A stretch of DNA of 64,000 bases from Octopus sinensis (lineage: Eukaryota), in the NCBI RefSeq assembly GCF_006345805.1, contig NC_043012.1, positions 43,710,001 through 43,774,000 of the forward strand. Reading direction: 5' to 3'. The notes under the pieces are model-generated. The model saw only the letters and a program-made list of their open reading frames with translations. It was not told the origin of the DNA and searched no databases. Made by a program: the position numbers and the translations under genes. How positions within the stretch are numbered: position 1 is the stretch's first letter; every line of letters starts with the position of its first letter. Positions 1 through 64,000 of the stretch are shown here, piece by piece.

Positions 1-1460
1 TAAGAAGACGTAAAAATTACAGAAATAATAAAAAAGCAGTTAAGAAAATTCCAAAATTGGAAGAGTCTGGGACCGGATGGGTTCCAGGGTTATTGGATGA
101 AGAAGCTCAAAGGACTCCTTGAAATGATAGCGCAACAGCTGGATGAGTGCTTGCAGGAAGGCGCAGTACCCAGCTAGATGACAAAGGGAAAGATGTTCAT
201 GTCTCCCAAGGAATCTGAAAAGGGAAATGTTGCATCCAACTTTTGACCAATAATATGCCTTCTGCTAATGTGGAAACTAATGTCAGGTGCTTTGGCCGGT
301 GAACTGTATCGATACTTACAAAAACGCGGGCTGCTACCTATTAAACAGAAAGCGTGCCGATAGAGGAGCTGAGGAACGAAGTATCAGCTCTTACTTGATA
401 ATTTAATTATCAAGAACTGCAAGAGAAGGCACACAAACATGGGTTGACTATCGTAAAGTACACGATATGATACCACACTCCTGGATAATAAGAACAATGC
501 AAATGTATGGAGTAGCAGTAAATATGAGAAACCTTATATGGAATAACATGAAATGCTGGAGAACGGAATTGACAGAAGGGAATCAAGTATTAGGAGAGGT
601 GGAAATCAAGAGAGGATTCTTCCAAGGGAACAGTGTGTCCCCATTGATCTTCGTGCTGGGAATGATTTTCTTGAATGCAATACTACAGAAAACATGTTGA
701 GGTATGATCTGGGAACGGATAAGGAAAAAATTGAACCACTTGCTATTCATGGACGACCCGAAGCTATTCACAAAAACTGGGGTAGAACTGGACAGCCTAG
801 TCCAGTCTGTGTGGACTTTCTCCAATGATATTAAGATGGAGTTTTGCCTCTCAAAATGTTCTACAATGGTGAGGAAACGAGGAACCTTTGTTAGAACAGA
901 AGGTATATGGTTGCCAAGTAGTGAAATCCAGCTATAAATACCTGGGAATGCTTGAGGTAGATGGAATCAAACGCAATGACATGAAAGAAAAGACAAAAAG
1001 AGAGTACCTGCGGCGAGTGAAAAAGATATTGGCTTCAAAGCAATAAACTCACGTGCAGTCACAGTAGTTCAGTATGGCGTTGGAATCCTGAAGTGGACAG
1101 AGGCATAGCTAAAGGAGATGGACAGGAAATCAAGAAAGCTCCTAACGATGCATGGAGCTCATCATCCATGAGCAGACACTGATCGCCTATACATAAAGAG
1201 GGAAAATGGAGGAAGGGAACTGATGAATGTGGAAGATTGCGTGCATATCGAACTCGAGAGCTTAATGAAATACCTAGCCCAAAGTAAGGAAACCTTGTTA
1301 GTGAGAGTTAGAAACGGGGGCGTATTGAAAGCAGAGAAAAAAGGAAGAAGTACAAAAAGGACATGAAGGAGAATTACTCAAGAAGGGACTACGCAATCAA
1401 TTCCATGCAGCCACAATAGAAGTTGCTGGACAAAAATAGGTGGGATTGGCTGATGAAAGT
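1..1460 (+). mobile_element. Decayed non-LTR retrotransposon reverse transcriptase, R4/Dong-like; runs off the window start
   Basis: RT motifs in successive frames with stops and frameshifts: WKSLGPDGFQGYWMKKL, YDMIPHSWI, RGFFQGNSVSPLIFVL, NHLLFMDDPKLF (YxDD equivalent), YKYLGM, MDRKSRK..MHGAHHP.ADTDRLYIKRENGGR. Confidence 0.9.
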
Positions 1461-2989
1461 AACATTTTCTTGGACAATGTTTTCTCCAGTCTTACTTTCA
1501 CTTGATTTGTGATTATCTTTTGATTTTTGTCTGAATTCTTCATTTAAAACAGAGAAACTATTGGGTGATTAAAATTGTTTTGTATGATTATATGAGAAGT
1601 CATAACTTTTAGTAGTCTTTCTAAGAGTAATCCATTCGAGGTGGGGGATAAAAAGTGAGTGGTTTCTTTGGTTTTTGTTGGCATTTGAAAAAGTTTTACT
1701 TTCAGGAAAGGAACAAATTTATTGTTCTCAAGGCAAAATTTTAAATGAGTTCGCATTTTTGACAGATCAAATAAAAATTCTCTGGAGAATTTCCAATGAC
1801 TAGTTCAAATGCGTATGCAAGGGTAAAAGGACCACAGTTGTATGGGCAAACTTGGGGATTAGTAATTTGAACCTGTTGAACTGTAGGAGTCATTGTGGCG
1901 AGTAGCGTGTTGTTATCTGAGCGGTTAGTTCTTGCGATACTGATAAATTTAAACTACTATAAACATAGACATCTCCGAAAAAATTGCTCCCATAAAATAA
2001 AATGATTACTTTTGGTATGATGGATAAATAATGTGGGGTGTGGGCTATAGGTTAGAAATTCCGTGTGAGAAAAAATGGTAGGTTGAATAGAAACGTCAAC
2101 AAACTTGTTACATGACATTTGCCCCGAAAGAAAAATGACTTCTCATATTTCACATCAAACGTTCTCAACCAAAATGTTCCCTTGCTCATTGGCTCAGAGG
2201 AATGGAAAATCAACTTTTTCAGCTTCTTTTCTGTTTTTGTCCTCAGGAATGAAATTTCCTTCTTCTTAAAGTTCATCAGACAATTACACAAATAACTGAA
2301 ATGATTTTCAGAAGAACATACCTGTTCAAGGTTACTCAAATTCTTCTGAATGTCTGCACCAAGCGATATTAATTTTGAACTTTGGTGTTGAATAATGGCG
2401 TCGATTATGTGAAATAAATTGCTCTCACCAATAAATTTTAACTTTTGAAGCAATGAATCGTCAGGCTGTGATGTACACACATTGGTATATTTGATGCAAG
2501 CTCTTCATGTTTTATCTGCTGTCGTCTGCAGGTATCCAGAAATGATAAATGGCTCTTGATTTTAGCGCGAAAACAATTAAGTTAACTGATAGAAATGTCG
2601 ATTTTTCATTTTTATATTCGTACTTGAATGGTACAAAGTCCATTGTCCCAGGAGTTGGCTCAACACTAGGGTCTAGTGAAACTTACAGGGCTGACAAGCC
2701 AACTGTGAAATGGAATAAAACACAAAATCTGTAATTTTTACTACGATTTTCCTTAAGACACTCACCAGTTTAGGTAGCTACCTGAATTTCTAAACGTTCC
2801 AATTCTTATTCGGTATAACATAAAATCAATCATCTCAATCTACTTGATTTTGATAATTTATAAAGATTGACATAACTCTTCACGAAGGTAAATAAACAAT
2901 AAAAAGAGCGCGATGCGATTTGTAATAGAGATTGTTTATCTAACGGTTTGAACAATATTTCAACAGATCGTCTGTCTTCTTCAGGTTCA

Positions 2990-2990
<1 letters not shown>
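1461..2990 (-). mobile_element. Possible 5' region (pLTR plus N-terminal coding remnants) of a Penelope-like element
   Basis: Starts on the minus strand at a hammerhead next to an (AT)n tract. It is followed by Lys/Leu-rich ORF pieces 2052-2480 and 1544-1756 reminiscent of PLE N-termini. No RT motif seen. Confidence 0.35.
2948..2990 (-). ncRNA. Minimal type-I hammerhead ribozyme
   Basis: Minus strand: TTGAAC-CTGAAGA-A-GACAGA cga TCTGTT-GAAA-TAT-T-GTTCAA. 6-bp stem I, hairpin stem II, palindromic AATATT at stem III. Confidence 0.8.
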
Positions 2991-3035
<45 letters not shown>

Positions 3036-3984
3036 TGTTAGTTAGTTATATATACATATATGTATATATTTAGTGATTGTTCTTCACAAATATCAAATGT
3101 GTATGTCTTTGACTATAGATATGAAGGTTGGCGCCAGAATTAATTATGCTTCAGATGTTTTCTTAATGCAGTAAATAATTCTGTGTTTTACTCATTGAAT
3201 TTTCTTTTATGACTTAGTGTGTTGTTTAATATAGGATCGAATGCCTTATTCGATTCCAGAGCGCTTGGTATGGTATATTTTGTATATAGGTTGTAAGCAT
3301 CTCACATTGAAAAGAAAACTTCTTGTCAATCGGTTTTGATCGCTGGTTGCAACTAGACCATTTTTAACGAACAAATCAATCGAACAGTGACTGTATACGA
3401 ATAATCCACTCTCTAAAGTGAAATATATTAAGTGCAAACCACAACTTGTTTGGCACTATGTTAGCCGTAGTTGAGCAAACATATGATTAAAAGACTTCCA
3501 GATATGACCATTCTGTCTGTTTGGGATACTGTATATGTAGCAACGCATCGAATGACACTGCCTATTCAAGACAGTCGGGTGTTATTTGAAGGAAGTTGAG
3601 TGTCAATGTCTTCTAGGTCTTGAGACAACGTTGAAGTTGTCTTCGTTGTACGAATCACATTGTTGTTGACTTGTTTTCTTAACTCTATCACGATACGCAT
3701 GGAGGCTGAAGCAGAAAGTCTTTGATGCTGAATGGCCAACTGTTGAATACATTATGTTACACAAATTTGTACGGCTGAACAATACTACATCTTAACCTAG
3801 AAATACGATAGTCTAAGTAAAAACTAAACGAAAATAATATATAAATGCTACCACCAGAATACGTGTTAGCTGGTGAATTATAGCAGCTGGATGAAAGTAT
3901 CTTGTAATTATAAAACGAACGGAACTCGGGTTCGTTTTACAACGCATCTAAAGTACAGAACACGATATCCTCTCGCGTCGTTGA

Positions 3985-4198
3985 ACGGTTTCAAATTTTG
4001 ACACAGGACCGATAACGTCTGGAAAGGAATAAGTCTATTACATCGGCTCCAGGGCTCAACTGGTACTTATATGATCGATCCCGAAAGGACAAAAGGCAAA
4101 GTCGATCCCGATGCCGTTTGATCTCAACGTAAAGTCGGGAGAAATGCTGCTAAGCATTTTGTCCTGCGCGATAACGATTCTGCAAGTTCACCCGCCTT
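3985..4198 (-). mobile_element. tRNA-derived SINE, family B (decayed)
   Basis: Minus strand head GGCGGGTGAACTTGCAGAATCGTTA...AAATGCTTAGC, body GACTTTGCCTTTTGTCCTTTCGGGATCGAT...AAGTACCAGTTGAG. Related decayed copies near 8790-8985, 27120-27215 and 61355-61450. Confidence 0.7.
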
Positions 4199-5550
4199 TC
4201 GTGCATCATTAAACTACAAGAATAAATATGCTTTAAGTTGTAAAATCTGTCTACTTAGAGATGCCATCTGAGATACTGGCCGGCCAAAATTCCAAGTAAG
4301 GCCAGTTTAGGCAATCTTTGGCTCTGATTGAATAAGACTAGCAATGATAAAAGTAAATTTACCAGTCTATTTGATAATTAGTTACAGCTAACTACATGGA
4401 ATAGTTTAATACCTGGATAACATAACGGTGATTATATTCATAGTAATCCAAGGTTAGCAATAATAGAGAAGTACTACCGATAGAATAGTAGAAATTCATA
4501 TGACTGTCATTTATTTCTTAGACTTAGAGCGAAGAAAGGTAAAATAGAATTCTGAAATCTCAATTTAGAGTAAAATTTTTACTTTAATGATTTAAGTACT
4601 TACCTCCCCTCACTGCAATTATGAGAAAAGTATTGTAGTAATCCGAATAAGTAAACCAAGGTAGTTTAATCTTGATTTAAAAACCGAGCTGTATATTATT
4701 TTCTACACTGAAGAAGTATCAAGTACGGCGTTATAATTGATGGACATAAGTTGGAATTATTATTGACTTAAATATGGTATTTTTAAACACACAATGTAGG
4801 TTGATTGATGTTTTTGCATGTTTCAGGGGTTGAATAATTAAAAAGAAAATCTGGTTAAAACAAACCAAAATTGGGAACTAAGCCCTGAACTCAGCTCACA
4901 AGAATATTCGACCCATTCCTATATTCAATAAATATAAAACTTCAAAACATTTGCATCAACTGTGAGACTATTCATGATTCATATTTCTAGTGTTAGCCAA
5001 ACTAACGGAAAACCTCTTAGTAGTTGCTGGAACTGCTAGAAATAGCAACCAAATCCCCATACTACTTTCTGTCTTGAAAAATAACATCCTGGGTTCTTAT
5101 GAAAAATTCGATGTAAACTTATAAACAGATTAATCACAGCTGGAATGCTTTTGGTCATAGGCTTACTTAATCTGGTTTGGTCTGGAGGCCATCAATAAGA
5201 ACCTTAATATTTCGTTCTAGTAAACAACTGAAATCCTACATCATTAATATAAACATTTTAAACAAGAATGGTAGCATATTACAATGAGGTTCTGCTGTTT
5301 ATTCTTATAGAATTTCAATTACATATGCATTCCTGATACGTAGTCAAAAAATATAGTCGAACATTATAAAATATATTCTTGACAAGGTCATTGACACATA
5401 GAACTAAAAAAGAAACAAAAAACCTGAAATTTTAATTCCTGCATTTTATATTCATTGCGTAATATACATTATGGGAAATGTTTCATTAAAACAAGTGTTT
5501 TATTATAAGTTTCATCTATTTTCTCTTTGTCATATCGCATATATCTTTCA

Positions 5551-5765
5551 TATTTTACTCGTATCATTCATTAGACTACAATCATGCTGGGGCACCGTCT
5601 TGAAGAATTTTAGTTGAAGGAATTATCCCCAGCACTTATTTATTTAAGCTTTATACTTATTTTATCGGACTCGTTTGTCGAGGCACTAGGCTATGGGGAC
5701 ATAACCACAGTAACATCGGTTGTCAAGTGGCGGTAAGCAACACACACAGATACAAAGACACACAT
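5551..5765 (-). mobile_element. SINE family A, 3' half
   Basis: CATGCTGGGGCACCG...ACATCGGTTGTCAAGTGG matches the reverse complement of the copy at 27858-28320. Confidence 0.75.
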
Positions 5766-5941
<176 letters not shown>

Positions 5942-6315
5942 CATTTGTATATATCCTATATATAGGATCATTTGTAGAAATGGTGACCGCAAAGATGTCA
6001 GCGCGGCTGAAGAGCAATGGACAATGGCAAAGGGAGATAATCTCCTCCTAGGCATTTCCCCCTCTATATTTTAAAGAGATCTTAGGCCAGCAGTGTTTGG
6101 GGCCTGAAAATAGGCCGTAAGGCTAAACCTCTTATGAGCGAGGAACCTAGGGTAACCCAATAAACCGGCCTACCCCACTATAGTATATATATATAATTGT
6201 GTGTGTGTGTGTGTGTGTGTGTGTATCTTTGCATCTATGTGTGTATGTATCTATAGATTTTATATTTTCATACTGATGAATCCCCGAAAGGCACGAAAAC
6301 GCTAAATAAACAGTT

Positions 6316-6404
6316 AATGCTGTGAGTTAAAAATCACCGTTTTTTTTTTCAACATTTATTTATTTATTAGTGAAGTCTCAGAAAATATTTTGCATTAATC
6401 TTCG

Positions 6405-6454
<50 letters not shown>

Positions 6455-6525
6455 CGAAGATTAATGCAAAAAATAAATAAACAAATGTTGAAAAGAAAAA
6501 AACGTTGATTTTAACTCACACCATT
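6316..6525. repeat. Fold-back (inverted duplication) centred on an (AT)n tract
   Basis: TGTGAGTTAAAAATCACCG...TTTTGCATTAATCTTCGAATT-(AT)n-AATTCGAAGATTAATGCAAAA...GATTTTAACTCACA; the left arm has an ~19 bp insertion. Confidence 0.85.
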
Positions 6526-6559
6526 CAATTATTAAACGTGCATAATATTGAAATGAATA

Positions 6560-6628
6560 ACTAAAATAGAATATTAGGTATTTATGGAATATTGATTTAC
6601 TATCGGGCGACTTTTGGCCAACCCTGTA
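6560..6628. mobile_element. Terminal remnant of a Tc1/mariner-type transposon
   Basis: Ends CTTTTGGCCAACCCTG-TA, the reverse complement of a TA-CAGGGTTGGCCAAAAG TIR pattern; no partner end found. Confidence 0.45.
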
Positions 6629-7689
6629 CATATATATATATATATATACATAAGGCTTTAGTGCTCCTTACGCCGCCGAGGTTATATTTGAACCCTGTTT
6701 ATAATTGTATTTGTACATTGTTAATAATTTTGCAAAGGAAAGAATGTCCGCCACATGCTCATTTTTTCCGTTTGATTAAATCTTTGACTTTTGTATTTTA
6801 GATTTACTTTTGAGAAGCATCGGCATTATAGTCTCAGTCTCTCGACTCTCGTCCATATTCTTTAAAAAACTGCCACCATAGATTTAACTCATGGAGAAAT
6901 AAAATGATAGTCAAACACTCTTGTTTAGCTTTAAGTCACCTTTACTGTAGCCGACTCATGTTTAAAAGCGCTCCACCCATGCTGTTTTCAGACTACGTGC
7001 ATCAAAGTTTATTCTATGCAATTTCTTCTTTTCTAATAAAGGAAAATGTTTGCTATTTCTGGGCACTCGCAGAGAAGCTCCTCCGTTTACTTTAGCCATG
7101 ATAGTTTGCGTCTCCTGTCACATATAATAGATGCAAACAGTAATAAGAAGCATAAGATATTTTAAAAATAAGTTTCACACACAAACAGAGAGAGTTGGGG
7201 GGAGAGGGAGAACAAATAAGCTTAAAAATCCCGAGGGAGAAGAAATGCGGTAATAGAGACGGAAATGTTTGCACGAAGAATGTCACTAGAAAAGTTAAAC
7301 TTTCAAAAACAACTTGTGATCTCATTATTGTTTTAAATACATCACGTGAGCCACAAAAACTGTGAGTAATTCTCAAAAACGGAATTAAATGAAATATTTT
7401 TGCGGCAGAGTCTTATAAATCAAGGACACAGTTTTGGTGTTAATGTTAACTTTATCGCACATTGTTTTTGAACTCTGAATTCATCCAATTACTGTTACGC
7501 TTGTGTTATTAAGAAAAATAGAAACCCGTGATATGGAGATGTTAAAAAGTTTCCAGAATGCCAATAATATTAATGTTTCCTAAATATCTCATTTCTTATA
7601 TTGTATTATATATTATTGCAGTGTTCTTCCAAAAGACATTCGAATCGACAAATAAGCAATTAAACAATTCGTGAAATAACTTTAGGCAA

Positions 7690-8140
7690 ATGGAAACACA
7701 TTATCAAAATCAAAATGTTTTTCCAAAGTATGTTTAAAAAACAAGAGAAAAAATCACCCATTCGTCAATATAATGCAAGACTCAACAAAGACAAAATTAT
7801 CAAAGTATTAAATCAGCAATAGTTAAAAAAGCAGAAACTGATGGTTTGATACGAACAGCACAAGACCAACGTCTGAGCAGAACAACCATAAAATTAAATA
7901 TAAAAGTTGCTGGCATCGAGTACAGAAAATGTAACCAGTCCAATAACATGATTAACCACGTCATATCTGACTGGCTACTCCTTACCATGACATAATTGAG
8001 TAGGTAGCTATGTCCACTTGGCAATATGACAATACATCAATATGAAAATTGGAACCAAACATGGTACATAATAACGACTTAAGTATAACCAGCTGGAACA
8101 ACGCTTATTGAAATTGGTAAAGAGGTCAAGGAAAATTACT
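7690..8140 (+). mobile_element. R4/Dong-like LINE C-terminal (CCHC region) fragment, heavily decayed
   Basis: Plus frame KKAETDGLIRTAQDQRLSRT...YRKCNQSNNMINHVIS matches the ETEGxIxAAQDQxL..CRxC..TIxHIxSGC pattern. Confidence 0.7.
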
Positions 8141-11100
8141 CACATGTAATATGAAAGGACACGAAATATATGCACACTGGTAGAAAACGCTATCCCCTCA
8201 TTCCAAAACATTGCATAAGAGAGTGGAATAAAAATGAGACATGAATATAAAGACAGTATAGGGAGTACTAGGTATGGTAAAAAATTGTGCGTATAAAAAT
8301 AGGAGCCATACTGGCGCTCACTCAATGCTACATACTGTTTAAAATATAACTCTCTGCACACAATATGTATTCTCTCCATTATAACAGCCCTATCAAATAA
8401 CACTCCACACAATATATGGATCAACACCCTACAAACTGACCATTACAGAAGAAATTGCTGACAGTTTTACTCCAATGACTCTCACAGCTCACACTCTGTA
8501 CAGCTGCCAACACATTACTTCCACACAAACCAGACACATATCATTCACAATAACCACCTAACATTGAAACACATTGCATCAACCATGCAATACATATGAA
8601 ACATATTAACTACACAACACAATAAATATTATACGTTTTACACAAGAGAGAAAAAAACTATAATAGAACCAAATTCAAATCCAAAGAAGGCTGATACTGC
8701 ATATTAAGTACAAAATTGCAGAAACCTTGGGATGTACATGCTTATGCAGTAGAAACTTACGTAAAATAAGCTGTTATTATTCTAGGTACAATGCCAATAG
8801 TTTTGAAGTTATGGGTTAGTTGATAACATCGACAACAGTACATAGATGATATTTTGTTTTATCAGCTCCAGAAGGATGTAAAGCAAAGTAGATCAAAGGT
8901 GTAATTTGAATTCAGAACGTAAAGAGTCGGAAGAAATAGCAAAAAGAAATTTATCTGATGGTCTAATGATCCTTCTTATCAACTGCCCGGGTTGAGTAAC
9001 ATTATAACCGAGTATAGACATGGTTCTCCGCAAATCTGAGACAAATCCAATTGCGTAATCAAAATCAAATTGAAATTTAGTCTGCAAAATTAGGCAAATT
9101 ATGTATAAGGCCTCCAGTATGTACAACAAGCACGTAGTTTACGTTATACTTGTAATTATCATATAAAATATATTGTTGAAATAACAGACAGAAGTCAGCA
9201 TGCGGAACAAACAAACAGGGAGGAATCCACTTTTGAATACAAACAAAACTATACAGAATCAGGCCATAAAGTACAACTGATACTTTTCACATCATGCATA
9301 TTAACATATCACTGCACGCGAGACCTACAGTTTCAATAACACACACGAGAAGAAAATACACTGAAACACTCTTGACAAACGAGATAAAACATAATTAACA
9401 TTGAAAACTTGCCAATTAGAAAACATATTAACAATGACAGGAGGTAAATCAATCAACAATATGGTTTATTGTGATCAGCACACGAGGAATCCTTCGTAAA
9501 ATGTTTCCGCCGACCTTCTACGCTTAGTGTGTTACAAAAGAAAGGGGCGAGGAGCAGAGTTGGTTCAACGTCATGATTTGATACCTCTTACAGCCAAAAT
9601 CGTGTTTCTTCGTCCTAAATAATATGAAGTAAGTCTATGGGTAGAGATTTGACGCACTAAATGATCTTGTTTCTTCATCCCATTGTCAGTTTTTAAAACT
9701 ATATATATAGGGCCATATGTTCATCATGGGAGGTCTCACTTCATGTGTCGGCGTAGATTGTCGTCATCACGTTTACTAAGCTCTGTAAGGCATTCTAATT
9801 TGAAAGTTATCTCTTTAGTTTTGGAATTTAAAAGAAGAGCATCTCGCTTTATTGATAGCAATGCCAGTCGATTGAATATTCTTCAGTATAATCTGTTCTT
9901 TGTGCAATACAAACACTAATTATAGTAGCAATTTTTACGACTCCAGGAAATCTATTTTTGTTTCGGTGGACAGGAATATTCAGATATTGTGCCAGAAATA
10001 CAAAAGCAGTATCGTTAGTGAATGCGAACTGTTAACCCTTTTATTACAAGCCCACCATCATAACATTTGAGATAGCGGCATCTCACTAAGCAGTATAGTG
10101 ACTGCATTGTTGTGCACAATTAAAGTAGGATTATAAAGTATTACAATTTCATATAGATTACGTTGAATGCATCTTTTGTCCATTTTTTTTTAATATAGCA
10201 CAACAGAGTATTCTTGTTTGAAGTAAGATATTACATGAATATTTTTATGGTACTACACACCATGTTAATATGCATATTATAACAAAGTGCATCATGTATC
10301 GCAATTCTCTGTTGCTGAGTGCTTTAATGGCGAGTGAGATCCAATAGAAATTCTACCTTGACTAAATAAACGAGTTATAACTGCGATAATGTACCTCTTT
10401 TATCTTTGTCTCGTTTTGTTTCATGTCTGGTGGACGTTCTATAGATTGCTGTTTATTGAAATACACAATGACGTCAGTTCTTTATTTATTTCAGTCGACA
10501 TAAAAAATTCATATCTGTTTACATATATCTTTACATTAGTAATATATCCGCTCCTAGTAACAGACTGTTTTTCGTTGAAATAAACTATACATTTCTTTAT
10601 GATTTAGTAAAAGGGCCAAAGTTCATTTTCTTCTCATATTTTTTATACTTTTCATATTGCAATCATTGCTTTTCAGTATGATATGATTTTTCTTTATACT
10701 CAAATACATTAAACCATATATATGCGTGCAGACAGAAACACAACCAAATATATATACATTAAAAATTAATGGTTTTGAATTTGATATTTGATATTAGGAT
10801 GTTTTCTTTACAAATACATTCGGAGCAGTCACACACACACACACACACACATTACACACATACCCATATATATAGAAACATAAAACACATAACAGTTATT
10901 GAATTTGGTAATAAAATATTTCCTTATCTATACATAGATTTATGCTTAGCCTTTAAAGATATCAATATGCATGCGCGTAAACACACATTCATATGTACAC
11001 ACGTGTATATGCATACATATCTACTTTCATCTACAGTTATACGTGTGTAAAAGCTTTCATATACATGCTTACTTATGTGGACATTTGCATACATAGATTT

Positions 11101-13119
11101 CTATAAATATGTACATTCATAGCGATGCTATTTGTGTTTCTGTTTATAGATACAAGATTATATAGAAACGTAGATAGATGCTTGCATACATATCTCTGTG
11201 TGTTTGATTAACACACACCGTTTATTTTCCAGATCCCTTGCATAAATTCATTTATCAATAAGGACAGTGAATATGTAAAACTTACAATTTACAAATAAAG
11301 GTTGATTTGGTGTGAAGAGCAATGTCCATAGCCTGGTCTTCGCCCATCTACCGAGACCGTGGGATTTTTGCCAAAACATTTCCGCTGAAATTGTAGGAAG
11401 TCGATAGCTGCAAAAAACAAAAAAACAAAAAACAAAAACATGAGTAAGGTAGGAATTCTAATGGAGCAACAGAGTGGCGACTAGGGGTAATAGTTAGTAC
11501 AAGGTGAGAGGTGCTGGGTGCGATATCGTTAAGAATGGGAAGAAAGTGTTTGAAGATGGCACAAGACCAGCCAATTATGAGGAGCAGGTGCCCTCGTTAA
11601 TAAGACAAAACGAGAACATTGTACATATAATGGATTAAAAAGAGAAGCGTGTCAGTGAGAAACTTTATGCCAATCAGTCGAATGATCTCTTTCTGAATGA
11701 GATCTAGAATGCTTGTGTGTGTGAGTGGTAACAACCAAGATGTGGGGAAGTATTCCAAGAGTTCTTCTGTTTTTAAGACGATAGTTGGTAATTTGAGGTC
11801 ATGTGACTACTATTTCTAGTAAGTCGCGTGATTGGGTAGTGGTTACCCTATACCCTACTGGTTGTTTGAAAATTTTCACCTTGCTTTTCTTTTTAACTCA
11901 TAGGTTATTTCTGATTCAACAGACGTCAATGATATTTTACTATAAACTTACTTTCTAACATCGAAGGATGAAATTTGAACAACATTGGCTGCTGTTTTTA
12001 GCAGATCGGGTGACCACTTATGAACCTCAATCATGAACACGAGGATGAAGTTTGACATAAATTTATAAGCAGAACAAGTACAATATAATTGATGAGTGTT
12101 TCATAAGTATCCAACGAGTTGCATAGAATTTATCGGTGGGGAAAATGTCGTTCAACAATTTTTAGAAATGACTGAGATTGGGAAACCTTCTGGTAAGGAT
12201 TATAAAGATGAAATGAGAAAGAGAGACGGGAGAGGGTTAGGGTGAAGAGCAAGAGATGGATTTATATGCATCCATTTATATTTGTACGGTACTACAAATA
12301 ATGGGGCTACTTCGTGAGCCCCATTCCTATTGTATTTATATCACCTTTCATTTGAGATTTCTGGAGAAAAAAATTTGAGAAGTTGTGACTTTCATACATT
12401 TTTAACATTAAAAAAAAAAATTTTCAAATTAGAATCGAAACAGAAAGCGAACTTGTAGTCTGAGACCCCACACCTCGAGGCAAGATTTTATAGGATGATG
12501 ATGAAGAGGAGGAGGAAGAGTATGATAAAATAGTAACGTAAGAGAAGTGACTTTATGTATCGAGAAAAGAACGAAATCTGGGTTAATTCAATGTCTTCCA
12601 TTCTTCAAAACCAATGCTGTGCTTCATCAAATGAAACGAAATGATATGTCGCTGTTTAAGATGTCGCTTTGTAAAAACTTTTCAACAATGCTATTATATA
12701 ATAGGAAGTTTATAAAGTTTATAAACAAATTTCTTCTTAAGGCATTCAGAAAACTTAATAAACAGACAACAAAAATTGATAACAAAAAATAGAAAATACA
12801 AATAGTCAGCACTTGGGAAAGTCTACTAGATATCGTTTTACCATTCTGGTGGAACTAATCCCTTACAGAGCCTCACCCATAAAAAATAAAACAAAATAAA
12901 ACAAGCAGCTTGTTGTAACACAAATACTAACGACACCATGTTCTAAAAGTACGCGCAAATATACATATATTCACATATGCGTATATATGTGCCCGAGCGC
13001 AAGTGTGTGTGCATATGTGTATTTATGTATATAATATGCAAACACACAAACGTACACTGTCACACGCACGCGCACACATGTGTATATACACAGATATATG
13101 TGTGTGTATACACTCACAC

Positions 13120-13132
13120 ACGCATATATATA

Positions 13133-13231
<99 letters not shown>

Positions 13232-13345
13232 ACTTATTTGGATATATACACATATACACACCATACACAAGTTTTTATATGTATTTATGTATGTGTGTAT
13301 GCATGCATGTGTGTATGTATGTATGTATGTTTGTATGTATACACA
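13120..13345. repeat. (TA)n and (TATG)n microsatellite
   Basis: Seen directly. Confidence 0.95.
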
Positions 13346-14052
13346 TAGGCACATGCAAATCAGAAACAAATGTTTTGCAAGCATAAAGTAACGACCAAAT
13401 ATTTTTTTACGAAAAGCTCAATGAATATCAAAATAAATTCAGTGATGTATTGAAATATGATGATGTCTAACATGGAAAATGAATCGAAAATTATATATAC
13501 ATTGTGTATACATCTTAAAATACATACATATGTTCCTATACTTTTTAGGTATCCATTTATTTTAGCATATAGCCAGTATATTTTTCTGAGTGTCTTTTTG
13601 TTTCAGAATATTGTCGTTTCAAATATTACTTCTCATATTCACTGAGTTCGCTGCTAAAAAGCTTTATTCGACAAATATTTTCACAGAGCTTGCAAAACAT
13701 TGACTTATTTGCATGCATCTTGAACGGCTCATTTCTATTAGCTGGTTTTTAAGTACCTTTATTAAAATTGTTATTCGGGGATTCGAACACTCTTGCATAT
13801 AACTCACAGTCGATATAGTATCTATGTAGTTTCGTTTTCATTTTCATTCTTACAGGTCTATATATAATCAGTAAACTTTTCGTACGACTCTTTCTTCCAC
13901 ATCTCTGTTAATTGGTACCATCATTTGTTTTAGTTTAATGGTTTAATGTGAGGTTATTAGAATCACGAATTCCTTTCCGGATAAACATAGATAAATACCA
14001 TAAATACATATTTATTTTGACACACAAGCACGTACACACGCACGAGCGGGTA

Positions 14053-14054
<2 letters not shown>

Positions 14055-14141
<87 letters not shown>

Positions 14142-14156
14142 ACACACACACACACA
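14055..14156. repeat. (CA)n microsatellite
   Basis: Seen directly. Confidence 0.95.
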
Positions 14157-15757
14157 GGCAGTAATAATTTTCGAGTGCTTTTCGTCTGAATTTTATATTC
14201 AATAAATATGTGTGCACAGATATATATATACAATCATACATAGATACACACACGTACACACGCCTTTACACTTATCATCTTGTGATTTCTCTCGCAGTTC
14301 AGTGAGAGATTTTCTGTTTCCACGCCTTTCAAAATATGAATACTGACAATAGAAAAGTCTGACGCTTTGGTATCAAACATTTTACTAAATATTTAACAAA
14401 ACGGCAAATAAAAGACATTGAAATCGGGCGGGAAATGTTGCCTGTATCTAAAATATTGATTTAACTGGCTTGAATAGATATCAAAGCATTTTCAATAACT
14501 TATAGCATCAACTGGGGCAATTGAATCATCTGTAATATATGTTACAGTTATGTATTTTATTGACTTTCTACTGACAAGAAAGAAAAATATAGTCAATTCG
14601 ATTGATTTGAACTCCGAAACGGAATAATCGAACCCTATATTTTTGCCTTTTATTTCCCATTTATATTCAACTTCGGCGTCGCTATCGAACGTATATTTAA
14701 AACATGGAACTCATTTTAATGCACAAACCCATTTTGTTTGAATAGTAAACTGGTGAAACCAATATGTTACTGATACATATTTTTGAATCGATACCTTCAT
14801 ATATATACCGGATTTACAGGTTCCTTTGACTCGGTAAAAATCACTAATAGTTAGTCTATTAGTCGGTACTAGTATAGTAAGTGGTGCTTTTGTAGTTGAT
14901 CTTTTTTTTTTTTTTTTTGCTTCTTGTCAGCCCAAATCGATTCCACTGATCAAAATCATTTCAGCCATAAACATCCTGTCTTCATGCTGATACTATACAC
15001 CTTATACCACATTATCTAATACGTCCTTCCTTTTGAAACTCTGTAAAGTTTAATTTAATGGATCTGTGATTTGGGGAAGATTTGGCCGCTATTTCTTGCA
15101 TGTCGAGGCCACCACGTATAGACTCCCATACTGGTTCTTTTAAGTGTTTACATTAATTTAATGATGCTGGTAGTAGTGGTGTAAGTGGTGTTATTAATGG
15201 CGTGTTGGTGATGGTAGTGGTTGTGGAGGTGGTAGTAGTACCGGTAATATTAACGTTGACGTAGTGACGCTCATGTTGCCAGTGTCGACGTTGGTATGGT
15301 TGTAGTGCGGTGGTATTAATGTCGCTAGCATTAATACTATGATACTACTGTTAATATTAGAGGTATTAGAACTGTTTTTATGGGGGTATTAATAACGCTG
15401 TTGTTGTAGTGGTGATGGTGGTGGTGACGGTGATGACGGCGGCTGCTGTTATTTTATGTGATGTCACTACAATAATATTTTATAAAGTAGGTTAACATGA
15501 TAGAAGACTGAATTTTAATAATGTGTTTGTGTACACGCGTGTGTGAAAAAGCAAGTGTGTTTGTATGTAAATTCATGTGTGCGTAAGAGAGAAAGAAAGA
15601 ATGAGGGGGATAAATAGATAGAGAGATGTCGCTAGAGGCAAAGACAGAGAGAAAAAAGATGATTGCATGCATTACATCTCTGAAAGTTTTGGTACCAATC
15701 ATTGCGCTATTGTCTCTACTCCATGCAATTATAATATCGGGGTTGCTTTCGTTCTTG

Positions 15758-15765
15758 TGATGATT

Positions 15766-15797
<32 letters not shown>

Positions 15798-15841
15798 AAT
15801 GATGATGATGATGATGATGAAGATGATGATGGTGATGATGT
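15758..15841. repeat. (ATG)n trinucleotide repeat
   Basis: Seen directly; explains the poly-Met ORF. Confidence 0.95.
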
Positions 15842-16013
15842 CGTTGCTGAATATTCCTGGTTATTTCTGTTTCATCTTACTCGGATAGACATATAAAAAA
15901 ATTAGGCAATTCAAGTGAATGTACATTTACAACTGTACTTATTAACCCACTAGAACTACTGATACCTAAATGCACATTACCATTTTACTTTGTTCCACCA
16001 GTAACTGCTAGAA

Positions 16014-16018
<5 letters not shown>

Positions 16019-16087
<69 letters not shown>

Positions 16088-16154
16088 TATACATACATAC
16101 ATATATATATACATATACATATATATATACATATATATTGATATACATATACAT

Positions 16155-16185
<31 letters not shown>

Positions 16186-16245
16186 CACATACATACATAT
16201 ATGCCACGCGCGCGCGCACACACACACGTATACACATATATATAA
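16019..16245. repeat. (AT)n/(TACA)n microsatellite
   Basis: Seen directly. Confidence 0.95.
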
Positions 16246-16328
16246 GAGAATTTGTTTTGGAGTATGAAAATGCATCTGAATCTCAAAACGAATAGTAGTT
16301 TTTAAATTTTGTAATAGATTTAATCAAA

Positions 16329-16368
16329 TACCAAACCGGTTTCGACAATGTTTTGCTCATCAATGGTA
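16329..16368 (-). ncRNA. Minimal hammerhead ribozyme with C3>U core change, next to tandem partial copies (to ~16450)
   Basis: Minus strand: TACCA-TTGATGA-G-CAA aaca TTG-TC-GAAA-CCGG-T-T-TGGTA. 5-bp stem I, palindromic ACCGGT. The unit TGTTTTGCT(C/T)ATCAATGGTAAAA recurs imperfectly at 16349-16450. Confidence 0.65.
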
Positions 16369-16859
16369 AAATGTTTTTGCTTATCAATGGTAAAAAGGTT
16401 TTGCTTATCAATTTTTTTACTTATCAATGTTTTGCTTATCAATGGTAAAAATAAAAAATAAAAGGTTTATAAGAGTTTAATGCTTCGGTAAAACGTTTAA
16501 ACGATCAAATGTTAAAATGTTCAGAGAAAGTTTAATGAGTTTCACAAGGATAGATAGTAATATAATGCAAATTTTCGGCGAAGATCATAACAAATATTAT
16601 TGAAAGGTCAGTCATATTGAGATTTTATTTTTAAAAAAGGTAGGGTAAGAAAAGACAGAGAGAAATAAGAATGCTTACTTTACAATTTCTGTTGTGGTGC
16701 GAGCAGGAGTCTTTGATTTTTCACAATTTTTGTCGAAGTGCACGGGTTTCTTCACCTTCATAGCTTGTTAGAGTTAGTGCCTTCACATGTTATTCAGGAA
16801 AAAATGGCATTTTAAAGCTAGCCATTCTATGGTAAACTCTTTAGTAATTGGCAGCCAAA

Positions 16860-17130
16860 TTCCGTATATATATGAAAAGACTATATACATACATATAGAT
16901 TGGCATATTTCGGCCATATTATGCGGAGAGAATCCCTGGAGAAAGACATCATGGTCTTACGTCCGTCTCGTGTATAGTTCTGTAAATTATATTTTGCTAT
17001 GACGATCACACTGAAGAATTGCGGACATCTACGTAAGTGATTACGTAAGTGGTAAAAACGAAATTGGTTCGGGATTAATCTGTAAATTTTGTATCTTTTC
17101 ATTTGTCTTGATCGCTTACGTTCTGGCGTT
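16860..17130 (+). mobile_element. Putative Penelope-like 3' end (GIY-YIG tail plus decayed hammerhead)
   Basis: Plus frame RRESLEKDIMVLRPS resembles the GIY-YIG C-terminal E..I..L.P motif. It is followed by CTGAAGA (17011)...GAAATTGGTT with a weak stem I. Confidence 0.4.
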
Positions 17131-17970
17131 TGCTAAATTTTGTTGAAAACATTCCTTTCTTAGTGATAAGACCATAGGGGGTCGACTTCTAGCATAATGG
17201 ATGTCCACTTAGTGGTCATCCGTCTTATATATATATATATAAACCAGCTTAGAGAAGAAGAAGAAACGAAACGAAGCTAAACGAATCGAATCGACGCGAG
17301 GGCGCTCAGTCATACAATAGTGTAATAAATAAAATATATGCATACATACAAACATATATGTACGTACCTACTACATCTACATGTATATGTACATGCATAT
17401 ATAAATATATATACGTGTGTACAGGACACCACAAATAGACGTAGAACTCAACGAGATACGAAAAAGTAAAAACAGCGTTGAACGGACCATTTTTTTTAAC
17501 AACGAATAAACAGAGTACAAGACAACTACACAAGGAAAAATCCCCTTCATCAGCTGTCCCTAGTTCAACTCCAGCGTGTCTCGAATGTGAGGACAGAACG
17601 CGTCTCTTCGAACTAGTCCTTCCTGCGAAAGAATTAAATAAAATTCCTTTGCAGAGGGGTAAAGACAAGGAAAAAATGTGACAAAAACAGGACGTAAAAA
17701 CAATACAATTAAAAACAAATACAAAATAAAAATACAATTACAAAAAATACAGTACAAGAAGGAATAGAAACAGGACAGGAAAGCAAATAATGAGGGCCTA
17801 TAAGCCTAGACGAGGAAAACATTTTTTCACGAGCGCAGGAAGAAACATGTTTACTTGAAGGAGGCCGCCATATGTATATATACCGGAGTAAACACATAAA
17901 TGTGAAACAAGGTGGAAAAAAGAGTACTCAAATACCAGAGGTATGTAATATGCTTTTGCTTTTAAATAAA

Positions 17971-18121
<151 letters not shown>

Positions 18122-18127
18122 TGTATA

Positions 18128-18325
18128 TTTGCCCTTAAATAATGCGGGTTTTTTAAAAATTGCATGAACTAAAAGTCGAAGGCGGACGGAAAACTACATG
18201 CATCAACTTGCTATAGAAGCAGATAGTAATTTTATTGTGTACTTATTCGTAGTGCATGTTTTGAAGAGTGCAGTTCAATTTTAACAATTATTTTTTTAAA
18301 GCTATAAAGAAAGTGACAAAGAAGC
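18128..18325 (+). mobile_element. 5' end remnant of a mariner element
   Basis: Ends AAAGCTATAAAGAAAGTGACAAAGAAGCAT, resembling the start region (MEVSKEH) of the mariner piece at 19372-19748. Confidence 0.45.
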
Positions 18326-18385
18326 ATATATATATATATAAACTAAGAAATGGGGTTAAACGCAGGTGTTATTCAAATTTTTATA

Positions 18386-18473
18386 CTTCCGACATATGTT
18401 TCGAAGAAAACATTGGTATTATTCCTGAGGGAATAAAATGATGTAAAACAATGTAATCATCTCGTCAGGGAAA
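18386..18473 (-). ncRNA. Type-I hammerhead ribozyme with long stem-loop II
   Basis: Minus strand: TTTCC-CTGACGA-G...~55 nt...C-GAAA-CATATG-T-C-GGAAG. Palindromic ACATATGT, GUC cleavage triplet, stem I TTTCC/GGAAG. Confidence 0.75.
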
Positions 18474-18772
18474 AAAGATAAACAAAACACATCAATAAGC
18501 CATTTAAACCGAATGTGATTACCGCGTATATGATGAAGGAAATGCTGACAAATTATTTTTTTTTTAAACTGTGAATAGATTTAACGTAAAAGGCAAGTTA
18601 GAGAAAGAGAAGGAGGAGAATGAAAGAAATTAATGAAGAGTAGAGAAATATAGTGCGATAGATGAGTGGAAATAAAGCTTAAAGGCATGTAAAAAGTTAT
18701 ATGTAGTGAAAATGAAATGTAAGAAGACAGTCAAACGTCAAATTTTATAGATTGGTAGAAACTACTTATAGG

Positions 18773-18921
18773 AACTAAAGGTATGTACTCCTCCAGTACT
18801 GTTCTGACCTCGTCTTCAGAATCCATATTTTTTCCGTTCAAATGATTTTGAAGACAGCGGAATAAATGATAATGAGATGGGGCACTGTCCGGTGAATGTA
18901 ATGAGTGGGGCATCGTTTCCC
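18773..18921 (-). mobile_element. mariner transposase C-terminal fragment
   Basis: PHSLHSPDSAPSHYHLFRCLQNHLNGK matches the HPPYSPDLAPSDYHLF motif. Confidence 0.85.
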
Positions 18922-19068
18922 ATGAGATATAATGGTGTCAATAAGACCCAAAGTTGTCAGAAAATACTGAGTATGTGCTATGGACAGACTATAGTTAAGC
19001 TCCAGGTTTGGTGATTATGCGAATGAGGAGTCCAACGTAGGTCATGTATCAGCATGTGTATATATAAA

Positions 19069-19152
19069 AAATTTTCAGAATGAGATAAAAATCCAAGGCT
19101 GTGAAAGATTTTAGAATCTTTCACAGCCTTGGATTTTTATCTCATTCTGAAA

Positions 19153-19156
<4 letters not shown>
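19069..19156. repeat. Perfect inverted repeat, 42-bp arms with 4-nt spacer
   Basis: AAATTTTCAGAATGAGATAAAAATCCAAGGCTGTGAAAGATT-TTAG-exact reverse complement. Confidence 0.95.
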
Positions 19157-19188
<32 letters not shown>

Positions 19189-19334
19189 CAACAGAGCTTT
19201 TACGTGTTATCTTTTACAATCTTTTTCTAAAAAAGTGAAACCGGTCAAGTGAATAAACATCTTTTAAAATTGCATTTTCAAACCTTCTTTCATATATAAT
19301 TCCACTCGTGCGGTACCTTACAACTTCACATTGT

Positions 19335-19371
<37 letters not shown>

Positions 19372-19373
<2 letters not shown>

Positions 19374-19748
19374 ATCAAAATCGGACGTCCTGTATGGGCC
19401 TCACCTTTAAGGTTGAAATCTTTACCTTTCAATTTTACAAACCCTCTTCTGCAAATTCTTTTATTCAGGCACTCTTCTCCATAAGCTGAGTGGATATTTC
19501 TAGTCGCAGAGTTCCCTTTTTTAAACTCATAAAGGATTATGTGACTCAAATGCTCCTTAGACACTTCCATGTTTGAAGAGCTATAATTAGTGAAATTCCA
19601 ATTAGATTATCCTGGAAAATGACATTTAATTAGCTGAAATATGTGCAGATACATATTTACTTGATGCCATTAGACATTCCAAAATACTGTTAAAGCGTTT
19701 ACAAATTGAAACTATAGAAATCTTGGATTTTTTTATGAAATGACCTGG
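19372..19748 (-). mobile_element. mariner 5' TIR and transposase N-terminus
   Basis: MEVSKEHLSHIILYEFKKGNSATRNIHSAYGEECL...GRP is a mariner HTH region; TIR-like end TTTTATGAAATGACCTGG-TA. Confidence 0.85.
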
Positions 19749-19809
<61 letters not shown>

Positions 19810-19810
19810 C

Positions 19811-19953
19811 ATGCTTCTTTCGGTTTACTTCTACCAAATCCACTCGCAAGGCTTTGGGCGGCCCGAGGCTATAATAGAAGACACTTGTTCAAGACTGAAC
19901 CCAGCACCATGTGGTTGGAAAACAAGCTTCCTTCACACAGCCACGTCTGAGCC
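19811..19953 (-). mobile_element. SINE family A, 5' half (internally deleted)
   Basis: CTACCAAATCCACTCGCAAGGC...CACACAGCCAC matches the family A head and body. Confidence 0.75.
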
Positions 19954-21044
19954 TATTTATATATATAAACATATATATGCATGTATATATGAATGCTTAT
20001 ATGCATATACATATAAGTGTGTGTAAATGTATGTTTGTATAACAATAACAAAGTGAAATACAGCCAACATATTTCAAGCCTTTGACAAACAAGTTGGTTA
20101 CAAGCTTCATTCACCGCTAAACTAAATGATGCTAATTCAGAATTACTAAACCGAAGATATTATCTGAACTGAAGAATTGCAGAACTAGTATAGCTATTCC
20201 CATTTATTTTTACGTTTCATTTGTAGTAAATTTTCCGAATTCTAAAAATATTATTTATCTGGGGATATTTTAAACCTATTACTTGTCATACATATCCAAA
20301 TTCTCCATATTGAACAAATAATCTTCCCTAGCCACTGGCTGTCATTTTGCTCTGACTCTTCCTAAAATTTTATTGAGTGTGCAATTACAGATCGAAAAGC
20401 ATATAGAATGCCTGAAATATAGAAATTTGAATATAGTTTTTCATGTTGAGAGAGTAGTATAGACATGTTGCTTTGATATCTATCGGACAAGTCGTTATTT
20501 CCCTAAAAACTGGTTTTGACCGGTAAATACACAGCCAAATAAACCAACACCATAAGTCGGTATTCTATGTGAGCCTTCCCATGTTATATAATATACATCC
20601 GCGTGCATATGTATATTTTGATATTTGCGCACACATACACACTTGTATGTATATATAATCTATGCATGTATATATACATGCAGATGTCAAATAAATTATT
20701 GTCACAAGACTAACACAGTTTCCTTTGTAAAAGAATATCTACGAAAATAGTAGGATGGTCAACGTTTCTGATTTGTATTTCTTTGTAGTCAGATAGAGTT
20801 TGGTTGCGAAGGAGTGGTTCAAGAAAATTCTAGGCTTTGCAGTTAATGCAAGGAAGGAAGGCATCGAAACTGGTCGAGGGCAAAGAAAGAAGAGAGAGGA
20901 TGCTTGAAATCACTCAGTGAATGTTTTTCACTCGCGGCTATTTTTCTCTCAGGACAGGAGGATGATTAGATATCAGTAGAATTTAAATCATAATGAAGAA
21001 ATATACTTACTTATATGGAGACATATAAATATGTTTAGTTTAAA

Positions 21045-21350
<306 letters not shown>

Positions 21351-21351
21351 T

Positions 21352-21760
21352 CCACCGGCGACGCTGCCGCTCGCTCACGAACGCGACGGGCGGACGGAGA
21401 ACGCCGAGCTAAGGCATGCGCCTTGAGGTTGAGACGCTTTTGGAGAACAACTCGGGTCCGGCGACGGTTCCGGCTTAGAGGCGTTCAGCCGTTATCGCTC
21501 AGAAGCAGCCTAGCACCACCGCTCTATCGAGCGAGCGCGCAAACCGTTGCTCTGATCCTGCGGTTCCTCTCATACTGGACGGGATAGCCATAGCCGAGTT
21601 GACGTTGCCGGCGTCCGCCTAAGATCGGCAGAAACGTCGGCGGCGGCGACGGATAACGCGCGAGTGCGCCGATGCCACCGCACACCGAACCCCCTACGCG
21701 ACTCGGGGCACCGCGTATGCCCGATGCATCGGTAGGATAAAACTAACCTGTCTCACGACG
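21352..21760 (-). pseudogene. 28S: 28S rRNA 3'-region fragment (includes the sarcin-ricin loop), dispersed pseudogene
   Basis: Minus strand contains CGTCGTGAGACAGGTTAGTTTTATCCTAC, CCAGTATGAGAGGAACCGCAGG (SRL with a C>T change) and GGCTGAACGCCTCTAAG in the eukaryotic LSU order, separated by GC-rich expansion sequence. It forms a GC island in AT-rich DNA. Confidence 0.9.
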
Positions 21761-21853
21761 TAGTGGTTAAGTGCGCGGGTTACTAACCCCAAGATTCTGA
21801 GTTCGATTCCAGGCAGTGACCTGAATAATAATAATGATAATAATAATAATAAC

Positions 21854-21893
<40 letters not shown>

Positions 21894-22110
21894 TAATAAT
21901 AATAATAATAATAATAATATAATAATAATAATAATAATAATAGGAATGAGAACCCAGGTTCGAAATTTCCCCAAGATACCTGATGAAGGCTGGATGGTAT
22001 ATCAGCCGAAACGTTGTGTTACCAACAAACAAGATGAGGACAAATACCCGTCAAATGTAAATAATGTAAATAATGTACGTAATTCCTCATCTCTTAAATA
22101 TAGAACTGTA
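21757..22110 (+). mobile_element. tRNA-head + (AAT)n + hammerhead element, right copy
   Basis: A-box-like GTAGTGGTTAAG, B-box GAGTTCGATTCC, (AAT)n at 21824-21941, then hammerhead GATAC-CTGATGA-A-GGCTG gatggtatat CAGCC-GAAA-CGT-T-GTGTT (21975-22020). The tail is shared with 39706-39836. Confidence 0.85.
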
Positions 22111-22239
22111 TCACCATATCGCTGATTTCAAAAGACATCTTTACCACAGTAATTCTTATTCATTCGTTATGTTCTCTGCATATTTTCAATATTAATTATG
22201 CATTTTGAAATCGATTAAGCACGCATGCACGCACACACA

Positions 22240-22303
<64 letters not shown>

Positions 22304-22614
22304 TATTAGTTCCCCTCTGTATATCTGTACATAAATATACATGTGTGTGTGTGTGTGCTCGCGTGTGTGACTGTGTGTGTTTGTCTGTGCGTGTGAGTGT
22401 CTGTATGTATATAACTGTCTGTCTATCTATCTATTTATCTATCTATCTATAAATAATATTTAATCAGCTTAAAAATTATAAAATTATTATTTATAGAATT
22501 GTAAAAATCGACGCTGCTTACCAAAATCCATCAAAGAAAAACACATGAAGTTTGTTTACGAAAGACAACGCTATGAACTAATTATAGTTCTTAAATCTGA
22601 CGGAAAGCTGTGAG

Positions 22615-22700
22615 GTTGTACGTTGGTGTAATGGTAACACACTTGTTGCGAAAATGAAGAGCTGTAGGTTCGCGTCGTTCCACCCTTACGAGAACCGTAC
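22615..22700 (+). mobile_element. Decayed tRNA-like (SINE) head
   Basis: TTGGTGTAATGGTAACAC (A-box-like)...GTAGGTTCGCGTC (B-box-like), with a short (ATT)n ~70 bp downstream; no complete cloverleaf. Confidence 0.45.
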
Positions 22701-22900
22701 ATTTCCCCGTGTTCCAATAGACTATTTTCTTTAGTTATTGCTCAGTGTTCACTTATAAGCTCATAAAAGATTATTATTATTATTATTTGCAGAATTGTAA
22801 GAATCGACGCTGCTTAACAAACCTGGCAGGACGAGGATCTCAGGTCGTTTAGAATATTTAATTAGAGTAAGATGAATCAGAAAAGGAGAAATAGAAGTAA

Positions 22901-22978
22901 TGTCTTACAGGTGTTTCTAGGATATCCCAGCTAATGGATCAACACCCTCATACTCTGTGTATTCCGTCATCAGAGACA
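22901..22978 (-). ncRNA. Type-I hammerhead ribozyme
   Basis: Minus strand: TGTCT-CTGATGA-CGGAATA...TATCCTA-GAAA-CACCTG-T-A-AGACA. Perfect 5-bp stem I, GUA triplet, near-palindromic ACACCTGT. Confidence 0.75.
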
Positions 22979-23589
22979 AGGTGTGTATGCAGGAAAGTTC
23001 CAGACAGAGAATTCACAGTGTATAAAAGAATAAAACAGTAGATTGAAAAATAAAGATAGAAGAATAAAATTCACAGTTCATCTTGTTCCAGAGGGTATGG
23101 AGGTTTGTCTATATTTCCGTGAAAGTATAGCCTCTTAAGTATAATCCCAAGTGAATCCAGGTGGTATTTTCAGTGATACGTTCAGATTGAATGAATAGAT
23201 CAAATAGTTACCTAAAACAGAATAAATAGGATAAAAACCAAAATATAAAAGATAAAATAAGAAAAAATAAGGTCTGCTTTCTAAACATTTTGTTGACAAT
23301 CCCGTTGTGTCCAAAAGAATAAGCCATATGGTGAAGAAATAGAGAGTACGATAAATAAATGAAAAACTAAACAAACAAATAAATTGAATGAAAGCTATGG
23401 AGAGAATTGAAGAAAAATAGGGTTTAAAGCTCGAGATGTTAAAGACAATGTATATATATATTAGTAGAGGTACGTAGGTGCATAGCAAAGCAGCCTAAAC
23501 CTTTCATGTACAGCTAATTTAGAATATCAACCATGTCTTTCTAAGATCAACCATTACGGCACCAACAAACAGATAGTCAGACAAACAGA

Positions 23590-23622
<33 letters not shown>

Positions 23623-24715
23623 GCACGCACACCTCATATGAATATTTCCAGACACATTCATACACATACAATCACATACATACGCTCAAACACACACATA
23701 CACACACACCAGTGTTTACACAAAATACCTATATTAAATAGTGATTTAATGTATACATCCAAAAACATAAAAATAAATAAATCTATTATGCTCAGAACAT
23801 AAATATATATGTATTTGAAGATAAATATATACATTTGTGTCTAGAATTATATTTGTTGCATTATGTCTACGCATCATTTTAATCGATGTCTGTAGGAGGA
23901 TGAGATAAGTTAGAAAAACGGTTTTGTTTTGTCCTCGAGTAATATTTCACGATATCTTGGTCGCCAAAGTACATTCGGAAGAATGTTCATACAAATTTTG
24001 TTTAAATAAACCTGGTAGTCTAGTTCTCAGAGCCATTTTTTAATGGAAGCCATATAAATTTAAATTATTTCAAGCCGGCATATTGTCAGATCGGTTTGTT
24101 AACATTAAGCTTCAAGCTGTCAAAGACAATTCGACGATCTTAAACGCAGCCAAATGTATTTGATTTTCCAATCTTCGTAGCCATCTATGGTGAGTTACAC
24201 ACAACAAACCAATTTTTTATTTATGGAAATGTATAAAATGTTACTTTTATTCTTGCTTTTCTTGACATAAATTCATTGTTTTGCATGAAATTATATGTAA
24301 TCAACTAAATCAATCATGGAATCTTATCGGTTTTAATTTTATTGAATGTGGAAAAATAAAAAGCAAACTCGACGTTTCTACACACATAAGAAGTTAGTTT
24401 GATATTAAAAATTCGGAAATCCGCTCCACAAATCTTTTTCGCATCTCACCTGACCCCATAAGAATAAAAGATGCCTTTACTTAATGCGAATTTATCTTTG
24501 TAGGAGTGAAATAATAGGATGTTGTATCGTTTATGCCACTATGAAATAAATCAGTGATTAAAAGGGAAACTAGGTTTTGATTAGAAAAAAAACCAGGTTG
24601 TAAGTTCAAAACCCCAAGGTCTTCTCTTGCACAGAGATGCTGCTTATAATTGTTTAGCTCCGGGTAAACTCTGATAAACCAAGCCTATGCTCAAAAGAAT
24701 ACGAACAGTGGCCTT

Positions 24716-24796
24716 TCTTTTCTTCTTCTTCTTCTTCTTCTTCTTCTTCTTCTTCTTCTTCTTCTTTTCTTCTTCTTCTTCTTCTTCTTCTTCTTC
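24716..24796. repeat. (TTC)n repeat
   Basis: Seen directly. Confidence 0.95.
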
Positions 24797-26163
24797 ACTT
24801 TTTTTTATGTGTCTAAAGATATTGTGTAGCATTTTGGTTAATCAATTAAAATGTTTCCATGTTTTGAACGAAAAGCAGAGGGAACAGCAACAGGATTTGA
24901 TTACAGAAATGTGAGTGATGGAATATTGTATAAATAATAAAGTTGAGGGTATAATGCATCAGGCCTATTACATCGTTGCATCATCGTTTACTGCAACTCC
25001 TCCTCCTCAAATGTTATACAGTGACCTCTTCGAATTAAATTCAAGGCTTCTGTTTCATTAAATACCTTTCATGAATTTCCATCATCATTAGCGAAATAGC
25101 TGCAGCAGGGAATTACAACTGAAATTAACTAATCTTCACTTTACAACACTCCTCACTGTCACAAAATCTTTGAGTGGGGAGAAGTTCAAAGCCAACGCGC
25201 TAACTCTACCTTCGGTCATTGGCAACTTCAAATGGAACCAGAGCAACTTGAATTATTTATTGATATCCTCTAACCAGCAGCTTACCTCAATTGCATGGCC
25301 ATCACCGCCTTTTAAGCATAATGAAAACAGTTTTGTGTTAGAAACTTACAACAGCTACCAGTGAGTGTGCATGGGTTGGTGTGGGGTGGGGTGCACACGT
25401 AATTGATAGAACAACACTCTTCTTATTCGCAAATCAAACAAAACAGTGCACTGGCGCACGCACGCACACACACACACCAACACACCTTCCTACACAATGA
25501 AACTAAAGCCGTCCCTTTCCCCCCAGTCATACATAAGGCTGACAGCTTCAAACCTCAGCTCGCCAATTCCTCTTTTGCTTATATGTCACGAGGAAATGTG
25601 TGGTTTCAGAAGTGGGTTAAGTCGTCTTTAGGGTCACATGACTTCCTGTTGACTTTGAAAGAATAAAAAAAAAGAGAAAAAAAGATTTTCATGGCAGACT
25701 ATCAAATGTTTTCCACATGGGACAACTGAAGTGAAAGCGGTGCCAGCAGCTAGTTAACTATAAGACTGAATTACACAGAATTCCTATAACTGTATTAGTT
25801 TATTTTATCACTATATAGCTGTAATTTATGTTGCTGTATAGCAATTTCCTTTTCTTCCTGTACCAATAGACTGTTATTGCATTATACCATTATAAATATT
25901 ACAACATTGATATCCAGTGTTGCTACACTGCTTATCGCAGTCTCACTGTATAAGACAATATACTACTGTTGACTTAGTAACGGTACTGACACAGGCAGAT
26001 TTAGTTGGGATATCTACTACGTGAAAACGATCGCATTATAAAACTTCATTACTTCCGCTCAACTACTCAACAACACTTTATACTACAGCATTGCACTAGA
26101 ACGGACCAACAAAGGAGTATGTTTGTGATCCTCAACCAGAAATACACGTCAAATCTCCCTTAA

Positions 26164-26918
26164 CTTTATTCCCCAAAGGTGGGTGGGATGTACAATATGA
26201 CCCGCCACCACCACTGTCAATATGATCCCCCGCCAACTCGGTAAGAGTTGTGATACTGAGTGTTTGCAACTTTCAGTTTTAATATATTTGGCACGTTAGG
26301 GAGCTTTGCTATGTTTATGCATGCGTTCTTTAAATTTTACTGGTCCGAGTGTCACATTTTAACCCTCTCAAATTTTACTTTCTGCGATGGAAATCGCATC
26401 CATGCCTATTGCTTTATGTGTGATTTCTTTTTAATGGATTCTAGAATATAGCGTAGTTGGGTACATTTGTTGAGGTCTGATAAAGTTCCATATGAGAGTA
26501 ATCAGTGTTCATTGCCTTTACCAGTTGCCGAAAACTTTTGCCTCCCGCAATAATTGTATTTTTATGGGAAAAATCATAAATATTAGACTGCAAATACCGT
26601 ATATAACCTTATAATAAATTATTCAAATACCATGCAACATTCCTAGGCTAATTTAAGAACTCACGTAGGCAAGGTAGCAAATTCACTGCCAAATTTTGGA
26701 ATTTTCCAAAGATATCCTAAAATTGCTGATATCAGCAGGATTTATGACGTCACAGCAAGCAATTCAAGACAAAACTAAAAGTACATGCATTGACCTACCA
26801 CCATATGAAATTTCAAGTTTATACCAAATTCCAGTCAAGCGTTAGTGGTGGTGGTGGTGGTAGGGTGGGGGAGACAGTATGACACCCTCCTGTAAGGAAT
26901 AGCTTGTAGATGATAAAG
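26164..26918. mobile_element. Possible non-autonomous piggyBac-type element
   Basis: TTAA-CTTTAT...ATAAAG-TTAA ends (TTAA at 26160-63 and 26919-22); subterminal (A/G)TATGAC(A)CC motifs near both ends; no ORF. Confidence 0.45.
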
Positions 26919-27584
26919 TTAAAATGCCTATAAAAGACGGAACAATGCAATAGATAAATGTAGTTATACATACCCAACAAAGGTGGTAGATGGGATGGTT
27001 ACAACTGAACTTCTCTTTATCACTCATTGGGAGTTGACATGCATTTACAACATAACGCTACAATGATAGACAGGGAGATGATAATATATGTAATATAGGG
27101 GAAAAGCAAGGGATATTGAGGGCAGAAGAGATGAATACATCGATCACCAGAAGCAGTGCCTCTTTTATTGAGTTTAGAAGGAAGAAAAGTTGACCTCGGT
27201 GGAATTCACTCTCAGATTTTTAATAATATGGATTATTTGCTTTTAATAATGACAATAAGCCACTGATTTCCTTTGAAGTGGAACGATAATTGCCACAAGA
27301 GACAAATAACTGTTCAAATTTATTATTTAACAACATTATTATATTAGAATGTTCGTTTATTTTTCTAAAAGTCAAGGCAAGTTAAATTTGGAGTTAATAA
27401 CAGTTTTCTTTAGCCTTTATTTTTTATTTCTATTAATTAATTATTTTTTGCATTTTTTCTCATTTGTAACTCTTTATTTATATTTCCGTGTTGTTCTTTG
27501 TCAATGGAATGCTAAAAATAACATAATACCGTGGATATAAAACAAAGAGAAACTGAAGATGATCTAGCTGTGCTTTGGACTCTA

Positions 27585-27714
27585 CTCGCCTGAAGACGCG
27601 AATGTATATAGCTATTGTTGGATTAAATAAATGCAATAGTGTGAGTAATATGTATAACACCCAGCAGTCCAGCAGTTACCAGCTGATACTGATATACCGA
27701 AACAATTGTAGTGG
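27585..27714 (+). ncRNA. Hammerhead ribozyme with ~100-nt loop II
   Basis: TCGC-CTGAAGA (27590)...GAAA-CAATTG-T-A-GTGG. Perfect palindrome ACAATTGT, GUA triplet, stem I with G.U pairs. Confidence 0.6.
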
Positions 27715-27751
27715 TTTTTGATAAAGCATCTTCTCGTATTAAAATCCATTG

Positions 27752-27851
<100 letters not shown>

Positions 27852-27857
27852 TATATA

Positions 27858-28019
27858 GGCGCAGGAGTGGCTGTGTGGTAAGTAGCTTGCTAACCAACCA
27901 CATGGTTCCGGATTCAGTCCCACTGCGTGGCATCTTGGGCAAGTGTCTTCCGCTATAGCCCCGGGCTGACCAATGCCTTGTGAGTGGATTTGGTAGACGG
28001 AAACTGAAAGAAGCCTGTC

Positions 28020-28083
<64 letters not shown>

Positions 28084-28320
28084 TATGTGTGTGTTTGTGT
28101 GTCTATGTTTGTCCCCCTAGCATTGCTTGACAACCAATGCTGGTGTGTTTACGTCCCCGTCACTTAGCGGTTCGGCAAAAGAGACTGATAGAATAAGTAC
28201 TGGGCTTACAAAGAATAAGTCCCGGGGTCGATTTGCTCGACTAAAGGCGGTGCTCCAGCATGGCCGCAGTCAAATGACTGAAACAAGTAAAAGAGTAAAA
28301 GAGTAAAAGAGTAAAAGAGT
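27858..28320 (+). mobile_element. Full-length tRNA-derived SINE family A with internal (TA)n and (AAAAGAGT)n tail
   Basis: Head GGCGCAGGAGTGGCTGTGTGGTAAG...GGATTCAGTCCC, body GTGAGTGGATTTGGTAGACGGAAACTGAAAGAAGCC, 3' CAGCATGGCCGCAGTCAAATGACTGAAAC; several homologs in the window. Confidence 0.9.
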
Positions 28321-28355
28321 ATATATACATATACATATATATATATATATATACA

Positions 28356-30030
28356 CCTATATTTCGCCGTATAAGACGACCTTTAAATTCTAAAATTTAC
28401 TCTAAGAATTTGGGGTCGTCTTATACCATTATTCTGAAAATCAAACTTTGAATTCTAAATGATTTTATAAGTAAGCTAACCTCGACCTCGGTGCGATAAC
28501 CACAGACATACGTGAATACATTAACAAAATAATAAAATAATTATAACATAGGTAAATAAAAACATATTTACTTTATATATTATTGGCATATCTTCATAAT
28601 AAATAGCCTGTTCGAGAGATAATGCTATATCATTGAAATCAACTTTTATCTATGGAAGGTTTGCTGAGAAAATGTAAGCATTGCGTTATGGCTACGCTCA
28701 CAGTAACCTTTGTCTTTCGCTAACCTTTCAAAAGTTTTAATGGTGATGTATAACTGTACTAAAAACATTTAGAACGGAGATTTTCAAACTTTTTGGGCCA
28801 CCACCCCCTCATGATCTTATATTAATCTCAGTGCCCCCACCCCTATTTTTATGTATAAATAAATATTTTATATTTTACTAATTTATATATACTATGAGTC
28901 ATTTGATATTTAATATATTATATCATTTGTATGCAATACTATAATAATATTATAAACTCATAGCACCCCCCGATCCACTACCTTCCGCCCAATGTCTCCT
29001 TTTTTCTATCCCCCTCCCCGCACCGCCTCTTAGACCCAGCGCCCACATGGATCCTCTCAACTCCCACCAGGGGGCGGTAGCGCCCACTGTGAAAACCTAT
29101 GATTTAGAATAACATATTTTTATTTTTCATAAAATATCTATTATCATTTGGTGGTAAATAACACAATTTGGATTATACACAACCTTTAGTTTTCAAGAAA
29201 ATTCTTTTACAATAGTTGCAATTAAAACATACATCATAATTTGTTTTCCCTATCAAGATAAATAATATTAAAACATCAAACCTGCCACATGTATTTATCT
29301 AAAACCCATCAAATTCCTCACAGTCATCACTATCTGTTTTTAAAAGTTTGTCATACATATCACAAGATTCATCACGTATGCCATCATCGTAAGGATTCCA
29401 ATCTTGTTCTGGTGAATCGATTTCGACTATGTCGTCGCTATTGTACAGAATATTAGCTTTGGTACCATCCATGGCAACTGAGATACTGCATTTTTTAAAT
29501 GATTTTATTTTCTACTTTAATTTTGTCTTATGCCTTTATAACAAAATCACAGAGAACTTCAAGTGAGGCAGCATGCATAGCTCCACCATTTGTAAGAGAT
29601 TTTTCTCCATTCACCATCCAGTCATTCCATTACTCTCTCACATTATCTTTAAATAACTAACATCAAGTGGCTGCAATATAGAAGTCAAACCATCAAGAAT
29701 AACTGCAATATCAGTATTAGTTTTGGATAACTGGGTTTTAGTATTTGTCGTTACGTGGCTAAGAAACATATCCCAAATCAATAAGCTGTCACTTGGCCAT
29801 CTGTTGCTTTAAAATCTTTACTTTCTTCTTTATATAATTTAGCCCATTTTAGGGCATAAGATCTTATTTTATTTCGTGTTACAATATAGCCATCTTGTCT
29901 CTGCTGGAGGACCCATTCTGCTACATCCTTTTCCAACTTCAGCCAACGAGTGCTTCCTCTTCTCATTGCACATTTTTGTTTGTGCGCTTGTCTTAATTTT
30001 TCCTCATTCTTTTTCCACTCTCGTACCATA
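28356..30030 (-). mobile_element. pogo/Tigger-family DNA transposon, internally deleted
   Basis: CENP-B-type HTH VREWKKNEEKL...LEKDVAEWVLQQRQDGYIVTRNKIR; DDE_1 piece IWDMFLSH...DGLTSILQPLDVS; pogo-like end CCTATATTTCGCCGTATAAGACG with inverted CGTCTTATAC. Confidence 0.85.
28775..29101. mobile_element. hAT (Charlie-like) MITE nested in the pogo element
   Basis: 8-bp direct repeat ATTTAGAA at 28767-74 and 29102-09; imperfect ~16-bp TIRs CGGAGATTTTCAAACT / CATAGGTTTTCACAGT (reverse complement). Confidence 0.7.
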
Positions 30031-30394
30031 TCTTTGATAAAGAAGAAGAATTAGGTTCCTTTTTCGGCGATGCATGTATGAAAAACATATAGAAATGGAT
30101 TTATTATTTCGTTTATTTTAATTTCCAAGGATATAGCAAGTAAAAAAAAAAAAACATTTGTAATAAAATCATCTTTACATGACTAATATTTCTAAAGATA
30201 CCTGTTGTTGCAAAAGCAAACCTGTGCAGAAATGTAAAATCATGAAATTTTTTACAAACTTTGAACTGGGTCTAGGGATCCGTATTAGGGTTTCGTTATA
30301 GTAAGAATGTATTATATTAGAGGAAAAATAATAAAAAAAGGCAGAATGAGTGTTTCAAGTCATTTAGAATAATTTAATTAGGGTAAGGTGAATT

Positions 30395-31307
30395 GTGTGC
30401 ACCAAGCCTTTTCCGTTTCAAGGAAATATTTGCCCGAAACTCATTTCATTTTCTCTGTTTTTCCCCCCGTTGTGATGGTAAGCGGTAGGATTTTTGTTCC
30501 ATTAAGACGAATTGCTAAAATATAAATAACTTGCACTTTCGTAACCCGCTGAAGCGACGTAGATTGACGAGGCACCTGTCTGTTCAATTGTCGTTTTCGA
30601 TCCTTGGCCCATAAATACTACAGTCTCATCCATAGCAATTATATTGGCGAGATTGTATTTAAAAAAGTCGATGCCATCAACGAAGGACTTGAATGCAAGT
30701 GCACGTTGAATCACTTCAGCATCCTCCAGCTTGAACAGTGTTGTCGATCTTCTTAGAGAGAGAGCTCATATCGCCAAAGGAAGTTACCTAACCAATGAGA
30801 TGATGTTTTGAATATCTCTGGGGGTATATCCAACTGAGGTGCCATTGCAAGAGAAAATTCTTGAATATCAGCCCTGCGTACCACTAAAGCTGTCAGCAAT
30901 CCATCCCGAGGTGATATCTTCCAGCTCCGAAAATAACGGTTGTCGACCTGATCCGCACTTGCGCTTCTTAGCACTTCCCTTATCCACCAGTCTGCTGAAA
31001 TTATCGTACTCTGCTCACCATTTTCGAACCATTCGGAGACCCAACATCATCTTCTTACAGAAAACCGGAAGATTCTTGTTATGTGACTCTTTCACAATTC
31101 CTTTCTTGTACTCGACGGAATAACTCTTTCTTTTTGCACTCATCTTGCCTGGGGTGAGGTAGGGGGACAAGGGAGTCAACTCTGTGCATACGCGCTTAGC
31201 GCAGACTTTGGTCAAGCTGCGGTAGTTGGTTTATTTTGCAAACATCCCATGGTCTTGATAACATGATGATGCATTTTTGACCAGGTCTTATTTTCGGTGA
31301 AAAATGG
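30395..31307 (-). mobile_element. Second pogo-family transposon, 5' part
   Basis: MSAKRKSYSVEYKKGIV...; FKTSSHWLGNFLWRYELSL; NIIAMDETVVF (first catalytic D); TIR TA-CCATTTTTCACCGAAAATAAGACC. Confidence 0.88.
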
Positions 31308-31315
31308 TATATATA

Positions 31316-31357
<42 letters not shown>

Positions 31358-31579
31358 GTGTGCGTATGTGTGTGTGTTCGCGCGCGCGTGTGTAAACAGT
31401 TAACAGATAAGATGGAGAGAATGTATGCATAGAAAACATTTTGTAGTGCTCAAAACATTTGAGCTTACACTCCGGACCAAGTGAGCAGATATAGAGACAA
31501 TAATCCATATAAAGAGTAAAATTCTTGGTTTTGAGGTACAGAATATATAGTATTCTTTTTTATTTTATTTTATTTTATT

Positions 31580-31939
31580 AATTTCAGTTATTTGACTGCG
31601 GCCATGCTGGGGCACCGACTTTAGTCGAACAAATCGACCCCGGGACTTATTCTTTGTAAGCGTAGTAATTATTCCATCGGTCACTTTTGCCGAACTGCTA
31701 TGTTACAAGGACGTAAGCACAACAACATCGGTTGTCAAGCGGTGGTGGGGGACAAACACAGACACACAAATATATATATAAAAATATACGACCGGCTTCT
31801 TTCAGTTTCCGCCTACGAAATCCACTCACAAGGCTATAGTAGAAGAGAAGGCACTTGCCCAAAATGCCACGCAGTGAGACTGAACCCAGAGCTATGTGGT
31901 TGGTAAGCAAACTACTTACCACACATCCACTCCTGCGCC
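31580..31939 (-). mobile_element. SINE family A, near full length
   Basis: Reverse-complement homolog of 27858-28320 from head to tail. Confidence 0.88.
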
Positions 31940-32049
31940 TATGTAATCATGCAAATAAAGAAGACTGAAAATTTTCAGATGATTAACTTTCAAGTATAAA
32001 TATATATATTTGTATATCAATAAAGCAAACTTACATTACATAGACTCAA

Positions 32050-34250
32050 AGAATTAGAGGAGAGAAGGTATGATGTTACAAGTCCGACATCTTTTTCTGC
32101 GTCTCGGAGTTACTGCATAATGTTGGGAGATATAATTCAACAAAAATGTGCAACCAGTATTGGGAGCAAACAAAAGAAAACCGGCCTCCTTCTTCAGGAT
32201 GGAGAGATAAGAATCTAACATATCAGATAATGCAGGGAAATTGAAAGGTGGAATGGGTGTAGTGGAAAGCAAAGAAGTAGTAGTGACGAGAGGAGGTAGG
32301 TGGCTCAGCGAGAGTGAGGGGAGTATTGAAGCAAAGAAAGGAAGAAGAGATATGAGGGTCAGATCAATAAGATGGCGGAGGGGTAAATGAACAGTGTATT
32401 GAGAGAATTTGTTGAAGTGAAGAGTTGAGAGGTAAATAGGAAGAGTAATATAGGTGGTATTTGAAGGATGGTCAATGTTTAGGATGGTGAGGTTATAGAA
32501 TTAAGGAAAACAGAGATAGTGAAGACAGAGAGGAGCAACTAAAAAGGGATGGTAAAATATTCTAGCAGGGTGGGGAAGGGGCAATTTCAAGAATGAAGGT
32601 GGGTTGGCAGCGGTAAGAGAATGCTGAGATATGTAGAAGTATGTGAGAGTAAATAGAAGTGGACGGAGAGAGAGAGAGAGAGAGAAGAATGGATATATAG
32701 GCAGCAGTTGTAGTAGTAGTTGGTGCTAAGTAGTTTTGGTTGCAGAGGCAAGGAGAAGATAGGGAAAGAAATTCAAAGGATGAGGTGGTTGTAAGGGGGA
32801 TGTGCTGGGTAGGAGGAATTTGCAAAGGTAATATTAAGAAGGAACATTTAGTAAAAAGGTTTATGTTACTATTGGGAGTAACTTAAGATTAATTACTATT
32901 AAAGTTAATCACAATTAAGAAATTACATCGATTTTAAAACATAAGCAAACGATGAGTTTGATTGAAAGGATTACATCTGGGAATCCATTAAGTAATGAAG
33001 AGTTGCGGTTGTGTAGGATGGTGAGCGATTCCCTTAAACACAGTTTACAAACGCCGAGTTTAGTGATCAAGGGACCAGGATAGGGTATAGAGAATGTTTT
33101 GAGATTTAAGGTTGTGTATATAAGTTGCTAAAGAGGTAGATAATTTAGAATTTGGATTGGAGAAAGAGTTCATGTCCAATAAACACCCTTCTCATCAAGC
33201 AAGCTTGGTAGGGTTGCCGGTTTAGTCGCCAACGACCCGAACATGCAACAGGTTGTACTGGGCGCTTGAAATCACCTGGGAGCATGGTGTTACTACTCGG
33301 CATTTGTAGACAACAATTTTGCATAAACAGAAACACCCAAGATGGCAGAGTTGGGACATCCGACAGTTGCAGGTATTCCTGTTTGCACTGGGGTTGGAAC
33401 TGAAAGTTGGGAAGGTTAGCTCCGCATGGTCCCTTACCAGGAATACCAGGATGGAAGAGCGAGTGGTAATATCAATACCAGAGTTGGAAGGGACTATGAC
33501 CACTGCTATATGTGGTCATATAGGTAGTTTTATGGGGAGTCGCATTAAGGCTGATATTATTGAGTCGAGCGGGGTTTTAAGTGTTGTATTATTGCGACTT
33601 GGTATGTGGGAGTTTAGTAGGATGAATTGTAGGGCCTAAGGACAGACGGTGAAGTCTGTGTCTATTAAAGGAGGCAATTATGGAACCAAAATTAGACATG
33701 GTGGAATACGAGATTTTAATAGATGATTTATTGAAGACAGGGTGATATTTATGTTGTGGTAGGAAACTAGGGTTTAGGTAGAGGTTTAATTTGGAGGGAG
33801 AAAGGTGATACGCTTCCTACCCTTGGAGGGCTTAGAGCATGTGGATAGAGTGGGAAACTTGAAGTTATTATAGTCTCGAAGTGGCGATGTGTAGGGTTAT
33901 TGTTTGAAGATTGATGGAGTGTGGATGAGAGGAAGACGGTCTGATGGATTGAGGATTTGTAGTAGAAAAGCGAAGTGCAATCTTACCTTTAAGTTTAATG
34001 TTAGGGATATAAGAAACCACTAATCTGGAGAGTTTGGTTAGAATACGTGGCGTGATTGTTAAAGCTGTCATCAGCTGATGAGCTGGGGATGCTTATAGAA
34101 ATACTGGTGACTATGCTATTAATGGTAATTGTAGGGTGACTGGATAGGTCGTTGATATATTGTAGTGCTTGATGAAGTTTATCAAAAGGGCAATATAAGG
34201 TTTTATTTAAGTCGAGAGTGACATCTAGGAAAATGGTAACTTTAGTAAGT
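32050..34250 (-). mobile_element. Penelope-like element, Naiad-like, 5'-truncated (RT thumb, GIY-YIG endonuclease, 3' UTR)
   Basis: VTIFLDVTLDLNKTLYCPFDK..LQYINDLSSHP..(RT C-terminus); CNCRMSQLC (CxCx5C)...CLCKIVVYKCRV; CKLCLRESLTI...LLN. Decayed hammerhead-like CTGAAGA-A-GGAG...CTCC-GAGAC at ~32090-32202. Confidence 0.85.
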
Positions 34251-34478
34251 ATACACACGAAAGTAAATTATACATATACTAATATAAAAATATTTCATTA
34301 TTGTATAAAAACGTGTTTTTGATGAATTTCATTGTAAAAAGTGGTTGGAACATGGAACGTGTGTTTTTATTTTTTTAAATTTCATTAGTGAACTTTTTGT
34401 ATATTCTATCATCGACTTGTACTGAGAAAAGTTCCTCGACTACGAAGCTGCTGATGAGAATTTGAGGTAAACTTTTAT

Positions 34479-34483
34479 CTGTG

Positions 34484-34554
<71 letters not shown>

Positions 34555-34590
34555 TGTGTGTGTGTGTGTGTGCGTGCGTATGTATGTGTT
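34479..34590. repeat. (TG)n microsatellite
   Basis: Seen directly. Confidence 0.95.
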
Positions 34591-37499
34591 TGTGTACATG
34601 TGTGTGTTTGGTAGGCTTCTACACAGTCCTTTGCTAAATTACTCTCAAAAGCAATTAGTGAATATGAGACTGCGATAGAATATTTCTGCCTAACGTTACA
34701 CATTGGGACAGAAGCAGGTACTATAAGCTTTCCAATCAATTTTCTTAAGCCTACAGTCATGTCAGCGCTTATTAAATATAACTTTACTAAAGTGCGTTAT
34801 CAATGTTCAACCATATCATTAACGACTTCAGTCATTTAATTCGAATCAACCAATCAATAATTTATTAAGGTAGTTACTATAGAAACAACGGCAATAGCAA
34901 AAATAGCAGCAATAGTAGAACGGCAGAAGCAATAAAATGTTTATCGTTCTCGATATGATTGAACAAACACCAAAGCCGGTTCTTTAAGTTCCACATTCCA
35001 GCATGGATACTGTTTTATTTAAGTCCTAGTACGTCCTAAATGCTAATCTATAAAATGACAAGTGTTAAAGTTCGCTTTCAGAATCACCAGAAGTATTCAC
35101 AAACCCGGCGTTTAACTGAATAGTCAAATACTGCATAGCATAGAGCAGATGATACGCTATGACAGATAATTTTGCTAACATGCTGCCGTTGTTCAGCTTG
35201 ATAGACTGAGACTAAGATTAAATGTTCCGCTCGAATTATTCAATTGGTATACGAAGCCACGGTATAAGAGCCGGTAGTACCATACAGTTTCAACTTGGGT
35301 CTCTCCACTTTCGATTTTGACTATTTTACGTTTAACCTGCAGTGAATGGTTGCCAGATTTGAGAAGCAAATTTAATAGTAAGTTAATATGAAAATCAGCG
35401 AAATTCATCAATAGGCCTCATCAGCACAGCTATTGCCCTATCTTATCTCCAGTGGGCAAGAGGCATATACAACAAAATAAGTAGAACAAATTTGTGACTT
35501 AGGTAATAGACATATTTTCAACAATAATTAGTTTAGAAAGGAACTCAACACGGCCAGTAGCACGTATAGATAAAAACAGATATATTGAATATCATACAAT
35601 TTGGAGAATATTTAATTCTTTAGATTGCCTCCCCTTCTCATGTGGAATTGGTCTCAATTTCCATTTGGTAATTGTAACATTTACACGCAGAGACAATTTT
35701 AATTAATTAAAAATTTGTCACATGCTGTTTAATATATTTGTCAATGTTGTTTATATACCCTAAATTATTTCTTTTAGCTCACTTTTTATTTAATATGTAC
35801 GTATATGTGTATATGTGTGTGTGCGTTTACAGATATGCATATACGTTTTTATATTTACGTATTTTTATACATTTATAGTTCTTATATCTGTAGGGAAAAA
35901 GCATCATTCTTATGCATTTATCAGCCTGTAAAAGTAACAGCGTAAAGCTACATTTATATAACGATGAATAATTGCGTGACTAACAGATTAGAATACCCCA
36001 GTAAATATTTTATTGTAAGATAATCTTTCCAATTTAAAACTTTCTAAAACACCCAGTTTAAAATTTCTTCGAATAAAGTTTTTTAATGCTTACACGATTT
36101 TCAACACGTATCTGACCTATGCTGTGTGACAAATCGAATCGTAGTACCTATAAACATATTTATGAACCCTAAAAAGGCGCAAAACCAACCTTATATCCAA
36201 CATAATTTGTGACCTGAATATGTCACATCCGTTTAATCCTTTATTTTCACGCCTGGCTGAACCTTAAACAATAACAAACTACAATATGATACCTATACAT
36301 ACATGCACACAACTATATACATACATGCATATGAATGCATATATATGAGTGGACGCATAGACATGTGCAAAAAATGAGTCCATCAAATACTAGGTCTTTT
36401 CGTTCTACCTATGTTCAGTGAATACCACAGTTGAAACACGAATAAACAAAGAAAATACTTTCATATAAAAGCACAAACCAAGACTTAACAAAGTTGAACA
36501 GAGTACATACACAAATGACTATTGACACACAAAACTCATTCTGCCACTTATCATGAGGAACCTACACAGCTGACATCCCAAACTTTAGCCATTGCACTAC
36601 ATACAAACGACTCCTGTCCACTCTCCCACCAAACAGATTGAATTTGAAGTGCCTTGATTATAACTAAGCATGTTCACTCAACCGTGTCGCCTTTCTTTTT
36701 AGGCGTAAAATATACTGTCACGTGACACTAACGCACGAACATAGCGTCTTTCTGTTTCAACTTTTTGAAAATCAGTGTAAACTGTGAAACCGGTTAAAGC
36801 TTTAAATACGTTAAAAAATATTTTAATTATTCTCAGTGCTTTTTCAACTTCTATTTTTCCTATATATCTATATTTCCTATATATATATATAGCTCTTATA
36901 ACGGGAACATGAAACTCTGAGAACAAATAATACATGGATAACAAGCGATACAGAAGTGGACATACGAAAATGAATAAATGTAATTTAAGACGAGACCGTT
37001 AGTGAGCGGTCTAGGGACAGAAACGAAATAAATAAGCAAACAGAATGTAGCCTTAGTGTTGGATGAAGACGAAGTATGGAAAACGGTAATAGGGAAATAT
37101 TAAAGGATTGGAAACAGGAGGTCAACAGACAGCAAAACATGTTGAAGTGGATACTAGAGAAATTACTAGAGAAACACGTGTCAGTAGCAGGCAGAAGGCA
37201 GAGTAGAAATGGAGTGAGAGAGAGAGAGAAAAGAGAGAAAGGAGGAGACAGAGATAGGATAAAGGAGAAGGAAGAAAGGCTATGAATATAAGTCGTACGA
37301 ATATATAGGCAACTTACCGTAAATAAAACCTAGGGTACGTTACGATCTGTCAATTAATAAGTTAAAAAGGCATATAGTAAATGTACAAACGAAAAAATAC
37401 CTAGAATGGCAAGTTAAAAAACGTATACTAAATGCAGAGACGAACGAAAAACAGACACAACTTCTCATTAGTTATCAGCCAGTATGTCAAACGCAATTT

Positions 37500-37563
37500 C
37501 GTGCCTTTAACCATAATATTACTTCCCGTCTGGTGGCACCGGCAGGAGCTGCCGGGAATATGG
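37500..37563 (+). ncRNA. Candidate decayed HDV-like ribozyme
   Basis: P1 GTGCC/GGCAC, P2 ATATT/AATAT (+CC/GG), P3 ACT/GGT, L3 TCCCGTCT, P1.1 CC/GG, P4 CAG-gag-CTG, all in HDV order; J4/2 is non-canonical. Confidence 0.35.
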
Positions 37564-39705
37564 GACCGAGAACATACATAAACGTATGTATGTTTATGTA
37601 TGTATGTGTGTGTGTATTTATGTATGTATCTACGTATGTGTATGTATGTATGTACGTATGTATGTATGGTGTGAATGTCATTATTCAGTTTTATTTAAGA
37701 TTTCTTGCCAATAGAGAAAGAGCCGGTTTCTAACCTAGATCCAATACTTCTTCATTGGAATTTCATCAACGTCAACATGGTATTTTTGTATGTATGTATA
37801 TGTGCAGTATTTGGAGTCAGTGCATATGTAGATTTGTATGTTTTGTTTTATGCATGTATTCTCATGCATATAGTTGCATGAGAATACAGATTTTTACAGT
37901 TCCAGTGATGGATTGGCTCAATAGTCTTCGAATCATTTTTCACCTTTCTGGTTTTGAAAAGTCTAACTTCGCAAGATTAGTATCTAGGCAATGTGTTACA
38001 TATCCCAGTGTCCCAATAATTACAGATATAAATCTGGACTCATAGTTCAGCGTAGGTATTTTCTCTTTCGGTACTCTTTCGGCAGCTGATTTCCACAATT
38101 ATACACAGTTTCTCTTCTCTATCCCAAATCACTACGTCACGTTTGTTATGTTTACATTTTATTGAAGTTTTCACTAAGACATTCCACCAGTAGTGCTTCT
38201 TATTAGGAGTGGCTATAGTGTTTACCATACTGTAGGTTCTTATTTCTTTGGCCTCTGGGTTATCCTTCCGACGGATCTCATTAAACAGTGTCTTAGCTAC
38301 ATTATGTCTCTGCTATAGATAATGCTGTGATGACATTTTAGGAGAATTGCTTATAATGTGGGTGATATTCCCTGTTCCTGGATTGCAAACGCATGCCCTT
38401 CAGGCTAAGAGTTTGTAGTCCGGCTATTGGTCCATGATAGACTGCTTTGATGATCAATGTTATTATCCCGGAGCTTTCCGCTACAATCTATGTATGGCTT
38501 TCTACTAGCTCATCCTTTCATCCTTTCATCCGATGACGTGTTGCGCTAGATATACTGCATGTGTTTAAGGTTATCAGACTAGGAATGCAGTTCAAAGAGC
38601 TGCTTTCCAAGTCTCATGATGTTAGTTTCATCATGTATGCAAACTTGGTCAAGGGATGCACTTCGACACTTGGTGGTCTAAAGATGTTGCCGAAGGGATA
38701 CGATACGACATTCAAAAGCAGTCTGCCTGCTTTGTTTTTGTTTTAGGTAGAGGCGGTCTACATCGTTGTTGACGTGGAAATTATGTGTGCTGATTACTCT
38801 CTTCCGGGTTTTCACATCAAGACTCGGATCTCATCAAGCGTCCATTCAAGTAACACAAATGTTGGTATGAGTACTGGTACTGCAAACACATTGTCGGCCA
38901 CTGTTTTATTGATTGCAGAGAGTTCCAAGGTCCATATTTTCTTTGTTCGGCAGTAATATTCTTTAGTGATATGTGTCTTGTTACAGGTGCCATCATAAGA
39001 TATGTTTTCGTCTACCCTTAGACACCTATAACATTCTTCATCGGATACAGGGAAAAACAATTAAATCATTGATGGAGATGTTGCTAGTCTGGTTTACCGA
39101 TTTCCCTCTTTTCAAAACCATATAGCAACGTTCATCTCGACCAAACTCCATGTTTTAATAAGGTCAAGGGTCCTTTTCATCTCATTCATATTATTGGCAT
39201 ATAGTTTCAAGTCATCCACGACGGGACAGTGAGTAATTTTTTTTCTATTTCTTTGTGAATCAATGAGATATCCTTAAGACTTCCTTAACATGAATGACAA
39301 GGGGGTTACAGAAAGTATAATCAGCATCACAGAGATGTTGTCCCCTTGGAATATACCTCTGCGATATTGTATTATATCAGTGATAATACTATCATTCCTT
39401 GCATTTAACTTCAAGATAGTGCCCTACGTTGAAGTCAGGTCAGTTATGGCTTTGGTCATACTCACTAGACATTTTGCAAGTCTAAGGACTTTTAGCATCC
39501 ATGAGTAGGGAATAGAATCAAAGGTTTTCATGTAGTCCAATCACATTCAAAATGAGGTTCCTCCTAAGTACCCGCACCTCTGACTTTACAGTTTTATTTA
39601 TTAACAATTGCTCGGCATATCCCCAGACTTCCTTCTTCTCAGCTGCTTGTTCTGCTGTGATGATGTTATTACTGTCACTCTATTCTTGGAAGAATGTTGT
39701 ACATA

Positions 39706-39836
39706 TGTTCGATATCTCAGAGATGAAGAATTCTGTACATTACCTATATTATTTACATTGGACGGATGTGTCCTCATCTTGTTTGTTGTTACCACAACGT
39801 TTCGGCTGATTTACTTTCCAGCCTTCCTCAGGTGTT
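39706..39836 (-). mobile_element. Hammerhead-plus-tail copy of the 21-22 kb element inserted in the LINE RT
   Basis: Minus strand AACAC-CTGAGGA-A-GGCTG gaaagtaaat CAGCC-GAAA-CGT-T-GTG, then AACAACAAACAAGATGAGGACA..TGTAAATAAT..AATTCTTCATCTC, homologous to 21975-22105. Confidence 0.85.
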
Positions 39837-40275
39837 CTGGTAGAAAACTAAAAGAGGCAGCACATATGCTAGGACACAATAACCTCCTGAGCGTTTTCGT
39901 TTATACTGTTTGGGAGAAGGTTATTTTCAGATCTTGTTTTAATAAAGTTACATTCACTAACTTTCTTTTTATGTTCCACAAATGTTGCTTGCTGGCGTAA
40001 TTCTTTCGCAATAAAATAATTTAGTTCTGGGTGCAGGTCGTCCCAGTATGATTTCATTCTATTCATATAGCCAACAGCGGGGTCCTGTTTCTCTGGGGTT
40101 TTTTTTATTGACAGTTAAATAAATCAGTATTCAGTTCATAACTCCAAGAAAATGTGTTTTGTAGTTAAGGTTTCTTCTATAACTACAGCTAGAAGGAGTC
40201 TCTTTGCCTGTTGAGCTGCTGTTTTCATTCTGATCTTCGGTTGTGTTGTTGATGTTGCCGTGTCCAGCCATGGTA

Positions 40276-41545
40276 CGAGGGACGTTCAATAAGTAATGCC
40301 CCTGACCCATTTGCCGTTGTTTGATCTAGCTGCAATTTTGCATGTGCACTCATTTATATCTCTATAGAGTAAGTGACAAATTACAGCTCTGAACTAATTG
40401 TGGTTTCTGATTTACAGGTGTTTGAACTGAGTCAAGTGTGAAATGGAGGCTGTTGAGTGTCGAGCAGTGATCCGGTTTTTGTATTTGAAAGGACGCACAC
40501 TACGGGAGACTTTTGATGAAATGAAAGTAGCTTATGGTGATGATGCCCCATCATATGACCTTGTAAAACGCTGGGATCGGGAATTCAAACATGGTCGGAA
40601 CTCTGTGGAAACAGCTCCCAGATCTGGTCGCCCCCTTCTGCCATTGATGAGGCATCTGTCCGTCAAGTTGAGGCTGCCATTTTGGAAGATCGACGCATAA
40701 TTATTCGCCAAATAGCCCATGAGGTCAAGATTAGTACCGGGTCTGTGGAAACTATCATTCATGACCATTTGCATATGCAAAAGGTGTCTGCCAGATGGAT
40801 TCCCAGGTTGCTCACGCCTTTCCAGAAGCAAGAACGCGTCGAGTGATCGAGGATGAATTTGGAGATGTGCCAAGAAGATGAGTCAAAATTTTTCAAAAGA
40901 CTGATTACACAGGATGAAAGCTGGGTCCATCACGATGATCCAGAGACCAAAGCCCAGTCAATGCAGTGGAAGCACCGTGACTCAACCCCTCCAAAGAAGG
41001 CAAGGGTGCATCCCTCCGCTGGCAAGGTCATGCTCACAGTCTTCTGGGACCAGGACGGAGTAGTGATGACAGATTTCCTGGCAAAGGGTACCACAATTAC
41101 AGGAGCCTATTATGCTTCACTTTTGAGGAAATTAAGAGAAGTTATCAAAATCAAGAGGCGGGGCAAGATCAGCAAAGGCATCCTCTTCCTGCAGGACAAC
41201 GCTCCGGTCCACAACTCGCTTGTCGCCAGATCAGAAGCACAGGCGTATGGCTATGAACCCTGTGACCTTGCACCCTCTGATTTTCACCTCTTCCCAGTCA
41301 TGAAGTTGTTTTTGAAAGGAAAGCGTTTCCCAGATGATGCAGCCTTGATTTCTGAAGTCACGTTCAGGTTGGAGGACCAAGCTGGGGTCTTCTACAAAAA
41401 CGGTCTCCAGAGCCGCATCAAACGAGGTAGAAATGCGTAACTCTGGGTGGTTCCTATGTAGAAAAAGACTAATAACTGTGCCAAGTTTCGTTGCTCTACT
41501 GCTATAGGAAGTGGGTCAGGGGCATTACTTATTGAACGCCCCTCG
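40276..41545 (+). mobile_element. Full-length mariner (irritans/Hsmar2-like) with TIRs and TA target duplication
   Basis: 34-bp TIR CGAGGG(A/G)CGTTCAATAAGTAATGCCCCTGACCCA at both ends with one mismatch; TA on both flanks; 1270 bp. Confidence 0.95.
40443..41440 (+). pseudogene. mariner DD34D-type transposase pseudogene
   Basis: MEAVECRAVIRFLYLKG..., frameshift after SGRP (~40633), ARWIPRLL, TGA at ~40844, ITQDESW, LQDNAPVH, short deletion before DLAPSDFHLF. Confidence 0.92.
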
Positions 41546-41879
41546 TAAACTCATGCTTTAGACAAAAACTAGAATAAAAGGCTCCCCCAGCTAATTTATC
41601 TGAAGATTAACCAGTTATTTAACAAAGCTGATAGTTGTGGCTTCAAAGTTGGAGATAGTATTCATCGTATTTTCGATAAAGAATCTCCCTCGCCAAATAC
41701 GCGACTTATCACTCCGAGTGTGTGTGTGTGCGTGTGTGTGTGCGTGTGTGTGTATGTATGTATGTATGCATGTATGTATGTATGTATGTATGTATGTATG
41801 TATGTATGTGTGTGTATGTATGTATGTGTGCTTGCAATATGTACTATGGATGTATGTGTGTGTATGTATGCATGTATGT

Positions 41880-42495
41880 ATATGTGCAGATTTGTATGTT
41901 TTGCTTTATGTATGTATTCTCAAGCATATAGTTACATATCTAGACTTGCCCTTATATATTTAAATGGTTAGCTTTTGGAAAGTTTTACAGATTTTTACAG
42001 TTCCACTGATGGATTGGATCTGTAGTCGTCGAATTAGCTTTAACCTTTCTCGCTCAAGATTGGTATTTAGACAGTGTGTTACATATCCCAGGGCCTAATA
42101 ATTACATGTATAAGCCTGAACTTGTAATCCGGATAGAGTAACTGTAGATTTCTCAACAGTTCAGCATAGGTGTTCTCTTTTTCACTGATCTTCAGCTTTA
42201 TGTTAACATCCGCCGGGCAGCTAATTTCCACAACTCTGCACAGTTTCTCTTCTCTACCCCATATCATTATACCAGATCTGTTGTGCTTACGTTTTGTTGA
42301 GGTTTTTACTGGGACATTCCACCAGTACTCCTTTTTATTAGTTCTAACTACAACATCGTTCTAACTACAACATCATGTCTCGTCGGTAGATAATGCCGTG
42401 ATGGCATTTTCGGACAACTGCTTATCATGTGGGTGATATCTTAGGTGTGAACTACATAAAGTTTGCATTGGCTGACATATTTCCTTGTTTTTCCT
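41880..42495 (-). mobile_element. 5'-truncated second copy of the R4/Dong-like LINE 3' end
   Basis: HNRSGIMIWGREEKLCRVVEISCPADVNI..KENTYAEL; 3' UTR homologous to 37790-38040; both ends abut (TATG)n. Confidence 0.85.
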
Positions 42496-42974
42496 TATGT
42501 ATGTATGTATGTATGTATGTATGTATACGATGAGCTTCCACAAAGTCTCCGTCTACCAAATCCACTCACAAAGCAATGATCGGTCCGGAGCTATAGATCA
42601 AGTCACGTATCCAGCGTTAAAGATTAGAGAAAAGAATATTCCTGTGCTGAAGTAATGAGAAATTAGTTATTTTCGATTTATAGCTATGTTTATTCTAACC
42701 ACTTGGATTTATAACTAACTGTGAAGGTGGGCTCCACAAATCACTAAATTAACAAAGGACACTGCTAAATTAAAAATTACAATTACAAGAGATTATTGTC
42801 TCTGTCGAAATATGTAAAACATTCCAGAGGTTTAGAAAGTAATATGTGTATGGATACATGTGTTGACATTCACGTATGTACCTGTACACATATATATGTT
42901 AAAACATAGATCCATTTATGGAATGACGTCCACATTTGCATGTATGTATGCGTGGGCGCATGCATATATACATT

Positions 42975-43320
42975 CTGAGATTCTGAGACCCACTTCGGTC
43001 ACGACACTGACCATGGGATTACACCTAAAAAGTTACCCTCCCAGGCACAAGTCCGGGTAAGGTTGTTTATGGAAGACCAGCAGTCGCCCATGCATACCAG
43101 CCTCCCCTCTCTACGCCACCAGTGTTATCCAAGGGAAAGGTAAAGGCCGATACAGCTTGGCACCTGTGACGTCGCAACTCATTTCTACAGCTGAGTGAAC
43201 TGGAGCAACGTGAAATAAAGTATCTTGCTTAAGAACACAACATGCAGCCCGGTCTGGGATTCGAGCTCACAACCTCACGATCGTAAGATCGACGTTCTAA
43301 CCACTGAGCCATGCGCCTTC
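42975..43320 (-). mobile_element. tRNA-derived SINE family C
   Basis: Minus head GGCGCATGGCTCAGTGGTTAGA...GAGCTCGAATCCC (A/B boxes), central GTGTTCTTAAGCAAGATACTTTATTTCAC...CACTCAGCTG domain, structured 3' tail. Confidence 0.8.
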
Positions 43321-43364
43321 ACATATACATAAACATATACATATAAGTATAAAATATGCGTGCG

Positions 43365-43418
<54 letters not shown>

Positions 43419-45039
43419 ATGCATACACACTAAAGACGCATGCTTTCAACTCATTGTATTTTGATTGTTCACAATAATATATAGCCCGTATGTCAAGAAA
43501 GATTTTACAAAGATTTACAGATTTGGACTAATGTTTAACAGTTATATGCTGAAGTGAGTTATATGTTTAGAAAAATTTCACTTATAGTTGACAGTATGTT
43601 ACTTTACTATTATACCGTTAACATAGTTTTGTCCGAAATGAAATATTTACGCTTTTCAGTGAAGAATAGATATGTAATTGATGTTACAGGATATCTTTCT
43701 CGAGAAAAGTATTTTCTGAAATTATTTCCTATTTTCTTTTATCCCGCAAACAATTGAATTTCGTGTTATTGTAAGCAGTTTAGCTTTAGCCTATTATTAG
43801 ACGATGAAAGAAATACAAGAACAGAAAAAGAAGATTAAGAGAATCGACTATATAAACTGCAAAGCTGAATGAACACGTCAACGTATATTATCTCAGTATC
43901 TCAAATGATTTTAATTACATTCTTCTGATAGACAGCCACTCAAATATTATGCGTAGATGCTGATTTATTGAAGCAATTCTGTTAGAAAACCAAAGTGTAT
44001 ATATGTAGAAGAAATTAAATAATAACAACTAAATCTACGAGCAAGCTTCTAAGTTTGTGATAATCAGAGATTTATTCAAGATACTCGAGAAAAAAAATAT
44101 ACGAAAATCGGTAAGGTAATGTCGTCATCGAGAATTTTTGTACAACAATTTAATTACTTCATAATGAAATAAACAACTACTTATACAAAATTTTTTGAAA
44201 ACTCACGATGTGCTTTTGTTTAAGCGAATTATTTCAAAGATCGGATCTAGGTTAATCAGAATCCTACCATATATTAATTAACACATTCATTAACCATTTT
44301 GTTTTCCACTTTGAGTGAAGCATTAATATTTCAGAATCAATTTTGCGGCGAAAGTAAGGCTAGTTTTATCAGCAAGTTCTAGTTATTTTCTCCTTTTATA
44401 TCTGGATGTAGAAAATTGACTGCTTCTTTATCTTAAGTCGCCCCGCAAAAAATTCATTTTTTTATTTTTGTTATTGTGGTATTTCTATGTAAATAGTTTT
44501 TGCTTTTGAAAGTAATTAAATATGGCTTCATCTGTACTGATGTTTCTAATTTCTATATTGGACATCAGTTTTGCACTGTCCACATTCCAGCAACAGAGTT
44601 TTATCTAAATAAGCGCACTGAAATAAGTAAACCACTTCTTATGCCTATACCGAGTACATTTATACATCTCACACACACACACGTGCACACACATATATAA
44701 ATAGAGCTATGTGATATAAAATTCTTTCGACAATCAGATGTTCACAACTCCTGTTGATATTCGTGCAAGTAGTACTTCAAACTAACTCTGATAGATATTT
44801 AAATATGAATTTATAGCATATAACAACTAGTAGCTAATCAGGGCAATCAATTTCCCCTTAATGTATCACTGTAGATTGGACAAAACTAAGTTGGAATTTG
44901 ATTTCAGATATGCCCCTTAATTATGATCAGTTCCACTATCTTTTGAGGTTTTTAAATTCAGTTTAGTGTTTCGTATTCAATTTTTACACTTTTAACTCCA
45001 AAATTACAGTTCAATATAAATATCGTCTACTACTTAAGT

Positions 45040-46551
45040 CCTTCCACTTACATCCTTCCCCTTAAGTTATGACGGGATTTCGTGTGCAGCTCAGTCAAAA
45101 GCAGCAATATGGAAGAAGGAAGAGAAATTATTACAACAAGATTTCGCAAATCTATGATATTTTGCAAACAACTTGCTCATGCAAGTGCTACCAGACAAAG
45201 GCTTTGCATGCCGAAGCCAGCAAGTGTATGGAGTCATCAGGAGAGAATGCGTCCTGTTGTACACCGGCCCCCTCACTGACATAAGAACACGCTTCGTAAA
45301 TCAGCTGGTTAGCAGATATAGTTCAATATTCTTCTAGCCATCGTCCGTCGTTTCTTTTTCAACAAATCCAGTAGCTAGCCTTCTCCACTGTAGTTTGGAT
45401 ATCGCTCATGGTGGTATTTGCTTTACGATGAGTTAGGCCTAACGATAACAACAGTCACCTCACACTGTGTCCAACGAATCGTCTACGTCCGACTTCGACT
45501 GGAAAATGCTCCGCCTTCCAGCCTGCGTCTTCACATTCCTCGCGGATGTTTACATACCAGTCAACCTTTCGAACCCGAGCGGCGTCCATGTTATCTTCGA
45601 ACCGTTAACTCGATTAGATTCACCACTTTCTTTTTTTCTTTCATACCACATTATAATATCCGGTTTTTTCATAACTGGGATAAGAAAGAATCCTTGGCAC
45701 TCTGGTAAATCGGTAGCCACCACCCAATAGCCTTTCTGCTTTGCATCGCTCACGGGAAGGTTCCCCTTCTTCTTGGAACGGATCTGCTGTCCGTCCTGAG
45801 TGCAAGAAGGTAATGAAATCTCTGTCTGGTTCTTTCAAGGTTTTTTTTCCACCGTTGATGAGAGCAATCTGGTTCTTTATAGCGTTGAAGATAACCTTAA
45901 GGAGCAGATTGTGTCTCCGCGTATATCTGTTCAATGCCAGTAAACAGTTGGAAAGAATATGTTTCAGTGTTCCGACTTTTCGGCATTTGCATATATCATT
46001 TTCTGAGACGTCCCATCTTACTAGATTTGTAGGTGATGGCAAGACATCATAAAATGAACGAATCAGAAAACTTAGACGTGGTGTAGTCCACCTCCGTATC
46101 TCATTCCATCTTATTTTCCTCTTAACAACACGTTCCTCCCATCTCGTCATCTGTCCTTGCTGAGCGCATTGGATCAAATGAATCTCTCTTCTCTCTGTTT
46201 CACTTGTTTCGGCGTTGTTGCTAACAACAGATCTGCGTTCGCTTTGCAACATACTTGCAAACGGTCTGAATCGATCTGCACCAAATGTGCGTTGCACCCA
46301 CCATATCTCGGTGTGTAAGTGAAGACAGAATGTCATCAGTCTCTGCTTCTGCTTTCCACTTCCAGGCTATTTTACATCTGGTGGATTACGCCTCATTTTT
46401 ATGTCATTCGACTCTCTCAGCATCATCACCGTTCATTCCTTCCCTAGTTTATGAATTTCGACTATTGACGCCAGTAGTAACGGCAACGAGCCTCTTTTAC
46501 GATAGAAAGTTGAACCGTTCAATATCTGAGGTAGGCCTAGCCACTTTCTAA
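45040..46551 (-). mobile_element. HERO-like non-LTR retrotransposon 3' part (post-RT, CCHC, RLE)
   Basis: IRKWLGLP; AQQGQMTRWE; LSFLIRSFYDVLPSPTNLVRW; CKCRKVGTLKHILSNC..ALNRYTRRHN; KKPDIIMW...LIELTV. Confidence 0.88.
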
Positions 46552-47483
46552 TGAACACATTACACTGTTGTGTTTGGGGAGAGTCATTTTCTTTTTGTGC
46601 CTTATAAAACGAAACATTACACTGTATTAAAATTATTATATACACACTTACGAAGTTTAACATAAACGCTTTCTGAAACTATTCTTCAGATGGACATTTT
46701 CTCTAAATGGAACGAATCAATTTCTTCATTAACTACAATGCGATGTCTAAAGCACTTTCCATTAATTTTCAATTGATTATTTCCAATTACAGCTCTCTAA
46801 CTTCAGTGGTATTTTTATCCATTATTCGTTCAGTTCCAATATCTCTTGTCTTCTAAAACTTAGACACAATTCAATGGATTAAAATGTAACTATACAACAC
46901 CTAAAATTACTAGGAAATCTGTAGGACATTTAAAAATTCCTTTTGGCTTCTGCTACTACACTTCTTGTGGTTATTTCTTTTTTATTTTCGGTCTTTCACC
47001 CCTCTTACCTTTTTCTCCATTTACTTTTCTTTCATCTTTCGTTTGTCTTTGTATTTTCTTTTGTTTACCACTTCATTCACCCTTTCATTGTATTCTCAGA
47101 AATGATTGTTTTCATCCACTTTCTCCTGATTTTCCTCTATAATCGTCACCAACATCTCCACTCTCTAATTCTTCTTCACCACTATTTTACTCATTGCTTT
47201 TCCTTCTTTTTGTCCACACTCCGCATATCTTCTTTCATAACTTCGCATTTTTTATCTATCAGAGTTTGCATAAGTAACTATAATGGTTAAATGGTACTGT
47301 TACGCTATATTTCACCGACAAAAAGAAAGAAAACAAACTGAAGAACAGAAGTTGTCTGGTAACGTTCTTATCTTCCTGCAGTGTCAGACGGAAAGACGTT
47401 ATGACAACGAAAGTAACGTACTATTTTCTTCCCTATATCCCCGCACAGTATTTCACACACACACACGCTAGTGCATATGTGTA

Positions 47484-47574
<91 letters not shown>

Positions 47575-48323
47575 TACATACACACACACACACACCACAC
47601 ACACACACACAACACTGCTTTCCCACTAATGATTTTTGCTTTGTGGATTTATAATTATACACATACATATATATTTTCTAAAATAACACAAAGAAAATTG
47701 TATCATGTGTCATTTATCTCTCTTTCTTGGACTGCAGTGACACAGACAGTTAACCACACATAATATACTGAAGAATTACGTTGAGATAAGCAACCAGTGA
47801 ATCAAGTCAAGTAAAGAACGTACCACTAGAAACTCCAGTCTGCTGTAAACTTTCCTTCATATACATACTGTGTTGTGCTAATGCCATCTAGAGAGATTTT
47901 AACATCAATCCATCACAATCTCCTACAATCCTAAAAAGCCAATATAGACAAATTTTGTGAAAGTTTCCAAATATCCTGCTGTAGTTGAACGAATTTTACG
48001 GTAATATTTTTGCGGTAATAAGGATTTGGTTATGTTCAGTTAACATAGAATAGATTATCATCAGATTCTCTTATGGTTTTCTCCAGTAGTTAGCACCAAA
48101 GGGACAGTATTTTCGTGTCACTAAACTACAGAACTTGTGTAATCTTATTTGAAAAATAAGAGTGCATTGTGTAAATCTCCTGACTTTTACAAACGCCAGA
48201 CTTGTAAAAAATAAATACGTATTAATTTATATCGCAAATTATATTAATAATGTACTGCAGTAAGTAATTTATCAGATTACTTAACCGTTGTATATTGCTT
48301 ACATGCTTTGTGTATACAGTAAC

Positions 48324-48562
<239 letters not shown>

Positions 48563-48673
48563 GTAAAAAAAATACAACCTGGGACAAGAACGCAAAACAT
48601 TTAGAAGACGATACAAAAAACACAATCTTCCGTCAAGAACCGGATCATCCTCGCAATTTCGGCTGATTATATG

Positions 48674-48706
<33 letters not shown>

Positions 48707-48761
48707 ATATATAATTATTAAGACTGAAAACGTAGAGATCTAATGGATCAATTAACATATT

Positions 48762-48840
48762 CACCGACAATTGTTTCATTTCACAACCAAAATTATATAT
48801 AATCTTTTTAAAATACCTTGGATGGAAAATCATCAGGGTG
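48762..48840 (-). ncRNA. Type-I hammerhead ribozyme
   Basis: Minus strand: CACC-CTGATGA-T-TTTC...GAAA-T-GAAA-CAATTG-T-C-GGTG. Palindromic ACAATTGT, GUC triplet, stem I CACC/GGTG. Confidence 0.78.
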
Positions 48841-48970
48841 CACAAAGGACAATACAAAGATTACATTATGATCCGTTAAAATAAACATGATTGATATACA
48901 ATCAGGTTTATTATGTATGGATATGTGTGTGTGCACGCATGCGCTAATGTTATTACTTCATTTTTAGTTC

Positions 48971-49170
<200 letters not shown>

Positions 49171-49529
49171 GAAACATTATTGTTCCTAAATTTCTCAACG
49201 AGAGATACTCAGTGACAGTACTTTACACTAAAGGTTATTTGTAAACCTAATGTGACAGTCCCGGTTGCTACTGTTGTTTAGCCTCAGGAGACATCGTCTC
49301 CAGCTGGCTACACGACACACAATCTATATCCTTATATTTTCGAAAAGGGGAGTTTAGCCCCCACCCCACCCCCCACCCAGCACAAAGTAGTATTTGTGGA
49401 CCGCACAATAATCGTGAATAAGGAGTTATAGTATATAAGAGTAAAATTACATAATGAATAAAACACAGTAAAAGTGAAATAAAATTTATGTTCATGAACT
49501 AAAGTTTATACTCATGTTTGTATAAGTTT

Positions 49530-49563
49530 GTGTGTATGTGCATGCGTATATGTATGTATATGA

Positions 49564-49613
<50 letters not shown>

Positions 49614-49939
49614 TAGAATAGAACTTGTGTAATCTTATTTGAAAAATAAGAGTGCATTGTGTAAATCTCCTGACTTTTACATGTATGTGTGTGTACATGT
49701 GTATTATGTATGTGTATGTTTATGTATATGTATGTATATGTATATGTATATGTATGTGTGTGTGTATATGTATATATGTGTATATATATGAGTGTACGCG
49801 AGTATGTCGATGTATATGTAGGTATGTAGAGTTATGTGCATGTGCAGGTATGTGAGTGTAGATACAAATTGTAGATGTGTATATATGTGTGTGTGTGTAT
49901 ATATACATGTATATAGGTATATGTATGTGTGTGTATATG

Positions 49940-50006
<67 letters not shown>

Positions 50007-50099
50007 GCGAGTATGTAGAGATATAAGTATGTGCATGTGTATATGTCTATATATGTGTGTATATATATGTATGGGTATGTGTATGTGTATGTATGTATG

Positions 50100-50130
<31 letters not shown>

Positions 50131-50431
50131 GTATGCAAATACGTATGCATGTATGTATGTATGTATATGTGTATGTATATATGTGTGTAAGTGTGTGTAT
50201 ATATGTAAATGTAAGTGTGTCTGCTTGTATGAAAATGTATGTATGTCTGCACACATGTATATATGTGTGTGTATGTGTATATGTATATGTATATGTGTAT
50301 ATGTGTGTGTATATGTATGTATATGTGTATGTATGTGTGTATGTATGTGTGTGTGTGTGTATATATATGTGTATGTGTGTGTATATGTATATATATATAT
50401 ATATATATATGTATATGTATATATTATATAT

Positions 50432-50465
<34 letters not shown>

Positions 50466-50478
50466 ATGTGTGTATGTG

Positions 50479-50517
<39 letters not shown>

Positions 50518-51208
50518 GTGTGTGTGTGTATACATGTGTGTATGTGTATGTATGTATGTATATATATGCGTGTGTATGTGTATGTGTATATGTACATATG
50601 CGCGTACGCTCGTGTGTTTATGCATATGTAGGTACGTAGAGTTATCTATGTGTGTATTTATATGCACATGTGTGTAAGTATGTATATATATGTATATATG
50701 TATGTGTATGTGTGTGTGTGTATATATATATATGTATGTATATATGTATGTGTATGTGTATGCGTATATATGTATGTATGTGTATATGTATATATATATA
50801 TATATATATGTGTGTAAGTTTATATGTATGTATCCGTCTATATAATAGGTAACTGCACGTACATATACTTAATATTTATTATTTATTTTTTGAGTATGCA
50901 TGTACGAATAACTGCGCGTATATATATTTTACTATTTACTTATTTTTTGAGTATGCATGTAAGTATGAATATAAGGAGGCGCGTGTGTGTGTGTGTGTAT
51001 GTGTAAGCATAGATACATGTATACTTTTACGCATGTGTGTACTTATGTGTATATATGGATGCGCGCGTGTGTGTTTGTATGTATGGGTACGCATGTACAT
51101 GTGTATGTGCGTGTAGTGTATATATATGTATATGTGTGTGTATGCGTATGTGTGTGTATGTATGTGTGTGTGTATATATGTGTATATATATATGTGAATA
51201 TATATATG

Positions 51209-51257
<49 letters not shown>

Positions 51258-51995
51258 ATTTGTATGTAGGTGTATATGTATGTGTGTGTATTTATATTTA
51301 TTGGTGTATATATATAGACTAGCCTTCTAAGAGTGTAGACATAAATCTGTAGGTACGCGTACGTATGTGTATATACGTGAATGTATGTAGATGGATGTAT
51401 GTATGAATATAACGCGTGCGTGCGTGAGTGAATGAGTGCTTGTTTTCCAGTAGACAGATAAATGGACCGGCTGTCATAGCCAAGATGTTTGTGACCAAGC
51501 GGCCAAAGATAACAAAAGTAATAAACGAAGATAATAAAATTAAAATTAGGGAATGGGTCTGTATTTGTATGTGTATATATATGTGTGTATGTGTAGGTTT
51601 GTATAGGTACACATATGTATATATATACATGTATGTATATGTATGTATGTGTGTGTATATGTGTGTGTATGTGTATATATGTGTATATAGGGACTAGTGT
51701 GCTGTGTGTGCATGTGTGTGTGTGGATATGTGTGTGTATGCGTGTATGTGAGTATGTGTGTGTATGTGTATATATATTTTTCTGTGCGTATATGTATGTG
51801 AGGTCGTGTGTGTATATATACATGTGTGTATACGTGTATGCATGTGAGTGTGTGTATGTATACATATATGTATATGTATATGTATGTGTATGTGTAAGTG
51901 TATATATATGTATATATATGTGTGTGTATGTATGTGTGTATGTATATGTATATATGTTTGTATGTGTGTGTATGTATGTATACATGTGTGCATAG
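49530..51995. repeat. ~2.4 kb degenerate (TA/TG/TATG)n array
   Basis: Seen directly; source of the many Y/I/H/T/C/V-rich spurious ORFs. Confidence 0.95.
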
Positions 51996-52240
51996 GTATA
52001 AGTGAGAATCTCCTTATTTACCTAAAACTCTATTCCCCCTTTTTTTATATATAGGTTTTTTTATATATAGGTTTTTTATTTTATTTTTTATCTTTTTATT
52101 TATTCTTCTATCTAATTTAACACTGACTCCTTGACCACTCCCCCAAGTATGATATTTTACGCTATGCCTACCCCCAAAAAAGTCCCCCACCCCGTTAAAC
52201 CTGCCTAAATGTATAAATGCCAATACAATTCTTGTTAACT

Positions 52241-52291
52241 AGCTTCCTGAAGATTTCTCTTGAATGAAACAGTTCTAGTCCTGTAGAAGCT
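52241..52291 (+). ncRNA. Type-I hammerhead ribozyme
   Basis: AGCTTC-CTGAAGA-T-TTC tctt GAA-T-GAAA-CAG ttctagtc CTG-T-A-GAAGCT. 6-bp stem I, 4-bp stem III, GUA triplet. Confidence 0.8.
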
Positions 52292-52298
52292 CCTTCTA

Positions 52299-52331
<33 letters not shown>

Positions 52332-52520
52332 GTATATTCTGTTGTGTCTGGAGAGTCATTTTATTTTTGTGCTTTATAATATAACACACTCACCGGTAAA
52401 ATTTCCACTTGTTTCTTATTTTTATTTTTCTAAAATTTTCGTTACGTCTTGCAACCTTTTCAACCAAATCCAAAAACGAAATATATATATATACTTTATT
52501 TAAAAGCAGCAGAAATATAA

Positions 52521-52644
52521 CAAAAGCTGTTACTTGGAGTTTCACGTTCCCGTTCGTCAGACAGTTTTGTTTTAACAAATGCTGTTACTCGGAGTTTCAC
52601 GTTCCCGTTCGTCAGACAGCTTTGTTAACTGTTCGTCAGACAGC
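52521..52644 (-). ncRNA. Two tandem minimal hammerhead ribozymes plus a third half-copy
   Basis: Minus strand GCTGT-CTGACGA-ACG ggaa CGT-GAAA-CTC c GAG-T-A-ACAGC (52581-52620), a near-identical copy at 52526-52565, and a partial copy at 52631-52644. Confidence 0.85.
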
Positions 52645-55600
52645 CTCGTAGTGGAAGGCTAGAATTTTGGAAATATTACGATATAGGAAAATTATCAGAT
52701 TTTGTGAGGCTTAGCGTTTGTAACGACTACTAGACTTTTAGTTGCATGTTGTTCAGGCCTAGAGAAGAATTTTTTTTTCTTGATATGTGCAATCACTAGG
52801 AGTATGTTTACTGTTGAGAGAGACTAGATTGTCATATGTCTATCGCTGGATGTTTTTGAGGTTTATGTTGAAACACATCGTATGTTGCCGCGATTATCTT
52901 TGAGATAGTTTGTCGTTGGGAAGGCGAGGTGACCATGGCACATAATTTCTCAGTAAATATTACCCCGATTATTGTAGCCATAGATAGGCCTCCCAAAATA
53001 TTATTCCCTGAATCACCTTTCATAAATAGAGAAGAGCATACGCTACTTTCAGTTTAACTGTCTGTCTCTCTATCAATTTATCTATTTGGTTATCTCTCTA
53101 TCTACATGCCGATCTTTATGCATATGTATGAGCATTTGAAACGAGTACATATAAAGCTTTGTTATTCTAATGTATGTATTGTCTCTTCTCAATTCCGTCC
53201 AGTGGAATAAGAGCTGTTTCTTTAGCCAAGCGACATTTTTGTTGCTTTCATGAGGCAATAAATTCAAATAAATATTGGAAGGGTTCCTGCCTTTTACTGT
53301 TGTATAAATAACAGATGTGCATTAAAGAATTCTGGGCAGACGATTTGGTTCGTTCTTTCAAATGTTTGCCATGTCATTGTCACTGCATCAATAATTTCTC
53401 CATTACTATACTACAAAATATGATGGTAGTTACGACTATAGAAACTACTAATGAGGATGGAATTTGTTTTACTTCAAGTGGCCATAGATATTTTGCCTTT
53501 TGTTGGTAGTTGATATAATATTCGTAGCATGTTGTTAAATTCACTACTCTAGAATTATTTCATTTTTTAAATTTTATTTTATTTTAGAATGTTCGGTCAG
53601 TTTTTAATTGCAGAATAATTTGTTTTCTGAATGCAGATGTATGTATGTTTTATATAGGTACTAATGTGTAATTGCAACAAATGACACTATGGACAGCAAT
53701 ATATAATTTTATTGTCAGAGCCAAATGGTAGCTTGTGAACATATTTTGACGGCTTCTGAATTGAAATTACCTAATCGAAATTAGCTTCAAATAATCGATA
53801 TCGCATTTTTGCTGCTTCGTGGAGATCTTCACATTCAAAAAGTTTCAAGAACTATGCTTTTTCGAAGACAAACCGCCCCAGGTTATAAATGTTGTCAAAT
53901 AAACTTAGATGGATATTTTTGCTTTTAATTTTTAAAATATTCTTGCTTGTGCTGGTGATATCTCTTCTTAAATTTATGTATTAAAATATCTTTTTCTTAC
54001 GATTCCTATAGTGAAAGCAAGAACTGGAGTGAAAGGGATGAATTTTCATGATGTAATTATGTTTTAATTATGCATTCCCAATTAGATGGAATCTTTCTTA
54101 TTTCCCTCGTTTTATCTTTTTATTTCAAATATATGGCATTTTAAATATGCATCAAAGCACGCGCTGTGATTTCCAAATAAAAGAATGTAAGCTTCGGATT
54201 TTATGCTGTGCAAACATTATCTGAAAATAAGATTGTTAGATATCACTTGCTCTTGCACAGTAATGGCATAGATGTAAGGCACTGTTAAATTGATTACTCA
54301 TCTAATAAAAGCAACTCTCTTTATCATTATGTTTCATTATCCAACCTACGTCAAAAGCAACAATCTACGCAGTATTTCGCCACACATACATCTTTGTTGA
54401 AAAGGTTTCTTCAACAGCTCAATATACGAACTATAAAATATTTGCCTTAACTGTGTATGAGTCATATATTTATTCCTAATTTTATTTCTAACCAGATTCT
54501 GTGGGATTGATCTTAACCACTTTGAATAGAATCTGTTAGTAAGGATGCTGATGTAAAAGTTGCGGGTGACAATATAATCTCTACTTTTCTGTTTAGTGAC
54601 GAGTCAAGTAATACATTTGTTGATGCTATTTTAGTTGCTTCAAAATTATGAACACAGCTTTGATTACAATGATTCCAAGTTCTACCTTGTTTCCGCTCAA
54701 ATACCTTTCAGGAATAGGTACTATGTCACCTATTACAATAGACTGGCATTCTATCAAATCAAAGTTTATTCTCTCCCTTCTCGTCTTGGGTTCCTATTGC
54801 CATTCTATTAACATTCTATATATGCCAAGGTATTTTTAGTGTTCATTTCTCACAAGTGGTAATTGTGCTTTTTCTTTAGTTCATTGCTTAATATAAAACA
54901 TATGACTCGTCCAAACAAAATATTGACATCACGTGAATATATCATAATTAGATCTAATTTTTCCAGCATTATGTCACTGTTCCTAATATTGATTTTCAGA
55001 CACCAGTAATATTGATTTTGTTTCCTGCTGAGGACTTAAGCATATTATATTCACTAAAAGAAATTAATAATGGTTTGCCATTAATTTATAAATTTTTGAT
55101 GAGTCACTCAACATATATTTAGGGCGAGGACATTTGGAATTTAGATGGTAGAGACCCTAGAATTGATATATTGGAGAAAATTTTCATAGAAATTACTTCA
55201 AGATTTTTTACCTTAGGCATTGTTTTGTTTTGTTTTTTTTATTTATCTGCGTTAAGAAGTATTTTTGTGATCTGTATGGTGTGCTGAAGATAAGTTCAGC
55301 ATTTAGAGTATTAAGCAATTGAGAGGTGCGCTATAACATGCTGAAATATCAAACTATCTTAAGTTTAGTGTATAAGGACATTCAATTCACCTCGGTTATA
55401 TAATGCTTCCTCGCTGTCTCCACATAGCATCTACTTCTATCAGAATGGATTACATTTGCAAACGTTTCTTTTAACATTTGTCTGTCTGAAAAACTACTGA
55501 TGATTGCATTGCTAATGATAACTTTCTAGATTGCATTTTTATAAGTTGTTATGGATCAGGTATTGATTAATGAGTCACTTATAGAAATCTAACACTTGTA

Positions 55601-55892
55601 GCGGTAGAGCTAGCAACAAAACCTCTACAGGACCCTCAAAATACTGGAAAGAACAGCCAAATTTCACTCACGTCACTCCTACTGTCTTAAAAATAGAAAG
55701 GGGTCAGTAGACTACGTAATCATAAATACACTGACAACTAGAATATTTAGACCGATGTCAACAGTTGTTGATCTTTCGATCGACCACTATTGACCTCGGA
55801 CTAAATAACAATAACAATCAATAACTACGTTTCTAACAGCTGTGTATAAAGAATTGCATACAAGGCATTTTTTATAATAATTTAACATGCTA

Positions 55893-58546
55893 TAAGGAAA
55901 GTGTCGTGCCTGTATTAAAACCTAATAGAATGGTACTATTTGCTGTGTTAAAGCAGGTAGAGGAAGAAATAGACAGACTGGAGAAAATAGAAGTTATGCA
56001 AAAAGTAGATTATTCTAAGTGGGCAACACCAAATGTGTGTATTAACAAAATAGCACACTCAGGGTGTGCGCCGATATTTCTACTGGTTTGAATGAGTGTC
56101 TAAAAATGTGCCATTCCAGAGGATATTTTTGCAATATTAAATGGTGGCAAAATGCTTTCGAAACTGGATCTGTCTGATGCGTATCTGCTAATTAAGGGAG
56201 ACAAATGTTCGAAGCTTCTAACAGTGAACACACACAGAGGACTATACAAATAAAATAGATTGCCATTTGATCTGAAGGTCGCACCCGCAATATTTCAATA
56301 GATTATGGATGCGATGTTGGCGGACTGTCAATTCTCAATTCTATACCTCGATGATATATTAATTAAAAGTGAATCCGTGATCAGTATATCGAACATGTGA
56401 AGTGTGCTTTTCAAAAAATAAGAGATTATGGTTTCACACTCAATGAGCAGAAATGTGAATTCTTTTTGCCTAAAATTAAATATTTAGGGCAAATTATAGA
56501 TAAAAATGGAAGACGATCTGACCCGTCGAGGGCACACACAATTAAAAAATGTCTCCCTCAACTAACATAGCGATATTACAAGCTTTTCTTGGCCTAGCGA
56601 ACTGTTATCAAAATTACATACCAAACATATTGAGAGCTCCACTTTATAATTTGCTAAATAAAGACGCCAAACAGAATTGGTCAAATAAGTGTTAACAGGT
56701 GTTTCAGGATATTAAAAAATATTAATTTCGGATTTGTCGCTGGCTCATTTCGATCCTGCAGCGGAGATTATTGAAAAAGCTCTAGTGATTATTTTTGCCT
56801 TGAGGAAATTTCACACATTTTTCTACGATACAAGTTTTCGGCTTCAGACAGACCACCGACCGTTACTATCAATTTTCAGATCGAAGAAAGGAATTCATTC
56901 TTGGTAAACAACTCAACGCTGGGGTACAACATTGTTAAATTACAACTTTAAGATGGAGTACATTCCTTCCAAGAAAATTGGCCATGCGGATTGTTTATCT
57001 AGACTAATTTCGAAGAATCTAGACTAATTTCGAAGAATGTGATAGCTGCATTACAATCAGAAAAGAAATTAAAAACGTTATGTGCAATGTCATTCAGGAG
57101 TCGCCAGTGACTGTTCAAGATATAAAAAGTAAATCAGCGGAGGACAAATATATCATAAAAATGAAGGAAACCTTGAAAGATAAACAAAAGTGAAACACGA
57201 ATGCGAACCATTTTTCACTCTGCGACGATGTATTAATGTATCCACAAAGAGCGGTAGTACCAACTATACTACAGGAACAGATATTTCATGAATTTCATAG
57301 TGGACCAGAATGAAAGCTTTGACGAGGAGTTACGTGTATTAGCTGACAATGGACTGGGACATTGAGAATTTGGTAAAATCATGTAGAGGTTGTGTGCCTG
57401 CAGCCAAGGTACTACTGGTGAAATACCAATCGTGGCCTGATAGCCCGTGGTCCAGGCTACGCAAGACCTGTGAAAGGTACGTCCAACTTAATCATTGTTG
57501 ATAGCTTCACCAAGTGGCCGGGAGTATGTAGGTGCAGTCAACCTACCTCGAAGGCAACAATAAAGTTCCTGCACGAGCCTTTTGCTAGATACGGTGTTCC
57601 GGATACCATAGTATCGGACAATGGAACACAATTTACAGGATGCGAGTTCAAGGAATTCTGCAAAATGCATGCAATCAAGCACATGTTTATCCTGCCCTAT
57701 TATCCGAGGTCAAACGGGGAAGCAAAACGATTCATAGACACTTTCAAGCGAGCGCAAAAAAAAAAGCAAGGAACAAGTTAGGAAATTACGAAACGCTTAA
57801 GGGTGTAAATAATACAATGACGAAGCTGTACAATATAACGCCCAACCCAAATACCAGTTCAGGCAAGTCGCCTGCAGAGCTAATGTTCACTCGAAAGATT
57901 AAATTGATCTTCAACAAATTGCTGCCAAAGGAAAACACGTATAGAGAAAATACAAAAAATTCAACAAGCATGTTGATGTCGAAGACAAAGTTCATTTCAA
58001 ATTATACAAGAACGGTAAAGAGAGTTACCAGGATGGTGTAGTGACTAAAAGAATTGGAAACGACACATAAAATCAATTAAAAATCAGACATACAGAAGAA
58101 AGGGAGGAAATTCTAATGGAAGTAATTACATGTTCAATGTGCCAGCACCGAAAGAGATTGAGCCTTGGAGGAGCAGTGACAGAAAACGTAAACAGACTGA
58201 AAATTTAAAAACATAATAATTCCTAAGCGGAAAAGGTACTCAACTCCTTGGGGAAGCAAAATTTCCAAAAGGGGGAGGTGTTGGACAGAAAGAAAAAAAT
58301 AATAATAAAATAGCTTTCGTTTCTTACCGAAGCCGAAATCTCAAAAGGGGAGATGTTGTAGCGAGAGTCACTTCACCCCCTACGAGAACAGATTTGACCG
58401 TACGAGTATAAATAGTAGCGCAGCGGTCTGAGTAATCGAGACAGTAGGCGTTTATCGCAGGAAGTCGTAAGGTTCGTTTTGGTAGTTTGTCGGAATATCG
58501 TTTTTGGTTCGTGTATAGTTCGTGGCGAGTTTGTTGGTTTGTTACA
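55893..58546 (+). mobile_element. Ty3/gypsy (Mag-like) LTR retrotransposon, 5'-truncated, decayed pol with PPT and 3' LTR
   Basis: RT VEEEIDRLEK..VDYSKWATP, SKLDLSDAY, NTHRGLY, YLDDILI; RNase H QTDHRPL; integrase LIIVDSFTKWP, FARYGVPDTIVSDNGTQF, YYPRSNGEAKRF; RT-RH-IN order. Confidence 0.92.
58354..58546 (+). repeat. Probable 3' LTR (~190 bp)
   Basis: TGTTGTA...TGTTACA directly after the polypurine tract AAAAGGGGAGA; TATAAATA inside. Confidence 0.65.
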
Positions 58547-58639
58547 TTGTTGTTACCCTGCATATATGTTTGTGTACGTGCATATACATATATATAAACA
58601 CACACATTACACTCATATTAGATATGTATGTATATGCGC

Positions 58640-58680
<41 letters not shown>

Positions 58681-58704
58681 TATGCACGTATATATATATC
58701 TATC

Positions 58705-58735
<31 letters not shown>

Positions 58736-58790
58736 GTATATACGTATCTATATGCACCTATACATACATATATGCATATATCTAAACCTA

Positions 58791-58830
<40 letters not shown>

Positions 58831-58834
<4 letters not shown>

Positions 58835-58988
58835 CTATCTTTAAAAGGGCCACGCCATCAAAGGAGAGTATGGTGCCAACTTCCTGAGGCAGTTACGAAA
58901 AGCTATCAAGACTAAATGCCCAGGAAACCTGGTAAAAGGGGTCTTGTTTCAGCAGGATAATGCTCCAACACCCAAGTCCTTATTTCAA
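58831..58988 (+). mobile_element. mariner internal fragment, duplicate of 60474-60630
   Basis: TTCACTATCTTTAAAAG...CAGCAGGATAATGCTCCAACACCCAAGTCCTTATTT is shared with scattered mismatches. Confidence 0.85.
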
Positions 58989-59052
58989 TATGTGAACGCG
59001 TCTGTATCGTTGACGATTTTCTTTCTCCGTCTTTCCTTCTTTGGACTTTTTC

Positions 59053-59091
59053 TATATTTCTGATGAAGAGCTCCGCTCGAAACGTGATATC
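59053..59091 (+). ncRNA. Minimal hammerhead, cleavage site probably mutated
   Basis: TATATTT-CTGATGA-A-GAGC tcc GCTC-GAAA-CGT-G-ATAT; position 17 is G and stem I is imperfect. Confidence 0.6.
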
Positions 59092-59211
59092 CTCTTTCTT
59101 TTCCTTCCTTTTCTGAGCGTCCAATAACACTATTTGTTTCACGTCCTCGCGTTGTGGTTTTTTCTTGCTTGTTCTTGTTTGGATTGACTATATATATATA
59201 CATATATACAT

Positions 59212-60213
59212 ACTAGCAGCATAGCCCGGCGTTGCCCGGGTATGTAAGAAACTTTGTCGATAAGCAATGCCCTTTACCTTTTACCCTTTTTTGTACTCAT
59301 TGAACCGTTATTTTGTAAAATGAAGCCTAAAAGGCATTAAGGCACTCAAGGCACTGTTCCCTTGCATGCATGACTACAGCCCAACATTGCTCAGATTTGA
59401 AGCAAAAGGAAAACATATGCCATTTCTAGTAACCTTTATGATAAAAGCAGAAAAAATCGACTAAATCGCCTGAAATCCGCCAACTATTTAACAAAAGTCA
59501 GTTTTGTAGGGTTCGCATGGTCGGTCTCAAAGTGATATGGTTTTGTCGATTTCTCCCAATACTTGTTAACCGCATTGACAAAAGGTCGTTAGTTTGACAT
59601 TTAATGCAAATTTGATGTCCAACATCGGTGTAGGGAAAATCTATGTGAACTTTCAAAAAATATCGCAGAAAAATCGGTTTGCTGTGTGCCACTTATGATG
59701 TAATCAACTGATTTTTCCAGTAATAACGTATCCTATTGGAATCAAAAGGGCCATATAGCTTCTTGGAGCAGACATGATGCACGCTGTGAATTTCAAAAAC
59801 ATTCCTGCCAATTTGTTAAAGATATTGTCGAAAATATGTCATCTTGAATTTGAACACGATTTCCCAAAATGGCATGATTTTATCAATTTTTTCTGATGGT
59901 AAGGTATTGCATGGAAAACTAACGTCAGAATTAAGTTCCTTAGGGTAACATTAAGCTTCACCATGAGTTTGGTGAAAATCGATTGCAAGTTGCGAAAACT
60001 ACAACAGAAAATGTATTGCTTATGATAAGCTTAGATTCTCGACCCCATGTCGAATTTATCAATTTTTTTCAGAACTGGGGGAACTTTTCAAAATTGTCGC
60101 TGCGTTAGTTTTGAATTATGACATTGGGCTATGTGTGTATCAAGTTTCATCAGAATCGGTTGAAAGCCGTGGTCAGGGTGAGGGTACAACCTGACAGACA
60201 CACAGACAAACTG

Positions 60214-60220
<7 letters not shown>
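59212..60220 (+). mobile_element. Non-autonomous Helentron/DINE-1-like element
   Basis: 5' ACTAG...CCCGGCGTTGCCCGGG hairpin; internal AAGTTTCATCAGAATCGG / GAGTTTGGTGAAAATCG motifs; 3' GACAGACACACAGACAAACTGCCTTATATAT. Confidence 0.7.
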
Positions 60221-60261
<41 letters not shown>

Positions 60262-60324
60262 TATATATATAGATATATATATATATATATATGCATACAT
60301 ATATACGTATATAAATCAACATAC

Positions 60325-60932
60325 ATCACTTCATCACTTTGAGTCAGAGACAAAGAGAGGATCTATGCAGTGGAAGCACTCCTCCTCACCTGCTCCAAAG
60401 AAGACCAAGGTCGTTTCATCTGCAGGGAGTGTGATGGCCTCAGTTGTTTGTGGTGCAAATGCCATTGAGTTTATTCACTATCTTTAAAAGAGTCACGCCA
60501 TCAAAGGAGAGTACGATGCCAACTTCTTGAGGCAGTTACGAAATACTATCAAGATTAAACGCCCAGGAAACCTGGTGAAAGGGGTCTTGTTTCAGCAGGA
60601 TAATGCTCCAACACCCAAGTCCTTATTTTCAAAGGTTGCTATGTGTGACTGTGACTTTGAACTGGTTGATAACCGTCTTTATTCTCCTAACGTGGCCCCA
60701 TCTGGCTATCATTATTCCCTAACATGAAAAAACACTTGGTTTGGAATTAGTATCTTCTGTTTATGACTTTTTCACTAACGAGTGCAAAGCTTCTTCCCTA
60801 ATATGATCCAAGCACTGCAACGCTGTTAGAAGAGGTGGGTGGACTGCAAGGGGGACTATGTTAAAAAATAAACCTCTTTGGTCTCTTTCTAGATATCTTC
60901 ATTAGCCTATGAACGTTTCAGCCAACACTAGG
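60325..60932 (+). mobile_element. mariner 3' half (irritans-like), decayed
   Basis: HHFESETKRGSMQWKHSSSPAPKKTKVVSSAGSVMASV; FQQDNAP; YSPNVAPSGYHY. Confidence 0.85.
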
Positions 60933-62244
60933 ATATACAAGTATGCGCAAATTAACTGAATATTTTGATCTTTCACCAAAAATCTAGTTTTTCAATAGAA
61001 TAACTAGAACACTCACTCTATCACTATTTAAGATGAAACTATGACCTTAATACCACATTATACTTATATATTGCAACAGTTCTTTACAACATTGGACACT
61101 TTATCATTTACACTAATAGCGTGTATGCTGTAGCACGATGATGTATCGATAGTACAGTTTTCGAACAATAATTATACAGCATATGATTAATTATTCTGCA
61201 GATGATTACAATTTCAGTGACAGTATTCGTAAAAGTCTTTCTGAGCGAATTCACAGGTTTGTTTGGTGGATGCATGAGGTGAAATCCCTTCCTCTGAGCC
61301 CTTCAGCAGTGCCAATTCTCAGAGAGCTTGTAGGAAGGAACGGCTTCAGTGCTTCACTGATATTTTATTTCTTCAACTCTAATGGATACGAATTAAAGTC
61401 GACCTCAGCAGGATCTAAACACAGAACACGCAGAACCAAAACAAAAATCGCATATCCCCAACGCCGCACACACACACACCTTTTTTTCTTAAATGAATTC
61501 ATATGACTTGTGTATTTTGTTATTCCATAGTTAACTTCTTTATTTTTCTTTTACTTTTTGATTCGGTATTCATATATGTTACAAGTGCTTTTCTAAGTAG
61601 TTTTCCAGACTTAGCAAGCCATAAACTCACACCAGTTACAAGTCGTATGAATGAGATGATCAGCATGGCCTAGTAATCACATAATTAACATTTATATTGG
61701 TTTATTTCATAGAACATTTTCTCTATATTTAAAAGTTCTCATAACTTTCGTTGATATTTTTGATGTTTTTCTGGATGTACGGGTTTGTTTATTTTAAAAT
61801 TATTCCAAGATAATTGGTCCACATCATTCGTGGATATCGTCTTTCAAGTAAATTTTTCCCCACTAAAACGTTCACGCGCGCGTATGCGTATGTGTGTATG
61901 AGTGTGTGTTGCAGGGGTGGTTGTTACATAAACTGTTAACTTGTTGAAAATATTTTCTGCGTCTTTAGCAAAGTCTATTGTTGATTACTGTACTAAGATA
62001 CATCATGGCCTAGATTACACCTTCACTGTTTAAAGTAGGTTAGGGTAGTTGTGTTTACAGACACTTTCACCTCTCACTCAATTTTCTTGTATGACTTAAT
62101 GCTATAAAATACGTGTTTAAATTTTCATTTAGTATAGTCCAGTCTTTATATTCATTGCATCACATGAATGAGAGGTCGTCTCTCACCACGTTTCTATATT
62201 CTTTTAGCTCAACCAGACAGAATGTCATCTTATTTAGGTTTATC

Positions 62245-62445
62245 TTTATCTTTTACTTGTTTCAGTTTTAATATTGCGATAATGCTGAATTACTTGAAGA
62301 ATTTTAGTCAAACGAATCGACTCCAGTACTTATTCTTTTTTCAATCTAGTACTTTTACCGGATCGCTAAGTTACGAGAACGTAAACACACCAACACCGGT
62401 TGTCAAGCGGTGGTAGGAGACAAAGACACAAAGATGCAGACACAC
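62245..62445 (-). mobile_element. SINE family A, 3' half (decayed)
   Basis: GCTAAGTTACGAGAACGTAAACACACCAACACCGGTTGTCAAGCGGTGG matches family A. Confidence 0.7.
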
Positions 62446-62539
62446 CACACACACACACACACACACACATACACATGTATATAGATAAATAAACATGTGT
62501 GTATGTATATATACATATATATGTGAGTATATATATATA

Positions 62540-62574
<35 letters not shown>

Positions 62575-62635
62575 TAGAGTGTGTGTGCGTGTGTGTGTGT
62601 ATATATACATATGTATATATGTATATTATATAATA

Positions 62636-63879
62636 TTAGTCGTCAAGTATGAAATTTGTAGAAAAGAAGAAATGTTTGCGAATGTTTAATAAATACGAAG
62701 AGTTTTATTCATCAAAGTATGCACCCATATTGTCAATACATTTTTGCCATTTCAGCGATAGCTTGTCCAGCACGGAACTGTAAAATCTTGGCAATCTAGA
62801 ATCAATAAAATCTTGGAAGGCCTGTTGTCGGAATTAAATTTTTTTCCTATCAAAAAGTTATCCAAATTCTGGAAGAAGTGGTAGTCAGTGGGGGCAAGAT
62901 AAAGTGGGTATGGTGGATGATGGAGACCTTCCAACTCCAACTCCTGCAGTTTTGCCAATGTAATTTTTGCGATGTGGTCTGGTGTTGTCTTGCAATAAAA
63001 TAAGAGTGGATCTGTTGACCAATCTAGGCTGTTTTTTCTTTTTCTTTTTGTAAATTTCTGCAAAGTTTGGTCCAGTTGGCTGCAGTATACTCCGGCCGTG
63101 ATTGTTGAGTCAGGTTTAAAGAAATCATAATGGATCACTCCTGCGCCAGACCACTAAACACACACTATCAGCTTCTTTTGATGAATTTTGCTTTTTGGAC
63201 TGTGATTTGGCGGCTCATCTTTATCCAATCATTGTGCTGAACATTTACGGTTGTTGTATTGGATCCATTTCTCATCACATGTTACAATTCGATTAAAAAA
63301 ATGATTCATTTTTGTGACGAGAAAGTAGCATAATGCAGGCTTCCGAATGTTGCAGTTTCTGATTTTCGTTGAGTTCATGTGGAATCCACTTATCCAACTT
63401 TTTCACTCTACCGATTTGAACTAAGTGAGTCAATTTTGTTTGCTTACCAACAACAACGATAATTAATGAGCACTTTGAGATGGATCTGACGAAACAGTTC
63501 GTTATTATTCACCTTTGCTCATTTGTAAGGTCAAAGTTACCAGAACGAGTTTGTAAATATATTCGATACTGTCTGCTGTGTAATAGCATTAGAATGAAAT
63601 ATTGCATTGATATTCCGAGCTGTCTGTGATGCTGTATTTCCAAGAAAGGACTCATATTTCAAAACTGTACAAAATTTCCGACTTATCCATCTCTAAACAA
63701 AAATAGCAAGACACGAGTTATAAATACTTTATAAAGCGCAAAATGAGTCAGAATAAGGAAATAGATGTATCAGCTTTCTAACAAAAAATAAAGATTGTCA
63801 AAATATAATAATGGCGCAAAATGAGCAGCTGTCAAAGTTTACCAGAACCTTACTAAAAATTTCATACTTGACGACCTAA
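62636..63879 (-). mobile_element. Full-span mariner with TIRs and decayed transposase
   Basis: TIR TTAG(G)TCGTCAAGTATGAAATTT at both ends with TA flanks; KWIPHEL, RIVTCDEKWIQYNN, HHPPYPLYLAPTDYHFF; several frameshifts. Confidence 0.92.
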
Positions 63880-63902
63880 TATATATATATAATATATGTG
63901 TG

Positions 63903-63946
<44 letters not shown>

Positions 63947-64000
63947 TGTGTATACACACACACACGACGGGTTTCTTCTACCAAATCCGTTCACAAGGTT

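Follow-up and report, generated by a model that had tools for sequence, protein, structure and literature searches.

The repeat family described here joins a tRNA-like head to what appears to be the 3' end of a Penelope-like element (PLE). We read it, with a probability of roughly 0.6, as a tRNA-headed SINE whose uncut RNA is copied and inserted by a PLE; the hammerhead motif would be part of the borrowed PLE end. The wider statement, that a tRNA SINE has come to tens of thousands of copies or more in octopuses through hijacked Penelope machinery, with a Pol III head, a PLE pseudo-LTR end and internal initiation at two sites, we consider an even bet. The family was recognised in 64,000 nucleotides of Octopus sinensis DNA (NC_043012.1, positions 43,710,001 to 43,774,000; the window), an AT-rich stretch crowded with microsatellites and transposon remains, in which LINEs are abundant. 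Papers are cited from the passages available of each.

In the proposed mechanism, a PLE pseudo-LTR end, comprising the hammerhead and some 95 nt, would once have been attached downstream of the (AAT)n in a tRNA-derived sequence and would thereby have gained an internal promoter. Transcription by Pol III would continue as far as the first T run of the flank. The protein of a PLE would attach to the borrowed end and nick AT-rich DNA. Reverse transcription would then start internally, at either of two positions in the RNA, which would account for the short and the long end class. With uncut RNA as template, the hammerhead would be a part of the borrowed module rather than a required cutter. Template switches would give rise to inverted pairs and to the capture of other RNAs, here 28S rRNA.

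Anatomy of the copies

Copy 2 has the order head, (AAT)n, 32-nt segment, hammerhead, and tail (Table 1). Its head carries A and B boxes at tRNA spacing and is of the short-variable-loop type. A head pattern gave two matches in the window against none in 100 shuffles, the pattern having been derived from the same two heads that it matches. The first run of four T past copy 2 lies at 22183 and none is internal, which is compatible with Pol III transcription. Neither ARAGORN nor Rfam called a tRNA in the copy 2 head, and Rfam hammerhead models did not match the hammerhead motif at E values up to 10; the tRNA and hammerhead labels therefore rest on motif anatomy. Folding of the head predicted no cloverleaf (z-score -0.49, not significant). 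Window-wide Rfam matches were rejected as microsatellite artefacts. A resemblance of the head to tRNA-Ser GCU had been proposed in the original prediction. Serine tRNAs have a long variable arm, and in copy 2 the anticodon loop lies 15 nt from the T-loop; the head is therefore not serine-type, and this origin was rejected. The layout proposed there, an A/B-box head followed by (AAT)n, a minimal hammerhead and a tail, holds for copy 2 and fails in copy 1, which is without the B box.

Table 1. Repeat copies and other features of the window, numbered from its first letter
Feature	Position	Strand	Remarks
Copy 1	21048..21350	-	Head with A box, (AAT)n, hammerhead; short end class
28S rRNA fragment	21351..21760	-	Between both heads; same sense as copy 1
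Copy 2	21757..22111	+	About 355 bp
Copy 2, tRNA-like head	21757..21823	+	From motif anatomy; without the first bases present in the copy 1 head
Copy 2, A box	21757..21766	+	
Copy 2, anticodon-like loop	21780..21786	+	
Copy 2, B box	21799..21810	+	
Copy 2, (AAT)n spacer	about 21824..21942	+	About 118 nt
Copy 2, segment between (AAT)n and hammerhead	21943..21974	+	Also in copy 1, absent from copy 3
Copy 2, minimal type I hammerhead	21975..22020	+	PLE-type architecture as given in the available part of PMC4209133
Copy 2, stem I	21975..21979 with 22016..22020		5 bp
Copy 2, hammerhead core	21980..21986		
Copy 2, unpaired A	21987		
Copy 2, stem II	21988..21993 with 22002..22007		6 bp
Copy 2, GAAA	22008..22011		
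Copy 2, palindrome			AACGTT
Copy 2, predicted cut	after 22015		
Copy 2, tail	22021..22111	+	95-nt tail
Copy 3	39707..39835	-	Hammerhead and tail only; long end class
Old LINE remains	38340..40115	-	N-terminal and RT remains, flanking copy 3
Fourth minimal hammerhead	2945..2990	-	Other family; 6-bp stem I, 6-bp stem II, AATATT palindrome
Dispersed repeat family	27852..28327; 31544..31945; 19749..20015; 62323..62522		With inner (TA)n
Mariner-like transposase, integrase and LINE remains	40200..41440; 62752..63153; 57422..58041; 45641..46366; 1..1100		By eye
Inverted repeat	19059..19167		110 bp, near-perfect
Direct repeat	48130..48191; 49620..49681		62 bp, exact

The segment between (AAT)n and hammerhead has a pyrimidine run and AG, resembling a splice acceptor, where helix I starts. 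Every conserved hammerhead base is present in copy 2, with G10.1-C11.1, and helix III is absent; by its bases the motif appears to be a minimal type I hammerhead of the PLE pseudo-LTR type. This anatomy agrees with the cut after GUU that had been predicted. All three copies retain an intact core and palindrome. A loose minimal-hammerhead descriptor found four sites in the window, namely the three copies and an unrelated site at 2984; 100 shuffles gave 0.04 sites on average and never more than 1. The unrelated site adjoins a (TA)n run, has decayed upstream frames without Pfam support, and is probably an old PLE end. The predicted active fold of copy 2 has -11.1 kcal/mol, compared with -11.8 for the best alternative, and the folding z-score of the hammerhead (-1.55) is not significant.

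Selection on the ribozyme structure had been suggested from a stem II that is kept while its loop varies. The chance of finding no change in 12 stem II positions is 0.19-0.37 at 8-13% divergence, so an unchanged stem is expected by chance often enough that the comparison has little power, and stem II conservation was rejected as proof of selection. Loop base 21995 is G in 89-97% of family depth; the loop variation there is therefore one copy's own mutation.

Copies 1 and 2 form an inverted pair, pointing apart, around a fragment of 28S rRNA. The Rfam match to this fragment scores 95.7 bits (model 3007-3161), and a second, weak piece corresponds to model positions of about 2969-3002; together they cover 21449-21600 and 21727-21760, the rest of the piece being assigned from continuity and high GC. 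The fragment overlaps the copy 2 head by 4 nt (21757-21760). Copy 1 lacks 23 nt with the B box, and a second deletion of 18 nt directly after the cut site leaves it a stem I of only 3 bp. It stops at the equivalent of 22073 and copy 2 at about 22110, so that the extension is found at one end of the pair only. No target-site duplication was found at the ends of the unit, the best match being 8 nt long and about 40 nt off the end. We infer that the two copies and the 28S piece are probably one composite insertion made with template switches. In PLEs, an inverted 5'-truncated copy beside the insertion, with the tail on one end only, has been described (Craig et al. 2021); the window holds one such case.

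Copy 3 is 85% identical to copy 2 over 129 nt and can be aligned only from 21978 onward. Its upstream sequence is unlike that of copies 1 and 2 and contains no head. It sits amid old LINE remains (RVT_1, E = 4.4e-6), which we take to be R4/Dong-like and whose spacing is apparently too short for an intact element. The count of three copies in 64 kb thus stands as a count of sites; as three independent copies it was rejected, since copies 1 and 2 flank one 28S piece and copy 3 matches only from 21978. The other dispersed family of the window, with its inner (TA)n, presumably resembles a known octopus tRNA SINE.

Linkage of head and tail

Linkage is the weak step of the preferred reading. Each of the two heads in the window is followed by the tail, probably as the result of a single insertion. 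Elsewhere, in one contig of sequencing run X15, 17 letters that resemble the start of the head (14 of 17 as in copy 1, by eye) are joined directly to 21973. Against a PLE-mobilised SINE, one of the three window tails has no head, and the junction between (AAT)n and tail has 17 extra nt in copy 1 relative to copy 2, a difference that independent joins would also give.

These observations bear on a tentative alternative, about which we are doubtful, in which the mobile unit is the hammerhead and tail only, a short or 5'-truncated PLE derivative. Such a unit would often land in the (AAT)n of a separate tRNA SINE, and the combination of head and tail would be a local or minority chimera. The headless copy 3 with its other upstream sequence would be explained, as would the unequal junctions of copies 1 and 2, and five X15 contigs with copy-3-like sequence upstream of 21978 suggest that another family has this end too. 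In the anole PLE, which nicks AT-rich DNA, the endonuclease prefers ATT (PMC11167929). However, a unit inserted into (AAT)n would be expected to be followed by (AAT)n, and copies 1 and 2 are without it. The 3' flanks among the ends listed are mixed, a sample that is biased since contigs break at microsatellites. In addition, the two window heads carry the tail at similar spacing, and the X15 contig joins a head-like start to the hammerhead. On balance, we retain the tRNA-headed SINE as the likelier mobile unit.

Abundance and variation

The tail is present in 20 of 24 listed sequencing runs from organisms A, B, and C. Three DNA runs (organisms A, B, and C) contain 27,977, 24,754, and 28,804 matching contigs, and a fourth run, available as contigs only and guessed to be RNA, contains 3,056. 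Matching in these four runs used the stretch 21920-22215, with 21920-21954 left out, at 80% likeness. Summed depth reaches millions over 21960-22109 compared with 37-49 on the unique flank, a ratio of about 1.0-1.4 x 10^5 that is not a copy number. No copy has an open reading frame for RT and GIY-YIG as an autonomous PLE would. The family is short (below 700 bp), non-coding, dispersed and present in many copies, as SINEs are, its abundance being that of the tail. The prediction of a non-autonomous, dispersed retroelement with a PLE-type hammerhead is supported, and the family is very abundant (24,754-28,804 contigs per DNA run).

For a cysteine-rich membrane protein of Octopus sinensis, three isoform models (P0001, P0002, and P0004) start with 36 repeat-derived residues that are 83% identical, and the family therefore belongs in Octopus. 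The corresponding partial O. vulgaris protein (P0003) is without this start. Judged from these sequences, the repeat-derived start likely comes from an exonised copy located ahead of the true start. One organism B contig (22088-22215) covers the flank and the adjoining 23 nt of the tail, fewer than the 31-letter bridge rule requires; it is a weak hint that the copy 2 insertion is common to organisms A and B.

Family variants were assessed over about 21984-22079. Copy 2 differs privately at 21995, 22022, 22047, and 22079. The two bases of the CpG at 22012/22013 change in 5-13% each and those at 22049/22050 in 12-20% each, symmetrically, as in neutrally ageing copies. At the 22007-22008 CpG, C-to-T is found in 7-12% of family depth and no G-to-A row of at least 3% at catalytic G12, which reflects either selection or a seeding artefact. 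None of the seven conserved core positions within the assessed span has a variant row at 3% or more.

Two classes of 3' end

Among the best 24 of 763 rows, all 16 loose 3' ends fall at 22068-22077 or 22108-22111. Both clusters recur in all four runs, about 35 nt apart, with main spacings of 34-37 nt. Each place among the listed ends is supported by hundreds of contigs, which are a small part of the family and may be a biased one. Copy 1 ends within the first cluster, and copies 2 and 3 end in or next to the second. In most listed end rows the flank consensus agreement is about 0.4; the flanks are therefore mixed (AT-rich), with no common poly(A) or (AAT)n.

In the anole PLE, reverse transcription starts at two internal sites downstream of the hammerhead, and the stretch between them is an optional genomic tail of 30-40 bp (Frangieh et al. 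2024, PMC11167929). The octopus family has two end points at this spacing, and the stretch between them would be an optional extension of this PLE type. Its clusters lie 53-62 and 93-96 nt past the cut site, compared with a computed distance of about 85-92 nt for the first anole site. A predicted 9-bp hairpin (22032-22040 with 22084-22092) encloses the first cluster and is not significant against shuffles; the folding z-scores of the tail (-0.73 and -1.49) are not significant either. The two end clusters, the lack of poly(A), and the inverted pair with its one-end extension favour mobilisation by a PLE, as the original prediction held.

An ordinary SINE mobilised by a LINE, with a dead PLE fragment as passenger, is very unlikely. 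According to SINEBase, a LINE partner and a tail of simple repeats belong to the definition of a SINE (PMC3531059). LINEs are numerous in Octopus (PMC13282606) as they are in the window, and decay of the hammerhead palindrome amounts to 5-13% for each base, as at other CpGs. However, the family has neither poly(A) nor another simple-repeat 3' tail, its ends form two sharp clusters with mixed flanks, and the unit of copies 1 and 2 is without a target-site duplication.

Cleavage and the template

The tail is continuous across the predicted cut site in all three copies and in the contigs, and cutting was therefore no part of making them, unless the template was multimeric or circular. Hammerhead mutants of the anole PLE insert in vitro all the same, cleavage being dispensable (PMC11167929). 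Self-cleavage as a step of the cycle, as originally envisaged, is not supported. A retrozyme- or Sm-alpha-like cycle, in which tandem masters are cut by dimeric hammerheads, circularised, and reverse transcribed, is very unlikely: the core and palindrome are intact in 3/3 copies, minimal hammerheads cut weakly as dimers (PMC4209133), and no core position, G12 included, has a variant row of at least 3% even though the CpG partner of G12 changes in 7-12% (possibly a seeding artefact), but the copies neither begin nor end at the cut site, the unit runs from promoter to tail without being permuted at the ribozyme, and the tandem units of non-LTR retrozymes, each with a hammerhead, were seen neither in the window nor among the 15 of 78 joints listed (0 head-to-tail).

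Source of the hammerhead end

The hammerhead core pattern was found in six metagenome loci (L001-L006), four of them independent; L002 and L005 represent the same locus (3031 of 3033 positions equal). The six loci share with the octopus family only the hammerhead, which was matched by design, and therefore say nothing on stem conservation. In L005 a broken RT gene (RVT_1, E = 0.0094, below the Pfam cut-off) is found a short way upstream of the core. This RT piece appears to carry PLE-type motifs, and the stretch before the hammerhead looks like a PLE endonuclease; a comparison of the RT piece with PDB gave no match. L003 and L004 have endonuclease-like ends by eye, without Pfam support, and Pfam GIY-YIG had no match in the metagenome loci. 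L001 (400-680) and L006 (680-955) contain a repeat family with the same core from one metagenome, with no upstream frame recognised. All three window copies have an AG at most five bases before the core, as do L001, L003, and L006; L004 and L005 have none there. In Drosophila Penelope an intron ends at helix I (Cervera and de la Pena, PMC4209133). The parallel is suggestive only.

The hammerhead pattern was absent from the viral contigs and prokaryote genomes searched, and the tail had no match in plasmids. No autonomous PLE partner was found, the one match among 280 candidates of the partner-ORF search being the exonised copy. Comparison of the translated repeat with proteins scored no case of head-tail linkage (1 and 2,841 candidates) and returned two low-complexity matches.

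Relation to known elements

The Schistosoma repeats Sm-alpha and Sj-alpha, reportedly described by Ferbeyre in 1998 and Laha in 2000, are the precedent, as they and the octopus family both pair a Pol III-type promoter with a hammerhead. They are short non-coding repeats with a Pol III promoter and a type I hammerhead (PMC6765202, PMC8490949). According to these sources they are often tandem and are freed from multimers by cleavage, whereas the octopus copies are dispersed and span the cut site; the octopus family further differs in its helix-III-less PLE-type motif and PLE-type 3' ends. Canonical PLE pseudo-LTRs share with it the minimal hammerhead and two ends about 35 nt apart (PMC4209133, Craig et al. 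2021, PMC11167929), and canonical PLEs, in the same passages, also have the inverted 5'-truncated partner and AT-rich flanks. Unlike a canonical PLE, the octopus family has no RT-endonuclease reading frame and, instead of a PLE body, an A/B-box head and (AAT)n.

Non-LTR retrozymes have been proposed as PLE passengers that are tandem and form circular RNAs (PMC7761336, PMC7229834, bioRxiv 10.64898/2026.07.22.740005). The metazoan ones resemble the octopus family in being short, non-coding, hammerhead-bearing and, by proposal, non-autonomous. They are tandem, with a hammerhead in each unit, and give circular RNAs, whereas the octopus family carries a tRNA-like head, and none of its copies was found in tandem; the terms "Pol III" and "promoter" do not occur in the retrozyme passages available from PMC7229834 and bioRxiv 10.64898/2026.07.22.740005. 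Short non-autonomous Penelope elements are mentioned, without detail, for butterflies in the accessible part of PMC6685494. With tRNA-derived SINEs the family has in common a length under 700 bp, an A/B-box head, a lack of coding capacity, and many dispersed copies, and it departs from them, as far as the SINE passages at hand describe such elements, in having no simple-repeat 3' tail and an end of PLE type rather than LINE type. The same likenesses and differences apply to octopus families.

Ohshima and Okada are said to have reported the octopus tRNA-derived SINEs OK, OR1, and OR2 in 1994. The named octopus SINE families appear to have other bodies. The available passages of the octopus papers PMC9115989, PMC8967140, PMC4758252, PMC10886601 (main text), and PMC13282606 do not mention hammerheads, and the Bonar 2026 supplement contains neither sequences nor a mention of them. 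In the open-access literature, outside which most subscription papers fall, we found no description of a tRNA-headed SINE with PLE-type ends, and three sequence motifs of the family occurred in no paper text searched. As sequence, the family is probably already in repeat libraries.

Implications for cephalopod genomes

SINEs account for 11.6% of the O. vulgaris genome, and 893 of its 900 recently active SINE families are unclassified, according to the passages available from PMC13282606; the question of SINE partners therefore matters for cephalopod genomics. The many copies of the octopus family could show whether the hammerhead is a cutter or a module for binding and priming, a question left open in the accessible text of PMC11167929. 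If the family is real, it defines the minimum RNA signal required in trans by a PLE protein. If the wider statement is true, the family would represent a SINE-PLE partnership outside the SINE-LINE rule, with an end of 170 nt that acts as a naturally occurring minimal cis-signal for PLE reverse transcriptase.
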